DNA from: Fibrobacter sp.
GTDB lineage: Bacteria; Fibrobacterota; Fibrobacteria; Fibrobacterales; Fibrobacteraceae
NCBI RefSeq assembly: GCF_045131395.1
Contig: NZ_JBGUQY010000024.1
Location: 86,069 to 150,068 of the forward strand
Length of the DNA stretch: 64,000 nt
Direction: 5' to 3'
Shown: piece after piece, positions 1 through 64,000 of the stretch
Numbering within the stretch: the first letter of the stretch is position 1
How the letters are laid out: every line of letters begins with the position of its first letter
The notes under the pieces: model-generated
Databases searched by the model: none
What the model was told of the DNA's origin: nothing
What the model saw: the letters and a program-made list of their open reading frames with translations, nothing else
Program-made: the position numbers and the translations under genes

Positions 1-65
1 GAAACGCGCTTGCATGTTTCTATATCCGAGGCGAACCAGTCATGCGCTTGCGCAATGACGTGGGG

Positions 66-674
66 CTACTTTATGGGGATATCGAACTCCAGGGACTGCT
101 TGGCGGATTCGCTCACGACCTTCGCCTTAAGCACCTTGGACTTGGGCTTTGCGAACAGGGGCACCACCATCAAATTCGACACCTTGCTGCTTTCTGCAGT
201 GGGTTTCGCCTCGCTATCGCGGGCCGTCTGGGAGAAAATCGGCTTCTTACCCTTGTCATAAATGTAGTAGGTCAGCTCGCGGGTGAACCCCGGCTTGATC
301 TGGTTCGTAGGCACCTGGAAATACACCATACCGCCCTTGGGCACCTTGCGCAAGCTGTCCCGAATCTCTTCTTCGGTGGCAAAATCGCCTTCCATCATCA
401 TGCGCACGTCTTTCTTGATCTTGTTGGCGCTTTCGTAGTTGACCGTAATCTGGAATTTTGCGTCTTCGGGAATGGCGCTGGGGCGCACATCGCGGACCTT
501 GGCATTGTTCTGATAGTATTCCCAACGGCCATTTTCGTGCAAAATCACCGTTGAACCGTTCGATGTGGTGGCAATAATGTCTTCAGCAAAGACCCCTGTC
601 GCAGAAAGCAACAGAATCATCGCTATAACCCATAAAAATCCAACCGACCCACATACCCAAACGTTCAACTTCAT
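66..674 (-). CDS. hypothetical secreted protein
   Basis: ORF 66..728. The internal ATG at 674 gives a signal-like N-terminus, MKLNVWVCGSVGFLWVIAMILLLSATGVFA. No family recognised. Confidence 0.55.
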   Translation of the reverse strand: MKLNVWVCGSVGFLWVIAMILLLSATGVFAEDIIATTSNGSTVILHENGRWEYYQNNAKVRDVRPSAIPEDAKFQITVNYESANKIKKDVRMMMEGDFATEEEIRDSLRKVPKGGMVYFQVPTNQIKPGFTRELTYYIYDKGKKPIFSQTARDSEAKPTAESSKVSNLMVVPLFAKPKSKVLKAKVVSESAKQSLEFDIPIK

Positions 675-774
675 GGGATCCTCTACACTTAGACACCTTG
701 AGCCTAATATATACGATTCAGCCCCCAAAAGTCATTTTTCGGGCAAAAAAAATGCTACAATTTTGATACGGAAA

Positions 775-1890
775 TTACAATTTAATATTGAACGCTTTCA
801 GAGCTTCACCGAGAACCTTGAAGAAGTCTTCGATGTCCTTTACGTCGATGGCACCAAGGGCACAGAGGCGGAAGGTATTCGTCGTCGAAATCTTGCCCGG
901 ATAAATGGTAAAACCGCGGTCATAGCAGTAGTCGTGCACCTTCTCGAAATCCCAGTTCGGGTCTTCGGGGTATTTGACGGAAACGACGAGGCCCGATTCG
1001 ATGGACGGGTCGATAACGGTATCGAAGCCGAGTTCAGCCACACCCTTGCGGATTGCTTCGTAAACGCGGCGGTGACGGGCAAACTTTGCGGATTCACCTT
1101 CAGCAAAATATTCCTTGAGTGCCTGGATGGTGGCGTAGATGGTCTGCACCGGCGGCGTGAAGTGCATTTCGCCGGTCTTTTCGAAGAAAGAATATTGCAG
1201 GTAAAGGTTGCAGTAGTACGAACGCGTCGGGTAGTCCTTTGACTTCTCGATAATGTCCTTGCGGCCAATCACAAAGGAGAGGCCGGACATGGCCATGAGA
1301 CCCTTCTGGGCCGAAGCCATGCAGAAGTCCACGTTATCTTTCACCACATCGAGGGGAATCATGCCGAGCGTCGAGGTCGTGTCGGTAATGAAGATGGCAC
1401 CGTACTTGTGTGCCAATGCGCCGATTTCGCGGATGGGGTTCAGCACGCCCGTACCCGTTTCATGATGGCAGCAGTAGACAACAGCCACGTCGGGATTTTC
1501 CTGCAAGGTCTTCTCGACAGCGGCAAGGTCCGGGCGTTCGAACACGCTGGACTTCAGGTTGATATGCGGCAGATGGTACATCTCGCAGACTTCGACAGCG
1601 CGGGAGTTGTAAGCGCCGTTATTCACTACGAGAATCTTCTTGCCTTCGGGAACCAGCGAGTTGATGCACACGTCGATATTGATGGTGCCGGAACCGCAGA
1701 AGAGAACGGAAGTGTACTGGTCGGCAGGAGCATGCACCACCTTGAGCAAGTCTTCGCGGAGGCCCTTCATGAGGCCGGCAAAGGCCTTTTCACGGGGGCA
1801 GATATCCGGAACCACCTGGGCGTACTTGACGGTGTCGGTGGTGGTGGCGGGGCCGGGGTTCAGCAACACGTTTCTCTTGATCGGTTCCAT
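775..1890 (-). CDS. phnW: 2-aminoethylphosphonate--pyruvate transaminase (class V aminotransferase)
   Basis: N-terminus NVLLNPGPATTTDTVKYA and overall class-V aminotransferase look. It is the last gene of an operon with PEP mutase and phosphonopyruvate decarboxylase. Confidence 0.8.
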   Translation of the reverse strand: MEPIKRNVLLNPGPATTTDTVKYAQVVPDICPREKAFAGLMKGLREDLLKVVHAPADQYTSVLFCGSGTINIDVCINSLVPEGKKILVVNNGAYNSRAVEVCEMYHLPHINLKSSVFERPDLAAVEKTLQENPDVAVVYCCHHETGTGVLNPIREIGALAHKYGAIFITDTTSTLGMIPLDVVKDNVDFCMASAQKGLMAMSGLSFVIGRKDIIEKSKDYPTRSYYCNLYLQYSFFEKTGEMHFTPPVQTIYATIQALKEYFAEGESAKFARHRRVYEAIRKGVAELGFDTVIDPSIESGLVVSVKYPEDPNWDFEKVHDYCYDRGFTIYPGKISTTNTFRLCALGAIDVKDIEDFFKVLGEALKAFNIKL

Positions 1891-1919
1891 AGATATTTCC
1901 TTAAAATCGTCCGTAAAAT

Positions 1920-2639
1920 TTAGAGGTACTGGAGGATGTTCTTTTCGGCGTAGGCCAAATCGTCCACGTCGTCGATTTCATACCACTTGAGGCCATCCAC
2001 CTTGAGCACGAACACCTTCATCTTTTCCTGCGACATGGTCAGCAGCTCGTATTCGTAACCCAGCTTCGGCTTCTCAACGACCTTGGCGGCGTAATCTTCG
2101 CACATGGCCTTGTAGAACTTGTTCGAAAGCTTGTGGATGCCCACCAGTTCGCCCTTTGCATCCAGCTGGGTCTTGTCGGTGGAGCACATGGTAAGGCGGC
2201 CACCTTCGCCGAATTCCACGTAGTACTGGTCCTGGAACTTGGTTACGGGCGTAATGAGCATGATGGTGGGCTCGGAACATTCAAGGAGAGAGGTGATGGC
2301 CTTCTTCTCGAAAACGAGGTCCGATTCCAGAAGCAAAAAGTCGTCATCGCCGATGACGTCGCGGCAGTTGTACAGCGTGTACATGCTGTTGGTTTCGGCG
2401 TAGCGGGGACTGAACACGCATTCGATCTGCGGGTAGGTGGCCTTGAGGGCTTCGTACTTTTCCTTGTGGTAGCCGGTACCGATGACGATGCGTTCAATGC
2501 CGCAGTCAATCAACGTCTTGATGCTACGTTCGACCATGGAAAGGTCACCGCATTCGATAAAACCCTTGGGAATGGTCTCGGTGTACTTGCCGAAGCGGGT
2601 TCCCATTCCCGCCGCCATGATGACAGCCGTCTTGACCAT
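1920..2639 (-). CDS. LicC/PntC-type nucleotidyltransferase (putative AEP or phosphocholine-type cytidylyltransferase)
   Basis: MAAGMGTRFG...IPKGFIE NTP-transferase signature in a 239-aa protein. The gene is embedded between ppd and phnW, and its start lies 1 nt from the upstream stop. Confidence 0.7.
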   Translation of the reverse strand: MVKTAVIMAAGMGTRFGKYTETIPKGFIECGDLSMVERSIKTLIDCGIERIVIGTGYHKEKYEALKATYPQIECVFSPRYAETNSMYTLYNCRDVIGDDDFLLLESDLVFEKKAITSLLECSEPTIMLITPVTKFQDQYYVEFGEGGRLTMCSTDKTQLDAKGELVGIHKLSNKFYKAMCEDYAAKVVEKPKLGYEYELLTMSQEKMKVFVLKVDGLKWYEIDDVDDLAYAEKNILQYL

Positions 2640-2640
2640 C

Positions 2641-3768
2641 TTACTTCCTCAGAAATTCCATCAATGCGTTCTTGTTCTCGATAGGCGTAGTGGTCGGGCG
2701 TCCGAGATCCTTGCGGTTGCCCTTCTTCACCTTGACTTCCAGGAGCACGGGGCCCTGCATGCCCTTCAGCTTTTCGAGGGCGGCGGCAAGGGTTTCCTTG
2801 CTGTCGGCGGAGAGGGCATCGCGGTAACCCACGGCCTTCGCAACAGCGGGCAGGTCAATTTTCAGGCCCACCGTCGGCTGGCCGCCAACGGAATCGTGGG
2901 CTCCGTTATTGAACACCACGTGTACATAATTTGCGGGAGCCTTGCTTGCGACAATCGCCATGGAACCCATGTGCATAATCGTCGCGCCGTCACCGTCAAA
3001 ACACCAAACCTTGCGGTCTTCTTTTTCCATCGCGATGCCGAGGGCAATCTGCGAGGCGTGTCCCATGGAACCCACCGTCAGGAAGTCGCGCTCGTGGCCT
3101 TCACCCTTCTGGGCGCGGTATTCGAAAAGTTCACGGCTGATCATGCCCGTAGTAGAGACGACAACGTCCTTCTCGCCAAGGGCGGCCGCCACCGTCTGGA
3201 TGGCCTCTTCGCGGCTCATCGTGAGGTCGTTCTTCTCGACGCTCTGGAGCTTGTAATCTTCGAAGGTATCCTTCTCGATGACGAGCGCATAGACCTCGCC
3301 CGTCTCCTTCATCGTCTTCACAGCCTTCTCGATCTGCTTGGCGGCCTTGTCCTCTTCCTTGCAGAGCACGTCAAAGTTCACGCCCATGGTGTTGAGAATG
3401 CCAGTCGTCACCTTGCCCTGCTTCACGTGCTGCGGTTCATCGTGCACGCCGGGGCGTCCGCGCCAGCCAATGAGCAACAGAGCGGGAATGTTGTAGACTT
3501 CCTTGTCCGTCAGCGAGGCGAGCGGGTTGATGATGTTGCCTTCGCCGGAATTCTGCATGTAGACCACGCCGATTTTGCCTGTAGCGAGGTGGTAACCCGC
3601 GGCAAGGCCCACGGCGGCGCCTTCGTTTGCGGCAATCACGTTATGCTTGGCATCCTTGTTGTCGGCAATGTAGGCGCAGATGTTCTTGAGCAGGGAATCG
3701 GGTACGCCGGCATAGAAGTCAATGCCGTAAGAACCCAGGGTGTCAATAAAAAACTTCGGGCTGATCAT
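2641..3768 (-). CDS. aepY: phosphonopyruvate decarboxylase (ThDP-dependent)
   Basis: N-terminal FYAGVPDSLLK motif and a ThDP-enzyme GDG...NN region (CFDGDGATIMHMG...VVFNNGAHDS). It lies immediately downstream of PEP mutase. Confidence 0.85.
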   Translation of the reverse strand: MISPKFFIDTLGSYGIDFYAGVPDSLLKNICAYIADNKDAKHNVIAANEGAAVGLAAGYHLATGKIGVVYMQNSGEGNIINPLASLTDKEVYNIPALLLIGWRGRPGVHDEPQHVKQGKVTTGILNTMGVNFDVLCKEEDKAAKQIEKAVKTMKETGEVYALVIEKDTFEDYKLQSVEKNDLTMSREEAIQTVAAALGEKDVVVSTTGMISRELFEYRAQKGEGHERDFLTVGSMGHASQIALGIAMEKEDRKVWCFDGDGATIMHMGSMAIVASKAPANYVHVVFNNGAHDSVGGQPTVGLKIDLPAVAKAVGYRDALSADSKETLAAALEKLKGMQGPVLLEVKVKKGNRKDLGRPTTTPIENKNALMEFLRK

Positions 3769-3772
3769 GTCG

Positions 3773-5083
3773 TTACTTCTTCATCGTTCCGGGGATGAGG
3801 TTCAGGATTTCCTTGATGGGCATGCAGTAGTCGTTGGAGGCTTCCAGGCTGCGGCTATGCGTCAGGATGGATTCCGCGCACTTCACCATGGCCGGATAGG
3901 CAGACCGCAACATGTGGTTCGCGTAGATGACCACATTGATGCCCCAGGTGGCCAATTCCTCTTCGGTAAACTGGTTGTAGGTGGTGGGCACGGCCACGAT
4001 CGGCGTGTGCGCATCCTTTTCGCGGAAGCGACGGCAGAATTCCTTGATGTCCTCGCCGCTCTTGTCCTTGGAGTGGATCATGATGCCGTCAGTACCGGCA
4101 GCAACGTAGGCGTGGCAGCGTTCCAGGGCATCGTCCACGGACTTGCCCGCAATCAGAGATTCGCAGCGGGAAATCACCATGAAGTCTTCGGTGACCTGGG
4201 CTTCCTTGCCCGCACGGATCTTGGTGCAGAAACCTTCGATGGTGTCCTGCGTCTGGATGGCGTCAGTACCGAACAGGGAATTTTGCTTAAGGCCAACCTT
4301 GTCCTCGATAATCACTGCAGAAATGCCGAGACGTTCAAGCGTACGCACAGTGAAGCCGAAGTGTTCTACCTTTCCACCGGTATCGCCGTCAAAGATGACC
4401 GGTTTGGTCGTGACTTCCAGCGTATCGTTCAAATCATGCAAGCGGGTCGTCAGGTCCACCGCCTCGATATCCGGCTTACCCTTACTGGTAGAATCAGTCA
4501 GCGAAGACGACCACATGCCGTCGAACTCGCGCACGCAGCCGTCGATTTCGACGCTGGTGTGTTCGGCAATAAGGCCGGTAAGGCCGTTGTGGGATTCCAA
4601 TATGCGGACTATCGGCTTGGCCGCGATCAGGCGGCGCAGCGCAGAAAGTCTTGCCTGCGGCGTGGTACCTAGGCTATCCATTTCCTTCTTGAGTCCCGTA
4701 GAAGTGATGCCCTTGGTATATGGAATTTCAATGACCTTACCGCCCTGGGCTTCCATAACCTTGAAGACTTCGTCACGGATAAACTTGTCCGGTCCGTAAA
4801 GCCAGTCATCGCCGTGAATGATGTAGTCGGGCTTGTACTTCTTCAGGTTTTCCACATAGCTCCATTCGTCCTGCGGAACCACCTTGGCAACGCCCTTGAT
4901 GTTCTCCACAACATTTTTGCGTTGCTCGTAATTCAAATACGGGAGTCTCTTGTGCGTAGCAATCGCTTTGTCAGTAAAAAGCCCAATCATCACGTCACCG
5001 TACTTGGCGCCCTCATTGATAATGTTGATGAGGCCCGGGTGCATGATGTCACCAATCATTCCTAGATAAACCGTCTTTGCCAT
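3773..5083 (-). CDS. aepX: cytidylyltransferase-like domain fused to phosphoenolpyruvate mutase
   Basis: The N-terminal ~130 aa resemble HIGH-type cytidylyltransferases (GDIMHPGLINII). The C-terminal ICL/PEP-mutase fold has DGDTGG and IEDKVGLKQNS, matching the PepM-diagnostic EDKxxxxxNS motif. Confidence 0.85.
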   Translation of the reverse strand: MAKTVYLGMIGDIMHPGLINIINEGAKYGDVMIGLFTDKAIATHKRLPYLNYEQRKNVVENIKGVAKVVPQDEWSYVENLKKYKPDYIIHGDDWLYGPDKFIRDEVFKVMEAQGGKVIEIPYTKGITSTGLKKEMDSLGTTPQARLSALRRLIAAKPIVRILESHNGLTGLIAEHTSVEIDGCVREFDGMWSSSLTDSTSKGKPDIEAVDLTTRLHDLNDTLEVTTKPVIFDGDTGGKVEHFGFTVRTLERLGISAVIIEDKVGLKQNSLFGTDAIQTQDTIEGFCTKIRAGKEAQVTEDFMVISRCESLIAGKSVDDALERCHAYVAAGTDGIMIHSKDKSGEDIKEFCRRFREKDAHTPIVAVPTTYNQFTEEELATWGINVVIYANHMLRSAYPAMVKCAESILTHSRSLEASNDYCMPIKEILNLIPGTMKK

Positions 5084-5155
5084 TTTTCATTTTCCAGAGT
5101 TAAACGCAACTCAATTATAGAAATCTATGGTGACCTATTTCCGAAAGTCTTTTTC

Positions 5156-5714
5156 TCAATTGTCTTGATAGAGTCCAAAAAAGCCTTTTCCACAGCCTGC
5201 TCGTGAGAAAGTATCCGCCTTGGGGTCGTAATCAATGCTCGTCGCGTAAATGTCGAGAACCTGTCGGTAGAACACCTTCTCGCTGGCACGGATGTCGCGA
5301 ATCCGCGCCAGAAGTTCCTGCCAATAGTTGCCACCGCCGAGATTTTTCAGACGTTCATCGTCCATCGTGAAGCCCTTGACAATATACTCCTTGAGGCGCT
5401 TCGTGGCCCACTGCCTGAACTGGGTGCCGCGCAGGGACTTTACGCGGTAACCAACAGAAATAATGACGTCAAGGTTGTAAAAATTGGCCTTTTTCGTCAA
5501 ATTTTGCATAAATTCGGAATTTCCGAACAACCACTTTTTCGTCAAGTTCCCCCTCTTTGAATACATTCTTTATATACTCGTTTATGGTTGATTTCGACTT
5601 GCTAAACAACACCGACATCTGGTCCTGTGTAAGCCAGGCAGTCTCATCCTCAAAGCGGACCTCAACATTGATTGCCTCGTCATCGGTTTTGAAAATTACA
5701 ATCTCTTTATTCAT
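5156..5714 (-). pseudogene. RhuM-family (virulence-associated) gene, frameshifted and 3'-truncated
   Basis: Two overlapping ORFs (5469..5750 and 5156..5566) together give RhuM-like sequence: VVVRKFR.., NFYNLDVIISVGYRV, QFRQWATKRLKEYIVKGF, IRASEKVFYRQ. The frame changes near 5480-5500. Homology ends after SIDYDPKAD, well short of the normal ~330-aa length. Confidence 0.7.
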
Positions 5715-5858
5715 GCTGATCCAGAGAAAAACATATACACATTTGTTCACTACAAAATATACACAAACGGCGGGCAGATGTCAAGCCTTTTCCGCAAAAC
5801 TGATTTACACTTCACCGCAGACTTTGAAAAAAATGTTTACAGAAAGGCTACATTTTTC

Positions 5859-5866
5859 TATCTTTG
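5859..5866 (+). promoter_or_regulatory. candidate -7 promoter box TATCTTTG (TAnnTTTG type)
   Basis: Matches the Bacteroidota-type TAnnTTTG motif, 21 nt upstream of the ATG at 5888. Confidence 0.35.
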
Positions 5867-5887
5867 GCCTAAAGAGGAATACAATAC

Positions 5888-6841
5888 ATGAAAGTCATTT
5901 TGCCCGTAGCCGGCAAGGGCGAACGTATGCGCCCTTACACCAACAACCTGCCGAAGTGCTTGCTGCCCGTGGGCGGCAAGACCATTATCGACTGGATTGT
6001 GGCGGACACGCTCCCGCTCCAGGCAACAGAGACCATCTTCATTACCGGGTACAAGGCCGAGACCATCGACGAGTTCCTCACCCGGCGCCCGGAATGGGGC
6101 AAGACCCGCACCGTATTGCAAAGCGACCCGCAAGGGCTAGGCCAGGCCGTAAGCCTTGCGCTCCCCTACGTGGCTGACGACGAGCCGCTCCTCATTATCC
6201 TCGGCGACACCCTGTTCCAGGCGGACCTCCAGAGCCTCGCCAACGCGAACGAAAACATTCTCTACACGTACAGGGTCAAAGACCCGAGCCGATTCGGCGT
6301 GGCCGTGACCGACATAAATGGCAACATCGAACGGCTGGTCGAAAAGCCCCAGGAATTTATTAGCGACGAGGCCATCGTAGGCATCTACTACATCAAGGAC
6401 ACCAAGGCGCTCCGGGAATCTCTCCGCAACCTGATGGACAACGACATCCGCACCCGCGGGGAATTCCAGCTGACAGACGCCCTCCAGATGATGATCGAGA
6501 AAGGCTGCAAGTTCCGCACCGCCCCCGTGCAGGAATGGCTGGACTGCGGATTGCCGGAGACCCTAATCCAGACCAACACCTGGTTGTTGCAGAACAAACA
6601 CGGGCTTAACAACGTCAACCGTGCAACGGTAGACCAGCGAGCCACTATTCAAAATACAAAGCTGATTTCCCCATGCATTATCGGCAAAAACGCAACCATT
6701 GAAAATTGTACCATTGGCCCCAACGTAACCATCGGCAACAACTGCACCCTAAAAGATGTCATCACAAAAGACTGCATTGTATGGGATAACGAAAACGTCA
6801 ACAACTCCTACATAGAAAAACAAATTGTAGCAAACGGTTGA
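5888..6841 (+). CDS. sugar-1-phosphate nucleotidyltransferase with C-terminal left-handed beta-helix
   Basis: N-terminus KVILPVAGKGERMRPYT..PKCLLPV. The C-terminus has hexapeptide repeats (IGKNATIENCTIGPNVTIGNNCTL). Confidence 0.75.
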   Translation: MKVILPVAGKGERMRPYTNNLPKCLLPVGGKTIIDWIVADTLPLQATETIFITGYKAETIDEFLTRRPEWGKTRTVLQSDPQGLGQAVSLALPYVADDEPLLIILGDTLFQADLQSLANANENILYTYRVKDPSRFGVAVTDINGNIERLVEKPQEFISDEAIVGIYYIKDTKALRESLRNLMDNDIRTRGEFQLTDALQMMIEKGCKFRTAPVQEWLDCGLPETLIQTNTWLLQNKHGLNNVNRATVDQRATIQNTKLISPCIIGKNATIENCTIGPNVTIGNNCTLKDVITKDCIVWDNENVNNSYIEKQIVANG

Positions 6842-6851
6842 TTGCGCAAAA

Positions 6852-8519
6852 ATGAAAACGCTTTCAAGATCTTATTTTCATTCCATACTTCTTTTTGCAA
6901 TTTCATACACTTCACTAACATCATTTATTGCCTGCAGCAATAGCGATGGGATAGATTACGCCGAATGGGAGTATTACAACGTTGATAGCGAAGAGGACTC
7001 CCTGGTCGAGCCCCAAAAACAAGGTTGTTTCAACAGCTTTAGGTTACCTAATTTACAATCAATTGCATGTCAAAAAAAATTCTATTCTAATGACACCGTA
7101 ACCGATTTTCCGCAATCCGGCTTTTTCCAGAATACATTCACCATCGTTTTCCCGAACAAGAAACCATTAAATTGTGAAACCGGCGGAAAAGTACCAACAG
7201 CAGAAAGCCCCCTGATATCGGCAATACTTATCGACTCTTCAACCACTATTCGATGCGTTGACTTCTCTGCAAAATCAACATACAACGAAATCATCCGCAC
7301 CTACATTCTAGAAAAAGCCCCTGACATTGCAAGCGTATTTATAACCACGGATCCCAATTCCCTATTTGACCCCGACACCGGAATTTATATGGAAGGCTCC
7401 AATGCCCAAAAAAAAATGCCTCATAATGGAGCAAATTATTGGTTAGATAAGGAAATTCCGATTTTTATCGAACTTATAGAGCCAGAAACGTCAACTTCAG
7501 TTTTTGCAAAGTATGCGGGATTGAAAATTTTTGGCAACTGGAGTCGCGCAAATGCGAAGAAATCCGTGGCAATTACATTCCGTGAAAAGTATGGCAACAA
7601 ACGACTACATTACCAACTTTTCCCAGAATTTCCAGAATTAAAAGAGTTCAAAGGATTTATTCTACGGAACTTTGGAAATAGCTTTGGACTGGATTACATT
7701 CGAGACCGTCTCGCAAGTTCCCTTAGCGAAGGTCTAGGAGTTGATTATCAACGAGGACGTTACACTGTAGTTTATTACAATGGTAATTATTTTGGCCTTC
7801 ACGATCTACGTGAACGATCTAACGAATACTACTTTGAAACGCATTATGGGATTAGTCATGATAAGATAAACCTGCTTAAAGCAGACAACTCTGTTTCGGC
7901 CGGTTCAGCAACTGACTACATAGCCTTAATGGATTGGTTGAAAAACCATAATTTAGATAACGACAGCAACTATGCATACATCGCTTCAAAAATTGACATT
8001 GACAACTACATTAATTATTTGCAAGTGGAATTGTTTGCAAATAATCTCGATTGGCCAGGAAACAACCTAAAAAAATGGAATAGCCCAAGCATTCAACATA
8101 AATGGAAATGGTTTTTATATGATCTAGATTTTGGATTTGGATATGCATCGTATACCCAATACAACATATTTGATTACGTATTGTCAGAAACAGGCAATAA
8201 TTGGAAAAATGCTCCAGCACACACTTTACTTCTTAGAAAACTTATAGAAAATGCTAATTTTAAAAATACGTTTATAAATCAAATGGAAATACTCCTACAA
8301 ACAAATTTCAAAACATCTCGGATTACAGCAAAAATAAACCAGCTAATGGAAGAAATCGAATCGGAAATTCCACGGGACCAGAAACAATGGTCTTTAAACG
8401 CATCAAAGATGGAATTCCATCTACAAGAAATCATTAAATTCGCTGAGCAACGTCCTGCAATCATTATCAATAACCTTCATGAACATTTTAAAATTGAAGA
8501 CCATCTGCCACACCCCTAA
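6852..8519 (+). CDS. CotH-family lipoprotein (atypical kinase fold family)
   Basis: Lipobox SFIACS. CotH-like core: KIFGNWSRANAKKSVAITFREKYG...LRNFGNSFGLDYIRDRL...YYNGNYFGLH. Confidence 0.7.
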   Translation: MKTLSRSYFHSILLFAISYTSLTSFIACSNSDGIDYAEWEYYNVDSEEDSLVEPQKQGCFNSFRLPNLQSIACQKKFYSNDTVTDFPQSGFFQNTFTIVFPNKKPLNCETGGKVPTAESPLISAILIDSSTTIRCVDFSAKSTYNEIIRTYILEKAPDIASVFITTDPNSLFDPDTGIYMEGSNAQKKMPHNGANYWLDKEIPIFIELIEPETSTSVFAKYAGLKIFGNWSRANAKKSVAITFREKYGNKRLHYQLFPEFPELKEFKGFILRNFGNSFGLDYIRDRLASSLSEGLGVDYQRGRYTVVYYNGNYFGLHDLRERSNEYYFETHYGISHDKINLLKADNSVSAGSATDYIALMDWLKNHNLDNDSNYAYIASKIDIDNYINYLQVELFANNLDWPGNNLKKWNSPSIQHKWKWFLYDLDFGFGYASYTQYNIFDYVLSETGNNWKNAPAHTLLLRKLIENANFKNTFINQMEILLQTNFKTSRITAKINQLMEEIESEIPRDQKQWSLNASKMEFHLQEIIKFAEQRPAIIINNLHEHFKIEDHLPHP

Positions 8520-8537
8520 AAAATCACCTTTGTAAAG

Positions 8538-9821
8538 ATGCACTATCATTTCGTTAAACCACGCCCCCTACTCCTTGGTATCGTTATCTGCAGTCTGATT
8601 TTGGGATGCAGTAACAGCGAATATACTAATGGAACAAGATGGGATGATATAATTGTCAGCCAAGATTCAAATGCTTCAGCAAATTCTTTAAAATTAGACT
8701 ATCTACCATTGGACGACTCCGAATACCCCTACGCAGGAATTCCTCGAGTTGTCATCGAAACAATAAACCATCAGGCAATCAAAGACCGCGAAACAGAAAT
8801 TCCAGCCAAATTACAAATATGGGGAAAAAGCGCCCCCCAATCCACAATAATGACCTTAACAGTTAAAGGGCGAGGACACGATTCATGGGGATATCCCAAA
8901 AAATCGTATTCCATAAAATTTAACGAGAAACAATCTTTTCTTGGTATGCCTAAAGCAAAAAAATGGGTAATGCAAGCAAACTATAGAGACCGAACACTAA
9001 TCCGCAATGCAGTTGCGCTTGAACTAGCGCGAAGGACATCGCTCGCGTGGACCCCCAACGGAAAATTTGCAGATGTTTTTTTTAACAAGAAGTTTATAGG
9101 AAACTATTACATCTGCGAAAAAATTGAAGTGAAAAACAATCGGTTAGAATTAACAGACAATTCATATCTACTCGAATTTGATATGTATTATGACGAAGAA
9201 TTTAAATTTCGAACAGAATACAATAATCTTCCTGTGAATATCAAATATCCAAAAGACCTCGACAGCTACCAAGTTAATTATATAAAGCAATTTGTCGATT
9301 CGGCCGAATACGTTTTACAACGAAGTGCTGATGATACAACGTATCTTGATTATATTAACCAAGAATCATTCGTTGATTATTTCACAATATACGCTTTATC
9401 TACAAACGATGAACTCATGCATCCCAAAAGTGTCTATATGCATAAAGAAAGCAACGGAAAACTTCAAGCTGGTCCCGTATGGGATTTTGATTACGATACT
9501 TTTGATATTAAAAAAATTGGCTTAACAAACAGAAATACAATCTTATTTAGACAATTTTCAAGAAAATATTCCTTTAAAAGAGCTTTCTATCAAAGATGGA
9601 TTACCAATAGAGAATCTTTTTCCACAATAAATTCTTATATAGATTCTCTCTCAAACTATATTAGAGAATCAAATGAACAAAATATAAAACTTTGGCCAAT
9701 AAAAATAAATGCTCACAAAATAGGCGATGAAGAAAAAAATTTTGAGGACGCAATTGAAATGTTAAAATCATTTATTCAAGAAAGAATAAATGAGATGGAC
9801 ACTTTGATATACACAATTTAA
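8538..9821 (+). CDS. CotH-family lipoprotein
   Basis: Lipobox LILGCS. CotH core: LTVKGRGHDSWGYPKKSYSIKFNEKQSFLGMPKAKKWVMQANYRDRTLIRN. Clear paralog of 28611..29930. Confidence 0.75.
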   Translation: MHYHFVKPRPLLLGIVICSLILGCSNSEYTNGTRWDDIIVSQDSNASANSLKLDYLPLDDSEYPYAGIPRVVIETINHQAIKDRETEIPAKLQIWGKSAPQSTIMTLTVKGRGHDSWGYPKKSYSIKFNEKQSFLGMPKAKKWVMQANYRDRTLIRNAVALELARRTSLAWTPNGKFADVFFNKKFIGNYYICEKIEVKNNRLELTDNSYLLEFDMYYDEEFKFRTEYNNLPVNIKYPKDLDSYQVNYIKQFVDSAEYVLQRSADDTTYLDYINQESFVDYFTIYALSTNDELMHPKSVYMHKESNGKLQAGPVWDFDYDTFDIKKIGLTNRNTILFRQFSRKYSFKRAFYQRWITNRESFSTINSYIDSLSNYIRESNEQNIKLWPIKINAHKIGDEEKNFEDAIEMLKSFIQERINEMDTLIYTI

Positions 9822-9824
9822 TCT

Positions 9825-10958
9825 TCAAAAGCAGACGTTCATTTGTAGAACTTGCTCAATCACAGGAGCCATATCAAAATACTTATACAGACCTAGACGT
9901 CCACCAAAAATGACATCTGTTTCTTGATTAGCCAATTTACGATACTCCTCCGCCAAAGCATTATTGCGGTCGTCATTTACAGGATAGTACGGTTCCAACC
10001 CATCTTTATATTCTGTTGAATATTCTTCTGAAATTACTGTCTTGGGACAATCATAAACAGCCTGCCCAAACATTTCAAAATGCTTATGTTCAATAACACG
10101 AGTATAAGGCTGGTCATGCGACGTATAGTTTACAACAGCGTTTCCTTGGTAATTCGGGGTATTTTCGATGCGCGTTTTAAAGCTCACCGTGCGCCATTCA
10201 AGTTTTCCGAGCTTAAAGTCAAAATATTCATCAATGGCACCGGTATAGACAAGCTTATCCGCAACATTACGCCAATTGTCCTTATATTCTGCGAAGAAAT
10301 CCACACCCGTACGGGTTTCAACACCATTTAGCAGACCATTAATAAGCTTGTTATATCCACCAATAGGAATTCCCTGATAACGATCATTGAAATAATTGTT
10401 ATCAAAGACTAATCGCACCGGGAGGCGCTTGATAATGAATGCTGGAAGGTCCTTACAGTTTCGGCCCCATTGTTTCTCTGTGTATTCCTTAATGAGTCTC
10501 TCGAAGATATCCTTACCGACTAGCGTCAACGCCTGTTCCTCAAGATTAGCTGGCTCACATCCATTTAATGCAGCCACCGCATCCGCCTTCTGTTCTTCAA
10601 TTTTTGCCAAGGCTTCTGTCGGAGTAGTCACCCCCCACATCTGGTAGAACGTATTCATATTAAACGGCAGGTTATAAAGTTTTCCCTTATAATTTGCCAC
10701 AGGGCTATTAGTATATCGGTTGAATTCCACAATGGAATTCACGAAGTCCCATACTTGCTTATTATTGGTATGGAAAATATGTGCACCATACTTGTGAACG
10801 TTAATGCCTTCTACATTTTCGCAATATACATTACCACCGAGTTGTGGGCGTTTGTCTATAACCAAGCATTTTTTTCCAGCACAATTAGCGCAATATGCAA
10901 ATGTGGCTCCAAAAAGGCCCGAGCCGACAATGAGGTAATCATAATGAACAGGTTTCAT
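9825..10958 (-). CDS. glf: UDP-galactopyranose mutase
   Basis: YDYLIVGSGLFGATFA...DKRPQLGGNVY...HKYGAHIFHTNNKQVWDFVN. Typical Glf length (377 aa). Confidence 0.9.
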   Translation of the reverse strand: MKPVHYDYLIVGSGLFGATFAYCANCAGKKCLVIDKRPQLGGNVYCENVEGINVHKYGAHIFHTNNKQVWDFVNSIVEFNRYTNSPVANYKGKLYNLPFNMNTFYQMWGVTTPTEALAKIEEQKADAVAALNGCEPANLEEQALTLVGKDIFERLIKEYTEKQWGRNCKDLPAFIIKRLPVRLVFDNNYFNDRYQGIPIGGYNKLINGLLNGVETRTGVDFFAEYKDNWRNVADKLVYTGAIDEYFDFKLGKLEWRTVSFKTRIENTPNYQGNAVVNYTSHDQPYTRVIEHKHFEMFGQAVYDCPKTVISEEYSTEYKDGLEPYYPVNDDRNNALAEEYRKLANQETDVIFGGRLGLYKYFDMAPVIEQVLQMNVCF

Positions 10959-10981
10959 TTTTAAGTCCTTTCAGAATTCGT

Positions 10982-12118
10982 TTAATTAGAATCAATTGAT
11001 TCAAAGATGACTCTATTAAAAGAATCAACACTATGTTCCTTGTAATAATTGTTTGAAACCGAAGGCAACTGTAGACATAAAGTTTTTTTTATTGATTCTG
11101 GCGTTATTTCATCAAGAACAATTCCCAATGAATATTTTTTTATAATTTTCCCAATCATTGCAAATGCGGGGCCAATCACAGGCTTCTTAAAAAAGGACGC
11201 ATATCCAACGACTCCACTGCTTTGTGCTGCACTTTTATAAGGAATCATTATTGCATCACAAGAAAGACACAAATTATTTAAAAACTCATAAGAGCAAAAT
11301 TCATCAAAAACCTTAATTCGACTATAATTTTTATTATTCTTCAATACTTCGTAAAAATCTTCGCGCATCTTTGAGTTTACTTTACCCGCAAAAATGAAAA
11401 ATTTATTCTGAGCAATTTTTTCAGGAAGCATATTAATCGCTTTCAACAATTCTATCGTACCCTTTCTATAATCCATAGCCCCAAAATGCAAATAAACAAT
11501 ATCATCACTATTTATAGGAAATTCATTTCGAATCAAAGACAATTTACTTTTATCTATATCGGGAACTGGGTCAGGTAAATATTTAAATTTTCTTGATTTA
11601 AATTTTTCGTTCAGTAATAAAGTCATTTCTGAATCATTTAATATATAAATCCGTTCAACATTAAAATGCTTGGAAATAATTGCATATCTAAGATTTTCAA
11701 GAACCAAGCGAAGACCTCGAAATTTCACCTTATTGTACAAATAGATACTATAAACAATACCACTTACCAAAACCCCTTTAGGCAAAAAAAATGGTAAAAA
11801 GGGCATAAGCTCCATAAACATAACCAACCATACACGATCAATCTGAAACTCTTTAACATATTTACGTATTACAAAAGACATTCTCCAAGCACTTTTAAGT
11901 AGTTTTTGATCTTCGGAAATTTTCTGTTCTTCATCATTTAAAAAAACAAATTTGATATTATTTGTTTTTTCCCAATGAAACTTATCTTTCACCTGATCAA
12001 AGTCTTTATTCACCAAGAAAAAAAATTCATTTGAATTCAAGCAAGCTTCAGAATACCAATGATGCAGATATTCTAGATGATGACCTACAACTTTATTGTC
12101 ATAAATAAGAATTTTCAT
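10982..12118 (-). CDS. glycosyltransferase (GT-B, family 4-like)
   Basis: C-terminal GT1/GT4-like region (FIFAGKV...IMIPYKSAAQSSGVVGYASFFKKPVIG). ATG at 12118 (MKILIYD). Confidence 0.65.
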   Translation of the reverse strand: MKILIYDNKVVGHHLEYLHHWYSEACLNSNEFFFLVNKDFDQVKDKFHWEKTNNIKFVFLNDEEQKISEDQKLLKSAWRMSFVIRKYVKEFQIDRVWLVMFMELMPFLPFFLPKGVLVSGIVYSIYLYNKVKFRGLRLVLENLRYAIISKHFNVERIYILNDSEMTLLLNEKFKSRKFKYLPDPVPDIDKSKLSLIRNEFPINSDDIVYLHFGAMDYRKGTIELLKAINMLPEKIAQNKFFIFAGKVNSKMREDFYEVLKNNKNYSRIKVFDEFCSYEFLNNLCLSCDAIMIPYKSAAQSSGVVGYASFFKKPVIGPAFAMIGKIIKKYSLGIVLDEITPESIKKTLCLQLPSVSNNYYKEHSVDSFNRVIFESIDSN

Positions 12119-12135
12119 ACACACTTCTCTTGAAA

Positions 12136-12639
12136 TTACAGTTTCTCTTCAGATGAACTTGTTTTAAGAATCCTATTAAAGCCAACAACAGTCATATTAT
12201 CAGGAACATTTTTGGTAACAACGCTATTAGCGCCAATCCTCACATTATCGCCAATTACGATATCTCCCAATATTTTTGCACCAGCACCAATATAAACATG
12301 ATTACCAATTTGAGGAGCATTCATAGGATTGCATTTATGCTCATTTGCACCAATTGTCACCTGCTGAAATATAGTGCAATATTCACCCAACGATGCATTT
12401 TCATGAATAAAAATTCCGTTTAAATGAGGCATTCTAGCCCCCCCCCCAATGGCCCCAGTTTCTATTCCGATACCTCTAGCCTTCCAAATGAGAGAAATTG
12501 CTATTTTTGCTATGATTTTTAAAATAGACAATCCCGATGAATATTTTGTACGATAGCACCATAAATAAGCAACAGTTGTCTTATTGTTTCTATTACATAT
12601 TTTATCCAATTTAAACCTTTTACATTGAACTGAATTCAT
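12136..12639 (-). CDS. hexapeptide-repeat O-acetyltransferase (LbH)
   Basis: Hexapeptide repeats: IGANEH..APQIGNHVYIGAGAKILGDIVIGDNVRIGANSVVTKNVP. ATG at 12639 preceded by GGAGG. Contains an in-frame G10 tract. Confidence 0.7.
   Translation of the reverse strand: MNSVQCKRFKLDKICNRNNKTTVAYLWCYRTKYSSGLSILKIIAKIAISLIWKARGIGIETGAIGGGARMPHLNGIFIHENASLGEYCTIFQQVTIGANEHKCNPMNAPQIGNHVYIGAGAKILGDIVIGDNVRIGANSVVTKNVPDNMTVVGFNRILKTSSSEEKL
12438..12447 (-). repeat. homopolymeric G10 tract (C10 on plus strand) inside the acetyltransferase CDS, in frame
   Basis: Read directly: ...tctagCCCCCCCCCCaatgg... It encodes I-G-G-G-A in ORF 12136..12645. Confidence 0.95.
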
Positions 12640-12665
12640 ATTCAAGCCTCCAGAAAAGCGTTAGT

Positions 12666-12832
12666 TTATTTTTTAAATTTTGCTGGATATCCAGCCCATA
12701 TTTCATTGGCGGATATATTCTTGGCAACAACCAATCCAGCGCCATTAAACTTGAACAGGCTTACGAGCTCCAATGATGCAGATATTCCAAATTATGACCT
12801 ATAGCTCTATTATCATAAATGAGAATCTTCAT
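12666..12832 (-). pseudogene. gene remnants: glycosyltransferase 5' fragment fused to acetyltransferase 3' fragment
   Basis: 12832->12763 reads MKILIYDNRAIGHNLEYLHHWSS*, compared with MKILIYDNKVVGHHLEYLHHWY of the intact gene at 12118. 12746->12666 reads NGAGLVVAKNISANEIWAGYPAKFKK*, a typical LbH acetyltransferase C-terminus. Confidence 0.6.
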
Positions 12833-12940
12833 ATTCTAATGTCGCAAAAAATACATTAACAAAACTCTTATTTATTCAAAACATTCCTTTTTACATTTTT
12901 GTCTGCGTCTTAATATAGATGCAAACATACTATTCAACAA

Positions 12941-13990
12941 TTATATATGAACTATATCCTTTGAATTTTGAAAAAATATATCACGAATTTTGGTTCTTAT
13001 AAAGCTACGCAATTTCATCGGATTAACAAGATTCGGAATCCTCTTTATCAAGCCCTTCTGCTTCTTTTCAAATCCCGGATGTTTTAAAATAAGGACGTCA
13101 AGACCAAATAGTTTCTTAAGCATATTTTTCTTCTCATCAACTAATCGCAGATAACTAGGATACAAAGCATCAACTAATTTATCATCCACACGCCTGTTGT
13201 CTGGATACAGGTTGATTCTAACAATTTTTTTTTCAATATACTGAACATTTTCAAAATGGTAAAAAATTAAAGGCCAATTTTTTTTTCTACATTCAACAAC
13301 AATCTTATCATCAGGTTGTTTCTTGATGTATTTATATTGCGAAAAATTCCACGGAGCAACACCAGCCCCCAAAAGCTCCGTTTCAATACAATATGAATAA
13401 TCTTCACACCAATTATCTAAATATTTTTGATCTCCCCAATGAACACCATCATCTGCAGCAGAACAACATTCTAAACATTGTTGTCTCCAAATATCTACAA
13501 GTTTCAATCCGTTTTTATCATTTTTAAAAGCATTAAATTCAACACAATATTTACCAGAAATCCATTCACGTAATTTTCTTTCCGATTTGCAAAATCGATG
13601 ACCAACAACAAGAACAGATGCATTTTTTGCTTTCATTTCATCTATAAGGACTTGAGGGTCAGAATAAAAATACATGTCAGCATCAATATATGTACAATAT
13701 TCGGGTTTATAGGTCATTAGCACATATCGAATCAATGATGACGAACAAGTCCAGCAATATTCTCCAACTTTTCGAGTTGGCTTGACGCGGAGCAATTCTT
13801 CATCTTCGAAATCAACAAGTTTTATCGGCTTCATATGAGGATAATTTAAAGCTGTCAGAATTTCATAACACTTGTCACTCATTGCGAGTACATAAAGTTC
13901 AAATTCATCACAGACTTTTTCGAGAGACTCATACATAGCAAGCCCCTTATCCAAATAATTATGGTCGAATAGAGTGCAGAGTGTTATCAT
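12941..13990 (-). CDS. putative GT-A glycosyltransferase (DxD type, GT8-like)
   Basis: N-terminus ITLCTLFDHNYLDKGLAMYESL and a DxD-like YIDADMYF. No firm family call. Confidence 0.55.
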   Translation of the reverse strand: MITLCTLFDHNYLDKGLAMYESLEKVCDEFELYVLAMSDKCYEILTALNYPHMKPIKLVDFEDEELLRVKPTRKVGEYCWTCSSSLIRYVLMTYKPEYCTYIDADMYFYSDPQVLIDEMKAKNASVLVVGHRFCKSERKLREWISGKYCVEFNAFKNDKNGLKLVDIWRQQCLECCSAADDGVHWGDQKYLDNWCEDYSYCIETELLGAGVAPWNFSQYKYIKKQPDDKIVVECRKKNWPLIFYHFENVQYIEKKIVRINLYPDNRRVDDKLVDALYPSYLRLVDEKKNMLKKLFGLDVLILKHPGFEKKQKGLIKRIPNLVNPMKLRSFIRTKIRDIFFQNSKDIVHI

Positions 13991-14001
13991 AGCAAATTCC
14001 T

Positions 14002-15114
14002 TTATGCAAACGAATTAAGGGCTTCGACGACTTTTTTAGCCTGCTCTTGCGTTATGGCTTGGTTCATCGGGATCGAAAGTTCTTGTTCATGGATTCGTTC
14101 CGTAATGGGGAGCGTCAGTTGAGGCGTGTTCCAAGCTTCTGAGCTGTAACATTCCTGCTTGTGTGGCGGAATCGGGTAATGGATCAGCGTGCCGATGCCG
14201 CAATCGGTGAGGTGCTTTTGCAGGTCGTCGCGACGTTTGCAAAAAACGGGAAACTGGTGATAGACATTATTTTTATCCGGGATGCGCTCGGGGAGTGTAA
14301 TCAGCGGGTTCTTGATATTTTCGTAATAATAGTGTGCGAGCTTTTGACGCTTGGCGTTGTCTTCGTCGAGATATTTCAGCTTGACATCGAGCACGGCGGC
14401 ATCAAGTTCCGACATACGGCTGTTCATGCCGACATATTTGAACACGTATTTCTTTTGGCTTCCGTAGTTAGCGAGGGCACGGATGACTTTGGCAAGTTCC
14501 TCGTCGTTTGTCGTCACGGCACCGGCATCGCCGAAGGCACCAAGGTTTTTGCCCGGATAGAATGAATGTGCAGCCGCATCTCCTAGCGAACCTGTCTTTT
14601 GACCGTTCCATTCGCACCCATGGCTTTGGGCGCAATCTTCCATGAGTTTCAAGTTGTGCTTGCGACAGATTTCACCAAGTTTGTCGTTGTAGGCGACGCG
14701 CCCGTAAAGGTGGACGATCATGATGCCCTTTGTCTTGGGCGTGATGGCATCTTCGATTTTGTCGATGTCAATTTCAAGTTTTTCCCAAGTGGGTTCGACC
14801 AAGACCGGGACAAGATTGTTTCTCGTGATGCCTAAAATGGTGGCGATGTATGTGTTTGCGGGGACGATAATTTCGTCTCCATCGTGCAGGACGCCCATTT
14901 CTTTGTATGCCCGCATAACGAGGTACAGCGCGTCTAAACCGTTGGCAACAGAAATGCATTGGCTTGAGCCTATATACTTGGCGTAATCAGCTTCGAATTG
15001 GGCGATTTCCTTGCCTTGTAAAAACCAGCCGGAATCAATGACGCGATTTGCAGCAGCTTTGTATTCGTCACCATGCTGCATCGTGACAGCTTGAAGATCA
15101 AGAAGTTTTACCAT
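14002..15114 (-). CDS. DegT/DnrJ/EryC1-family sugar aminotransferase (FdtB/QdtB-like)
   Basis: Typical DegT layout ([27 protein letters not shown]). It sits in the same locus as the FdtA-type isomerase gene (16160..17062), separated from it by the acyltransferase gene at 15149..16176. Confidence 0.85.
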
Positions 15115-15148
15115 ATAATTAGTCCTTTATTAGTTTAATAATTACCCG

Positions 15149-16176
15149 TTAAATCTGTCCTATAATAAATTTGAGATGTTTTGTATTAATCAAAAAGGCC
15201 AATATAAGACAGCTCATTACAGTTAACAAAAATGTTACAATAGCAGTTCCAAAACAGTACATCCAATCATTGTCATATATACGGAATACGCTTAAAAGAT
15301 TGCGTAAAATAAATATATGGAATAAGTAAACGACAATTGAATTTTTCCCAATATATTCAAGAACATTATTAATTTTGATTAGCTTGCTTAACGTAATGAT
15401 AGCAAGAGTTCCCAAAAATGAAAAATATAGATACAGTGGAATATCAGCAAAGGAAACCTTAAAACCATAATTTAGAACAGGAATTCTTATATTGAAAACA
15501 TTGAACACAATGAATGTCAAAATCAACAAAAATATTGAACAACACTCAAAAATGGATATAGGTAATTTTCCTAATCTTTTTTCTTTTGAAAAAATTTTGT
15601 CTTTTGCAAGTAATCCTGCAACCAAAAAAATAGACATCGCTAATGCGTGTTGATGACACCATATATTGTATATGTTAAAATCATGTAAAAGAAAGCCTAT
15701 AACCATAGCCCCCCCCCTGCAATTAACTTAAGTTTTGTCGGTTTGCAGTACCGATTCACAGTCCAACATATTAAACGAGATAAAAAAAGCGAGGTAAGAA
15801 ACCAGTCGTTCCCTAACAACAGAAATCTTTTTATTGGAATAAAAAATAACTTTAATGAAAAACCTTCATGTATTAGTGAAACTATATCTAAAAAACTATG
15901 TATTGCAATAGCAGGGAGAATAATAGTTTTAAAGGATGTTTTTAGAAAAACAATGAAGGGTTTATTAAAGTTGCTGCATAAGCCCGTTGCAATAAAAAAA
16001 GAAGCCATAAACCAACAGCAATAATACCATTTCAAATCATCATACGAAATCCAAAAATCATTGCTAAATCCTTGAGATATTGCGTTTTGAGGGATATGAT
16101 GAAAAACTACTAACAATATTAGCAGTCCCTTCATTATATCAACCCAATGGATTCTTTCTTTATTTTGTTCGGACAT
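15149..16176 (-). pseudogene. acyltransferase-3 family membrane O-acyltransferase, split by a frameshift at a G9 tract (possible phase-OFF state)
   Basis: ORFs 15697..16275 and 15149..15706 are both polytopic and together match the acyltransferase_3 length (~342 aa from the ATG at 16176). The upstream frame ends ..IAGGGLWL*. One extra G gives ..AGGGAMVIGFLLHD, which continues into the downstream ORF. Confidence 0.75.
15709..15717 (-). repeat. homopolymeric G9 tract (C9 on plus strand) at the frameshift point
   Basis: Read directly: ...aaccatagCCCCCCCCCtgcaatt... Confidence 0.95.
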
Positions 16177-17062
16177 ATTTCTTAAAGTCATCATAATTTC
16201 GAATATAATCGTCTTCAGAATATCCATGAGACGCAAGTACCAGACAAATGGATCCCGAAGAAAAGCCTTGTTCACTAGCCCAAATTCCTGGAGGGACGTG
16301 TAGGCCCCAGAATGGTCTGTTCAATTGGACTGTGCGTTTATTTGTGCCGTCGTCCAAGACAACTTCGAACGCACCGGATGCTGCGATGATGAACTGGTGA
16401 CACTCCTTATGAGCATGAGCTCCACGATCTTCGCCACCGGGAATATCATAGGAATAAAAAACGCGATTTATCGGAAATGGCAAATGCACGTTCTCATACA
16501 TAAAGGTCAAGTTTCCTTCAGGATCGTGCATTTTATTCAATTCACAAAGAGAACAATCAAAAACACTGTGGCCTTCTGTAAGCATGTGTTGATTCAATGG
16601 TTTAATGGCATGAACAGAAGTCTTTGAATCAGGAGAATAAGTTTGCTTGTTTGAATTTTTTCGCCATTGCTTGAATTCCTCATAATTCATGATGTAATCA
16701 TTTTCATCATATTCTGTAGAAGATAACACCAACGCTAGGGAATTTGTAGAAAAATTCGTCATAGTGCGCCACATCCCCTTGGGGACATGAAGACCAAAGT
16801 AAGAACGATTGAGCGGAAATGTTCGCTTATTCACGCCATCGTCCAAAATCACATCAAAGGATCCAGAAAGAGCGACAATAAATTCCTCGTTTTCTTTATA
16901 GGCGTGCGCGCCACGATCTTTACCACCAGGGACATCATAAATCCAATAAGCCCTTTTTATTTCGAAAGGAATTTGCTTATTCTGTTCAATAATAGAGAGA
17001 TTGCCTCTCGGATCTTCAATTTTGGGAAGCCCCAAAATTTGAGCATCATATACTGTAGCCAT
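16160..17062 (-). CDS. tandem double FdtA/WxcM-type cupin (dTDP-4-oxo-6-deoxyglucose 3,4-oxoisomerase-like)
   Basis: Two ~135-aa copies of the FdtA fold. Copy 1: PKIEDPRGNLSIIE...DRGAHAYKENEEFIVALSGSF..DDG. Copy 2: HDPEGNLTFMYE...DRGAHAHKECHQFIIAASGAF..DDG. Confidence 0.8.
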   Translation of the reverse strand: MATVYDAQILGLPKIEDPRGNLSIIEQNKQIPFEIKRAYWIYDVPGGKDRGAHAYKENEEFIVALSGSFDVILDDGVNKRTFPLNRSYFGLHVPKGMWRTMTNFSTNSLALVLSSTEYDENDYIMNYEEFKQWRKNSNKQTYSPDSKTSVHAIKPLNQHMLTEGHSVFDCSLCELNKMHDPEGNLTFMYENVHLPFPINRVFYSYDIPGGEDRGAHAHKECHQFIIAASGAFEVVLDDGTNKRTVQLNRPFWGLHVPPGIWASEQGFSSGSICLVLASHGYSEDDYIRNYDDFKKYVRTK

Positions 17063-17065
17063 GGA

Positions 17066-18568
17066 TTATTCCTCTTTGTCAGTCATTTCATTGTAATTTT
17101 TAATGGCCTGTTCGTATTTGTCTTTAAAAGCCTGCGTATTTACTGATTTCAGCAGATTGCTTATTTCGTCAATGGATTCGCAGTGCGGGAATCCTAATTT
17201 TGTCATATCTTCAAAATAATTTCGATGCCCGGTCACATTGCATGAACAGAAAATAATACCTTTGAAGCCGGCATCAATCATAGATACAGAATGTTCTCCA
17301 AAAACAACATCAACATCTTTAAGGTCATCCTCAAAAGAACTTCTTTTGTATGAGAGCACAAATTGTCCATTCTGCATTGTATTGGGCATATTTCCAGACA
17401 ATTTTAGATTGGGTAAATTTAAATAGTCAAAATATGTTGCAGCTCGATTTATGGAATTGACCCCCTGATGTTGAGGATGAACCCATACTGGATGACAGCG
17501 ATAGACAAATTCAATATCGGGAAACATCGCTGCGACTTTTCCAAAAAGCCACATCATCATATCCTCGTCACTTCGGTTTTTTATTGCAGTCCAATCCCCA
17601 GCACCGCTTGCGACGCACAAAACTTTTTTGACTTTTGACGGATATTTAGCTTCAGGCAAATATAATTTTTTTCGAACAGGCATCACACAGCTTTTCAATT
17701 CATGGTACTTGAATGTATTTTGTCCCATCACATCCCACGTATAGAATTCCGTTCCCGGACCAAAATAGTAAAGATACTTGCTAGGATAATTTGGCGGCAA
17801 ATACCCATCCTGAATTTTTTTCGTATTAAAATTAGGATGGTCAGGCAGATTCCAATGAGAATCCTCATGCAACGAAGTCATACGAATCGTTTTATTTTTG
17901 GGCATAAAGTTAAACAACCTAATGCTATAGAATTCTGCGACATACTTCAAATTTTCTAATTTAGACGTTTTCATCCATCTCAAATCAATGCGATATCCGA
18001 TTCTGTTTAGGCTACCAAAAAAAAGATACTTTATACCATTTGATTTTGATTTCCAAATATCAGACTTAAATATTCCCTTAACAAAATTCAATTGACTTCT
18101 TATTATACCAAATACGCGGTTCAGCCTTGATTTTGGGCAGGGACAGCAGTCCGCAACATGGTAATAACGACATTCCGACTTAACAAAACCGTTCTGCAAC
18201 CAAATAGAGTCTTCTATTCCTAAATCATCACAAACAAGGATTCTATTGGAGCAAGGGTATTGCGCCAACAAGTTTTTAATGATTCGTTCATTCTTTAATT
18301 CCTTAATTTTCGCATAATAAGCACCCAAATTATGAGGAGGAGGAACAAAAGCCTCTTCATCACATTTTTGGCGTTCAGCATCCGACAAAAGTTTTGCAAA
18401 ATTTATATAATTGCACTTTATACCAAGCGCTTTATCGATTATTTCAGTTTCATTTTCAAAAACGAACTGCGTAGAAACGATTAGCGTTTCTTTACCAACT
18501 AAAAGAGACCTTAATGCAGATAGAGATTCTAAAACAACATTTTGTGTAATAACAATAATATTATCCAT
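17066..18568 (-). CDS. hypothetical 500-aa protein, function unknown (possible phospho- or glycosyl-transferase by context)
   Basis: Long clean ORF whose start overlaps the stop of the upstream TagD-like gene by 8 nt. No motif recognised. Confidence 0.5.
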   Translation of the reverse strand: MDNIIVITQNVVLESLSALRSLLVGKETLIVSTQFVFENETEIIDKALGIKCNYINFAKLLSDAERQKCDEEAFVPPPHNLGAYYAKIKELKNERIIKNLLAQYPCSNRILVCDDLGIEDSIWLQNGFVKSECRYYHVADCCPCPKSRLNRVFGIIRSQLNFVKGIFKSDIWKSKSNGIKYLFFGSLNRIGYRIDLRWMKTSKLENLKYVAEFYSIRLFNFMPKNKTIRMTSLHEDSHWNLPDHPNFNTKKIQDGYLPPNYPSKYLYYFGPGTEFYTWDVMGQNTFKYHELKSCVMPVRKKLYLPEAKYPSKVKKVLCVASGAGDWTAIKNRSDEDMMMWLFGKVAAMFPDIEFVYRCHPVWVHPQHQGVNSINRAATYFDYLNLPNLKLSGNMPNTMQNGQFVLSYKRSSFEDDLKDVDVVFGEHSVSMIDAGFKGIIFCSCNVTGHRNYFEDMTKLGFPHCESIDEISNLLKSVNTQAFKDKYEQAIKNYNEMTDKEE

Positions 18569-18968
18569 GGATTTTTTCCCTCAACATAGAAGAACTAATG
18601 CCTTCCGTATGGGACAAATACTCAATTTTAGCACCATACTTCGCAAACTCTTCTTCGTATTTTTTGTATAGTTCCGTTCCCTTCCATTCATCACCATGAA
18701 ACATCACATCAAAATGGCGTTTTTTCAAAAAAATCAGTTTGTCCATCGTTGTCTGCGGAACAACTTCATCAACATACTTTATTGCCTCAACTATTGCAGC
18801 ACGCTGTTCATATGGAATAATCGGTATCTTGTGTTTGTAGGACTCTACACATTCATCAGTCGAGACGCCAACAATAAGATAATCGCAATGTTCCTTTGCT
18901 CTCTGCAATATGTTAAGATGACCGATATGGAACATATCGAACACGCCAGTAGTGTATCCTATAATCAT
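18561..18968 (-). CDS. glycerol-3-phosphate cytidylyltransferase-like (TagD/HIGH family)
   Basis: IGYTTGVFDMFHIGHLNILQRAKEHCDYLIVGVSTDE in a 135-aa protein. Confidence 0.8.
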   Translation of the reverse strand: MIIGYTTGVFDMFHIGHLNILQRAKEHCDYLIVGVSTDECVESYKHKIPIIPYEQRAAIVEAIKYVDEVVPQTTMDKLIFLKKRHFDVMFHGDEWKGTELYKKYEEEFAKYGAKIEYLSHTEGISSSMLREKIHG

Positions 18969-20143
18969 GCTCTCACCCTTTTTAATTGTCTAACAATAAA
19001 GTTCGGAACCATCCGACGAACAATTGTACGAATTTTATTTTTTAGATAAATTAAATCAAACAACTGGACACTTCTCTTTAAACCTACTAAAAGAAAAAGA
19101 ATGTTCAAAAAATCATATTGAAATGGCTTTGGAGTCGGGAATTTTAAAGTATCATTCCCTGCGACCGCTTCTGCAAGGGATCTTTCTTGCAGCACAATCT
19201 TATTTTTTATCAAGGACAACATCTCTTGTCCTTTTTCTGTATGAAGTAGCACCAAATTGACACCTTGCCTATGCAAATCATACTGTTCTACAATCTGTTT
19301 ATCTAACCCCCAAAAATCAGCCAGAGTCAAATCTCCAATTCGTTCACACTTCGCATAAGCACAAGAAAGGCAAGACGCTCGATACATTGTGTGTCTCATA
19401 AAGCTGAAAAAATATGGATCAACATATTGTCCCGACTTGTAAACAAGCTCTTTATTATCATTCCATAAGCAGAAATTACAATCGTAATCACCACCACGAA
19501 AAGTGATATCGCTAAAAGCCAAGCCCTTTCTTTGAAACGAAGCTATATGGTCTTGGAGCAGCTTCGGAGATGCCGCTCCATGACACAACAAATCACAAAT
19601 AAATAAGTTGTTTGTAAAATTTTCCGTAAATTTCTTTATAGCAGCGCATTGACAAGGCACGCCAACAAACAAAACCTTCTTGTCGTTTTTCAGTAAATCA
19701 AATATTGCTTTATAAGCATCTTTTGCAAAATAATTGTGAACATACTTTGATTTTCTTATTTTTTCCAATTCATTAACATCATTTGTAACGATCGTTGTGG
19801 CTCGTAAATCTTTATCCCATGCACAGCCTGCGACATATCCACCATGGGCAATAAACGTCTTCGCCAAAGTTGTTGCAATCCCCCCGGAAGCACTTTCAAA
19901 ATGATCATAATCATCCTTACTCCATGCAGCAAAACACGCTTCACTTGAATTTAGTACTAACGGAGCATTAACAGGACAACTTCTTTGGCACAAATTGCAG
20001 TCTACACATTTCTTTTGGTCAATAACAGGACGATAATGCAGTCCAACAAGTTCCAAACTAATAGCTGATTTAGGGCATTTAGCAGCACACAAACCGCATC
20101 CAGTACATTTATCTTCACTGCATATATTTTTCATAAAGCTCAT
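18965..20143 (-). CDS. 2x[4Fe-4S] ferredoxin domain / coenzyme F420 hydrogenase beta (FrhB)-like protein
   Basis: CTGCGLCAAKCP and CVDCNLCQRSCP clusters followed by an FrhB-like region. This family is common in polysaccharide loci. Confidence 0.65.
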   Translation of the reverse strand: MSFMKNICSEDKCTGCGLCAAKCPKSAISLELVGLHYRPVIDQKKCVDCNLCQRSCPVNAPLVLNSSEACFAAWSKDDYDHFESASGGIATTLAKTFIAHGGYVAGCAWDKDLRATTIVTNDVNELEKIRKSKYVHNYFAKDAYKAIFDLLKNDKKVLFVGVPCQCAAIKKFTENFTNNLFICDLLCHGAASPKLLQDHIASFQRKGLAFSDITFRGGDYDCNFCLWNDNKELVYKSGQYVDPYFFSFMRHTMYRASCLSCAYAKCERIGDLTLADFWGLDKQIVEQYDLHRQGVNLVLLHTEKGQEMLSLIKNKIVLQERSLAEAVAGNDTLKFPTPKPFQYDFLNILFLLVGLKRSVQLFDLIYLKNKIRTIVRRMVPNFIVRQLKRVRA

Positions 20144-20145
20144 CC

Positions 20146-21678
20146 TTACACACAAATTTGTTCACGAATTTTCGCAACAACAAGCGAACGCTCTTTGGAA
20201 TCTAATCCCAGTGCATATACAGCAAAAGCAACAGACAACACTGAAATTAATGAGCACACAATAAATCGCAACCATCCTATTTCCAACATTTGATGAAGCA
20301 CCAATGGTAAAACTATCGACACAACTACGACTATAAAAACTTTAAACAAAACCTTTTGTATATAAAGACCGACAGGCAAATTAATCTGACGATGAAGGAC
20401 AAACAATCTTGCACCAACACCAATGCAGGTCAAAATAAAAATACATAAAAAAACTGATTCAGGAATGTTTGTCAACTTTATTGCAAAATAGGTTATAATC
20501 ATAAATATGTATGATAAGCCGCATACATAAATTTGATATAATTTTAACTTTCCTGAAGCCAAATTTGCAGTGAACATAGGATTTATAAAAGCATCCAATA
20601 TCGACGTACACAATATAAATCGAATAAAATTAACTGTATGTGCAGGTACTGACCCGACACCTAACCATAGATTCAAAATAAATTCAGCTTCAATCATAAT
20701 AGGAAGCGACAACAGAAAGAGAAGATAAAAGCAATAACGTGAGCTAGCAAATACTAACGAAAAAGTCCTATTAATTTCCCCTGACGCATAAGATTTTATA
20801 ATTTGCGGATTAATGGCAGTTTGAACATTGTTTGCAAATTGTTTCACAACCCCTTCTACTTGGACCGCGACCCCTCTTGCTGCATTAACAACAGGTCCAC
20901 AGAATACATTTAAAAGAATGTTTACGCCCTGTGAATAGAAAACATAAGAAAAATTACCAAACATGCCCCATCCTGCAAACGAAAGAATTTCCTTAAACAA
21001 GGGCTTATTCCAAATGCGACGAAGCTTTGTTTCGGCAAAACGTTTTTTGCAATAGGCGAAGTAAATACAGAGGTCAAGAAACCCAACAAGCGAAAGCAAG
21101 CCCCCATAAGCAATCAGGCGGTCTGCCGTAACCCATTGCAGCGACAGGACTATGCCGAGTTTTAGAAACACGTCCATGATGGAGATATAGGCAAAGGCAG
21201 ACATTTTTTCATGCGCAATGACGCACGCGTTGTAGGGCACGTATAGAATATTGAAAAAAGTTGTCGCTATGGAGAACTGGAGCAGCCAAAAGCATGCCTG
21301 CATCCTATCTGGCGGAATTTGCATTTTGCTGTGCAAAAACCACAATCCGACAGTCTCACCCAAAAAGACAATGACGATTCCCAAAACCAAATGAACAACA
21401 GATGCCATATTGAATACGGTATTCAATACGCCATCGTCTTTTTTCCCGAGGTAGAACGTAATAAACCTTGTTGTCGCATTTATCATGGCGCCATTGATGA
21501 AGGTGAACATGGTAACGATTCCGCCGACAACATTATACAAGCCGTAATCGATGACCCCAAGCGTCTGGAGAACAACGCGTGACGTGTATAACCCGACAAC
21601 CATTGTGATGAACATGCGGATGTACATCAACAAAGTGTTTACAGCAATGCGTTTGTTGTTCTGGGAGTAGGTAGGCAT
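20146..21678 (-). CDS. wzx: Wzx-type polysaccharide flippase (MOP superfamily)
   Basis: 510-aa polytopic membrane protein with a typical Wzx N-terminus (NTLLMYIRMFITMVVGLYTSRVVLQTLG). Confidence 0.75.
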   Translation of the reverse strand: MPTYSQNNKRIAVNTLLMYIRMFITMVVGLYTSRVVLQTLGVIDYGLYNVVGGIVTMFTFINGAMINATTRFITFYLGKKDDGVLNTVFNMASVVHLVLGIVIVFLGETVGLWFLHSKMQIPPDRMQACFWLLQFSIATTFFNILYVPYNACVIAHEKMSAFAYISIMDVFLKLGIVLSLQWVTADRLIAYGGLLSLVGFLDLCIYFAYCKKRFAETKLRRIWNKPLFKEILSFAGWGMFGNFSYVFYSQGVNILLNVFCGPVVNAARGVAVQVEGVVKQFANNVQTAINPQIIKSYASGEINRTFSLVFASSRYCFYLLFLLSLPIMIEAEFILNLWLGVGSVPAHTVNFIRFILCTSILDAFINPMFTANLASGKLKLYQIYVCGLSYIFMIITYFAIKLTNIPESVFLCIFILTCIGVGARLFVLHRQINLPVGLYIQKVLFKVFIVVVVSIVLPLVLHQMLEIGWLRFIVCSLISVLSVAFAVYALGLDSKERSLVVAKIREQICV

Positions 21679-21683
21679 ATTGT

Positions 21684-22076
21684 CTAACTTAATATATCCG
21701 TTTCGGTTAATGGTGCGTATGGACCTTCCTTAACTTCTAAAATGACCGTTTGAGTAGCGAAAACTTCGACTCCATGCCAAACTCCTTTGGGGATGTGCAC
21801 GCCGAAGTTTTCCGAACCTGATTCAAGTAAAAAAGATTCCATTTCTTTTTTATTTGAATCAAAATAACTTACGGACAATTTTCCCTTTATAACGATTATC
21901 GTTTCAGCGGCGTTCTGATGACGATGAACAGGAATTTTTGTTCCTGGTTCCATAGCATTAAATAATCTTTGAACCGAATCGTTTGAGTCTTCGTGCAAGT
22001 TGAAGTTTGTACGAAGACGAGGCGATTCTTTTGCTTTCGTAGAAAGATCATTCAGCATTTTTTCAGTCAACAGCAT
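21684..22076 (-). CDS. WbuC-family cupin protein
   Basis: 130 aa with ESPRLRTNFNLH...IPVHRH...VWHGVEV, which is WbuC-like. Adjacent to gmd. Confidence 0.65.
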   Translation of the reverse strand: MLLTEKMLNDLSTKAKESPRLRTNFNLHEDSNDSVQRLFNAMEPGTKIPVHRHQNAAETIIVIKGKLSVSYFDSNKKEMESFLLESGSENFGVHIPKGVWHGVEVFATQTVILEVKEGPYAPLTETDILS

Positions 22077-22088
22077 TAAGGGGGGTCC

Positions 22089-23186
22089 TTACTTCACCAG
22101 CCCCTTTTCAAGGTATTCGGCGAGGTTAGTGCGGGTAACGCTAGCAACGTGATCGGCGGCAACCTTCTGCATATCGTGGTGAACCATAATCTGCACCAGC
22201 TGTTCGAATGTCGTTGTTTGTGGGTTCCAGCCAAGTTCCTTTTTGGCCTTGGTCGGATCTCCCCAGAGGTTCACCACGTCGGTCGGACGGTAGAAATCTT
22301 CGGAGACGGCAACAACGGTCTTGCCTGTTGCAATATCAACACCCTTCTCGTTCACGCCTTCGCCTTCCCAGCGGAGTTCGATGCCAGCATGGTGGAATGC
22401 GAGTGTCGCAAATTCCCGGACGGTGTGCTGCACGCCCGTGGCGATTACGAAGTCTTCGGGCTTGTCATGCTGCAGAATGAGCCACATACATTCCACGTAA
22501 TCCTTGGCATAACCCCAGTCGCGAAGACTGTCCAGATTGCCGAGGTACAGGCAATCCTGCTTGCCCTGGGCGATACGTGCAGCAGCAAGCGTAATCTTGC
22601 GGGTCACGAAAGTCTCACCACGGCGTTCGGATTCGTGGTTAAAAAGAATGCCGGAGCAGCAGAACATGTTGTACGCTTCGCGGTATTCCTTAATAATCCA
22701 GAAGCCATAGAGCTTTGCCACAGCATACGGGCTATACGGGTGGAACGGGGTTTTCTCGTTCTGCGGAACTTCTTCAACCTTACCGTAAAGTTCACTGGTT
22801 GACGCCTGGTAAATGCGGCAAGTCTTTTCGAGGTGGTTGGTACGAACAGCTTCCAACACGCGAAGGACACCAGTAGCATCAACATCAGCGGTAAATTCTG
22901 GAGAATCGAAGGAAACCTGCACATGGCTCTGTGCGGCGAGGTTGTAAATTTCAGTCGGCTGAACCTTGCCAACAACCTTCACGAGGCTCATGGAGTCGCC
23001 CATATCGGCGTAGTGCAAGTGGAAATTCGGTGTTCCCTCGAGATGGGCTATACGTTCGCGGTAATCCACCGAAGAACGACGGATAATGCCGTGAACCTCG
23101 TAACCTTTGGCAAGAAGGAATTCGGAGAGATAGGAGCCGTCTTGGCCCGTGACGCCAGTGATAAGAGCAACGTTACGCTTTGTCAT
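22089..23186 (-). CDS. gmd: GDP-mannose 4,6-dehydratase
   Basis: [33 protein letters not shown]...NLAAQSHV...YAVAKLY. Confidence 0.95.
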
Positions 23187-23196
23187 ATTGTTCCTT

Positions 23197-24378
23197 TTAT
23201 GCCTTTAGTGATTCCTTATACCAGTTGAAAAGTTTCTGTACGCCTTCGTCAATTTCGACCTTGTGAGTCCAGCCGAGACTGTGGAGTTTGCTCACGTCGA
23301 TGAGTTTGCGCGGTGTGCCATCAGGCTTGCTTGCGTCAAAGAACACTTCGCCTTCGAAGCCAACAGCCTTCACCACGAGTTCGCTGAGTTCACGGATAGT
23401 GAGTTCCTTGCCCGTACCCACGTTGATGTGGCAGTTACGAATTTCGCCAAGTTTCGGGATTGCTCCGCCACGGCCAGCGCTATGATTGCGGTCTACTGCA
23501 CCATCGACACTTGTACCATAATGTACGCTGGAGTACTTCTCGATGCCGATAATGTCGCTGAAGTTCACGTTCAAGAGCACATGCACAGAGGCATCCGCCA
23601 TGTCTTCGCTCCAAAGGAACTCGCGGAGCGGCTTGCCGGTACCCCAGAGAGTCACTTTGTTGTTCTCGATACCATACTTGGCGAGAACCTTCAGAATCTC
23701 ATCCTGCGAGGCGTTGCCATTGATGCCTTCGACCGGACGCTTGTCCATATCGACCTTGATGCTGTCCCAATCGTTGTCGTGGATAAGCTTCGCCAGATAC
23801 ACCTTGCGCATCATGGCGGGCATCACGTGGCTGTTTTCCAGGTGGAAGTTGTCGTTCGGACCGTAAAGGTTCGTGGGCATCACAGCGATGTAGTTGGTGC
23901 CATACTGCAGGTTGTAGCTTTCGCACATCTTGAGGCCCGCGATCTTTGCGATGGCGTATTCCTCGTTGGTATACTCAAGTTCGCTCGTGAGAAGGGCATC
24001 CTCCTTCATGGGCTGCGGAGCGTTCTTCGGGTAAATGCAGGTCGAACCAAGGAACAGGAACTTTTTCACGTTATGGGCGTAGGCTTCACTGAACACGTTG
24101 CACTGGATTTTCATGTTCATCATCATGAAGTCAGCACGATAGAGCGAGTTTGCCATAATGCCGCCGACGAAAGCCGCCGCAAGGACTACAGCATCGGGGC
24201 GTTCTTCGTCAAAAAACTTCTTGACGGCATACTGGTCCGTGAGGTCAAGTTCCTTATGAGTACGTCCGACGAGGTTATTGTACCCACGAGATTTAAGATT
24301 ATTCCAAATTGCAGAACCAACAAGTCCTTGGTGACCTGCAATGTATATTTTATCAGATAAACTAACATTTTTCGTCAT
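23197..24378 (-). CDS. fcl: GDP-L-fucose synthase (GDP-4-keto-6-deoxymannose epimerase/reductase), long form
   Basis: [14 protein letters not shown]...[10 protein letters not shown]...YAIAKIAG...[11 protein letters not shown]. At 393 aa it carries an insertion relative to the usual ~320 aa. Confidence 0.88.
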
Positions 24379-25421
24379 TATTGGAAAGCCTCAAAAACTG
24401 TTTTATATGGGACATACGGATTTTTTATTGGAGTATCATTAACAACGAGATTAATCACCAACATTAAAATATGAGACAAACAGAATATCCAATAAAAACC
24501 AATCTTATTTTTCACGACAGAATAAAAAAGAGGAACAGCAAAGCATACAAACATCATCATATAAATTGGCAATCGAAAAGCAATATGTCCAAGTCCACTA
24601 AAAATAATCGACATTAAAACACCCACAAATATTATATTAAGAAAGTAACTAAAATTTTCTGATTTCACTTTTTTTCTAATCATAAACAACGCGATGAAAA
24701 AGAATAAGAACATCAGCGATATTTTCGCCCCACCATCACCAACTTTATTACTTATATAATAGGCAAATTTTCCCCCAAAGCCAAGCATATAATCAATCAA
24801 AATGTATTTATAGCTCATTACCGCAATAATTATTCCCACATACATCTTTCTACTAAACAATTTATGGGGAATTAGGTTTATCAAAAAGAAAATAAAAGCT
24901 GAAGGATGAAATAAAGAAGCAGTCAATACAGATACCACATACCATACTTTTCTCTTATCAAATAAAAAAGTCAGAGCCACAAAACATATTGCAATAGCAC
25001 ACCATTGCCGAATAGTCGAATACGAGTCAAGAAAAAAATGTGGATACGCAAAACAACAAAGAAGAGATAATTCCGGTCTAGGAGAAATTTTAAAAAACGC
25101 ATATGCTAAGCATAATACAATTATAGACGACGTTATTATGAAGAACACATAGGGATTATGCATATAATTTGAAAAATCCAGTAATTTTTCTATCGCAAAG
25201 CCCATCCTTTCGTAATGAAAATCAAGCATTGCATAAGCTTCATAATTTTTTCCTCCCGCCAATGTAAAATACATTGGATAATCCCAACCAACATCAAAAC
25301 GAATAGCGGAAAAAACAAGAAGTATTATGCATCCCAAAATATAAAACCTCTTTTTCCCAGTCAAATAGAAAAAAAAGAAAACAAATGACAAAAAAAGAAA
25401 AAACAGTATCCAAAGCAGCAT
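24378..25421 (-). CDS. EpsG-family membrane protein (putative Wzy-like polymerase)
   Basis: Polytopic, with RFDVGWDYPMY near the N-terminus as in the EpsG family. Confidence 0.6.
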   Translation of the reverse strand: MLLWILFFLFLSFVFFFFYLTGKKRFYILGCIILLVFSAIRFDVGWDYPMYFTLAGGKNYEAYAMLDFHYERMGFAIEKLLDFSNYMHNPYVFFIITSSIIVLCLAYAFFKISPRPELSLLCCFAYPHFFLDSYSTIRQWCAIAICFVALTFLFDKRKVWYVVSVLTASLFHPSAFIFFLINLIPHKLFSRKMYVGIIIAVMSYKYILIDYMLGFGGKFAYYISNKVGDGGAKISLMFLFFFIALFMIRKKVKSENFSYFLNIIFVGVLMSIIFSGLGHIAFRLPIYMMMFVCFAVPLFYSVVKNKIGFYWIFCLSHILMLVINLVVNDTPIKNPYVPYKTVFEAFQ

Positions 25422-26590
25422 TATAAAAGAAATCCCTTTATTTTTTTCTCCGCATTTACAACATTTTTATACATCTCTGCAACAAAGGACAAAGCGTTTA
25501 TACGCAAACTTTCCCTAGTCGACTCTGATCTTAACAACCGGTCTATTACAAGAGCAAAGTCTTCGTAATCATCAGTTACAAAGAACGCTCTATTTTTCCC
25601 ACTTTCCAATCCTTGCGCACCAACAGATGTAGTAACAAGCGGTTTGCCATACATCAAAGCTTCGACACATTTTATTTTCAGACCTCCACCCATAAATATT
25701 GGATTGACAAAAATTTGATTATCTCGATATATTACTTCATTATTTTCAACAAAACCATGAGTGAATACATTTCTTTCTTTTTTTGCATAATTGGAAACGT
25801 TTCCATAAACATGAAATTCTGCTGTAGGATTTTTCATCAAAACAACAGGCCAAACTTTCGTAATAAACCAATCTACAGATTTTATATTAAAGTCAATAGC
25901 AGAACCAATAAAAGCGACACGATTGTTTCCTCCATCTAAAAAATCAGCAGATTTTGGCTTTAAAAGAGGAAAATACGGATATTCCATCACATTTTTTAAA
26001 TCTTTTGAAAACAAATCAAAATCACGACCGTTTATAGCCAAAACACAATCCGCTTTTTCTAAAGCCCTAATTTCTTCTTTTTTGGTTATTTGAAAATCAT
26101 AATTCAAGCCTATTTTTGCAAATGATTCGCACCGATCATATTGGACATCATGCGTGTCAACAACTTTCAATACATTTGAAGGAACAACATCAAACAAATA
26201 AGTAAGCCATACATACTCCACCCATAACACATCATATTGTTCCTCAAAACACTTTTTCTTTATAACACTCTCTAAATTCTTATCCATTCTCGTTTCAATC
26301 GACCCTGATTTACGAAGACGCTTCAAATAAGGCCGTAAAAAAGGAACATACTTCGTAACAATACTTTTAATATTATTTTTTATTTCCAATTTCCAACAAC
26401 GAATGTTATAAATATTTGAAAAAAATTTGCCTTCTAATCTTTCCCGATTTTTTCGAGAAATTTTTCCATTATAAAATAAAGAAACATCCGCATTATTGCG
26501 CAACATTTCCAAAATCTGCGAAATTCTCTGTTCATTTCCCGCAGATTTTTTCCAAAAGGGAACATCTGTCACAAAAGCAATTTTTTTCAT
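25421..26590 (-). CDS. glycosyltransferase family 4-like (GT-B)
   Basis: C-terminal FVNPIFMGGGLKIKCVEALMYGKPLVTT motif (E-x7-E region). ATG at 26590; the ORF-track start at 26599 is TTG. Confidence 0.7.
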   Translation of the reverse strand: MKKIAFVTDVPFWKKSAGNEQRISQILEMLRNNADVSLFYNGKISRKNRERLEGKFFSNIYNIRCWKLEIKNNIKSIVTKYVPFLRPYLKRLRKSGSIETRMDKNLESVIKKKCFEEQYDVLWVEYVWLTYLFDVVPSNVLKVVDTHDVQYDRCESFAKIGLNYDFQITKKEEIRALEKADCVLAINGRDFDLFSKDLKNVMEYPYFPLLKPKSADFLDGGNNRVAFIGSAIDFNIKSVDWFITKVWPVVLMKNPTAEFHVYGNVSNYAKKERNVFTHGFVENNEVIYRDNQIFVNPIFMGGGLKIKCVEALMYGKPLVTTSVGAQGLESGKNRAFFVTDDYEDFALVIDRLLRSESTRESLRINALSFVAEMYKNVVNAEKKIKGFLL

Positions 26591-26595
26591 TGGAC

Positions 26596-27354
26596 TCAAG
26601 AAGCCTTCTTACAGATTTTTCGCTTCAAAAAGTTAAAGCCCTTCACTATCCAATTCTGTTTTTCCATAAATATACAGGGCAATTCTTTGAACTTCACGTT
26701 CTTCGTTTCTATCCACACATCTAGCAAGCGTTCACTCACGAAACCAAACACACGCGCATCGTAATTGTTGTAGTTTGATATATCGAGTTGTGATTCCAGT
26801 TCGAACAATATCGAAAACATCCATTCGCAATAATCCCTAAACAGTTCTCGCGTCATAATAAACATATTAAAGCGATGGCCTATCGTACGCTTCATATAGG
26901 CATCATAGGCCGGAATATATTCAGGATACCTATTTGCAATAATTTCACGAGTTTTATCCAAATCAATCGCATGATGCGCATGCGCATACTGAGAATAATT
27001 TGTTTCTATAAAATAATTTCGAGGTTTGGGCAAAATCACGTCATAATTTTCAGTCAACGAAGACAACTGTTCCGATGTCAAAATTGACATCCACTTATCT
27101 GCACTTTTTTTCAGAGCAAAATGACGACGATAATGAACCAAGCCCAAATAATCGGCATCAAGGTGTTTCCAAGCCCAAAATAATCCAGTCAATTCACAAT
27201 AATGCTTATTTTTTGAACTAATATTTTCACCATTATTATCGCGAAGATACCCCAAAGAATCTTTACCCTCTGCACCAACTTGTACGGGAACATACATTGA
27301 ATCAGACGGCATTTGATAGGCCTTATGCGTAGCAACAATTATTTTGACGTTCAT
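26596..27354 (-). CDS. DUF4422-type glycosyltransferase
   Basis: IIVATHKAYQMPSD..YVPVQVGAEGK...CELTGLFWAWKH...YLGLVHYRRHF. ATG at 27354 overlaps the upstream stop. Confidence 0.7.
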   Translation of the reverse strand: MNVKIIVATHKAYQMPSDSMYVPVQVGAEGKDSLGYLRDNNGENISSKNKHYCELTGLFWAWKHLDADYLGLVHYRRHFALKKSADKWMSILTSEQLSSLTENYDVILPKPRNYFIETNYSQYAHAHHAIDLDKTREIIANRYPEYIPAYDAYMKRTIGHRFNMFIMTRELFRDYCEWMFSILFELESQLDISNYNNYDARVFGFVSERLLDVWIETKNVKFKELPCIFMEKQNWIVKGFNFLKRKICKKAS

Positions 27355-28352
27355 TACACCAGTTCCTTTTCTTTGCAATCCTTATACCAATCCTTAAACG
27401 CATCTTCTAGCGAATAAGAAAGCGGATAATTCTGTGCTAGTTTTTGGCCATCAATATTCGTGCTAACCATAAGTTTCTTCACACGAGCTGGACAAATACC
27501 GAGCCCAAGTCCACCAAGACCACCACAAATAGTTGCAGCAACCATCATCGGTTTATGAGGAATAAAAGGAATCCAACGTTTCATGCCTGTAGCCTTAAGC
27601 ATGGTATTCGCAATCTGCTCAATGGTAAACGAAGGATAATAGCAACAATTATGCAATTGAATACGGTCCGCAGATTCATTTTCTGCCATCGCCAACATCA
27701 CGCGAGCAAGGTCCTTCACGTAGATACAAGCTTTGACAGTATCTTTACGTCCAGCATAAGCAAACTTGTGACACTTTAGGCCTTTATACAAACGAGTCAT
27801 ATTGCCATGTTCACCGGTGCCAAACACAATTCCTGGACGAACAATAGATAGTCTGTGGTCTTTATTTTCAGCGGCCCATTCACGATGAATTTTCTCCGCA
27901 ACCAGCTTCGAAATTCCATAGGGGGTGTTGGGCGTAGGGAGAGTCTCTTCCGTTTTGAGCTCTTCTGCTGCTCCATAGGGGGCAATACTGCTGGTAAATA
28001 CTATGTTTTCGATTCCATGCTTGCGAGCAAAATCGCAAACATTTTCGGCACCACGAATGTTCGTTTCGAAATAAGCATAATCCGGGTGACCCGGCGTGCG
28101 ATGAATCGCGGCAAAATTGAAAATCAACGTATTCTTGCCGAAAGAGCCCTGCATTTCGATGGGGTTACGAACATCAACCCGTTGGTAAACGGTTGCCTCG
28201 TCACGACGATTCTCACAAAGACGTTCATCCGCAAGCAAGTCCGCAATATAAATCTTTGCGTTCGGGTATTTTTCACGCAGTAATTTAGCCGTGTGGGTTC
28301 CGATAAAGCCACAACCACCAAAAATAATGAACGAGTTAAACAGCATAGTCAT
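27354..28352 (-). CDS. NAD-dependent epimerase/dehydratase (extended SDR)
   Basis: IIFGGCGFIGTH Rossmann motif and YGISKLVAE (YxxxK). First gene of the minus-strand glycan operon. Confidence 0.8.
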   Translation of the reverse strand: MTMLFNSFIIFGGCGFIGTHTAKLLREKYPNAKIYIADLLADERLCENRRDEATVYQRVDVRNPIEMQGSFGKNTLIFNFAAIHRTPGHPDYAYFETNIRGAENVCDFARKHGIENIVFTSSIAPYGAAEELKTEETLPTPNTPYGISKLVAEKIHREWAAENKDHRLSIVRPGIVFGTGEHGNMTRLYKGLKCHKFAYAGRKDTVKACIYVKDLARVMLAMAENESADRIQLHNCCYYPSFTIEQIANTMLKATGMKRWIPFIPHKPMMVAATICGGLGGLGLGICPARVKKLMVSTNIDGQKLAQNYPLSYSLEDAFKDWYKDCKEKELV

Positions 28353-28610
28353 CCAAAGTAAATATTATACAACAATTTACATATATATGGAGAACTTACA
28401 AGGGGTATGTACAGAAAAGTGTTGAAAATCTGTCATTTTTCAGTTTTGGGCAAATTGACCTATGGTCGTGGTCTAACAAGCTTGCAGCAGGCAAAAAGAT
28501 CTTTATTGGGCTTTTTTATCATTTTTTTTATAAAAATGACGTTTTTTGACATTTTATATAACACTTTCGCTAATAAAGATATATATTGAAACAAATTTCA
28601 AGGGAAATTT

Positions 28611-29930
28611 ATGAACCGCATTGAAAACACGACTACGGGGTTAGTGACGAGATTTCTATGCGCATTATTTTTGGCATTTTCGCTGCACCTCTTAGGGTGC
28701 AGCAATAGTGAATCTGTATACATAGGTCTAGTAGAAGAATATACGGCCAGCGGTAACGAGGTTAATACACGATACGTCGATTCATACGACCAAGAATTCC
28801 CCTATGCCGGCATTCCTAAAATCGTCATCGAGACAGAAAACGCCCAAAAGATAACTGACCGCGAAACAGAGATTCCAGCAAAATTCCAACTTTGGGAAAA
28901 AAACGGTCCTGCAAGTAGCATTGTAGACTTGACCATCCGCGGACGGGGCAACAGTTCATGGAACGCCCCCAAAAAAAGCTACAAGATAGAGTTTTCGCAA
29001 AAGCAATCATTATTAGGGATGCCCGCCAATCGCGACTGGGCGCTTATATCAAACTATGCAGATAAGACATTAATGAAGAACTACCTGACGTACAGTTTGT
29101 CTGCAAGACTCGGGGCCTATTATTCCCCCAGGTGCGAATTTGTCGAATTGTACCTTAATGGCGACTACCTTGGAGTTTACCTGCTTACAGAGACGATTAA
29201 AATCGGGAAAGACCGAATAAACATACCGGATAATTCAGATTCATACATTGTCGAGTTCGACGGGAAACTCCGCGAAAACGAGCAGGCGGTGCGTTCCAAC
29301 GTAATAAACACCAACGGCAAAACCTTTAGGATTCACGATCCCAAGAATGCTTCAGAAGAAGCTCTATCAACTATAAAAGAGCACATCCGTTCCTTTGAAA
29401 CGTTCTTAATCAACATGGATAACGCAGACAGTTTAAGCCTGTGGATAGACTTGGCGGAATACGTCAAGCACTACTGGGTTCAGGAGTTTTCTAAGAATCC
29501 AGATGCGACTTTTTATACGAGCGTCTATTTTTCTTGGGTTAAGGGCGGGTTGATAAAGATGGGGCCCGTGTGGGATTTTGATTTGGCTTTTGGTGGCCAC
29601 GGCATGGAGCATATTAACTCAACCGAAAACTGGCAATTAAAAGACAGCTATTGGAACGCCTATATTTTCAAGGATTCTACCACGGACCAAGCCCGAATCG
29701 ATTTCTGGAAACAACATAGGGAGCAGTTCGTCAAAACGATAGACGAGGCAGATTCTATCTGCTCATTGCTACAAGGTGCCGCAGAGAACAACTTTAAACG
29801 GTGGGATGTTCTCAACAGCACGAAATATATAGATCACCGCCATGCATACAACACCTACGAAGAAGCTGTCGAAGACTTAAAAGATTGGATTCGCAACCGA
29901 ATCCAATGGATCGACGAACAGATTCAGTAA
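28611..29930 (+). CDS. CotH-family lipoprotein
   Basis: Lipobox HLLGCS. LTIRGRGNSSWNAPKKSYKIEFSQKQSLLGMPANRDWALISNYADKTLMKN. Paralog of 8538..9821 (shared YAGIP+VVIET.N.Q.I.DRETEIPAK). Confidence 0.75.
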   Translation: MNRIENTTTGLVTRFLCALFLAFSLHLLGCSNSESVYIGLVEEYTASGNEVNTRYVDSYDQEFPYAGIPKIVIETENAQKITDRETEIPAKFQLWEKNGPASSIVDLTIRGRGNSSWNAPKKSYKIEFSQKQSLLGMPANRDWALISNYADKTLMKNYLTYSLSARLGAYYSPRCEFVELYLNGDYLGVYLLTETIKIGKDRINIPDNSDSYIVEFDGKLRENEQAVRSNVINTNGKTFRIHDPKNASEEALSTIKEHIRSFETFLINMDNADSLSLWIDLAEYVKHYWVQEFSKNPDATFYTSVYFSWVKGGLIKMGPVWDFDLAFGGHGMEHINSTENWQLKDSYWNAYIFKDSTTDQARIDFWKQHREQFVKTIDEADSICSLLQGAAENNFKRWDVLNSTKYIDHRHAYNTYEEAVEDLKDWIRNRIQWIDEQIQ

Positions 29931-29950
29931 GTGTTGCAAGCTTTGAGTTA

Positions 29951-32878
29951 CTACCTCAGTCTTCTCAGGCCGCGGGGCATGGGGATTTCGGTGCCGTCTT
30001 CGCCCAGCAGGTAGATGTTGTCGAGGCTGATGTAGCCCTTGCCGCTGTAACGGGCGCGCCAGGAGAAGTTCTTGATTTGCTTCGGGTCCAGCTGCGGGAT
30101 TGTTTTGCCCCAGCCTTCTTGTTTCATGTTTTCCCAGATGAGGGTGTCGCGGACCCAGCTGCCATGGGTGTTTTTCAGGCGCACCATGAATTCGTCGTAG
30201 TCCTTGACCTGTTCGCTGGCGATTTGCACTTCGAAATAGCCGTCGGGGTTATTATGGTTCGTGGCGTAGTCGAACACAATGCCCACAGACTTCTTGACTT
30301 CGGGGGAAATCACGTAGTAAGCGCCGGCGAAGTTGGGCCAGCCCTGTGCAGGGGGCTGCTCGATCACAAAGTCGTGGCGGATAAAGCCACCGTGCGGGGG
30401 CGCTCCGTTAAACACCTTGGCTTCGATGGCGGTAGCGTTGTCGCCGTTTGCCACGGGGAACCAGTCAACGGCATCGAGGCCGTTATCGAAATTCTGCATC
30501 ACATGGGTGGTTCGGTAGGCGCCGCGAACGCGGAACGGAATTTCAAGGGCCGTCACCTTACCGCCGAGGCCCTGCACGACCACGCGAATGGTGCGGGCCG
30601 CAGAACGCATGTCGGCCGGCACAGGAATCTGGACATGGAAACTTTCGATCGATGCATTCCACTTGCCGTCATCGGGGGTTACGGCGACTTCATAGGTTCC
30701 CTGCTTGCCCCAGTTATCCACACTCACGGAACCATTGGTCAGCTGGCCGTTCGGCTGGGTCACGGTCACAAAGAGGTCAATGGTATCCCCCGCCATCAAC
30801 ACCTTCTTTTCGAGGGCGGCGGCGAGAATCACGGGCTTTGCGGCCTTATCCTTCGTGGCAGCATCGAGGCCCACCACCTTCGGGTTAATTTGTACAACAG
30901 CTAACCCATAAGGAGGAATTTCAACATCCTTGCTCTTGCTGGGGTTCAGGCGGCGACCGCTAGGGCCCATTTTCGGGTACGGGTAAGCATTCTGCGAGGT
31001 GCCCACCCACTTGAACTGATCTTCGCCAAAGATTTCGACCTGCGTACGCACCAAATCCGATGCCTTGCTGGCGCGGTCAATTTGCACCACCTGCTTTGCT
31101 CCGGACAAGTTCACCAACATCACTCGGGCAGAATCGCCCTTGCCAATGGCGTAGGCCGCGATATCGGGGCTAGTACTTTCTACAGGCATTACGGCGTAAC
31201 CGTCTTGCAAGAAATCCATGAAGGTCATGTAGAGACCGTAATATTCCGCGGTAGGTTCCAGGGACTTCCAGTAATTCCAGGAGCCTTCCTTGGCGAGGGC
31301 CGTCATGCTGATAGTGCCCCAGGTGTCATCGGGGCCCTTGAACACGTTGCCAAAGGCATCCCAGGGGAGCACCTGCAAACGGTTGCCGAAACGCATGGCG
31401 TGCTGCGCAAAGATGCTTGCCACGGCTGCTGCCTGGGGGTAATCCATGAGCAGGCTAAAGCCCTGCACGCAAGTGCTGAATTCCGAGAGGAACACGCGAC
31501 GTTCGCCTTCCAGGTAGCGTTTCATCCACACGTTGAGCGTATCCATGTTGGGGCTCACATCCAACATGGCCTTGAGCATTTCTCCGGCGTCGGGAGCGTT
31601 AGGCGTCCAGTAAGGATAATTGTGCAAGTCCACCACATCCAGGTAGCGCTTGCCGTCTTTCTTTTCGGCCTCGCCCACGATGCGCAGGAATTCTTCCATC
31701 CAGTACTTGCCATCCAGAATGCCGGCGCCCTTCTGCTGCATTTTGTGGGTACTCAGGAGCGGTCCGTGCAAGATGATGGTGGAATCCACCGCCTTCATGG
31801 CACGGGCGTATTCCAGGAATCGGGAGGCGTAATGCCTTGCCGAAATGGGGCCGGATTCTTCCCATTCGCCGTCCAGTTCGTTGCCGATTTCCCACTGTTT
31901 AATGTTGTAGCCCTTCACCTTGTTGGCGTAGCGCACCCAAGCCGCGGCTTCCTTAGAAGTACCCGTACCCGCGTTCACGCAGATAACCGCCTGCGCATTG
32001 GGAAGGGTTTTGATATACTTCATGAATTCTTCGAAGTCCCACTTGATGTCAGTCCAGTCGGTACGGGCCTTGTCGCCGTTGCGGGTAGACATGGCGTAGA
32101 ACTTGTAGTTGTTGCCACCCAGCAAATCCGTTTCGCCGCTATAGAGCTTCATTTCGCGAATCTGCACACCCTTGGTGGGCAAATCGGACGTCTTGAAGCG
32201 TATAGCCACATAGCGGGTACGCAGCTGCTTGAACTTGTACTTGGTGGTAGCGCCATTGACCTTGACGGTCCCAGCCACTTTCAACTTGTTTTCCAAGGCC
32301 TGGTGCACGCCCGGATATTCGGCGTAGTCTTCGGTCCAGTAGGCAAATTCAAATGCCTTGGGGCGGAGGTTTCCCCAGTCAATCTGCAAGGAATCCAGGT
32401 TCATCTTTTCGGGGAATTCCACCACAATCCAGGGCGGATCAACGGGGTCCAAAATTTCGCCCCACCACATGGTTTCCATGTTGTCGTCGGCCAGGTGGCT
32501 GCGGCGCACAAAGCCGTAGTTGTCCTTGGTGGTGCCGCGATAAATGGTTTCGCCTAAAAAGCCGCGGGCCCACTTTTTCTCGTCGGGGGTCCAGAGGCCG
32601 GTGCTGTCGTAACTGCCGACACCGTTCCAGTGGTAATCATTTGAAAGCGATCCGTTGGGGAAGCGGAACAGGGTGTAGCCACCGTCCACAAGGGCCCGGG
32701 TCATGTCGTAATAGCGGCTAGGCGGATTCCAAATGGCCAAGTCCGCAGACATCATGTTGTCTTTGTTGATGACGATTCCCGGATGCTTGTCGTCAACGCG
32801 AACGACGTTCTGCGCGGCAAAAGAAGCGGCGCAACAGGCTAAACCCGCCAAGGCGGCAAAAGCAAAACGATTTTTCAT
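29951..32878 (-). CDS. secreted clan GH-A-like glycoside hydrolase with discoidin (F5/8 type C)-like insert
   Basis: Signal peptide from the ATG at 32878. FRFPNGSLSNDYHWNG and WEIGNELDGEW (GNE acid/base-like) motifs, plus a discoidin-like stretch (WIVVEFPEKMNLDSLQIDW...VAIRF). Family not assigned. Confidence 0.55.
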   Translation of the reverse strand: MKNRFAFAALAGLACCAASFAAQNVVRVDDKHPGIVINKDNMMSADLAIWNPPSRYYDMTRALVDGGYTLFRFPNGSLSNDYHWNGVGSYDSTGLWTPDEKKWARGFLGETIYRGTTKDNYGFVRRSHLADDNMETMWWGEILDPVDPPWIVVEFPEKMNLDSLQIDWGNLRPKAFEFAYWTEDYAEYPGVHQALENKLKVAGTVKVNGATTKYKFKQLRTRYVAIRFKTSDLPTKGVQIREMKLYSGETDLLGGNNYKFYAMSTRNGDKARTDWTDIKWDFEEFMKYIKTLPNAQAVICVNAGTGTSKEAAAWVRYANKVKGYNIKQWEIGNELDGEWEESGPISARHYASRFLEYARAMKAVDSTIILHGPLLSTHKMQQKGAGILDGKYWMEEFLRIVGEAEKKDGKRYLDVVDLHNYPYWTPNAPDAGEMLKAMLDVSPNMDTLNVWMKRYLEGERRVFLSEFSTCVQGFSLLMDYPQAAAVASIFAQHAMRFGNRLQVLPWDAFGNVFKGPDDTWGTISMTALAKEGSWNYWKSLEPTAEYYGLYMTFMDFLQDGYAVMPVESTSPDIAAYAIGKGDSARVMLVNLSGAKQVVQIDRASKASDLVRTQVEIFGEDQFKWVGTSQNAYPYPKMGPSGRRLNPSKSKDVEIPPYGLAVVQINPKVVGLDAATKDKAAKPVILAAALEKKVLMAGDTIDLFVTVTQPNGQLTNGSVSVDNWGKQGTYEVAVTPDDGKWNASIESFHVQIPVPADMRSAARTIRVVVQGLGGKVTALEIPFRVRGAYRTTHVMQNFDNGLDAVDWFPVANGDNATAIEAKVFNGAPPHGGFIRHDFVIEQPPAQGWPNFAGAYYVISPEVKKSVGIVFDYATNHNNPDGYFEVQIASEQVKDYDEFMVRLKNTHGSWVRDTLIWENMKQEGWGKTIPQLDPKQIKNFSWRARYSGKGYISLDNIYLLGEDGTEIPMPRGLRRLR

Positions 32879-32913
32879 AAAAACCTCTCGGGGTAAATAT
32901 AATTCAAAAAGAG

Positions 32914-32935
32914 ATGCCCGGTCGGAGCCGGGCAT
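32914..32935 (-). terminator. rho-independent terminator downstream of the GH9 gene
   Basis: Perfect 8-bp stem ATGCCCGG/CCGGGCAT, followed on the minus strand by CTCTTTTT. Confidence 0.6.
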
Positions 32936-32987
32936 GACAACTACGGAATGGATTGCTTCGCCCTATTAAAGGGCTCGCAATGACGTG

Positions 32988-34796
32988 CTACTTAATCCTA
33001 TGACCATTCAGGTTGAAGCGCTTGCCGTTCTTTTCGACGAAGAGCTTCTGGTTGGCAAAGCGCAGGCGCGGAGCAGCCTCGGCGTTAACCTTGCGAGAGG
33101 TCAACGGACGCTTCTCGATGCTGGCAACACCGGCCACGGCGGGAATGAATCCATTGCTCATGGCTTCGATAGCACCGGCGAGGTAGGCAAAGGGGGCATT
33201 CCAGTTGATAGCCACTTCGTTGGTGGCATAGCTGCAATTGTTGTCGATATAAGACGTTGCCGCATTGCCCGTTCTGTAATCCTTGCATTCCCAGGTTTCA
33301 GAGCCGATGTCTTCGCCACCGGGCTGGGGGCCACCCACGAGCATGCCCGGAATCGGGTCAGTAATCTTGTCAGAGGTACTCGGGCGGTGGTGAGGTTTCA
33401 TGGGAGTCTTGGTACCGTAACCGGTCAAGAAGGACATATCCAGCGGGTTCTTGCCCAGCAGGTAATCCAGAACCTTGACGGCAGCCTGGTAATACTTCTT
33501 TTCGCCAGTAATGTAGTAGGCGTGCAACAGCCAAACACCCTGGTTTGCGGCCACTGCATTGGAGCCCCACACAAAATCGTTCTTGGCCATTACCACGCCA
33601 AAGCCAGTCTGGGCACGGGCCACAAAGACATCGGCCACCTTCAGCAAGCTATCCTTTGCCGCCTGGGCCACATTGCCAAATTCGGGGGCATGGGTTACAA
33701 TACCGTAAGTAGCGAGGCCACCCACATCGGCCCAGCTGGGGATATTTCCCGAGGCGTCATTGGGCTTGTAAGTCGCATCGCCGGTAGTCACGAAGAGTTC
33801 CGTAGAAGCGAAGAGCTTTTCATCTTCTAGCCAGTTGTCGCCATATTCACCGGTCTGCACGCCGGTGGGGTTGTGGTAAGCCTTGTTCGGGTTCTGGGCG
33901 CCCCAAGCGTAAGCCTTCTTGGCGGCTTCAAGACACTTGCTGGCATAAGTTGCATCGAAAGGCTTGTACACGCGGGCAGCCACGGCCATGACGCCTGCAA
34001 AGTCAAAAGTAGCGGCAGTGCCCTTGCCAATCACGTAAATGGGGTCGGTATCCTGCGCCGGCATCACGTCGCCCGGGAATCCGAGAGAGGTGAGCTTGTG
34101 GTAAACGCCACCATCGGAGGCCTGCATGGTCAGCATCCAATCCAGGTTCCACTTGATTTCGGCAAGGAGATCCGGCAGGGTTCCGTCGGCAGGAATATTC
34201 CACCTGAGGGTATTAAAATAGTTGGGGAAATGTTCGTACAGAGAAAGGAGCGTATAAGTAGTAATGCCCGAATTCACGATGTAGCGGCCATAGTCGCCAG
34301 CATCATACCAGCCCTTTGTAGAGTTGATGGAGCCGGATTCTCCGGTAGAGTTATGGAGCTGCGAACTGGCATTGGTATGACCTGCGGCACGTTTCCACTG
34401 ACCGGCATAGGTTTCGTCCAAAGCCATGGAGGCACGCTGGTAGTAGTACCACTTCAAAGAGGCCTTGACCACGTCTACATAGGTATTGGCGGCAATTTTA
34501 AGGTCTTGGCGAAGTTCCTGGCCACCTACCTTAATCTTATAGGTACCCGGGGTGTTCAAATCCGAGAAATCCACCAGCTGCACGTTTTGGCCGCTGGCGC
34601 TCCAGTTCGAAGCTGCCGAAGGGGTCACCGTGAGAACCGCAGTTCCCGAAGCATCGGTAATTTCCACCGTGCCGTTAGCGTCGGTCAGGGCGAACTCCTT
34701 GATATCGCCGGGGCGGTAACCCACCTGGTTAATATAGGCCGTAGCGGCAGAGGCAACTGTCGCCAGGGAAAGCATTGCTATACCAAATTTGAGCAT
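32988..34796 (-). CDS. glycoside hydrolase family 9 endoglucanase with N-terminal Ig-like domain and basic C-terminal tail
   Basis: GWYDAGDYGRY, HHRPS, GGPQPGGED and YATNEVAINWNAPF are GH9 hallmarks. ATG at 34796 gives the signal peptide MLKFGIAMLSLATVASA. The tail is rich in K/R. Confidence 0.9.
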   Translation of the reverse strand: MLKFGIAMLSLATVASAATAYINQVGYRPGDIKEFALTDANGTVEITDASGTAVLTVTPSAASNWSASGQNVQLVDFSDLNTPGTYKIKVGGQELRQDLKIAANTYVDVVKASLKWYYYQRASMALDETYAGQWKRAAGHTNASSQLHNSTGESGSINSTKGWYDAGDYGRYIVNSGITTYTLLSLYEHFPNYFNTLRWNIPADGTLPDLLAEIKWNLDWMLTMQASDGGVYHKLTSLGFPGDVMPAQDTDPIYVIGKGTAATFDFAGVMAVAARVYKPFDATYASKCLEAAKKAYAWGAQNPNKAYHNPTGVQTGEYGDNWLEDEKLFASTELFVTTGDATYKPNDASGNIPSWADVGGLATYGIVTHAPEFGNVAQAAKDSLLKVADVFVARAQTGFGVVMAKNDFVWGSNAVAANQGVWLLHAYYITGEKKYYQAAVKVLDYLLGKNPLDMSFLTGYGTKTPMKPHHRPSTSDKITDPIPGMLVGGPQPGGEDIGSETWECKDYRTGNAATSYIDNNCSYATNEVAINWNAPFAYLAGAIEAMSNGFIPAVAGVASIEKRPLTSRKVNAEAAPRLRFANQKLFVEKNGKRFNLNGHRIK

Positions 34797-34828
34797 CTCA
34801 AACACTCCTTATAACATCCATTTTTTTT

Positions 34829-34836
34829 CAAATATA
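34829..34836 (-). promoter_or_regulatory. candidate -7 box TATATTTG
   Basis: Exact TATATTTG on the minus strand, ~30 nt upstream of the GH9 ATG. AAGGAG lies 8 nt before the ATG. Confidence 0.4.
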
Positions 34837-34840
34837 TTTC

Positions 34841-34872
34841 AAAAAAGGCGGGAAAGGTGTCCCTTTTCCGCC
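34841..34872 (-). terminator. rho-independent terminator after the esterase gene
   Basis: GGCGGGAAAGG/CCTTTTCCGCC hairpin, followed on the minus strand by a T-run. Confidence 0.6.
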
Positions 34873-34900
34873 AAAACTGGATACAAGTGTACCCAATGTA

Positions 34901-36160
34901 TTACTTTTTCGCGAATTTCAGGCTTTTTTGTATTCCAGATGGGAATGTTACAACAATGGCGTAATGCCCCGAAGAAAGCCAGGACAGGTCCAGAGCCCCA
35001 CGGAAGCGACCCCTCCAAACAGTGGCACCATCCATGGAGACGATGGCGCAACGGTATTCTCCCCCGTTCCCGAAGGCCACCAGTTTGTCGCCCATCAAGC
35101 CGACATGAGCCAACTGTTTCCAGTTCGAAGACAAGCGAGTCACCACCGAATCGTTATCCAGAGAATCCGTAACCGTAGAATCCGTCTTGGAGGAATCCGC
35201 CGTCGAATCCAGAAGGGCTTTTTGCGCCTTGGCTTCACGGGCAGTATCAAAGAAACTGACCATCTTGTCCAAATTCTCGGAGACATACATTTCAGAACTG
35301 CCATGGCTTCCGTTCGGCACCGAGACCAGCTCCGTCACCACATTATGATTTTTAAGGGAATCGTAAAGTTCCTGACTCTGTTCCGGATTCACAATCTGGT
35401 CTTTTGTTCCATGGAACATAATGATCGGCGGATCGTCTTCGCTGGCATAGTAGGGGGAACTGGCGACCATCCATTTGTCCTTGTTCCCTTCGCGTTCAAC
35501 ACCGATGAAGGCGCCTTCGAAAGTTCCGCTGCCCATGAAGCTGTTGATAGGATTCATGGTGTAAATGTCCGTCGGAGGCGACCAAAGTGTTGCAGCGTCA
35601 ATACAGCTGCTATACTGTGTATAATCGCCTAAGTCACCTACCAAGTCCACCGTCACGGTGCCAGACTTGCCTTCCTTCAAGCCGCAGGTTGTCGCCACAA
35701 GGCTTGATAGGTGACCGCCCGAGGAGAACCCGGACATAGCAATAAAACTCGAATCAATTTTGTACTTGGCCGTATTGCCGCGCAAAAAACGTACAACAGC
35801 CTTAAGGTCATGCAGCTGCGCCGGATACTTGGCGTCGTCTGCAGAACGGTGGTTCGGGGTCACCACGGCATACCCCGCTTTCAGGAGCGCATTGCAGATG
35901 GTTCCCAAGTCCGCAGAACCTTTGGAATTGTTCATGCTCCAGGCGCTACCGTAGGTGTGAATCACCACCGGATAAGCATCCTTGACCTCTTTCGGCAAGT
36001 AAATGTCAAGCGTATGATAAACCTTGTCATCGCCGACATAGTTTAAATCGGCAAATTTTTCGGAATATTCAATTTTGCCTTGACCTTGCTGGCCGCCAAA
36101 ACCCTGCGCAAAGGTCGAAACCGTTGCCACAAGGCACAATACACCCACCATTTTATTCAT
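34901..36160 (-). CDS. secreted alpha/beta-hydrolase (carbohydrate esterase-like) with C-terminal sorting-type beta domain
   Basis: Signal peptide, GFSSGGH nucleophile elbow, HGTKDQIV and GSHG. The last ~80 aa resemble a T9SS-type C-terminal domain. Confidence 0.75.
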   Translation of the reverse strand: MNKMVGVLCLVATVSTFAQGFGGQQGQGKIEYSEKFADLNYVGDDKVYHTLDIYLPKEVKDAYPVVIHTYGSAWSMNNSKGSADLGTICNALLKAGYAVVTPNHRSADDAKYPAQLHDLKAVVRFLRGNTAKYKIDSSFIAMSGFSSGGHLSSLVATTCGLKEGKSGTVTVDLVGDLGDYTQYSSCIDAATLWSPPTDIYTMNPINSFMGSGTFEGAFIGVEREGNKDKWMVASSPYYASEDDPPIIMFHGTKDQIVNPEQSQELYDSLKNHNVVTELVSVPNGSHGSSEMYVSENLDKMVSFFDTAREAKAQKALLDSTADSSKTDSTVTDSLDNDSVVTRLSSNWKQLAHVGLMGDKLVAFGNGGEYRCAIVSMDGATVWRGRFRGALDLSWLSSGHYAIVVTFPSGIQKSLKFAKK

Positions 36161-36199
36161 TTTAACCCCATTCCTTTTGGAATACTAATAAAATAAATC

Positions 36200-36228
36200 A
36201 AAAATCCCCGGAACGAATCGTTCCAGGG
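36200..36228 (-). terminator. rho-independent terminator after dxr
   Basis: CCCCGGAACG/CGTTCCAGGG stem (one mismatch), followed on the minus strand by ATTTTTGATTT. Confidence 0.5.
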
Positions 36229-36253
36229 AATTAAGCGTTGTATAGAACAACAA

Positions 36254-37402
36254 CTACTTGATTAAGGCTGCGGTGAGCTTGCGGGCTTCGGCGTCGGCTT
36301 CAAGCACCTGGTCCAGCGTCAAGTGGCCCGTTACGTTCGGGGCACCGGCCATAATGGTTTCCACATGGCGCGGAATGTCGGTGAACTTCAGGTTACCCTT
36401 GAGGAAGGCATCTACCAGAACTTCGTTGGCGGCATTCATCATGGAGGGCACGATACCGCCGCGGCGGCCAGCTTCGAAGGCGAGGGCGAGGCAACGGAAC
36501 TTGTTGAAGTCCGGTTCGAAGAAGGTGAGCTTTGCAAGGGTCGGCAAGTCGATGCGCTTGGTATCCAGCGGCAAGCGGTCGGGCCAAGTGAGAGCCACTT
36601 GAATCGGAATGCGCATGTCAGGAGCGCCGAGCTGGGCCATCAGGGAACCGTCGCGGAACTGCACCAGGGAATGCACCATGGACTGCGGGTGAACCACCAC
36701 CTTGATCTGGTCATAAGGAATGTGGAACAAGAAGTGAGCTTCGAGCACTTCGAGGCCCTTGTTCATCATGGAAGCGGAGTCGATGGTAATCTTCTTGCCC
36801 ATGCTCCACACCGGGTGATTGAGGGCGTCTGCCACGGTGATGTTTTCAAACTTTTCAATGGGCCATTCGCGGAAAGGGCCACCCGAAGCGGTGATTTCCA
36901 GGAATTCGACTTCGTGTTCGCGCTTGCCGCCTTCGAGGCACTGGAAAATGGCGCTGTGTTCAGAGTCGATCGGCGTAATGAAGGACTTCGGATTTTCAGC
37001 CAGCTTGTCCCAGATAACCGGGCCCGCCATGACCATGGTTTCTTTGTTTGCAAGAGCCACATGCTTGCCGTGTTCAATAGCGGTAATGGTCGGGAGGCAG
37101 CCCACGGCACCCATCAAGGAGTTGATGATGATGTCGGCCTTCGGGTCGGCGGCCAGTTCGCAAAGGCCTTCCATACCGGCCAGCACCTTCATGCCCAGTT
37201 CTTTTTCAAGTTCCTTCGCGGCATTCGGGTCGAACATGCACACGCGTTCAACCTTGTACTTGCGCACGATTTCGGCAACCTTGGCCACGCTGCTGTTAGC
37301 GGCAACGGCGTAGAGATTGAAAATATCAGAATGCTGGTGTATGACATCGACGCTAGAAGTACCGATAGAACCGGTGGCACCGAGAAGGACTACGTTTTTC
37401 AT
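36254..37402 (-). CDS. dxr: 1-deoxy-D-xylulose 5-phosphate reductoisomerase
   Basis: LLGATGSIGTSSVDV, LANKETMV, PIDSEHSAIFQC, NKGLEVLEAH. Confidence 0.95.
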   Translation of the reverse strand: MKNVVLLGATGSIGTSSVDVIHQHSDIFNLYAVAANSSVAKVAEIVRKYKVERVCMFDPNAAKELEKELGMKVLAGMEGLCELAADPKADIIINSLMGAVGCLPTITAIEHGKHVALANKETMVMAGPVIWDKLAENPKSFITPIDSEHSAIFQCLEGGKREHEVEFLEITASGGPFREWPIEKFENITVADALNHPVWSMGKKITIDSASMMNKGLEVLEAHFLFHIPYDQIKVVVHPQSMVHSLVQFRDGSLMAQLGAPDMRIPIQVALTWPDRLPLDTKRIDLPTLAKLTFFEPDFNKFRCLALAFEAGRRGGIVPSMMNAANEVLVDAFLKGNLKFTDIPRHVETIMAGAPNVTGHLTLDQVLEADAEARKLTAALIK

Positions 37403-37477
37403 GTTAAGACCTCAAAATATTTTGACTATAAGATAAAAAATTGAGACCGCGGAATTTCAAATATCTATTATTTAGGC

Positions 37478-37930
37478 ATGCTCCCGAACGATGTAAACGC
37501 CCTCATCAAAAAACTCTCCCCCTTCATGGAAGAGGATTCGGAGATTTTCCGTGAACTGATGACCTTTTTCGGGCAAGGCTCCAAGATAGACGTTCACCAC
37601 GGCGACCTGTCCAAATTCCTGGGCCCCAAGCGCCTTTACCGCGTGATTCGCCTGAAGGGAGAAAGCTACAAGGACTGCGTTTACCAGCTGGTGGACAACT
37701 ATCCGGAATCCATGGAAGCCTTGGGCATGCTGCGCTACTACAAGGCGCCTACAGGCCCCGTGCGTTGGGAAGAAGTGGAAGCCGCCGAAATTGCCATCGG
37801 CAAGGAGCTGACCATGGCTACCTACGGGTGGATGCCCGATGCATGGACTCTTTTTGAAAAAGGTCCGCAAGGCGATGAAGGCGGCGAGCATGAGCTGGTC
37901 GCGATCCTTGCATTCGATTTAGGGGAATAA
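37478..37930 (+). CDS. hypothetical protein
   Basis: 150-aa ORF with ordinary amino-acid composition. The overlapping minus-strand ORF looks like a shadow frame. Confidence 0.5.
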   Translation: MLPNDVNALIKKLSPFMEEDSEIFRELMTFFGQGSKIDVHHGDLSKFLGPKRLYRVIRLKGESYKDCVYQLVDNYPESMEALGMLRYYKAPTGPVRWEEVEAAEIAIGKELTMATYGWMPDAWTLFEKGPQGDEGGEHELVAILAFDLGE

Positions 37931-37942
37931 CCCGCCCTCTAC

Positions 37943-40084
37943 TTAGGGCTTCAAGAATTCAAACAGCGTGATGCCGGGGAGTTTGCCCTTGCGGCTGGCC
38001 AGGTAATCCTTCAGCGGGAGTTCAATGACCTGCTTTTTCCAGGCGGCGTGACGCAGAACGGGGAATTCTCCGTTGCGGAAAACGACAAAGCCCGTATGGG
38101 TCGCATCCAGGTCATTTGCGCTTGCCACAAAGGCAACACCTGTCACCATGAGCGGGCCCTCATAAGGTTTGGAGGCCATTTCTACGGCGCGATTATAAGG
38201 CAAGTAGCGCAAGTCCATGGGAGCATCGGGAATGTCGTACTTGATCTTTTTCGCCCTGAAGAAATTCTGTTTGGGCATGGTACGCTTTACCACCGTATCG
38301 CCCGGCACCTGCATGGGGCGGGCATACTTGCCTTCGCCCACCCAGTCGGCCAGCAGGTAATGCTTGCGGTTCACGAAACCGATTTTACCGCCCTTGTAGC
38401 GGATCTTCTGCAGGGTGTTGAAGATTTCGTTTTCGCTAGGCGCAATCGCCATGGCAAGCACATGTTCCAGATAAGTCACGCAGTCCACCGAATCCATGTA
38501 CACCAGCGGCTTGTTTTCGATGGGGTCAAGGTAGCTTTCGCCCATGGGGCCAAGCTTGTAGGGCGTACCCTTCATCATGCGCGAAAAGTACTCCAGCCTT
38601 GCGGTAAGGCCAGCCACATTCTGGGCCGCAAGCCACATCTGCTTCATTCTCATGAGGGAGCCGTAGTTGTCATTGGTGCGGTACACCAGTCGGCTCCATA
38701 AAGTATCCAGCACATCTTTCAGCTGGGCATCCGAATTCCGGCCAGTTTCATTCAGGTACATGGCCACCGCAAGGGTATCGCCCTCCAGGGTGTAAATGTA
38801 ACCCACCAGGCCATGGACTTCGCCAATAAAGCCCGTCTTGAATCGGGTGAGCCAGGGGTAAGGCAAATCCAGCATACGCTTGCCGCCGGTACCGATTCCC
38901 GGGCCCGCAAAGCTGTTGATGTAAAAGCGACCCTTGGGATGGCGGGCCATCTTTGCCAGCAGTGTCGTCTCGGTAGAAGGTTTCACCTTGTTCTTGGGCG
39001 AAAGTCCGCAACCGTCCCACACTTCAAAATCCGTCGAATCGATTCCCATTTCGGCGAGGAATTTCATTTCGGCATTGCGGCCGCTTTCGACGCTACCCAC
39101 GCCCGATTTCTGGGCGCCCAGGTTGCGAAAGATGGTTTCGGCATGCAGGTTCTGGCTGCGCTGATTGATTTCATCGAGAATGCTCAGGAAGGGCGCCGCC
39201 GAGAAAGAATAAGAGGCAATCTGGATTCCGTCCGGAACGTTATTCTGTTCCTTGAAAGTAATGCCGCGTTCCTTAAGGGCATGGGTAAAGGCCGCCTTGA
39301 AGTAAGCCACCGGATTGCGCACCGGGAGCACCAGCTGGCTGGAATCCACACCGATACCGATAGCACCGCCAATGGTAATTTCGGGCTTTGCGGAATCCAG
39401 GGCCCAAGTCCACTTGCGCTTTTTGCCTGGGACCGTCACCATTTCGTTTTTCAGGACAACATAACCTACATCGGGCAAAATCTCGGCACGGGCCAAGTCA
39501 CCCACCTTCAAGCCCGGCTTGAAGCGGATCATGGTGCAGTTGTCATTAAAACCAAGGGGGGCAATTTCGGCACCGTACCAGGCATCATAAAAATTCTTGC
39601 GCCAGTGTTCGGCACGCCACGGGCCCTTGTAATAGCTGGAATCCAGCGTAATCTTGCCCGAAATGGAATCTACGCCCAAAGCGCGAATAGAATCGGCCAT
39701 GGCATAAATGATATGGAAGGGGTCGGCATAGTAACGGCCCGAAAAATTCGGATCGCCGCCACCGCGGACATTGACTGTTCCGATAAAGGTCTTCTTGCGT
39801 ACGCTACCGTTGAGGGAAACATCTGTCTTGGGAGCATAATCCAGCGGCAGGTAATGCACGGCAGCTGCCGTGGTAAGAGTCTTGAGGGTACTGGCGGGAG
39901 TAAATTTTTCGACGCCGCGAATATTTCCCAGTTCCTTGCCGGTCTTTACAGAGCGAATAGAAAGCCCGTAGCGGGAGCCCGGCACAACCGAGTCCACATA
40001 CGTCTGGAAGGAATCCAGTCCAAATTGAGCCAAGACGATTGTAGAAAGCAAACAAACTAAGCAAAAAATTTTACGCATTATCAT
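37943..40084 (-). CDS. PBP4-type D-Ala-D-Ala carboxypeptidase/endopeptidase (S13) fused to a DUF1460 amidase-like domain
   Basis: N-terminal ~470 aa have STLK (SxxK) and KTG motifs. The C-terminal ~240 aa have YKLGPMGES...MDSVDCVTYLEHVLAMA...RKHYLLADW, typical of DUF1460. Confidence 0.8.
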   Translation of the reverse strand: MIMRKIFCLVCLLSTIVLAQFGLDSFQTYVDSVVPGSRYGLSIRSVKTGKELGNIRGVEKFTPASTLKTLTTAAAVHYLPLDYAPKTDVSLNGSVRKKTFIGTVNVRGGGDPNFSGRYYADPFHIIYAMADSIRALGVDSISGKITLDSSYYKGPWRAEHWRKNFYDAWYGAEIAPLGFNDNCTMIRFKPGLKVGDLARAEILPDVGYVVLKNEMVTVPGKKRKWTWALDSAKPEITIGGAIGIGVDSSQLVLPVRNPVAYFKAAFTHALKERGITFKEQNNVPDGIQIASYSFSAAPFLSILDEINQRSQNLHAETIFRNLGAQKSGVGSVESGRNAEMKFLAEMGIDSTDFEVWDGCGLSPKNKVKPSTETTLLAKMARHPKGRFYINSFAGPGIGTGGKRMLDLPYPWLTRFKTGFIGEVHGLVGYIYTLEGDTLAVAMYLNETGRNSDAQLKDVLDTLWSRLVYRTNDNYGSLMRMKQMWLAAQNVAGLTARLEYFSRMMKGTPYKLGPMGESYLDPIENKPLVYMDSVDCVTYLEHVLAMAIAPSENEIFNTLQKIRYKGGKIGFVNRKHYLLADWVGEGKYARPMQVPGDTVVKRTMPKQNFFRAKKIKYDIPDAPMDLRYLPYNRAVEMASKPYEGPLMVTGVAFVASANDLDATHTGFVVFRNGEFPVLRHAAWKKQVIELPLKDYLASRKGKLPGITLFEFLKP

Positions 40085-40098
40085 TCTCGAAATTTCGT

Positions 40099-41667
40099 CT
40101 AGTGCTTACGGATGCGGAACGCATAAATCAGCATCATGGCCACCGCCAGCACACCCAGAGAAATCACCACAATAAGGCGAACGCTCCATTCCGACTCCGC
40201 CTTAACGACACCCAGGCCCTTTGCGTATTTAAATTCGTCTACGGGCAACTGCAACGACGTACGGATGCGTTCTTTTACGGTCGCAGCCGCTTCCGGGTTC
40301 TTGTAGCCAAGGATGTCGTTGATTTTCTGATGGGTATCAAATACAAAGCGGGCAATCTCGTCGTTTACATCGGGAGCGTTTTTCAGCAGGCTCGCCGCAA
40401 TGGCAGACACCATGCCGTTGACCGACATTTCGATTTCACTCCATTCCGGAATGTTCTGGGTGCTGCGGCCATGATTTTCAAGTCCCTCGATCAGGTGATT
40501 GTAGCGGGGGTCCTGCATCCAGATGCGAATCAAGCCCTTGTCGGGAGGAATAAAGCCGCACTGTCTGGAGTAGTAGTCAATGTTGTCGGCACGGAGCATG
40601 AACAGGAACAGGTCGTAGGCACGATTGCGCTTGATGGGGTTCGCATTCTTCGGCAAAGTCAAATGGCTGCCGCCCACAAAGCTGTGATTCCCGAAGGGAC
40701 CCTTGGGGCCGCTAATGGTAATAATGCCGTCTTTTGCAAGAGGGCTGTCCATCAGGCCGCCGATATCGTTATCGAATTCAATCTTACGAATCAGTTCCGA
40801 GGTTCCAAAAATGATCAGCTGTTCGGCACGTACAAAGCGGTCTGCACTCTGGGCGGAATTTTCTTTCAGGTTATAGGGAGAAATTTCCAAGTCACGCAAC
40901 AGCTTCAAGTAATGGCGCAGGCCTACCAACGTCAGGGAATCTGCCAGGGCGCTGCGATAGCCCTTTTCGGTATCCACCACGAAGTCACCGCCGAAATTCC
41001 AAAGGAAGGGAGACATCTGCTGGTAACCGGTCCAGTCGTCCTTGACGCCAAATTCAAAGGGAGCGACCTCCACACCCTGTCGGTTGACAACCTTCGCTTC
41101 TGATATGGCGCGCAACACGCCGTAGAACTTCGGGTAGGTCTCGATTTCGGAATCATGGAGACCCAGCTCAAGCCAAATGCGTTCGTTGGCGAAAAATCCA
41201 CGGACATCCAGGAACCAGGGAATCGCGTACACCACGGTATCGCGACCGATGTGGGCCGACTTCATGGCCTCGGGATAAAAGCGGCTGGTATCCACCGCGT
41301 CCAGCAATTCCGTAACGGGGGTAATCATTCCCGCCTTGGCAAAGTAGGGAACCCAGGTAGAGCCCAGCTGCAACACATCCGGATAATCGTTGGCTTCGCC
41401 AGCCTCGTTCACCAGAGTCTTGTTGAGTTCGGCAAAGGCAGAGCCCCAGTCCAAAAAACGGATCTTTACCGGGACGCCACTCTGGCGCGTGTACTTCTTC
41501 ATGAGCTTTTGAAGAGCCGTACCCGCATTAATATCCTGGTCCATCACCCACAGCACCAGCGTATCGGGGGGCGTAGGCATGGCCCTCAGTTCCGGCACAG
41601 CCTGAGCAGTCCCGCACAGGGCGAGACTCATCAAAAACAGAGCTATGCCGAAAATACGCTTTTTCAT
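40099..41667 (-). CDS. extracellular solute-binding protein (family 1-like) with C-terminal transmembrane anchor
   Basis: Signal peptide, SBP-like core (LVLWVMDQD...LDWGSAFAELNK...GSTWVPYFA). The last 30 aa are hydrophobic (LIVVISLGVLAVAMMLIYAF) followed by RIRKH. Confidence 0.6.
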   Translation of the reverse strand: MKKRIFGIALFLMSLALCGTAQAVPELRAMPTPPDTLVLWVMDQDINAGTALQKLMKKYTRQSGVPVKIRFLDWGSAFAELNKTLVNEAGEANDYPDVLQLGSTWVPYFAKAGMITPVTELLDAVDTSRFYPEAMKSAHIGRDTVVYAIPWFLDVRGFFANERIWLELGLHDSEIETYPKFYGVLRAISEAKVVNRQGVEVAPFEFGVKDDWTGYQQMSPFLWNFGGDFVVDTEKGYRSALADSLTLVGLRHYLKLLRDLEISPYNLKENSAQSADRFVRAEQLIIFGTSELIRKIEFDNDIGGLMDSPLAKDGIITISGPKGPFGNHSFVGGSHLTLPKNANPIKRNRAYDLFLFMLRADNIDYYSRQCGFIPPDKGLIRIWMQDPRYNHLIEGLENHGRSTQNIPEWSEIEMSVNGMVSAIAASLLKNAPDVNDEIARFVFDTHQKINDILGYKNPEAAATVKERIRTSLQLPVDEFKYAKGLGVVKAESEWSVRLIVVISLGVLAVAMMLIYAFRIRKH

Positions 41668-41704
41668 GGGTTTTATTCTAAGATACTAATTAACCGTTCC
41701 TTGA

Positions 41705-43036
41705 TTACTGGGCTATTTTCAAAAAGTCTTCAAAGTAGCGCGGATAAGTCTTGTTGATGCAGGCGGGGTCCATGATCTTGATGGGGACGCCGCCCAGAGC
41801 CACCAGGCTAAAGCACATGGCCATGCGGTGATCGTTGTAAGTTTCGATGGTGGCGGGCTGCAAGCGAGCCGGGGGCGTAATGGTAATGGAATCGTTGGTT
41901 TCGCGGACTTCGGCACCCACCTTGCGGAGTTCAGCCGCCATGGCCGCAATACGGTCCGTTTCCTTGACACGCCAGCTGGCAATGCCCGAAATGGTCATGG
42001 GGGCGTCTGCAAACAGGGCGAGCACGGCAACGGTCATGGCCGCATCGGGAATTTCGATGGCGTTGAATTCGCCGAGGCTCTTGAGCTTGCCCTGGGGGCC
42101 CTCACATTCGACCCAGTCGGGGCCCATGGTCACCGTCGCGCCCATTTTCTTGATGACTTCGACAAAGGCAATATCGCCCTGGCGGCATTCGGAACCTACG
42201 CCCAGCACGCGCACCTTGCCGCCGGCAATGGCTGCCGCAGCCAGGGGGTAACTGGCAGAGCTCGCATCGCCTTCTACCATGTAGTCGCCCGGAGACTTGT
42301 AAACGCCCTTGGGCACATAAAAATCCTTAAGGTCGGCATGCTTGACTTCGATGCCGAAATGCTTCATGACGTCCAGCGTCAAAAGAATATAGGGGGCAGA
42401 AATCAGTTCGCCATCCACATGAATGTGGAGCGGAGATTCTGCATAGGGGGCGCAAATCAAGAGAGCCGTCAGGTACTGGCTAGAAATGTTGCCGCGAACC
42501 GTGACAGAGCCGCCCTTGAGGCCGTGGGCGTTAATGCACACCGGCGGGAAACCATCCGTTTCCATGTAGTCGATATCGGCACCCAGCATGCGGAGGGCAT
42601 CCACCAAGTCGCGGATGGGGCGTTCCTTCATGCGTTCTTCGCCGCTCAAATGGAATACGCCGCGACCGAGAGCAAGGGCTGCGCACAAGGAGCGCATGGC
42701 CGTGCCCGCATTGCCTAGGTAAAGGCCTGCCACATAGTTGTCGTTTTCTACCAAGACAGAGGGAGCGTCAATAGGGGCACCATTGCCTTCGATAACGGCT
42801 TCGGTAAAGTCTTCGGTCATATCGGCCTTGACTCCGAGCGCCTTGAGGGCCTCACCCATGTAGCGGGTATCGTCGCTCTTCAACAAGTTGTGCAAACGGG
42901 TGGTACCTTCGGCCAGGGCAGACACCAAAAGCACACGGTTGGTTATACTCTTGGAACCCGGGACACGAAGTTCACCGTTATAAGACGACAAAGCGGGAAT
43001 CTGAATATGACTAGGGCGAAAAAAAGGTGTATCCAT
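41705..43036 (-). CDS. aroA: 3-phosphoshikimate 1-carboxyvinyltransferase (EPSP synthase)
   Basis: LRVPGSKSITNRVLL, LGNAGTAMR, DHRMAMCFSL. Confidence 0.95.
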   Translation of the reverse strand: MDTPFFRPSHIQIPALSSYNGELRVPGSKSITNRVLLVSALAEGTTRLHNLLKSDDTRYMGEALKALGVKADMTEDFTEAVIEGNGAPIDAPSVLVENDNYVAGLYLGNAGTAMRSLCAALALGRGVFHLSGEERMKERPIRDLVDALRMLGADIDYMETDGFPPVCINAHGLKGGSVTVRGNISSQYLTALLICAPYAESPLHIHVDGELISAPYILLTLDVMKHFGIEVKHADLKDFYVPKGVYKSPGDYMVEGDASSASYPLAAAAIAGGKVRVLGVGSECRQGDIAFVEVIKKMGATVTMGPDWVECEGPQGKLKSLGEFNAIEIPDAAMTVAVLALFADAPMTISGIASWRVKETDRIAAMAAELRKVGAEVRETNDSITITPPARLQPATIETYNDHRMAMCFSLVALGGVPIKIMDPACINKTYPRYFEDFLKIAQ

Positions 43037-43085
43037 GCCGATAAATTTATAAATTAAATAAGCTAATAGATAAACGGAGCATTAA

Positions 43086-43847
43086 ATGATGAGCGAAATC
43101 ACAGACCTCAAATTCACCGTCCGCTTTTCGGACTGCGACGAGTACGGCAGGCTTAAACTGTCGCGCCTGTTCCAGTTCATGGAAGAAGCCGCCATTACCG
43201 ACGCCGAACGGAACGGATTTGGCCTGTGGCAAATGATGAAGGCGGGCTACACCTCGGCCATTACGCGCATGAAGGTCCGCATCAACCACACCCCGCTCAT
43301 GGGAGAATCCCTCAGCGTTTCTACCTGGATCAAGGAAATCTACAAGGACAAGGTTGTCCTCAAGGATTACGCCGTCGTCGATAGCCAGGGCCACGCCCTT
43401 GCCGAAGGCACTTCGTCCTGGATTCTGGTGAACCTGAAGACCGGCTTCGCCGAGCCCCCCTCCAACAGTCCGTTCCCCTTCCCCATCCAGCTCGAAAAGA
43501 GCGCCCTGCCCGAAATGCTGCAGGTGTTGCCCATGGGCCAGGATCCTCAATTAGTTTATACGGAACATGCCCGCAACAGCGACTTGGACCTGAACCACCA
43601 CGTAAACCACTGCCGTTACGTGGAATGGATCCTCGATTGCCTCAGCAAAGAGGAACTCAAGGAACGCGGCATCCGCTCGCTGCAGCTGAACTTCGTGAAC
43701 CAGGTGCCCCTGGGTGCCAACGTGAACATTATCCGCTTCAAGGACACGAACCACCATGCCGTATTCTTCGGCATGAACGCCGACATGGAAAAGAGCCCCA
43801 CCACCAACCGTTGCCATTTCCAGGCCCGCGTGGGTTTCAGGGAATAG
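43086..43847 (+). CDS. acyl-ACP thioesterase
   Basis: Double hot-dog layout (FTVRFSDCDEYGRLKLSRLFQFMEE... and ...ARNSDLDLNHHVNHCRYVEWILD). Confidence 0.8.
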   Translation: MMSEITDLKFTVRFSDCDEYGRLKLSRLFQFMEEAAITDAERNGFGLWQMMKAGYTSAITRMKVRINHTPLMGESLSVSTWIKEIYKDKVVLKDYAVVDSQGHALAEGTSSWILVNLKTGFAEPPSNSPFPFPIQLEKSALPEMLQVLPMGQDPQLVYTEHARNSDLDLNHHVNHCRYVEWILDCLSKEELKERGIRSLQLNFVNQVPLGANVNIIRFKDTNHHAVFFGMNADMEKSPTTNRCHFQARVGFRE

Positions 43848-43889
43848 CATCAGGGAATAACCAGCCCCACTCCCGGCCACATTTCAAAG
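43799..43889. repeat. 91-bp direct repeat, left copy (contains the authentic thioesterase 3' end and a duplicate of the MBL-gene 3' end)
   Basis: Identical to 45327..45417 except for one base (43849 A versus 45377 T). Confidence 0.95.
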
Positions 43890-43893
43890 GGAA

Positions 43894-44103
43894 ATACAGG
43901 CTAAACAGAGGTTTCAGCCTAATTTAGCCTGTACAAATCCCTCCGCTGACGGGGAAAATTGTTACATGCAGCAATTTGTACAGGCCAAGAGCATGTTAAA
44001 CCACATTTTGGCCCGTACCGCCGCCACCATTCGCAACTTTTCAAGCCATTTTTCCGCATTTTGTACAGGCCAACAGCAGCTTTTGGCACATTCAGCCTGT
44101 ACA
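43894..44103 (+). repeat. three ~85-bp units, each with inverted arms GTACAGGC(N~24)GCCTGTAC
   Basis: 5' arms at 43894 (ATACAGGC), 43978 and 44063. 3' arms at 43927, 44011 (GCCCGTAC) and 44095. Unit spacing is 84 and 85 bp. Confidence 0.85.
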
Positions 44104-44146
44104 ACTAGCATTTTGAGACTCAAGTCTCTATTTATCACTTATTTGC

Positions 44147-44980
44147 TCATAGCAAATACTGTTTCACAATCCTTTCTACGCGAGTCGCATCCAGAGGCAC
44201 TTCTGACGACTCCATTGATATAATTAGATTCTTCCCTAGAAAGAATCCATTGGCTTCAAAACAATTTATTTTCCAAGCCACTTGCGAAGAATATTCCGCA
44301 ACATCCATCATGCCAAAATGCTCCCATATAAATTCGTGACGCAAACGTACGTTTAAACAAGTGAAATCAGGATAAATTTTCATAGACTTTTGCGAATTCT
44401 TTGCATTTCCCTTAATAGTCAGGGGACATTCATATTTATAAGGAATTTTCAGCCGATACAGCGTATCCGCAATCATAGCTTCTGATTTTGAACGAACTCG
44501 CTCCCCGCGAAGAGTCCTTATTTCCGGAATTTCCTCGTCAAATTTCTTACCTTCATAAGCAGTAGAAATCCATTGCGTCACATAAATATCTTCAGGCATC
44601 CAAACGGGCTCAACCAATTTGCGTCGTCCCTCATGCAAATCGACATACATTTTTTCCAAGTTACAAGAAGCAATTTTTTTCATAAAGCGTTCGATTGTCA
44701 ACAATTGCCGCTTCATTTCGGGCAATGCCTTTTGGTCATATTCCTTTTGTGCAAGCGCCTTTGCGCGAGCAACATCTTTCACGGGAATATACTTTCCATG
44801 TTCAGTCGTCCCTTTGGCAACATGGAACCACTGCATTTGATTCTTTCTTCTTGATATACGAAGACGTCCCGAAGGCGCTTTCTTCAGTGATTTTTCCTTT
44901 GCGGAAATCCATGACTGAAGTTGGTCGACAACCGTCTGAAGAGACGGCAATAAATTTTGAGCACATGAAAGGTCTTTCAC
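44147..44980 (-). CDS. hypothetical 277-aa protein with possible PD-(D/E)xK nuclease-like C-terminal half
   Basis: GTG start preceded by AAGGA. The C-terminal pattern RSKSEAMIAD ... IYPDFTC ... FIWEHFGMMD resembles restriction-endonuclease-fold families. No canonical lysine was identified. Confidence 0.55.
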   Translation of the reverse strand: MKDLSCAQNLLPSLQTVVDQLQSWISAKEKSLKKAPSGRLRISRRKNQMQWFHVAKGTTEHGKYIPVKDVARAKALAQKEYDQKALPEMKRQLLTIERFMKKIASCNLEKMYVDLHEGRRKLVEPVWMPEDIYVTQWISTAYEGKKFDEEIPEIRTLRGERVRSKSEAMIADTLYRLKIPYKYECPLTIKGNAKNSQKSMKIYPDFTCLNVRLRHEFIWEHFGMMDVAEYSSQVAWKINCFEANGFFLGKNLIISMESSEVPLDATRVERIVKQYLL

Positions 44981-45020
44981 TTATATTATTCCTTTTTAAA
45001 GCGTGATTAATTAAAGATTG

Positions 45021-45305
45021 GTACAGGCCAAACACATAAACTTAATGCGTTCAACCTGTAACTTTTCCTGTTTTCCAACAAAATTTCCAGCCAATTTCCA
45101 GCATCGTACAGGCTATGCAAGACATTTTTCATATTTAGTCTGCACTCTACAGCGTTTTTCCTCATTCTATTTGCCATTGGTACAGGCCAAACAAATGCTG
45201 TTCGCGTTTCTAGTCTGTACAGCCACCTTCTCCCGCAACTTTTCAGGCCATTTTTTCGCATTTCGTACAGGCCAAAGCACTGATTTCGACCCCTAAGCCT
45301 GTATA
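45021..45305 (+). repeat. four ~85-bp units of the same GTACAGGC(N~24)GCCTGTAC family
   Basis: 5' arms at 45021, 45106 (GTACAGGCT), 45180 and 45265. Degenerate 3' arms at 45054, 45138, 45213 and 45297. Spacing is 85, 74 and 85 bp, in the same orientation as the left array. Confidence 0.85.
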
Positions 45306-45326
45306 CACCCCTCTCATCCACTAGCA

Positions 45327-45417
45327 CACCACCAACCGTTGCCATTTCCAGGCCCGCGTGGGTTTCAGGGAATAGCTTCAGGGAATAACCAGCCCCACTC
45401 CCGGCCACATTTCAAAG
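45327..45417. repeat. 91-bp direct repeat, right copy (contains the authentic MBL-gene 3' end and a duplicate of the thioesterase 3' end)
   Basis: See the left copy at 43799..43889. Confidence 0.95.
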
Positions 45418-46295
45418 CTGAAACTCCCGTGCAAGTCGGTGCGGTAGATTGCCGTTGAATCGCCCGTGATTAGCCGAAGCTTGTTCACCACCTCGTCTTT
45501 GGGGTGGCCGTAACGATTGTTTTTACCGACCCCGATGGCGGCATACCTGGGGGACACTTGCGCCAGGAACTTCAAGGTGCTGCTGCCCGCCGAGCCGTGA
45601 TGCCCCACCTGCAAAAGATCCGCCGACAAGTCGTGGGAAAGTTCCATCAGGCGGTTTTCGCCCACGGAATCCAGGTCGCCCATCAACAAAAACGAACTTT
45701 CGCGCCCTGCCAGTGGCCCCGTCATAGCCCCCATCAGCACCACGCTGGCCCGATTTTCGCCAAATCTCCCATAACTGACGGGCCACAGGCATTCCAGCCT
45801 GAAATTCTCCGCAAAAAACACCGTGTCGCCGCGGACCAGGGTATCCACCGGAATCTTGTACCGCCGCGCCACCGTGAAAACGCTATCGCCCACAAAGCCC
45901 ACCGCGGTGTCCGCCCCCACCAGCAGGCGCCCCACCTTGAGCCGCCCCGACTTCAGGGCCGCCCCCATTTCCATAAAGCCACCGCCGTGGTCCCGGTGAA
46001 AATGGCTCACCAGCACCCAGTCGAGCGACTTGACGCCCCTCGCCGCAAGGGAATCCACCAGTCCGGCGGAGTCGGGTCCCGTGTCGTACAGGGCATACCG
46101 TCCCCCGTTTTCCAGCAGCACGGCAAGCCCCTGCCCCACATCCAGAAACGTGATCCGTACCGGTTCCGGGCCCCCACTCCAACCGGAATCGTAAGTGCAG
46201 GCCGACAGAAGCAGGCCAAACAAGGCGCTCCAAAGGACCCCGCAAAGCAAAATCCACAGGAAAATGCAGCGGTTCGATTTTCTTGTAACGGGCAT
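45378..46295 (-). CDS. MBL-fold metallo-hydrolase (ComEC/Rec2 C-terminal domain-like)
   Basis: ITFLDVGQGLAVLLE...VLVSHFHRDHGGG...VGHHGS. Confidence 0.8.
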   Translation of the reverse strand: MPVTRKSNRCIFLWILLCGVLWSALFGLLLSACTYDSGWSGGPEPVRITFLDVGQGLAVLLENGGRYALYDTGPDSAGLVDSLAARGVKSLDWVLVSHFHRDHGGGFMEMGAALKSGRLKVGRLLVGADTAVGFVGDSVFTVARRYKIPVDTLVRGDTVFFAENFRLECLWPVSYGRFGENRASVVLMGAMTGPLAGRESSFLLMGDLDSVGENRLMELSHDLSADLLQVGHHGSAGSSTLKFLAQVSPRYAAIGVGKNNRYGHPKDEVVNKLRLITGDSTAIYRTDLHGSFSFEMWPGVGLVIP

Positions 46296-46448
46296 ATAAC
46301 AGCATCCTTTTATGAAAGGTTCCTCTTATATACACGCCAAAATCCGCAAAACAGGGATTTTTTAACAGTTTTTGGATTGCCACGTCGCGTTCGCTCCTCG
46401 CAATGACGTTCTTTTTTGCTATCTTTACGCCTAACACTCGAGGTTTTT

Positions 46449-46814
46449 ATGCAATTACCTAAGTACAAAAAGAAAAAGCGTATCAAGTTGAAAGTCTGTC
46501 AGGAACCCGGCTGCGGCCGCGAATTCTGGGGCCACCCGATCGCCAAGTACTGCGAATTGCACCGCGACATCAAGCAGCGCCAGAAGCAGAAGAAGGATGT
46601 GGACAACATCGAGTCCAAGAACATCATCTTCCGCCACAACTACACCGAGTCCATGGACCTCACCTTCAAGTGCTGTCTCGAAGGCTGCAACGAGCTGTTC
46701 ACTATCCGCGTGTTCCCCAAGCAGTACATTTACCCCCGTTTCTGCGAAGAACACCGCAACGATTTTAAGCGCGCAAACTACCTGCGCATCATCTCAAAGA
46801 TGAAAAACGACTAA
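46449..46814 (+). CDS. small Cys/His-rich (zinc-ribbon-like) basic protein
   Basis: ATG at 46449. CQEPGC..YCELH and CCLEGC..FCEEH pairs. Followed by a terminator. Confidence 0.55.
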   Translation: MQLPKYKKKKRIKLKVCQEPGCGREFWGHPIAKYCELHRDIKQRQKQKKDVDNIESKNIIFRHNYTESMDLTFKCCLEGCNELFTIRVFPKQYIYPRFCEEHRNDFKRANYLRIISKMKND

Positions 46815-46844
46815 AAATCGGGCTTTTTCGTAAAAAATTGGACC

Positions 46845-46874
46845 GCCACCCTTGAAAATCGGGGTGGCTTTTTT
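46845..46874 (+). terminator. rho-independent terminator
   Basis: GCCACCC(loop)GGGTGGC followed by TTTTTT. Confidence 0.6.
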
Positions 46875-46894
46875 ATATTTGGGCTCACAATCAT

Positions 46895-46969
46895 GGTGGG
46901 TGTAGCTCAATTGGTTAGAGTCCCAGATTGTGATTCTGGATGTTGTCGGTTCGAGTCCGGTCACCCACC
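46895..46969 (+). tRNA. tRNA-His (GTG anticodon) with encoded G-1
   Basis: Cloverleaf folded by hand. Acceptor GTGGGTG/CACCCAC with an extra 5' G opposite C73. Anticodon stem CCAGA/TCTGG with loop TTGTGAT. TTCGAGT T-loop. Similar to E. coli tRNA-His from memory. Confidence 0.88.
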
Positions 46970-46973
46970 CTTA

Positions 46974-47003
46974 AAAAAGACCTCGCATTCGCGGGGTCTT
47001 TTT
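46974..47003. repeat. 30-bp repeat AAAAAGACCTCGCATTCGCGGGGTCTTTTT (bidirectional terminator hairpin), copy 1
   Basis: Identical 30-mer at 49757..49786. Stem GACCTCGC/GCGGGGTC. Confidence 0.9.
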
Positions 47004-47032
47004 TTGTTCTTATGGAGGAAACAAAAGCGTTT

Positions 47033-48592
47033 TTAATCGTCTTCTTTTTTCGCGGGAATGTAGGGCTTATCAAGCGAATTGAGCTTGACATAGACTTCTA
47101 CATAAGCCGTACGCTCTTCAACATCCGGGGCCACCCCAATGGTATATCGAATCGCATATCCCGCAACAGCACGAATCTTATCCGAATCAAACTCATACGC
47201 CTCCCCAACACAAATGGTATCAAGCCAGATTTCATAATGAACGTTCGGATATCGAGGATCGTCCCACTCATCGCCATCCCATATTCTAGTATCATGTATC
47301 AACACGCTTCGTCCTTTATAAAGATCATCGACACCATACTCTGCTTTAAAGGCGTCCTCATCCATCAAATATTCGTCAGCATTCGTTTCTTTATCATCTC
47401 GATAAACACCCTGACAACATTCTTTATACAAAGTTTCAGGAGTTTTCTCTTCAAGAACATAATGGTAAATCAGGTCGTGTAAATCCTGCCATTCCTTCGT
47501 ATGGCCGGGCGTTTTCGAGGATGATTCATCCTTTTCAGGATCATAGAACGCTTCGGCATAGGCTTCTACATATTTTTCAAATTCGGGAACCGATTCCGTG
47601 TATTCCCATCCGGCAATATTTTTGCGAATTGTTTCCAATTGGCCGTTTTCTTTGGCTGAATGAGCCCAATTGGCAATTTTGGTTTTCATTTCAGCATCCC
47701 ACTCGCCCGTTTTGGTATAAGATTTCCTTAACGAGTCTACACTATAAGTAAGATGCGCATTCTTTTCTGATTCCGTCTGCGCCGTCAGGAGCACACTCGC
47801 CGCCAAAAGCGCCGCATTGCCATCCCCTGGCTTAAGGATATCCAAGTCTGCAAAATCACCGATATCGTCTTTAATGTCAAACAGCGCAAGGATTTCTTTT
47901 TTCGCCAGAGCCTTTGCTTCCGCCACAGGCATTTTCTTTTCTTCCACAAGATACATTATGCGGTCGTATTCAAGCTGCGTAAACACGTTAATATTCACAG
48001 TGCTGCGATTTTCCAAATTAACAAAGGCGTGCAGCAATACTTCTTTCTTCGACTTTGCCCCAGTATGTTCATCTAGATAATAACCCTCCACTTTGATTTT
48101 AGCGCACGAAGAAGCCATGTTAAGATTTTCAACATTGTACACTCCGTTTTCCATATCAATACGAGCATTCCAAAACTTTTCGTCACCACTCGTTCTTCTT
48201 AATGTTTCGCAATCAACTTCTCCCACCCAAACCGAACCGTCAATAAACGGGCCCTTCTGAGCAACGCCACTCAACGCCTTATTCTCGACCGCATATTCCT
48301 TGGAATCTTCAGAACTCGAAGAAACAGCCTTTTCAGAGTCAGAGGATTCTGCCTTTTCGGAACTTGAAGATTCGATTTTCTCGTTCTTTTCGGAACTCGA
48401 AGACTTCCCTTTTTTATCTTTGCCCGCAATCGAAGACGAAGAAGTGCCCTCGTCGTCACCGGATTCCACGTCCTCGATATATTCTTCCGAGTCTTCCCCG
48501 GCAACACCGCTGCTTTCGCTGGAGCAGCCCGTTACCACCAGAGCCATACTGACGGCTGCCAACGCCGTGATTTTTCCAAGTTTATTTTTCAT
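47033..48592 (-). CDS. lipoprotein: Ser/Glu-rich linker + shared N-module (type I) + C-terminal domain X
   Basis: Lipobox VVTGCS. SGVAQKGPFIDGS...NINVFTQLEYDRIMYLV...GDGNAALLAASV. The C-terminal ~130 aa are related to the C-terminus of 48619..49560. Confidence 0.8.
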   Translation of the reverse strand: MKNKLGKITALAAVSMALVVTGCSSESSGVAGEDSEEYIEDVESGDDEGTSSSSIAGKDKKGKSSSSEKNEKIESSSSEKAESSDSEKAVSSSSEDSKEYAVENKALSGVAQKGPFIDGSVWVGEVDCETLRRTSGDEKFWNARIDMENGVYNVENLNMASSCAKIKVEGYYLDEHTGAKSKKEVLLHAFVNLENRSTVNINVFTQLEYDRIMYLVEEKKMPVAEAKALAKKEILALFDIKDDIGDFADLDILKPGDGNAALLAASVLLTAQTESEKNAHLTYSVDSLRKSYTKTGEWDAEMKTKIANWAHSAKENGQLETIRKNIAGWEYTESVPEFEKYVEAYAEAFYDPEKDESSSKTPGHTKEWQDLHDLIYHYVLEEKTPETLYKECCQGVYRDDKETNADEYLMDEDAFKAEYGVDDLYKGRSVLIHDTRIWDGDEWDDPRYPNVHYEIWLDTICVGEAYEFDSDKIRAVAGYAIRYTIGVAPDVEERTAYVEVYVKLNSLDKPYIPAKKEDD

Positions 48593-48618
48593 TTTCTACC
48601 TTCTTTTTGTGTTTAAGG

Positions 48619-49560
48619 TTAATCCTGTTTTGCCCTATACCTTACCGGGATCCATATTGAAAGATTTCCTTCAAGCCCCAAAGACTGGCAAAAATATCTA
48701 ACATCGTATATTGCGTACATTTCGACGTAAATCTCCGGCCAATTCGTCCCCACCAATATGGAATCCAATCCTGCTTTAAAGCGGCATTCCGGTTTATTGA
48801 GATTAGTCCAATTAAAACCTTCCCACAGAATTTCATCTTCATAAAGCCTATCCGTTAAATGCTGATCATAACCATCATATTGATATTCGGCAACGAAATC
48901 ATCCTTAGGCATTCTATACTCATCAAGTCTTAAAATTTTGTCGGAGCGATCCAGTCTGAAAGAACGAGTTTCATGCAAATATTGAATCGAATTATTCTCC
49001 ACTACGGACGTAACAGAATCTCTGATGATTTCCCATTCCTTTGCATTGTTTAGTTCAACCGATTCAGGCTCAGCAGATTCAATCGGTTCGATCTTTTCTT
49101 CAGAGTTTGAAGGTTCAGCCTGTTCAGTTTTTTCTTCTGAGGGATCTGTGGTTTCAGCCGGATCTGTCTTTTCTTCAGGTTCAGCTTTGTTCGGTTCAGT
49201 AGGTTCTTCAGGTGCGGCAACATCGCTAGATTCAGCCGGTTCTTCTGTTTCTGGAGTGGTTGTCGGCTTTTCTTCGGCTTCAGTATTTTCTTCGGCTTCG
49301 GCCGGTTCCTGTTCTTCAGATTCAGAGGTTTCAACTTCTTCTTCCGATGTTTCTTTACCCTTTGAAGATTCCTCGACCTCCGAAGATTCGATTTGTTCGT
49401 CGTTGCCGGATTCCACGACTTCGGAGTTTTCGTTCGCATCGATTGCATCCATGCTGTCGCCATCAACAGAGCAGCCTGTCACCACCAGAGCCGTGCACAA
49501 GTACATTGCCGATACAGACAACAGGCCTGCGCCAAGAACTTCGTACCATTTATTTTTCAT
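48619..49560 (-). CDS. lipoprotein: long acidic Glu/Pro/Thr-rich linker + C-terminal domain X (no N-module)
   Basis: Lipobox VVTGCS. ~140 aa of E/P/T/S-rich sequence. The C-terminus DEYRMPKDDFVAEYQYDG...ILWEGFNW...LDSILVG parallels DEYLMDEDAFKAEYGVDD...IWDGDEW...LDTICVG in the neighbouring gene. Confidence 0.75.
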   Translation of the reverse strand: MKNKWYEVLGAGLLSVSAMYLCTALVVTGCSVDGDSMDAIDANENSEVVESGNDEQIESSEVEESSKGKETSEEEVETSESEEQEPAEAEENTEAEEKPTTTPETEEPAESSDVAAPEEPTEPNKAEPEEKTDPAETTDPSEEKTEQAEPSNSEEKIEPIESAEPESVELNNAKEWEIIRDSVTSVVENNSIQYLHETRSFRLDRSDKILRLDEYRMPKDDFVAEYQYDGYDQHLTDRLYEDEILWEGFNWTNLNKPECRFKAGLDSILVGTNWPEIYVEMYAIYDVRYFCQSLGLEGNLSIWIPVRYRAKQD

Positions 49561-49605
49561 TTTTTCTTCCTTCTTTGTTGGAGTGTTTTGTATTCCTCAC
49601 ACCTA

Positions 49606-49613
49606 CAAATATA
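49606..49613 (-). promoter_or_regulatory. candidate -7 box TATATTTG (promoter D)
   Basis: Exact TATATTTG on the minus strand, 45 nt upstream of the ATG at 49560. Confidence 0.4.
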
Positions 49614-49701
49614 GGCTTTTTAACCAATCTAGAATACAAAATCATCATTTTTCTTTAAATTTTACCATTTTTAATGTTTTTATAAAATTTTAGGCAAGTT
49701 G

Positions 49702-49730
49702 GGATACAAAAGTTGTGTTCTTGGAATACA
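49702..49730. promoter_or_regulatory. distal word pair GGATACA / GGAATACA upstream of promoter D
   Basis: GGATACA at 49702-49708 and GGAATACA at 49723-49730. Further GAATACA at 49632-49638 and inverted TGTATTC at 49589-49595. Confidence 0.35.
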
Positions 49731-49756
49731 GAGTCTAAGCCACTCCATTCCATACG

Positions 49757-49786
49757 AAAAAGACCTCGCATTCGCGGGGTCTTTTT
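49757..49786. repeat. 30-bp repeat (terminator hairpin), copy 2
   Basis: Identical to 46974..47003. Lies 28 nt downstream of the stop of gene 49814..52099. Confidence 0.9.
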
Positions 49787-49813
49787 CGTAGGTCGGAGCG
49801 TTTTTTGACCTAA

Positions 49814-52099
49814 TTAATCTTTTATGCAACGGACAGGGTAGCCAGATTTTTTTTCATATCCATGCAAGCCTACTTCGCCCCCTTTAGACACAGACAAAGC
49901 TACCACAAGTTCATATTCTAGATGATCTCTGATAAAAAGTTCTTCCGAATTCCAATAGTCATCCGTCGAACTCCATATATACCCATACTCGCCATCATCG
50001 TCATAAATATACTCGCCAATATCCATATAAGCCACCGGAATTCTTTTGCGGCCAGAAGGGAGGAACGAAAAACCGTAAGGATTTTGTTCATACAAGGTAC
50101 TAGAAGCATTAAGCGCATCTCCGGCATCATTTACCCCACCAACCGCGAGCACCAATTCATAGAGTTCATCACGATTCGGTATATGCCAGCCAGCAGGGCA
50201 AACACCGCGTACAGGGAAAGTCGGAGTACAAACAACACCGTAGCCACAGCCTTTACCGTTTTCGCTCCATGTCGCAGCACTATCCATGGCCGCGCTCCAA
50301 AAATACAGGCGACCATACTTTGCGCAATATTTCAAGGAATCATTGTAGCAGAAACTGGTAGAATCCAAACTATCCGATGGTTGCAAAGAAGCATAATTCA
50401 AATTTTCCGCCATCCACCACTGTTTGCCAATTTTCACAGTCTTGTAAGTTTGACCGTCGCGGTCATCAGTCAAAGTTCCATACTCGCAATCATCCGAACC
50501 TCTTCTATTGCAAACCCGAGCAACCTCGATGCTGCTAGACGAATTCACCGAAGCAACAGAACTGCTGGAACTAGGCTCAACATCCATCATACAGCGAATA
50601 GATTTACTTATAGATTTATGATCAAGGAATGTAGCCGCATACTCGTTCGTATCCACATGTATGCCATACGCATAGCTAGTGCTTTCATCACTAGAAGTCC
50701 AGAAGAAACCTTCTCGTCCCTCAAATTGGAACACTCCACTCTCATTCTTGAAACCAGCAGGCAACGCAGTAAAGGAATAGTCATCCGTGCCGTTATGTCC
50801 TCCATCCCAACCAGTTGTTGATTTAAGCTTTCCGCCCGCTTCCCATCTTTCTCCAACCAGTTCGATTAGCGAGACAAACTCCTCTACGCTCGGCAAATGC
50901 CACCCTGTCGGGCAAGCATTCAACGCATCTTTCCAAGCATAAAGATGACCATATTTATCACAATAGCTCGCACTGTCATTATAGCAGTAACTGTTCGGCG
51001 TTTCGTAGTTCAAGTTTTCCGCCATCCACACTTGGCCACCGATTTTAGTCGTTCTATAAGTCCTTCCGTCGCGCAGGTCCTTGAGCGTATTTGCAGCCGC
51101 ATCGTACCTACTGCCCGCATCCGCCTTTACGGAACTGCTACTAGAAGACGAGTTCACCGAGTCAGCCGGAGAGACCGAGCTGCTGGATTGCTTCGTTTCA
51201 CTTCCAATGACGTCACTGGAGGAAGATCCTTCGACTTCGCTCAGGATGACACTGTCGCCATCCGCGGAAGTAACTACGGGAATGTACTTCTCGAATGCAG
51301 GGATGGAATCTCCATAGCCCAAGCCTTCGATATTCTTGCGGATAGAATCAAGTTTTCCGTTTGCCGAAGCTTCCGCAACCCATTCCGCAATCGCCTTTTT
51401 CGTTTCAGAGTCTTTCCACTCGCCGCTTTCGGCAAAGGAATCGTCAAAATTGTCGAGGCGCTTGGCAAGTGCGGTTTCATCGGCATCCCCCTGCATTATC
51501 ACGCTTACGGCCAGGAGCGCGGCGTTACCGTCGCCCGACTCAAAGATATTCAGGTTTTCAAATTCATCGACTTCGTCCTTGATATCGAAGGCGGCAAGAA
51601 CTTCCTTTTCGGCCTGGACTTTTGCCTTGGCCAAGGTTTTGCTCTTTTCTTTCACAAGATACATCATGCGTTCGTACGCCAGATTCGTAAGCAAGTTGAC
51701 GTTTACATTCTCGCGATCCTTGAGGTCGGTCAATGCGCGGAGCGTCAGTTCGCCCTTCGTCTTCTTGCCGGTAACTTCGTTCAGGTACCTACCCGTCACC
51801 TCGACCACTGCGCAAGAGGTATCCAATGCAACGCTGTCAAGAGCAAAGTCGCCCTTGTCACTCTTGATTGCACCCTCGAAAACCTGGTCCGTGAATTCCA
51901 GCGTCTTACAGTCAATGCCACGAACCGTCACGGCAGAGCCCTTCACGAACGGGCCCTTCTGGGCAACGCCCGCCACGTCGGCCACAAAGCCGGCATCTTC
52001 AGTGACACCGCCCGAAACGCGTTCTTCATCGTCGCTGGAGCATGCGGCAAACAGCACCGACATTCCCACAAACGCAGAAACAAACAAGTTACTCTTCAT
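49814..52099 (-). CDS. lipoprotein: shared N-module (type I) + two Fib_succ_major (TIGR02145/FISUMP) domains
   Basis: Lipobox LFAACS (ATG at 52099). GVAQKGPFVKGS...NVNLLTNLAYERMMYLV...GDGNAALLAVSV. Two copies of the D.RDG.TY+T.KIG.Q.WMAENLNY....YG.LY.W....CP.GWH.P pattern. Confidence 0.85.
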   Translation of the reverse strand: MKSNLFVSAFVGMSVLFAACSSDDEERVSGGVTEDAGFVADVAGVAQKGPFVKGSAVTVRGIDCKTLEFTDQVFEGAIKSDKGDFALDSVALDTSCAVVEVTGRYLNEVTGKKTKGELTLRALTDLKDRENVNVNLLTNLAYERMMYLVKEKSKTLAKAKVQAEKEVLAAFDIKDEVDEFENLNIFESGDGNAALLAVSVIMQGDADETALAKRLDNFDDSFAESGEWKDSETKKAIAEWVAEASANGKLDSIRKNIEGLGYGDSIPAFEKYIPVVTSADGDSVILSEVEGSSSSDVIGSETKQSSSSVSPADSVNSSSSSSSVKADAGSRYDAAANTLKDLRDGRTYRTTKIGGQVWMAENLNYETPNSYCYNDSASYCDKYGHLYAWKDALNACPTGWHLPSVEEFVSLIELVGERWEAGGKLKSTTGWDGGHNGTDDYSFTALPAGFKNESGVFQFEGREGFFWTSSDESTSYAYGIHVDTNEYAATFLDHKSISKSIRCMMDVEPSSSSSVASVNSSSSIEVARVCNRRGSDDCEYGTLTDDRDGQTYKTVKIGKQWWMAENLNYASLQPSDSLDSTSFCYNDSLKYCAKYGRLYFWSAAMDSAATWSENGKGCGYGVVCTPTFPVRGVCPAGWHIPNRDELYELVLAVGGVNDAGDALNASSTLYEQNPYGFSFLPSGRKRIPVAYMDIGEYIYDDDGEYGYIWSSTDDYWNSEELFIRDHLEYELVVALSVSKGGEVGLHGYEKKSGYPVRCIKD

Positions 52100-52952
52100 G
52101 ATCTCCATCCTTTTTTGTCGCAACCTTGCCGTCTTTCTTTAAACATACACTCATCGGGAACAATTGCAAGTTCAGGCGGTACACTTGCTCCGTGTCATCG
52201 TCTTCGGTCACGATGGCCATAATGCGGCGACGACAATCTGCAAGTTCCTTCCTAATGCGTTCGTAAGCGCGGCGGGTAATTCCCATGGTAAGGCCCGACA
52301 TGTCGCGTTCCGAAAGAGGCAAACTCAGCGCCTTGACGGCGAATTCAGCCATCTGGCGCTGCAAATCGCGGGCCGCCACGGGCACGGCGTCTACAGAGCC
52401 CATCGAAATGGCCTTGTCCGTCTGGTGGTAATTCCCGTCCTTGTCTTTTTTGAGGAGCTTGGCACGCAGCAAAAAGTCCAAGGTCTCGGAGACCTCGGCT
52501 GCGGTAATCGGCTGCTTGCAAGCCTTCGCCATTTCAAGCGGCTTTGCACCGGGCATGTGAGGAGCAAGCTCTCGCAGCACCGGGTTTTTCCACGATTTAA
52601 AATACTTGAACTCTTCGTCCCCCAGCACACGTACCTTGTGAGCCATGGCCAAAGCGCAGCGCTCTTCGAACGCGGCACGCTTCGCCTCGTCCCCCTTCGC
52701 ATGCGCATATGAAACCATCAGCACAAAGTACGTGTGTTCAAACCCCACCAACCCCATAGCACTCGCTACGGAACCTGCAGCCCCTACGCTCAGGTTTTTC
52801 TTCCCCTCACAGACATACTTCAGATAAACCGCCGACGAAAACCCTGCGTCTCGCGCAAAATCTCGCCAGGTAAACGCTGAAGTGCGCTTACGTTCATCGT
52901 AGTAGTCCTGGATGAACTTGCGGTAATCTGTGTATTCTACGATCTCCTTCAT
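52089..52952 (-). CDS. TIGR02147/DUF4423-family HTH protein (cassette A)
   Basis: MKEIVEYTDYRKFIQDYYDERKR..FTWRDFARDAGFSSAVYLKYVCEGKKNLS (XRE-like HTH). Its stop overlaps the next gene start by 11 nt. Confidence 0.85.
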   Translation of the reverse strand: MKEIVEYTDYRKFIQDYYDERKRTSAFTWRDFARDAGFSSAVYLKYVCEGKKNLSVGAAGSVASAMGLVGFEHTYFVLMVSYAHAKGDEAKRAAFEERCALAMAHKVRVLGDEEFKYFKSWKNPVLRELAPHMPGAKPLEMAKACKQPITAAEVSETLDFLLRAKLLKKDKDGNYHQTDKAISMGSVDAVPVAARDLQRQMAEFAVKALSLPLSERDMSGLTMGITRRAYERIRKELADCRRRIMAIVTEDDDTEQVYRLNLQLFPMSVCLKKDGKVATKKDGDHEE

Positions 52953-52957
52953 GGATA

Positions 52958-52965
52958 CAAATATA
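52958..52965 (-). promoter_or_regulatory. candidate -7 box TATATTTG, 5 nt from the ATG (near-leaderless geometry)
   Basis: The minus strand reads TATATTTG-TATCC-ATG. Confidence 0.4.
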
Positions 52966-53055
52966 GACTAATTGCATAATCTCGGGACACAAATCAGCCT
53001 TTTTCTTTCAAATTTTACCAATTCTGCATAATTTTAAAAATTTCAGCAATTTCAA

Positions 53056-53082
53056 GAATACAGCCTGTATTCCAGGAATACA
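53056..53082. promoter_or_regulatory. cassette-A-specific words GAATACA / TGTATTC / GAATACA
   Basis: Words at 53056-53062, 53066-53072 (inverted) and 53076-53082. They lie ~105-130 nt upstream of the regulator ATG. Confidence 0.35.
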
Positions 53083-53147
53083 AGAATTCACTATACCTTT
53101 GGTATATTACCAAAAGCATAGTGTGCTTTGGGAACACTTTAACGCAT

Positions 53148-55142
53148 TTATTTCTTTTTATACTGCGTGTGAATTATTATAGAATAACCGTATACAAACT
53201 TGGTCAAAGTATTACCAGCCATCGCTGAGGCGGCACGCATTCCGGCCCCCACATGAACATCAACTTCAAACTTCGCCATTTCGGTTTCTTTTTCGTACAA
53301 ATGGCGTATAATAATTTCGCTTTTCGTCACGATATGATCATGATTATATTTCGCAGGATCATACTCCTTCTCGGCAACCGTATCCGACTTCACATACGTA
53401 AAGCCATTTTCAAGCAGCAAATTTCTAAACACTTCAAGGCTATCCCCAGCCGCATCCTCTTTCGATTGATCCATGAGGATTGTACTAAAAGTTTGCATCT
53501 GAACCCAAGCTGTATCCGTCTCATAATGAGCAGTCCAAACTGTTGTAAGGGAGTCGTCATCCCAAGCATCCAGACTTTTCAACGAAAGGTATTCTGCCGC
53601 AAAGTCAAATTCTTTTGACAATTTATCAAAACGAAGCGAGCTATAATCGGTCGTCGGCATTTCTTCGAAGCCGTCTTTCAGCACCACGACCTTCACCTTA
53701 AAGGAAAAATCACTACCAAACATAATACCCAGAACTCGTTCCTTCGAAATAGAAATCTTGTAAAGAACGTTTTCCTTTTTTAACGAATAAACATACGACA
53801 GCGTATCATACCACGCGGCATCTAGGGAATCATTATTTATGACACCTTCAAAAGAAAATTCTTTATCCCCCATCGTCTTTACCAATGCGCTAGCAACGGA
53901 ATCCCTTCCGCTCTGATAGCTTTCCTGTTTTGCCTGAAGGAACCAAACTTCCTGCTTGCCTTCGCCAAAGCTCCTGTAGCCGATGAACGAATATGTCGAA
54001 TCGAATAAGTCTAGTTCCGCAGGAAGAGGCGGAATCGTATCTTCGGGTTCACTAGAAGAAGAGCTTACAAACGGATCATAGAGAGAACTCGACGAAACGT
54101 CAGCGGAACTACTAGACCCTTCGACTCCGCTCGGGGTGACACTAGAAGACGATTCAGGTTCATCACCCGGAATATGCCAGCGGCCCTTTTCGCACACGAA
54201 GTATTCGTTGTACAGTTTACTGAGCTTGTTTATGTTGCGCTTGGTTTCGTTTTCGCGTTTGTCGGTGCAGGCGCCGAGGCCGTAGTTATCCCACCAGAAG
54301 TTCGTCACATACTTTTCGAATGCGGGTACGGTGTCGGCATATTTCCAACTTTCCACGTTCTTGCGTATCTTCGAAAGGGAGCCCTTCAAGTCTATATCGC
54401 AGGCCCAATCCGCAATCAAGGCCTTGGTGTCGGCATCGTCCCAGCTACCACCCTCTGCAAGCGATATACTGAATTCGCCGATACGTTCGGTAAGTCCCGC
54501 CACGTCCACATCGCTTTGCAGGAGTACACTTACCGCGAGGAGCGCGGCGTTGCCATCACCCGTCTTGAAGATGTTCAAGTCTTCGGATTCACCAAAGTCG
54601 CCCGCGATTGCAAACGACGCTAGGACCTCTCCTTCGGCCTGCGCCTTCGCATCGGCAATGGACATTTTCTTCTTGTTGACCAAGTACATCACGCGCTCAT
54701 ATTCCAAATGCGTGAGCAAGTTGATATTCACCGTCTTTCTACTCGAAAGATCCGTCAGCGCGCGCAGCGTCACCATGCCCGAAGACTTCTTGCCAGAAAC
54801 TTCGTCGCGGTAATACCCCGTCGCCTCGAGAATCGCATACTGCGATTCCAGATTAATATCCTTGATGGCAAAGTCGCCCTTGTCGCTCTTGATGGAGCCC
54901 TTGAAACTCTTGCCTGTCTGCTTGAGCGTGATACCGTCCAGTTCCTGCACGGCCACTGCGGAACCCGTAACGAACGGACCCTTCTGCGACACTCCGGCCA
55001 CTTCCAAGTCTACGACAGCGGTAACGCCGGCATCGCCCGAAGCACCGCCACCGAGATCCATACTATCGGAGTCGCCTCCGGAACAAGCCCAGAACATGGC
55101 CCCGACTACAAGACTCCCTATAATGCGATTTCTCTTCATCAT
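53148..55142 (-). CDS. lipoprotein: shared N-module (type I) + unrelated ~330-aa C-terminal region
   Basis: Lipobox MFWACS (start at 55142; alternative ATGs at 55157 and 55175). GVSQKGPFVTGS...NINLLTHLEYERVMYLV...GDGNAALLAVSV. The C-terminal part has no FISUMP motif. Confidence 0.8.
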   Translation of the reverse strand: MMKRNRIIGSLVVGAMFWACSGGDSDSMDLGGGASGDAGVTAVVDLEVAGVSQKGPFVTGSAVAVQELDGITLKQTGKSFKGSIKSDKGDFAIKDINLESQYAILEATGYYRDEVSGKKSSGMVTLRALTDLSSRKTVNINLLTHLEYERVMYLVNKKKMSIADAKAQAEGEVLASFAIAGDFGESEDLNIFKTGDGNAALLAVSVLLQSDVDVAGLTERIGEFSISLAEGGSWDDADTKALIADWACDIDLKGSLSKIRKNVESWKYADTVPAFEKYVTNFWWDNYGLGACTDKRENETKRNINKLSKLYNEYFVCEKGRWHIPGDEPESSSSVTPSGVEGSSSSADVSSSSLYDPFVSSSSSEPEDTIPPLPAELDLFDSTYSFIGYRSFGEGKQEVWFLQAKQESYQSGRDSVASALVKTMGDKEFSFEGVINNDSLDAAWYDTLSYVYSLKKENVLYKISISKERVLGIMFGSDFSFKVKVVVLKDGFEEMPTTDYSSLRFDKLSKEFDFAAEYLSLKSLDAWDDDSLTTVWTAHYETDTAWVQMQTFSTILMDQSKEDAAGDSLEVFRNLLLENGFTYVKSDTVAEKEYDPAKYNHDHIVTKSEIIIRHLYEKETEMAKFEVDVHVGAGMRAASAMAGNTLTKFVYGYSIIIHTQYKKK

Positions 55143-55208
55143 CCATTCCTTATTCATAAATTTTCTCTCTCCCATATCTAAAATTTCTTTTCTTGACGCA
55201 TCATCACC

Positions 55209-56924
55209 TTAGTTCTTCACGCAACGGACTCGGGCATCCGTTAGCGGTCTCTCTTTAACCAAATAACCATTGGTAGAAATTTCGACACCATAGTCGCCTG
55301 CAGGTCCAGAAACAAGACGATCAGCCAAAGCCTCTTGCTCTTCTTCTAAAAGGTACGGCCAAATTTCCACAATTTCTACATCGGCCAATCTATAACGATA
55401 AGTATTTTGCGTATACGAATGGTAATAGGCCTTCAAGTATACAGTATCCATCGGTGTAAAGCCGAAATCTAAATTATTGTAGAATACGTCAGTCATACCT
55501 TTTTGATAAGCAACATCCATATCCGACGTTTTCCACGTTTCATTAAACAGCTTTTTGACACCACCGGCATAATCAATCAAGTTTTTCCACTCTTCGGTAT
55601 TGGACACATGCCACCCATCTGGACAAATACCTTGATGAACAGAATCGATCAAATCATTTTTAACAACCATCCCCATGTATCTGTCCTCAATTTGCATAGC
55701 CTTCGTCCAGATATAGGCACCATCAGATTTGTATTTGAGGTCCTCCGCCATCCATTCATATTTTTTTCCTTTGTATTCAAAACTAACAGTCTTGTATTTG
55801 CGCCCATCACGAGAATCAGTCATGATTCCTATTTCGTGTTCAACATTCGCCATGAGAGAATCAAGGTGCTCTTTCGTTGTCAAGCGCCAATAATATCCAT
55901 TGCAAAGGAAATAACCCGATTGAAGGAATTCATCGCCATAACTTATCGGCTTATTGAATTCTCTGTATTCTCCCCAAAGTGCCTCGGTACAAGATTCTAA
56001 ACCCATGTAATGCTGAATCAGCTGCGCACTGAAATCGGACATTCGTTTCTCGGACATTATTTTAGTCCAAACATAGGCAATGCCAGCGAGGCCTTGCATA
56101 AGCGAATCGTCAAGAACTCCGTCATCTGCGAAATCATTGACAAATTCATCGACATAATCTTGCAGTTTGGAGCAATCAACATCATGTGCTACATCATCAT
56201 CCATATTAAAATTATCGCGCATTATTTCAATAATTTCATCAGAAGATGCAGAGTACCATGCATTCCAATTTGGATTTTCATCAATGATGCGACTAATGTA
56301 GTAGAGAGTTCTATCTGCATCAGATGTATTGTAAATATTCAAATCCTCTGCAGAGGGCGTTTCAATCTTGGCACCAAATGCACCAAGAACCTCTGTTGCA
56401 GCCCGTCTCTTAGCCTCAGCAAAAGACTCGCCCTCTTTGATTAAGTTCAAAACTCGTTTGTATTCGAAATGAGTCAAAAGGTTGACATTCACGGTTTCAC
56501 GTTTCTCCAAATTAGAAACCGCATCAAGGCGCATAGAGCATCTTGAAATTTCGCTATTGCTTTCGTGGTGATAGCGGCCTTCTACAGAAATAAGCACATA
56601 CTGACTTTCCAAATCTAGACTATCAAACTGAAATTCACCCTCGTCATTAAAAGTCTTAACAACGAACTTTCGACCTGTGGGTTCAAAACTTCCATCATCA
56701 GATGTTTCTCTGAGGGTTACAGTGGAACCTTTCACAAACGGGCCCTTCTGCGACACACCGGCAATTCTCTTATTCGAAATACCCACAATGCCAGCATCAC
56801 CCGACGCGCCACCGGAAATATCTTGATCAGAATTTGAGCAACCCGCAACAAAGACCGCCATCATTGCCATCAACGGGATATATACCAGCCCGCGCCTCAT
56901 CTTTTGACTCATGTTATTACTCAT
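55209..56924 (-). CDS. lipoprotein: shared N-module (type II) + one Fib_succ_major domain
   Basis: Lipobox FVAGCS. GVSQKGPFVKGSTVTLRETSDDGSFEPTGRKF...NVNLLTHFEYKRV. The C-terminus has DSRDGRKYKTV...WMAEDLKY...GICPDGWHVSNTEEW. Confidence 0.85.
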   Translation of the reverse strand: MSNNMSQKMRRGLVYIPLMAMMAVFVAGCSNSDQDISGGASGDAGIVGISNKRIAGVSQKGPFVKGSTVTLRETSDDGSFEPTGRKFVVKTFNDEGEFQFDSLDLESQYVLISVEGRYHHESNSEISRCSMRLDAVSNLEKRETVNVNLLTHFEYKRVLNLIKEGESFAEAKRRAATEVLGAFGAKIETPSAEDLNIYNTSDADRTLYYISRIIDENPNWNAWYSASSDEIIEIMRDNFNMDDDVAHDVDCSKLQDYVDEFVNDFADDGVLDDSLMQGLAGIAYVWTKIMSEKRMSDFSAQLIQHYMGLESCTEALWGEYREFNKPISYGDEFLQSGYFLCNGYYWRLTTKEHLDSLMANVEHEIGIMTDSRDGRKYKTVSFEYKGKKYEWMAEDLKYKSDGAYIWTKAMQIEDRYMGMVVKNDLIDSVHQGICPDGWHVSNTEEWKNLIDYAGGVKKLFNETWKTSDMDVAYQKGMTDVFYNNLDFGFTPMDTVYLKAYYHSYTQNTYRYRLADVEIVEIWPYLLEEEQEALADRLVSGPAGDYGVEISTNGYLVKERPLTDARVRCVKN

Positions 56925-56949
56925 TGTTCAACTCCTTGTTTAAACCATT

Positions 56950-57771
56950 TTATTTTTTCAAACGTTCGCTCATGGGGAACAGCTGCACGTTCAGGCGATA
57001 AACCTGTTCCGTTTCATCATCTTCTGTCGCAATCGCCACCACGCGGCGGTAATAATCTTCCGTCTCTTTTTTGATGCGCTCGTACGCGCGGCGCGTTAGG
57101 CCAAGCGTGTAACCCGACATGACTCGTTCCGAAATCGGCAAGTCAATGGACTTGAGGGCGAATTCGCCCATCTGGCGCTGCAAATCGCGAGCCGCCAGCG
57201 GCACCGCCTCTACCGGGGCCATTTTAATCGCCTTGTCCGTTTGGCGGTAATTTCCGTCGCGGTCCTTCTTCAAGAGCTTCGCCTTCACCAAAAAGTCAAG
57301 AGTCTCGGAAACTTCCGCCGCCGAAATTTTAGGCTTGCAGGCATGGGCAATTTCAAGAGGCTTTGCGCCCGGCATGTGCGGGGCCAGTTCGCGGATTACA
57401 GAATTTTTCCACGACTTGAAATACTTGAATTCCTCGTTTCCGAGGATGCGCACCTTGTGGGCGTTCGCCAGCGCGCAGCGTTCCTCGAAAGCGGCCTTCT
57501 TCGCCTCGTTGCTCTTTGCATGCGCATAAGAAACCATCAAGACAAAGTATTCGTGTTCGAAACCGACAAGCCCCATGGCAGTAGCCACCGAACCCGCCGA
57601 CCCGACGCTCAAATTCTTTTTCCCTTCGCAGACATACTTCAAGTAGACATCCGACGAAAAGCCCGCCTTTTGGGCGAAAGCGTGCCAGGAGAAAGCCGAG
57701 CAGCGCTTGCGTTCATCGTAATAGTCCTGAATGAACTTGCGATAATCAGTGTATTCTACTATTTCCTTCAT
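56950..57771 (-). CDS. TIGR02147/DUF4423-family HTH protein (cassette B)
   Basis: MKEIVEYTDYRKFIQDYYDERKRCSAFSWHAFAQKAGFSSDVYLKYVCEGKKNLS. Confidence 0.85.
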   Translation of the reverse strand: MKEIVEYTDYRKFIQDYYDERKRCSAFSWHAFAQKAGFSSDVYLKYVCEGKKNLSVGSAGSVATAMGLVGFEHEYFVLMVSYAHAKSNEAKKAAFEERCALANAHKVRILGNEEFKYFKSWKNSVIRELAPHMPGAKPLEIAHACKPKISAAEVSETLDFLVKAKLLKKDRDGNYRQTDKAIKMAPVEAVPLAARDLQRQMGEFALKSIDLPISERVMSGYTLGLTRRAYERIKKETEDYYRRVVAIATEDDETEQVYRLNVQLFPMSERLKK

Positions 57772-57776
57772 GTCTA

Positions 57777-57784
57777 CAAATATA
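57777..57784 (-). promoter_or_regulatory. candidate -7 box TATATTTG, 5 nt from the ATG
   Basis: The minus strand reads TATATTTG-TAGAC-ATG. Confidence 0.4.
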
Positions 57785-57871
57785 GATTCATCTAGTCCAT
57801 TTAGAACATAAAATTTGCGTTTTTAAGCAAATTTTACCACTTTTCAGCATTTTACTAAAATTTCAACATTC

Positions 57872-57901
57872 TAGAACATGGTCAGCATATTCCTAGAACA
57901 T
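57872..57901. promoter_or_regulatory. cassette-B-specific word TAGAACAT x2 (22-bp spacing)
   Basis: Copies at 57872-57879 and 57894-57901, plus a proximal copy at 57802-57809. Confidence 0.35.
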
Positions 57902-57936
57902 GAAAGCAACGGAGCCGAACGGTCTCACAAGAAAGA

Positions 57937-57958
57937 CCTCGCTAGCGTCCTAGCGAGG
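57937..57958 (-). terminator. terminator hairpin after gene 58037..59572
   Basis: CCTCGCTAG(CGTC)CTAGCGAGG, followed on the minus strand by TCTTTCTT. Confidence 0.5.
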
Positions 57959-58036
57959 CTTCTCTCCTAACCGTCCCCTTGCCCGACTCCATCGGGCCCA
58001 AACGAGGGGACTCAAATGTATTTTACCATGCCAGTC

Positions 58037-59572
58037 CTAGTTCTTCACGCAGCGGACAGGATAATACAAATCCCGGTGGAACACACGATTCGAATTCCAA
58101 TTCCAGACATTTTCCACGACGAAACCTAGATCATCTACCAAGTCGAGCGTGAAATTGTATTCAAAATCAACATAAAAGCGACTACTTTTATCTAGCGACT
58201 TTTTCGCACCCGAATCCGTATACTGCAAATAAACAAATAATTCACGAGTTTCATAGTCATCCCTCATCGCATCCCACAAAGACCTCCATTCTTCAACATA
58301 GGGAAGATGCCATCCATCCGGGCAAATGCCTTGGATAAATTCACTAAACAACATCTGGTTATGGATATCCGCCTCCAAGCCCACGTAGCTAAACTTTTCA
58401 TCAGCAGGATAATCAAACACCTGATAACCGTAGTACTCGCGTCCCACCCCGGGAACATTGCGGGCATCGGCCTTAAAACTGTTCTTGGGTTCATATTCCA
58501 AAAGGCTCGCCATCCAAGTCGCAATTCTACCGTTCTCCATTTTGACATCTAAAGTCTTATAGACATGGCCATCTCGTTCATCAACCAAGGCGCCATATTT
58601 GCCTGCAGTATCCACAGGTTCATCACCTTCGTCTCTGGCCCCATGGTAATATTTCCACACACCATCGCGACAAATTACGCGACTATAAAGGCTATCATTA
58701 AACCGGGTCGTTCTCCAGACTTCATCCTGATTGAGGCAGTGTTCCCAGGTAGAATCCCAAGGAGATGCGAACTGCTTCAAATATTTCTGGAAATCGGGAA
58801 TTTCTGTTGCGCCCATATTCTTTAAATTTTGCAAGACCCCTTTGTATACGCCATCATGATTGTCCATCGAGACAAAGCGCTTTATCTGGGCAATCAAAAC
58901 GCTGTCATCCCAAATACCGTCTTCTTCTAGATCCATCGCAATAGAAGCCAAACGGCTAGTGACCTCGCCAACATTGGCGGCCGTAAGCATCATCAAAGAG
59001 ATTGCAAGCAATTTAGCATCACTTTCGCCATTGTTCAAAATATCAAGATCTTCAAAGGACTCTTCCGATTCAGAGAAACCAAACGCTTCCAACACTTCCT
59101 TTTCAGCTTGACGCTTCGCCTTATCGACAGGATTTCCATTTTTGACAAGGTAACGAATTCGATTGAAGGACAAATGAGTCAGAATATTAATATTGACATG
59201 ATCCCGGTCCTGTAAATCAACAAGACTGTTCAACGATATTTTTTGAGCAGAGGTGTCACCCGTTATTTCATCGATATAGTAGCCGTTCGCCACAAGCCAA
59301 GCGTAACGATTTTCCAAATTAATTTTTTTCAGGGTGTATTCACCACTATTGTTGTCTATTTCCGTGGAAAAATGCGTTCCCGTCTGAATCAGTCCCTCAT
59401 CCATTCCATAAAGGGTTACTTCAGTTCCCTTTACGAAAGGCCCCTTCTGCGACGTTCCGTAAATAGTTCTGCTTCCTTCCGACAATGCGGAACTTGAATC
59501 GTTCTGACTGCACGCCGCAAGGAACATTCCTAGAACAAACAAAACGCTAATTTGTTTATATCCCTTAAACAT
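58037..59572 (-). CDS. lipoprotein: shared N-module (type I) + one Fib_succ_major domain
   Basis: Lipobox FLAACS. GTSQKGPFVKGT...NINILTHLSFNRIRYLV. The C-terminus has DERDGHVYKTL...GICPDGWHLPYVEEW. Confidence 0.85.
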   Translation of the reverse strand: MFKGYKQISVLFVLGMFLAACSQNDSSSALSEGSRTIYGTSQKGPFVKGTEVTLYGMDEGLIQTGTHFSTEIDNNSGEYTLKKINLENRYAWLVANGYYIDEITGDTSAQKISLNSLVDLQDRDHVNINILTHLSFNRIRYLVKNGNPVDKAKRQAEKEVLEAFGFSESEESFEDLDILNNGESDAKLLAISLMMLTAANVGEVTSRLASIAMDLEEDGIWDDSVLIAQIKRFVSMDNHDGVYKGVLQNLKNMGATEIPDFQKYLKQFASPWDSTWEHCLNQDEVWRTTRFNDSLYSRVICRDGVWKYYHGARDEGDEPVDTAGKYGALVDERDGHVYKTLDVKMENGRIATWMASLLEYEPKNSFKADARNVPGVGREYYGYQVFDYPADEKFSYVGLEADIHNQMLFSEFIQGICPDGWHLPYVEEWRSLWDAMRDDYETRELFVYLQYTDSGAKKSLDKSSRFYVDFEYNFTLDLVDDLGFVVENVWNWNSNRVFHRDLYYPVRCVKN

Positions 59573-59573
59573 A

Positions 59574-60404
59574 TTAATCCTCCATAAACCAGCCTTTTAA
59601 AACAGAATGCAGCATCTGTGAATCAAACCGTTCATAGTCATCCCCCGCAAGGATGTCAACAAAATTGTCTAGATAATTCTGAACTTCTTCACAGTATTTT
59701 TCGGGTTCCTCTTCATACTGTGTATAATAAGTTTTATGGTCTCTAGAATGCCAATGAACAGTTCCATACTCCTCACCGAAGAGGATATGGTCAACAAAGG
59801 TGCTGATTTTTTTCAGAGCCTTGTCGGCATCCCCGCTATTGTTGATATTCAGATTTTCAGAATCTTCCGCCAAATCATCGTAGTAGAACGCCTTCATCAA
59901 TTCTTGACGGGCCTGTTTCTTGGCTTCTGTAAAGGTCTTTCCTTTCTTTATCAAAGCAAGCGTGCGATCGTATTCCAGATGCGTCAGCACATTCACATTA
60001 ATTTGCTCTCGATTGTTAATATCAGACAAAGCCCTCAGACTGACTTGGCACACTGAATTTTCAGCCGTCGTTTCTCTTTTATAGTAACCAGTAGCTTCAA
60101 GCCTTACATATTGACATTCCAAATTGAGGCCATCAATCTTGAAATCACCCTTATCGCTACGGGTTGTTGCAAAGAATTCCCTGCCCGTGGGTTCGAAGTT
60201 TCCTTCTGCTGAGGTTTCCCGGAGGACAATACTGGATCCCGTTACAAAAGGTCCCTTCTGCACCACACCGGCAAGTTCCTTATCTACAATAGCAACAATG
60301 CCTTCGGACTCTTCGCTGGTACCCGCGGTATTGCTTTCTAAACAAGCACTAAGCATCGTCCCCAAGGAGCATGCACACAAAATCCAATTCAAACGCCTAA
60401 ACAT
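59574..60404 (-). CDS. lipoprotein: shared N-module (type II) only, no C-terminal domain
   Basis: ATG at 60404 gives MFRRLNWILCACSLGTMLSAC. GVVQKGPFVTGSSIVLRETSAEGNFEPTGREF...NVNVLTHLEYDRT. Its stop is 1 nt before the next ATG. Confidence 0.8.
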   Translation of the reverse strand: MFRRLNWILCACSLGTMLSACLESNTAGTSEESEGIVAIVDKELAGVVQKGPFVTGSSIVLRETSAEGNFEPTGREFFATTRSDKGDFKIDGLNLECQYVRLEATGYYKRETTAENSVCQVSLRALSDINNREQINVNVLTHLEYDRTLALIKKGKTFTEAKKQARQELMKAFYYDDLAEDSENLNINNSGDADKALKKISTFVDHILFGEEYGTVHWHSRDHKTYYTQYEEEPEKYCEEVQNYLDNFVDILAGDDYERFDSQMLHSVLKGWFMED

Positions 60405-61257
60405 TTTCACCCCCATTGTTCTCATCCCGGCCGCCATTCAAATTGTCTGTCAGCGGGAACAGTTGCATATTCAATCGATAAACCTTTTCTACGTTCTTGT
60501 CTGCCGAGACAATCGACACGATGCGCTTGCGGCATTCTATAAGTTCTTCAATGACCTTCTCGTAGCTTTCGGCAGTCATACCCATGGTAACGCCGCTAAA
60601 GTGACGTTCCGAAATAGGCACGTCGTCTAAAGACTCTAGCGCAAATTCGCCCATCTGGCGTAGCAGGGAATGAACCGCCACCGAAACCACCTTCAGGCGA
60701 CCAGTGGAAAGAGAATGGTTCGTCTGATGATACAAGCCCTTGATATCCTTTGTCAAGAAACCCGCACTGGTCAGAAAGCGAAGACTGTTGCTCACATCGG
60801 CTGCAGAAATAGGGAAACGGCAGGCTTTCGCGATTTCGTGCGGTTTTGCCCCGGGCATAGCCACAGCCAATTCACGGACCACGGAATGTTTCCACGTTTC
60901 ATAGAAGGTGTACATTTCGCTGCCCAAAATTTTCACATGGTGTGCCGAACTCAATGCTTCCATTTCTTCGAAGCATTTTTTCTTTTCGCGGTCTGTTTTT
61001 GCGTTTTCGTATCGAACCATCAAAACGAAGTAGTCGAACTCAAACCCCAGCAACCCCATCGCCAGGGCAGTCTTCTTTGCTCCTTCCTCCCGAAGCCTTG
61101 TTTTGCCATCGCAAACCAGCTTCAAGTATGAACCCGATGCGAAACCAGCAATCTTTGCAAACTCGCGCCAGGTAAACGCCGACGTGCGCTTGCGTTCGCG
61201 GTAGTAGTCAAGTACGTACTCGCGATAATCTTTGTATTCAATAACTGATTTCATCAT
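60397..61257 (-). CDS. TIGR02147/DUF4423-family HTH protein (cassette C)
   Basis: MMKSVIEYKDYREYVLDYYRERKRTSAFTWREFAKIAGFASGSYLKLVCDGKTRL. 8-nt overlap with the next gene. Confidence 0.85.
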   Translation of the reverse strand: MMKSVIEYKDYREYVLDYYRERKRTSAFTWREFAKIAGFASGSYLKLVCDGKTRLREEGAKKTALAMGLLGFEFDYFVLMVRYENAKTDREKKKCFEEMEALSSAHHVKILGSEMYTFYETWKHSVVRELAVAMPGAKPHEIAKACRFPISAADVSNSLRFLTSAGFLTKDIKGLYHQTNHSLSTGRLKVVSVAVHSLLRQMGEFALESLDDVPISERHFSGVTMGMTAESYEKVIEELIECRKRIVSIVSADKNVEKVYRLNMQLFPLTDNLNGGRDENNGGENV

Positions 61258-61370
61258 GACAATAAAATAGATAATCCCATCTATTCATGCAACAATTTTT
61301 AAAAAACAAAAATGTCGTTTTTAAGCAAATTTAAGCACTTTTTGTTTTACGCTAAAGAAATTTCAATTTC

Positions 61371-61402
61371 ATAAAACAAAATACGGAATATATAAAACAA
61401 AA
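61371..61402. promoter_or_regulatory. cassette-C-specific word ATAAAACAAAA x2 (21-bp spacing)
   Basis: Copies at 61371-61381 and 61392-61402. Inverted TTTGTTTTA at 61341-61349. A-rich variant at 61301-61312. Confidence 0.35.
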
Positions 61403-61403
61403 A

Positions 61404-61424
61404 GGGCTAGGTTTTTCCTAGCCC
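61404..61424 (-). terminator. rho-independent terminator after the GLUG-protein gene
   Basis: GGGCTAGG(TTTTT)CCTAGCCC, followed on the minus strand by a T-run. Confidence 0.6.
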
Positions 61425-61443
61425 TTCCTGCCCTTAAAACAAG

Positions 61444-63936
61444 TTAAATGCCTTTCAAAACGACCTTCCTGTAGACAGAGGAATGCCCGTCCTGAACACG
61501 GACAACATAGATCCCGCTCTTCAATCCGTTCAACGGGACATTTGAACTTGCGAGCCCCCTCTTGACGACTTCACCTTTTAAGTTCACTATCTGGAATTTT
61601 GCCTGAGCGCTTGTTCCATAAAAATGGAGACTCTTCCCTGAAACAACCATTCTCACATCGAGAGGCTTGTCCAAGACCGGCGCCGCAGCCCGTTCCTCTT
61701 CTTCATACTGTTCACAAGACATCCAATTATTATTGTAGCATTGATCAAATTCAGGCTCCTTTACCGTTTTCGCGTCACCCTTGCAAGTTCCCCTGGGACC
61801 GAATTCAAACAGCCGAAGGGTTCCTTCAACCGCAACGGAATCGACAATATCAAGATAAATATTCTTATCATAATTACAGGGCTTGACTTCATCTGTATCA
61901 CTTGGATTATAATATTTAAAATTTCCAAGCGACGTTTCAACCGTAGAAACTTTGCTTGTCTTAGGCAAAACGGCGCTACAGAACCCAACACGGATCACGA
62001 TATCATGGTCAGACATATAGGTTGTGCAGAACCCTTTCGCCTTGGACACGACCGAATCCCGACCTATTGCTTCGTCTCCCTTATCTAGATGAATAGTGAT
62101 TTCCATATGTTTTTTTGCCAAGTCTTTTTTAATTCGATACTTGTAACCTAAATAGCCTAGGCTATCCATCGTTTCCCTGAAAGAAGGGTAGGGCGTCCGC
62201 ACAACAGCCGCACTGCCAAGAGAAACACGGGGTTCCTCCGACGTTTCGCAAAACGATCCCGTTATAGACTGACATGCTTTATACTTATACGGAGTATAAT
62301 TTATCCCATCAAACCATAAGTCCTTGTTCGCTATTCGGGTTTGAATGACGGTGCCACTATTAAAGCCCGCAATCTTATTCACTTCAGTCACTTCATCGCC
62401 ATTATAGACGTTTTCAAAGAAACACTCACTAATAGTCCCATCGTTACTACCGGCCAAAGCCGCATCATGACGAAATTTAGCGTCCGAATTGAAATAAGAA
62501 TCCTTTATAATGAGATTCTTGACGACCCCAGTCGATTCAATCGATTCAAACAACCCAACAGACTTATAGCTCGCAATATGAACCCGATCTTTTGTCGTAT
62601 ACAACCCGGAAATAGAATGGAACTGTCCATCCAGGGTTCCAGCGAAAGCTACGGGAGAATCCCAGGAAAAAAATTTGCACTCGGTCCCATTCTTTAGGCA
62701 TTCATCAGAAGTAACATTCCTGTTGAACACCAGGTCCTTGAGAAGAACCGCTTTCAAGGTCTTATCTCCAGGAGAAACCCTTGCGAACCATACAAGCTGT
62801 TCCTCATTTTCGATCTGGTACACGCCATTCTTGATTTTAGGAGCATAATCCCTTAATACGGGATGCTTTTCCCCCTGCTCCCAGATATCTACAAAATAAC
62901 CATCATTGTTGAGCAAATCGACAATGGTTCCATCCGTAAAGGCAGACTCATCAACAATGGTTCCATAATTCGGATATTCAACGTACCCGTCAGGTTTTTC
63001 ATTGACCGCAATGCTGTAGGAATTCCTTATTTGCAGATCAGCCGTATCTATGATATTAGTAAACCCGCTTTGATACCATCCTTGAACCTGCCCCACGTTG
63101 AAACTGTTTTCTATAACAATGTTGAAAAAAGACGTTCCGACTAGTCCGCCCACCGAACCGCCTTTCACAGATCCTGTATTGTAACATTGATATATAGCTC
63201 CATTAGTAGAGCGGATTCCACCCCCAGTTTTTTCGCTATAGACAGTTCCCGTATTGTAACATTGTTCCGCCATCACAAGACCAATTCCAGCAACTTCATC
63301 TTCTCCCCAAACATAGCCATCGTTATGGCAACGAAACGCGTCATCAGCGCTTCCCGCGATTCCACCAACCACTTCCGATCCAACAACCACACCAGAAAAT
63401 GAACTGTTGTATATGTTTCCCCCTCTTCCAGATATACCACCGACGTGACGGCCTCCCTTGATGTATGAATCGGCAATATTCAGGTTTTTGATGATTCCAC
63501 CCCCATATGAAACATATCCAAAAAAGCCCGCCGGATAGGAAAAAGCGTCTACGTAAAGTCCACTTACCGTATGCCCCTGCCCATCAAAGATGCCATGAAA
63601 CCGCGTACTTTCGGAGCCAATAGGATTCCATTTTTGAAGAGAGCATGTTCCGCCATCTTTTGCACACTTGAGAGTTGGGGGGACGTCATCCTCTTCTCCA
63701 AATTCAACTTCGTCCATCACGTTCTTGTTGATTGTAATATCGTTTTCAAGTTTTGCACAGGTAATCTGGTCCAATTTTTTTTCCTCACCAGAATTCACCT
63801 GTTTTGCAAAGCCATAAAGTTCTTCAACCGTTGAAATCGAGTAGCATCCGTCCGCATCCTTTGGGGGAACGGTTGGCGAAATTGCCGACACAGCGTAAGT
63901 AGCAAACAGCAGCCCCAATAAAACTGAACCCTTCAT
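61444..63936 (-). CDS. secreted GLUG-motif repeat protein with T9SS-type C-terminal sorting domain
   Basis: Signal peptide from the ATG at 63936. Two F.G.(F/L)DGQGH.(V/I)SGLY modules followed by GG(I/L).G repeats. The C-terminus GIYVVRVQDGHSSVYRKVVLKGI resembles Por/T9SS CTDs. Confidence 0.75.
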   Translation of the reverse strand: MKGSVLLGLLFATYAVSAISPTVPPKDADGCYSISTVEELYGFAKQVNSGEEKKLDQITCAKLENDITINKNVMDEVEFGEEDDVPPTLKCAKDGGTCSLQKWNPIGSESTRFHGIFDGQGHTVSGLYVDAFSYPAGFFGYVSYGGGIIKNLNIADSYIKGGRHVGGISGRGGNIYNSSFSGVVVGSEVVGGIAGSADDAFRCHNDGYVWGEDEVAGIGLVMAEQCYNTGTVYSEKTGGGIRSTNGAIYQCYNTGSVKGGSVGGLVGTSFFNIVIENSFNVGQVQGWYQSGFTNIIDTADLQIRNSYSIAVNEKPDGYVEYPNYGTIVDESAFTDGTIVDLLNNDGYFVDIWEQGEKHPVLRDYAPKIKNGVYQIENEEQLVWFARVSPGDKTLKAVLLKDLVFNRNVTSDECLKNGTECKFFSWDSPVAFAGTLDGQFHSISGLYTTKDRVHIASYKSVGLFESIESTGVVKNLIIKDSYFNSDAKFRHDAALAGSNDGTISECFFENVYNGDEVTEVNKIAGFNSGTVIQTRIANKDLWFDGINYTPYKYKACQSITGSFCETSEEPRVSLGSAAVVRTPYPSFRETMDSLGYLGYKYRIKKDLAKKHMEITIHLDKGDEAIGRDSVVSKAKGFCTTYMSDHDIVIRVGFCSAVLPKTSKVSTVETSLGNFKYYNPSDTDEVKPCNYDKNIYLDIVDSVAVEGTLRLFEFGPRGTCKGDAKTVKEPEFDQCYNNNWMSCEQYEEEERAAAPVLDKPLDVRMVVSGKSLHFYGTSAQAKFQIVNLKGEVVKRGLASSNVPLNGLKSGIYVVRVQDGHSSVYRKVVLKGI

Positions 63937-63984
63937 AAAACCTCCACAAATCCATTTAGATTTATTTATCCAAAATAATCTATG

Positions 63985-63992
63985 CAAATATA
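63985..63992 (-). promoter_or_regulatory. candidate -7 box TATATTTG
   Basis: Exact TATATTTG on the minus strand, ~50 nt upstream of the ATG at 63936. GGAGG lies 4 nt before the ATG. Confidence 0.4.
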
Positions 63993-64000
63993 ACAAAATG

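Follow-up and report, generated by a model that had tools for sequence, protein, structure and literature searches.

Three adjacent cassettes of a rumen Fibrobacter, each with a TIGR02147 regulator gene in first position, raise the question of whether each cassette answers to its own regulator and, if so, through which upstream sites. The window is the whole stretch of DNA analysed, 64,000 nucleotides. A sequence-only reading of it had claimed that four regulatory regions share conserved blocks, that each region carries its own repeated word, and that the words are regulator sites which co-diverged with the paralogous helix-turn-helix (HTH) proteins and insulate the cassettes from one another. 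All genes of these cassettes lie on the minus strand, and the blocks and words as that reading listed them are on the antisense strand. The genes and terminators are as follows.

52089 to 52952, minus strand: regulator A, 287 aa, TIGR02147/DUF4423, heading cassette A
49814 to 52123, minus strand: FISUMP gene of cassette A, following regulator A
56950 to 57771, minus strand: regulator B, 273 aa, TIGR02147, heading cassette B
55209 to 56924 and 53148 to 55175, minus strand: cargo of cassette B, a FISUMP gene and an ORF, respectively
60397 to 61257, minus strand: regulator C, 286 aa, TIGR02147, heading cassette C
59574 to 60437 and 58037 to 59572, minus strand: cargo of cassette C, an ORF and a FISUMP gene, respectively
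48619 to 49560, minus strand: lipoprotein-like ORF, 313 aa, starting MKNKWYEVLGAGLL...C, downstream of module R0 and not TIGR02147
57936 to 57959, minus strand: intrinsic terminator ending cassette C, directly upstream of module B
49762 to 49781, 53089 to 53123 and 61404 to 61424: analogous terminator hairpins

The three regulators matched NCBIfam TIGR02147 with 328.7 (A), 334.4 and 285.2 bits (cut-off 50) and Pfam DUF4423 with 90.7-99.9 bits (cut-off 30). Regulator B is 80% identical to A, and regulator C is 52-54% identical to A and B. The neighbour genes encode FISUMP-domain, lipoprotein-like and T9SS-sorted proteins; domain searches found no methyltransferase or endonuclease domains among them, and a restriction-modification context is therefore absent. 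No paralogous family of Fibrobacter is larger than FISUMP (TIGR02145), of which every Fibrobacteres genome except that of C. alkaliphilus carries 17-119 copies; its members are suspected adhesion or cellulose-binding components (PMC4704652). The literature searched makes no mention of the TIGR02147 family.

The words were found where the sequence-only reading had placed them. The word of cassette A, GAATACA, occurs at 53056 and 53076 with an inverted copy at 53066; that of cassette B, TAGAACAT, at 57802, 57872 and 57894, its sole occurrences in the window; and that of cassette C, ATAAAACAAAA, at 61371 and 61392 with an inverted one-mismatch copy at 61340-61350. The distal direct pair, said to be 20-22 bp apart, measured 20 (A), 22 (B) and 21 bp (C). 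In gene sense the words read TGTATTC (A), CATGTTC(TA) (B) and TTTGTTTTAT (C). Copies that had been overlooked are a proximal fourth one in A (52985-52991) and in C (61303-61310), and an inverted one in B (57886-57892). Two of the claims held for the three TIGR02147 genes and failed for the fourth region: 49561-49813 lies upstream of the 313-aa lipoprotein-like ORF, and it carries the A word rather than a word of its own. In gene sense every module is preceded by the intrinsic terminator of the upstream unit. Then come a dyad (half-site, N3, inverted half-site; centre near -122), a direct half-site at about -109, an A-tract spacer about 70 bp long, the fourth half-site (-39 to -33), a -7 box and the ATG. 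The parts of the four modules are given below.

53056 to 53082, minus strand: putative distal operator of module A, in gene sense TGTATTC-CTG-GAATACA-GGC-TGTATTC
52992 to 53050, minus strand: A-tract spacer of module A, phase ~10 bp, holding CAAATTTTACCA (53009-53020) and AAAATTTCA (53037-53045)
52985 to 52991, minus strand: proximal half-site of module A, TGTGTCC in gene sense, at -39 to -33, in high-information alignment columns
52958 to 52966, minus strand: -7 box of module A, CTATATTTG, of the Bacteroidetes type TAnnTTTG, ending 5 nt before the ATG (52950-52952)
57874 to 57902, minus strand: putative distal operator of module B, in gene sense CATGTTC-TAG-GAATATG-N5-CATGTTC
57811 to 57873, minus strand: phased A-tract spacer of module B, six tracts 8.5-10.5 bp apart, holding CAAATTTTACCA (57828-57839) and AAAATTTCA (57857-57865)
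57804 to 57810, minus strand: proximal half-site of module B, TATGTTC in gene sense, at -39 to -33
57777 to 57785, minus strand: -7 box of module B, CTATATTTG; ATG at 57769-57771
61373 to 61401, minus strand: distal words of module C, two direct TTTTGTTTTAT in gene sense, 21 bp apart
61303 to 61372, minus strand: spacer of module C with the proximal word TTTTTGTTTTTT (gene sense, 61303-61310), the inverted copy (61340-61350, one mismatch to ATAAAACAAAA) and the blocks CAAATTTAAGCA (61326-61337) and AAATTTCA (61358-61365)
61258 to 61302, minus strand: core promoter of module C, in gene sense TTGCA, ~20 nt, CTATTTTAT, TGTC, ATG, kept in C orthologues
49702 to 49730, minus strand: putative distal operator of module R0, with the A word, TGTATTC-CAA-GAACACA-N5-TGTATCC in gene sense; perfect dyad at 49714-49730
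within 49606 to 49701, minus strand: A-tract spacer of module R0, with a block at 49656-49667
49632 to 49638, minus strand: proximal half-site of module R0, TGTATTC
49606 to 49614, minus strand: -7 box of module R0, CTATATTTG, followed by a 45-nt leader and the ATG (49558-49560)

In module A the three distal half-sites are stepped by 10 bp, standing at -130, -120 and -110 relative to the ATG, positions that are kept in 39 A-type loci, and the proximal half-site occupies the place expected for a -33/-35 element. It stands alone, and dimeric HTH proteins do not usually bind a single half-site.

First-order Markov simulations, 2000 per region, served as a chance test of the repeats within each upstream region. 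Three copies of a 7-mer, as in the region of cassette A (RA), were reached in 225/2000 simulations; three copies of an 8-mer (RB) in 20/2000; four copies of an 8-mer (RC) in 3/2000; and the repeats of R0 in 54/2000. Within one region, then, the repeats are weakly to moderately significant (p ~0.1 to 0.002). The words are not promoter elements shared genome-wide, the outcome that the sequence-only reading had named as fatal to it: in the 64-kb window the clusters are confined to their own modules, those of at least three half-sites of the A class occurring only in R0 and RA, of the B class only in RB, and of the C class only in RC.

Judged on these sequences, the case for the pattern is made by comparison with 79 related Fibrobacter loci, not by single regions; dozens of species keep the pattern. 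The A/B alignment comprised 52 loci (39 A, 13 B), and words were scored with the patterns TGTRTYC (A) and [CT]ATGTTC (B). As co-divergence would lead one to expect, A and B words almost never stood in one region in these 52 A/B-clade loci, which come from many Fibrobacter species; the sole co-occurrence was a stray A-pattern 7-mer in L032, outside the aligned sites. At half-site position 2 every A locus (39/39) has G and every B locus (13/13) has A, in dyad and proximal site alike, and all copies within a module changed together between paralog clades. The C word is kept, distally and proximally, in seven distinct upstream sequences of C orthologues (12 rows aligned, several of them duplicates), which keep TTTGTTCTATAGAA and TTTTGTTTTAT. 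Two further paralog groups, D and E, and a paralog known from one locus, L066, likewise show words of their own in distal and proximal position, 68-73 bp apart, and when the longest proximal-distal matches were compared the diagonal was highest for all five groups, A to E. With the half-site variants TGTRTTC (A), CATGTTC (B) and TTTGTTY (C), the words are, as aligned here, 2-3-base variants (of 7) of one ancestral half-site, NNTRTTC, and not unrelated.

Position is conserved along with sequence. In the 52-locus alignment high information was found in the half-sites, the A-tracts and the -7 box, while the flanks were unconserved. Half-sites lie at -131/-130, -121/-120, -111 to -108 and -40 to -37, and the dyad (-131 to -114) and the half-site at -39 to -33 were present in 54 regions directly 5' of the regulator's own gene. 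Across the window and the 79 loci we counted 72 modules, 67 of which have a TIGR02147-like ORF directly downstream. Among the remaining five, the conserved R0 lipoprotein promoter, with its A word, accounts for four; the last one, in L068, is probably due to chance. The pair of R0 module and lipoprotein gene also occurs in L001, L002 and L021; the 313-aa lipoprotein-like ORF is predicted to be an extra target of an A-word regulator.

We hypothesize that the words are operator half-sites of the XRE-like HTH of the adjacent TIGR02147 protein and that each cassette is a separate autoregulated unit, an explanation that these comparisons make rather probable. The words might instead be bound by one or more unlinked factors (a global regulator or a nucleoid protein), or be duplication scars, with promoter and gene duplicated together. 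The B clade is monophyletic, and word and protein could have diverged jointly by descent alone; one word class is common to several paralogs; and the A-tract blocks occur in all paralogs, so that no paralog-specific reader is needed for them. Neutral scars, however, would not remain invariant beside decaying flanks, and drift would not turn all three or four copies of a module into one new variant. The TIGR02147 protein is moreover the only predicted DNA-binding protein per cassette, and the adjacency of module and TIGR02147-like gene described above also speaks against an unlinked reader. We regard unlinked factors or scars as quite unlikely.

If the adjacent regulator is the reader, its N-terminal domain should bind DNA, and this domain models as an XRE-like HTH. 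The AF2 model of the domain had a pLDDT of 88 and a pTM of 0.78, with helices at residues 29-36 and 41-48; the full-length model was poor (pLDDT 67). The top 50 Foldseek matches in the PDB were mainly XRE-type HTH domains with probabilities of 0.9-1.0 and E-values of only ~0.1-0.4, the domain being short. The best match had an RMSD of 1.6 A over 61 columns at a probability of ~1.0, target-normalised TM scores reached 0.74, and the matches include DdrO, C.AhdI, C.BclI, C.Esp1396I, lambda cI, SinR, ClgR and HigA. A Pfam search with residues 1-106 at E-values up to 10 gave no HTH_3-like profile match, returning HTH_AraC (E=0.19) and CYNS_N (E=0.21), and phmmer and hmmsearch runs against the PDB were empty or insignificant. 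Residues separating A from B include T28S and R30H/Q at the N-terminus of HTH helix 2. Between A and C the differences are at residues 39, 41, 42 and 46, which lie within helix 3 or immediately ahead of it. The claim that words and HTH proteins co-diverged is partly supported, in that discriminating residues fall in the modelled HTH, but the A-to-B switch is a single phylogenetic event. Since the B clade is monophyletic, that change happened once rather than as repeated independent covariation, and protein-DNA covariation is therefore confounded with ancestry. As a general rule, the insulation of cassettes from one another did not survive the comparison: many genomes hold two paralogs with the same A-class word (e.g. 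L010/L035, L013/L041, L004/L018 and L020/L025), and specificity therefore cannot depend on the word alone.

The core promoter suggests how such a regulator would act. A -7 box TATATTTG starts at -13 (-13 to -6) in 53 of 54 A/B regions; CTATATTTG, found in R0, RA and RB, is invariant among A/B loci. TAnnTTTG is enriched in intergenic DNA, which makes up 10% of the sequence and holds 25% of the matches, and TATAAT is depleted. Because TATATTTG ends 5 nt before the ATG there is no room for a Shine-Dalgarno sequence, and the regulator mRNA is probably leaderless or nearly so; transcripts of regulators A, B and C would start at or within ~3 nt of the ATG. No -33 TTG was found 19-21 nt upstream of the -7 box in A/B modules, where the last half-site bases (..TTC) stand instead and the nearest TTTG is 23-24 nt from the box. 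The element is present in C (TTGCA) and in groups D and E and L038 (TTGAC); compared with L038 and groups D/E, the A/B clade is without ~11 nt including TTGAC. As the -33/-35 element is missing in the A/B clade, we lean towards positive autoregulation, as for lambda CI at PRM or the C proteins, with repression by occlusion nearly as likely.

The blocks that the sequence-only reading had reported lie where it put them, CAAATTTTACCA at 53009 and 57828, AAAATTTCA at 53037 and 57857, and AAATTTCA at 61358. Further copies of CAAATTTTACCA were found with one mismatch at 49656 and with two at 61326, and no other copy with at most one mismatch occurs in the 64 kb. They are not separate boxes but two members of a phased A-tract array. 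In RA, RB, R0 and RC and in groups C, D and E, spacers of ~70 bp hold 5-6 A-tracts with centres 8.5-11 bp apart. A power spectrum of AA steps has its maximum at 9.5-10 bp, and phased A-tracts were found in groups A to E. Since four or more A-tracts in phase with the helix (~10-11 bp) mark intrinsically curved DNA, the spacer is predicted to be curved.

The blocks could also be read not as a bend but as an additional promoter farther upstream (P2), or as a contact for RNA polymerase similar to an UP element. P2 would consist of AAATTTG, 19-20 nt and (T)AAAATTTG, and its transcripts would start 5-7 nt downstream of TGGTAAAATTTG. In that case the distal dyad would serve as an activator site of class-I type ~70 bp upstream of P2, and the proximal word would lie in the transcribed leader. 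AAAATTTG fits TAnnTTTG at 7/8 positions, and many aligned loci have TTTG 19-20 nt upstream of it; yet this -33-like TTTG reads TTTT in many loci. TGGTAAAAT resembles an extended -10, and a sigma-70 scan marked TTTATA-16-TAAAAT with an upstream TG at 49686-49659, but the 26 sigma-70-like sites exceed the 17.3 of shuffled sequences (sd 4.4) only slightly and not significantly. TG(G/C) before the A-tract is conserved more than bending alone demands; the 5-6 periodic A-tracts, however, reach well past any promoter hexamers, and the block always keeps 28-29 nt from the proximal word, whereas in D/E and L038 it lies ~11 nt farther from the -7 box. On balance we consider P2 or a polymerase contact unlikely.

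A further explanation takes the dyads as RNA hairpins, for termination or attenuation of read-through, or as inverted repeats for inversion or cassette shuffling (phase variation). The terminator scan did mark the module A dyad (53084-53064) as terminator-like, but true GC-rich terminators already stand directly upstream, and the third and fourth copies, which are direct, single and unable to pair, nevertheless co-vary with the dyad. Rfam gave no match. The modules do lie exactly at cassette boundaries between surface-protein genes, and the A-tract segment is flanked by an inverted half-site (~-120) and the direct proximal one (-39); against recombination, known invertases need arms longer than the 7 bp seen here, the -7 box is outside the invertible segment, and no recombinase domain was found in ten ORFs covering most of 48.6-64 kb. 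Hairpins and recombination sites both appear very improbable. An invertible phase-variable promoter in particular was considered and rejected: no inverted-orientation variant occurs in the 52 aligned loci, and the -7 box lies outside the sole inverted pair.

Returning to the operator half-site hypothesis, the regulator would fill the distal and proximal sites together as an oligomer, perhaps as two dimers joined to match the four half-sites. The curved A-tract spacer would allow bending or looping of so short a DNA, and the proximal subunit would take the place at which sigma region 4 would touch a -33/-35 element. Three different regulators would then be at work in this genome, one for cassette A and the R0 lipoprotein operon, one for cassette B and one for cassette C. 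A bolder extension, which we regard as doubtful, is that the many TIGR02147-FISUMP cassettes are a family of switches, each activating itself and insulated from the others, with one regulator tetramer per cassette. Here ~100 bp of DNA with intrinsic curvature would be wrapped by the tetramer, and one of its subunits would replace the -35 element at the promoter of a leaderless mRNA. Operator words would have diversified jointly with HTH residues, and the cassettes, with functions in adhesion or substrate binding, would be switched independently and perhaps bistably. If true, this would be a Fibrobacter counterpart of polysaccharide utilization locus (PUL) logic from a family without a characterised member.

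The uncharacterised TIGR02147-FISUMP system thereby gains a testable regulatory model. It offers one candidate DNA motif per regulator for A, B and C, lays out the promoter precisely, proposes residues 28, 30 and 39-46 as specificity determinants and names the R0 lipoprotein operon as a predicted additional target. If the operator hypothesis is true, regulator-to-cassette assignments would become predictable across rumen Fibrobacter genomes, and the modules would be a compact natural case in which operators and HTH domains diverged together, unusual in their 3+1 arrangement of half-sites around a curved spacer. That paralogous transcription factors keep their own operators is well known in principle; the result is useful, not paradigm-changing.

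Among known systems, lambda CI is an XRE-fold HTH autoregulator at OR/PRM whose operator adjoins the -35 of its own promoter, with OL-OR looping, a leaderless cI mRNA from PRM and related operator half-sites that differ by few bases. In the lambdoid phages 434 and P22, co-diverged repressor-operator pairs confer immunity specificity. The Fibrobacter modules resemble this arrangement in a modelled XRE-fold regulator, variant half-sites, one of them abutting the -35 region, a putative leaderless mRNA and putative looping between distant sites. They differ in that the regulators are chromosomal and head surface-protein cassettes, without a divergent lytic promoter; that 3+1 half-sites and a ~70-bp phased A-tract spacer take the place of three tandem 17-bp operators; and that DUF4423, with a winged-helix-like segment, forms the C-terminal part in place of the CI oligomerisation/RecA-cleavage domain.

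The controller (C) proteins of restriction-modification systems (C.AhdI, C.PvuII, C.Esp1396I) are small and have an XRE-type HTH. Each binds dyad C-boxes directly upstream of the gene that encodes it, which is typically leaderless, first as activator and then as repressor with rising concentration, and the C-box sequence differs between C-protein groups. In fold, C proteins rank among the nearest matches of the regulator N-domain model (Foldseek E ~0.1), although there is no similarity at the sequence level. In contrast to them, FISUMP and lipoprotein genes stand here in place of restriction-modification genes, the TIGR02147 protein is 3-4 times larger with its additional DUF4423 region, and a 70-bp spacer, predicted to be curved, separates the putative operators, which in C-protein systems form two adjacent dyads. 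The loops of GalR/HU, AraC I1-O2 and DeoR likewise join two operator sets less than a persistence length apart, a bend in the middle easing the small loop; here looping would span a much shorter spacer (70-92 bp), and the bend is apparently intrinsic, from phased A-tracts, rather than imposed by HU/IHF. In Bacteroidetes PULs (hybrid two-component systems, SusR, ECF sigma/anti-sigma) the regulators are unrelated to TIGR02147/DUF4423 and the cargo consists of SusC/D pairs rather than FISUMP-domain proteins, but there too a dedicated regulator accompanies each paralogous surface-protein cassette, and Fibrobacter, like the PUL hosts, belongs to the FCB group and has a promoter box of the TAnnTTTG type.

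Every gene in the 46-64 kb part of the window is encoded on the minus strand. Each cassette begins with its regulator gene, and the remaining genes either belong to the FISUMP surface-protein family (TIGR02145/Fib_succ_major) or have no family match. The regulators were assigned by profile matches:

52089-52952, minus strand: regulator A, TIGR02147/DUF4423
56950-57771, minus strand: regulator B, TIGR02147/DUF4423
60397-61257, minus strand: regulator C, TIGR02147/DUF4423

Regulators A and B are 80% identical, and C is 52-54% identical to A or B. The window holds no further TIGR02147 paralog. Three cassette ORFs at 53148-55175, 59574-60437 and 47033-48592 (minus strand; 675, 287 and 519 aa) matched nothing in Pfam or NCBIfam; they run in the same direction as the FISUMP genes and are presumably transcribed together with them. 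The host is a rumen Fibrobacter very close, though not identical, to ruminal_MAG_69. Protein A is identical in the related locus L001, where the upstream DNA differs slightly.

The sequence-only reading had proposed four regulatory regions with shared blocks and a repeated word of their own. On re-reading of the sequence, all positions reported for blocks and words were correct. Three of the regions (RA, RB, and RC) do precede the regulators, but the fourth, R0 at 49561-49813, carries the A word and precedes an ORF for a lipoprotein-like protein of 313 aa outside the TIGR02147 family. The two distal direct copies of the words stood, but a proximal copy in A and C and an inverted copy in B had been overlooked. 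Within the 64-kb window, CAAATTTTACCA with at most one mismatch occurred in only three of the four regions, TAGAACAT only at the three sites reported for it, and the exact A-type dyad TGTRTTC-N3-GAAYACA only at 53066-53082 and 49714-49730. The possibility that these are promoter elements shared genome-wide was rejected, as blocks, dyads, and B and C words are all limited to the four regions of this window. Clusters of at least three half-sites per class were confined to their own modules across the whole 64 kb. Markov-1 simulations reached the observed multiplicity in 225/2000 (RA), 20/2000 (RB), 3/2000 (RC), and 54/2000 (R0) runs; the repeats are not overwhelming within one region, and the single-window evidence is therefore suggestive only.

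GAATACA itself occurs 24 times in the window against about 7 expected. A wider regulon was rejected as the explanation, because no other clusters were found and three of the matches encode the motif EYTDYR at the regulator N-termini. These minus-strand matches (52931, 57750, and 61233) are conserved EYT/EYK codons, so that the A-type word sequence also lies just inside the coding region, 16-20 nt past the ATG.

Alignment of the four regions on the minus strand, and then of 52 related regions, revealed a common module.

Parts of the module in gene sense
1: intrinsic terminator of the upstream unit
2: dyad, consisting of a half-site, N3, and an inverted half-site
3: 4-5 nt, then a third, direct half-site
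4: A/T-rich stretch with gAAATTT, AAAArTGGTAAAATTTG, and tAAAAACG
5: ATTTT and the fourth half-site
6: about 20 variable nt
7: CTATATTTG, separated from the ATG by 5 nt

The geometry is rigid. Counted from the ATG, half-sites start at -131/-130, -121/-120 (inverted), -111 to -108, and -40 to -37, the third and proximal half-sites are 69-74 bp apart (most frequently 70), and TATATTTG begins at -13 in 53/54 regions. TIGR02147 genes adjoin 67 of the 72 modules, a near-exclusive association. The A-word module before the lipoprotein operon inside cassette A is kept in L001, L002, and L021.

Several further elements were seen around the modules. Directly upstream of cassette C lies an 850-aa ORF (61444-63996, minus strand) with a C-terminal T9SS sorting domain, and its terminator T-run runs into the first C word. 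Just upstream of the A-type dyad, at 53089-53123 on the minus strand, the hairpin CACTATGCTTTTGGTAATATACCAAAGGTATAGTG has a 16-bp stem and no clear T-tail. Its core GTAATATACCAAA occurs once per locus at an equivalent place, about 160-240 nt before the start of the regulator, in at least nine loci of different species (L001, L010-L013, L015, L017, L020, and L027); the hairpin may serve as a conserved terminator for the unit upstream or be an element in its own right. The R0 leader contains an extra inverted A-type half-site at 49589-49595 (plus strand; GAGGAATACAAAAC in gene sense), about 12 nt past the -7 box of R0 and inside the predicted 45-nt leader, which could be an additional, repressing operator.

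To this material we compared 79 related Fibrobacter loci, of which 70 with TIGR02147 relatives came from one scan and nine from look-ups of C orthologues. TGTRTYC was present in 39 loci and [CT]ATGTTC in 13; the two overlap only in L032, where one stray 7-mer of the A pattern lies away from the aligned sites. Position 2 of the half-site is G in all 39 A loci and A in all 13 B loci; this applies to the dyad's left arm and to the proximal site alike, and the right arm carries the complementary change. In the C orthologues, aligned as 12 rows that comprise seven distinct sequences (L074 and L075 are shifted because their start was called differently), the C word is kept as TTTGTTCTATAGAA / TTTTGTTTTAT at the distal and as ATTTTGTTTTTTAGAAAATGTTGCA at the proximal position. 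The words can be written as one half-site, NNTRTTC, with variants TGTRTTC (A), CATGTTC (B), and TTTGTTY (C). Further paralogs carry words of their own, both distally and proximally:

Group D: TATATTGTRAAA, copies 71-73 bp apart
Group E: TTATCATAAATC and its inverted copy, 68 bp apart
L066: TATCATGATACA / TGTATCATAG, 70 bp apart

In a crude self-versus-other comparison, which scored the longest exact stretch shared by proximal and distal windows, the diagonal dominated for A, B, C, D, and E, with margins kept small by the AT-rich DNA; box anchoring failed in L035 and L039 of the 'MKA' subclade and in the C locus L076, and took the wrong box in at least L036. In the 41%-identical paralog L068, five to six tandem 21-bp repeats of TGATAACACGTGTTTRCAT, each with the palindrome ACACGTGT, replace the layout of three distal and one proximal half-sites at 2780-2920; they appear to be an iteron-like operator array within the same protein family. 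In L054, at least six copies of the 7-bp tandem repeat AACTAGT (2765-2805) immediately precede the module of a D-like paralog and form a tract that may be slippage-prone.

The words follow the paralog clades (39 versus 13 loci), as expected of operators that co-diverged with their regulators, but the B loci form a single monophyletic group nested in the A clade. The change from A to B is consequently one event, with which any clade-specific feature would 'correlate', and a search for repeated independent word switches on which to base a covariation statistic found this single event. Descent alone cannot explain why all three to four copies per module changed to the same variant and stayed fixed from then on while neighbouring bases drifted. 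Position 4 of the half-site (A/G) is mixed within modules of the window. The proposal that distinct words insulate the cassettes would hold for the three cassettes here and does not generalize: many genomes have two paralogs with an A-class word, examples being the main A clade together with the 'MKA' subclade, L004/L018, and L020/L025.

The interval between third and fourth half-sites contains five to six A-tracts with centres 8.5-11 bp apart in RB, RA, R0, and RC and in the independent paralog groups C, D, and E. The AA power spectrum of 51 A/B loci has a sharp peak at 9.5-10 bp; the relatedness of the sequences inflates its z-scores, but the pattern is visible in each sequence. The conserved blocks CAAATTTTACCA and AAAATTTCA, found at the places first reported, turned out to be two members of this phased array. 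A second, upstream promoter in the blocks would be an alternative, with TGGTAAAATTTG as candidate box: the TG(G/C) ahead of the central A-tract is conserved, which leaves room for such a promoter or for another sequence-specific reader. The distance from block to proximal word is fixed at 28-29 nt and that to the core promoter is not, the promoter lying about 11 nt (one helical turn) further from the block in L038 and in groups D and E. From the phasing and the fixed distance to the proximal word, the blocks are read as a probable intrinsically curved spacer coupled to the operator sites. An IHF site was rejected, as no acceptable match to WATCAANNNNTTR was seen by eye on either strand of the block.

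The Bacteroidetes-type -7 box is TAnnTTTG, which TATATTTG matches. In the window TAnnTTTG was enriched 2.5-fold in intergenic DNA (11/44 matches in 10% of the sequence) and TATAAT was depleted there (2/45), both on small counts, which suggests that this Fibrobacter uses such a box. Groups D and E and L038 have a full promoter right after the proximal word (TTGAC, 18-20 nt, TATATTTG), followed in D and E by a 60-90-nt leader with AGGAGG and in L038 by a predicted leaderless start. In the A/B clade TTGAC is absent, so that the last bases of the half-site take the -33/-35 position, and the box lies only 5 nt from the ATG. Relative to L038, D, and E, a stretch of about 11 nt that contained the TTGAC -35 element and amounts to one helical turn has been lost from this clade; the half-site moved from about -50 to about -39, and the gene probably became leaderless. 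R0 has the same -7 box followed by a 45-nt leader, and the box is therefore a promoter element, not a translation signal. We infer that the mRNAs of regulators A, B, and C are leaderless or nearly so. A sigma-54 promoter in TGGTAAAATTTGC was rejected on two grounds: GG and GC lie 2 nt too close together, and the GC is unconserved (TTTGAA in RA, TTTAAA in R0). Sigma-70 consensus sites were slightly, not significantly, above shuffles and gave no consistent promoter. The Rfam search returned nothing but a sub-threshold Leu_leader match (E=0.3).

Sequence methods recognised no DNA-binding domain in the regulator, and sequence searches against the PDB were empty or insignificant. The full-length AF2 model was poor (pLDDT 67, pTM 0.42), with Foldseek matches uninformative except at the domain level, and was replaced by a model of the N-domain only. 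Residues 1-105 alone were modelled at pLDDT 88 and pTM 0.78 and showed helices at 29-36 and 41-48. The 50 best PDB fold matches of this domain were mainly XRE-type HTH domains (DdrO, the controller proteins C.AhdI, C.BclI, and C.Esp1396I, lambda cI, SinR, ClgR, and HigA), at probabilities of about 1.0 and E-values of about 0.1. A winged-helix-like segment (122-177) follows. Five alignment columns tell A from B, among them T28S and R30H/Q at the N-terminus of HTH helix 2, which is DNA-facing in the XRE-type fold. Regulators A and C have different residues at positions 39, 41, 42, and 46, which lie within helix 3 or just ahead of it.

The interpretation given in the sequence-only reading is supported in part: the words are best read as cognate, co-diverged operators, which we consider reasonably probable. 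The TIGR02147 protein would bind the four half-sites through its XRE-like domain, and the curved spacer would allow one oligomer to occupy distal and proximal sites by looping. The proximal subunit could then replace or occlude the -35 contact, and the cassette would thereby be autoregulated. The lack of a -33/-35 element in the A/B clade makes us lean slightly to activation there. This genome would have three separately wired units, namely cassette A with R0, cassette B, and cassette C.

A literature search on TIGR02147, Fibrobacter promoters, and transcription starts found nothing, and DUF4423 was mentioned once, in a Bdellovibrio proteome paper. In the papers searched, FISUMP proteins are treated only as abundant proteins with a putative role in adhesion or cellulose binding (PMC4704652).

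The predicted system would work like lambda CI/PRM and the controller proteins of R-M systems, whose XRE-fold autoregulators have their operator at -35 and a leaderless gene of their own and fall into specificity groups, and its putative central bend recalls loop-forming repressosomes. R-M genes and sequence similarity are absent, however, and the C-terminal region and operator layout are different; the module is not a member of the lambda CI, controller-protein, or repressosome systems. What distinguishes it, for a regulator family that is uncharacterised, is the predicted combination of 3+1 half-sites, a curved spacer, a leaderless promoter module, and clade-specific operator words.
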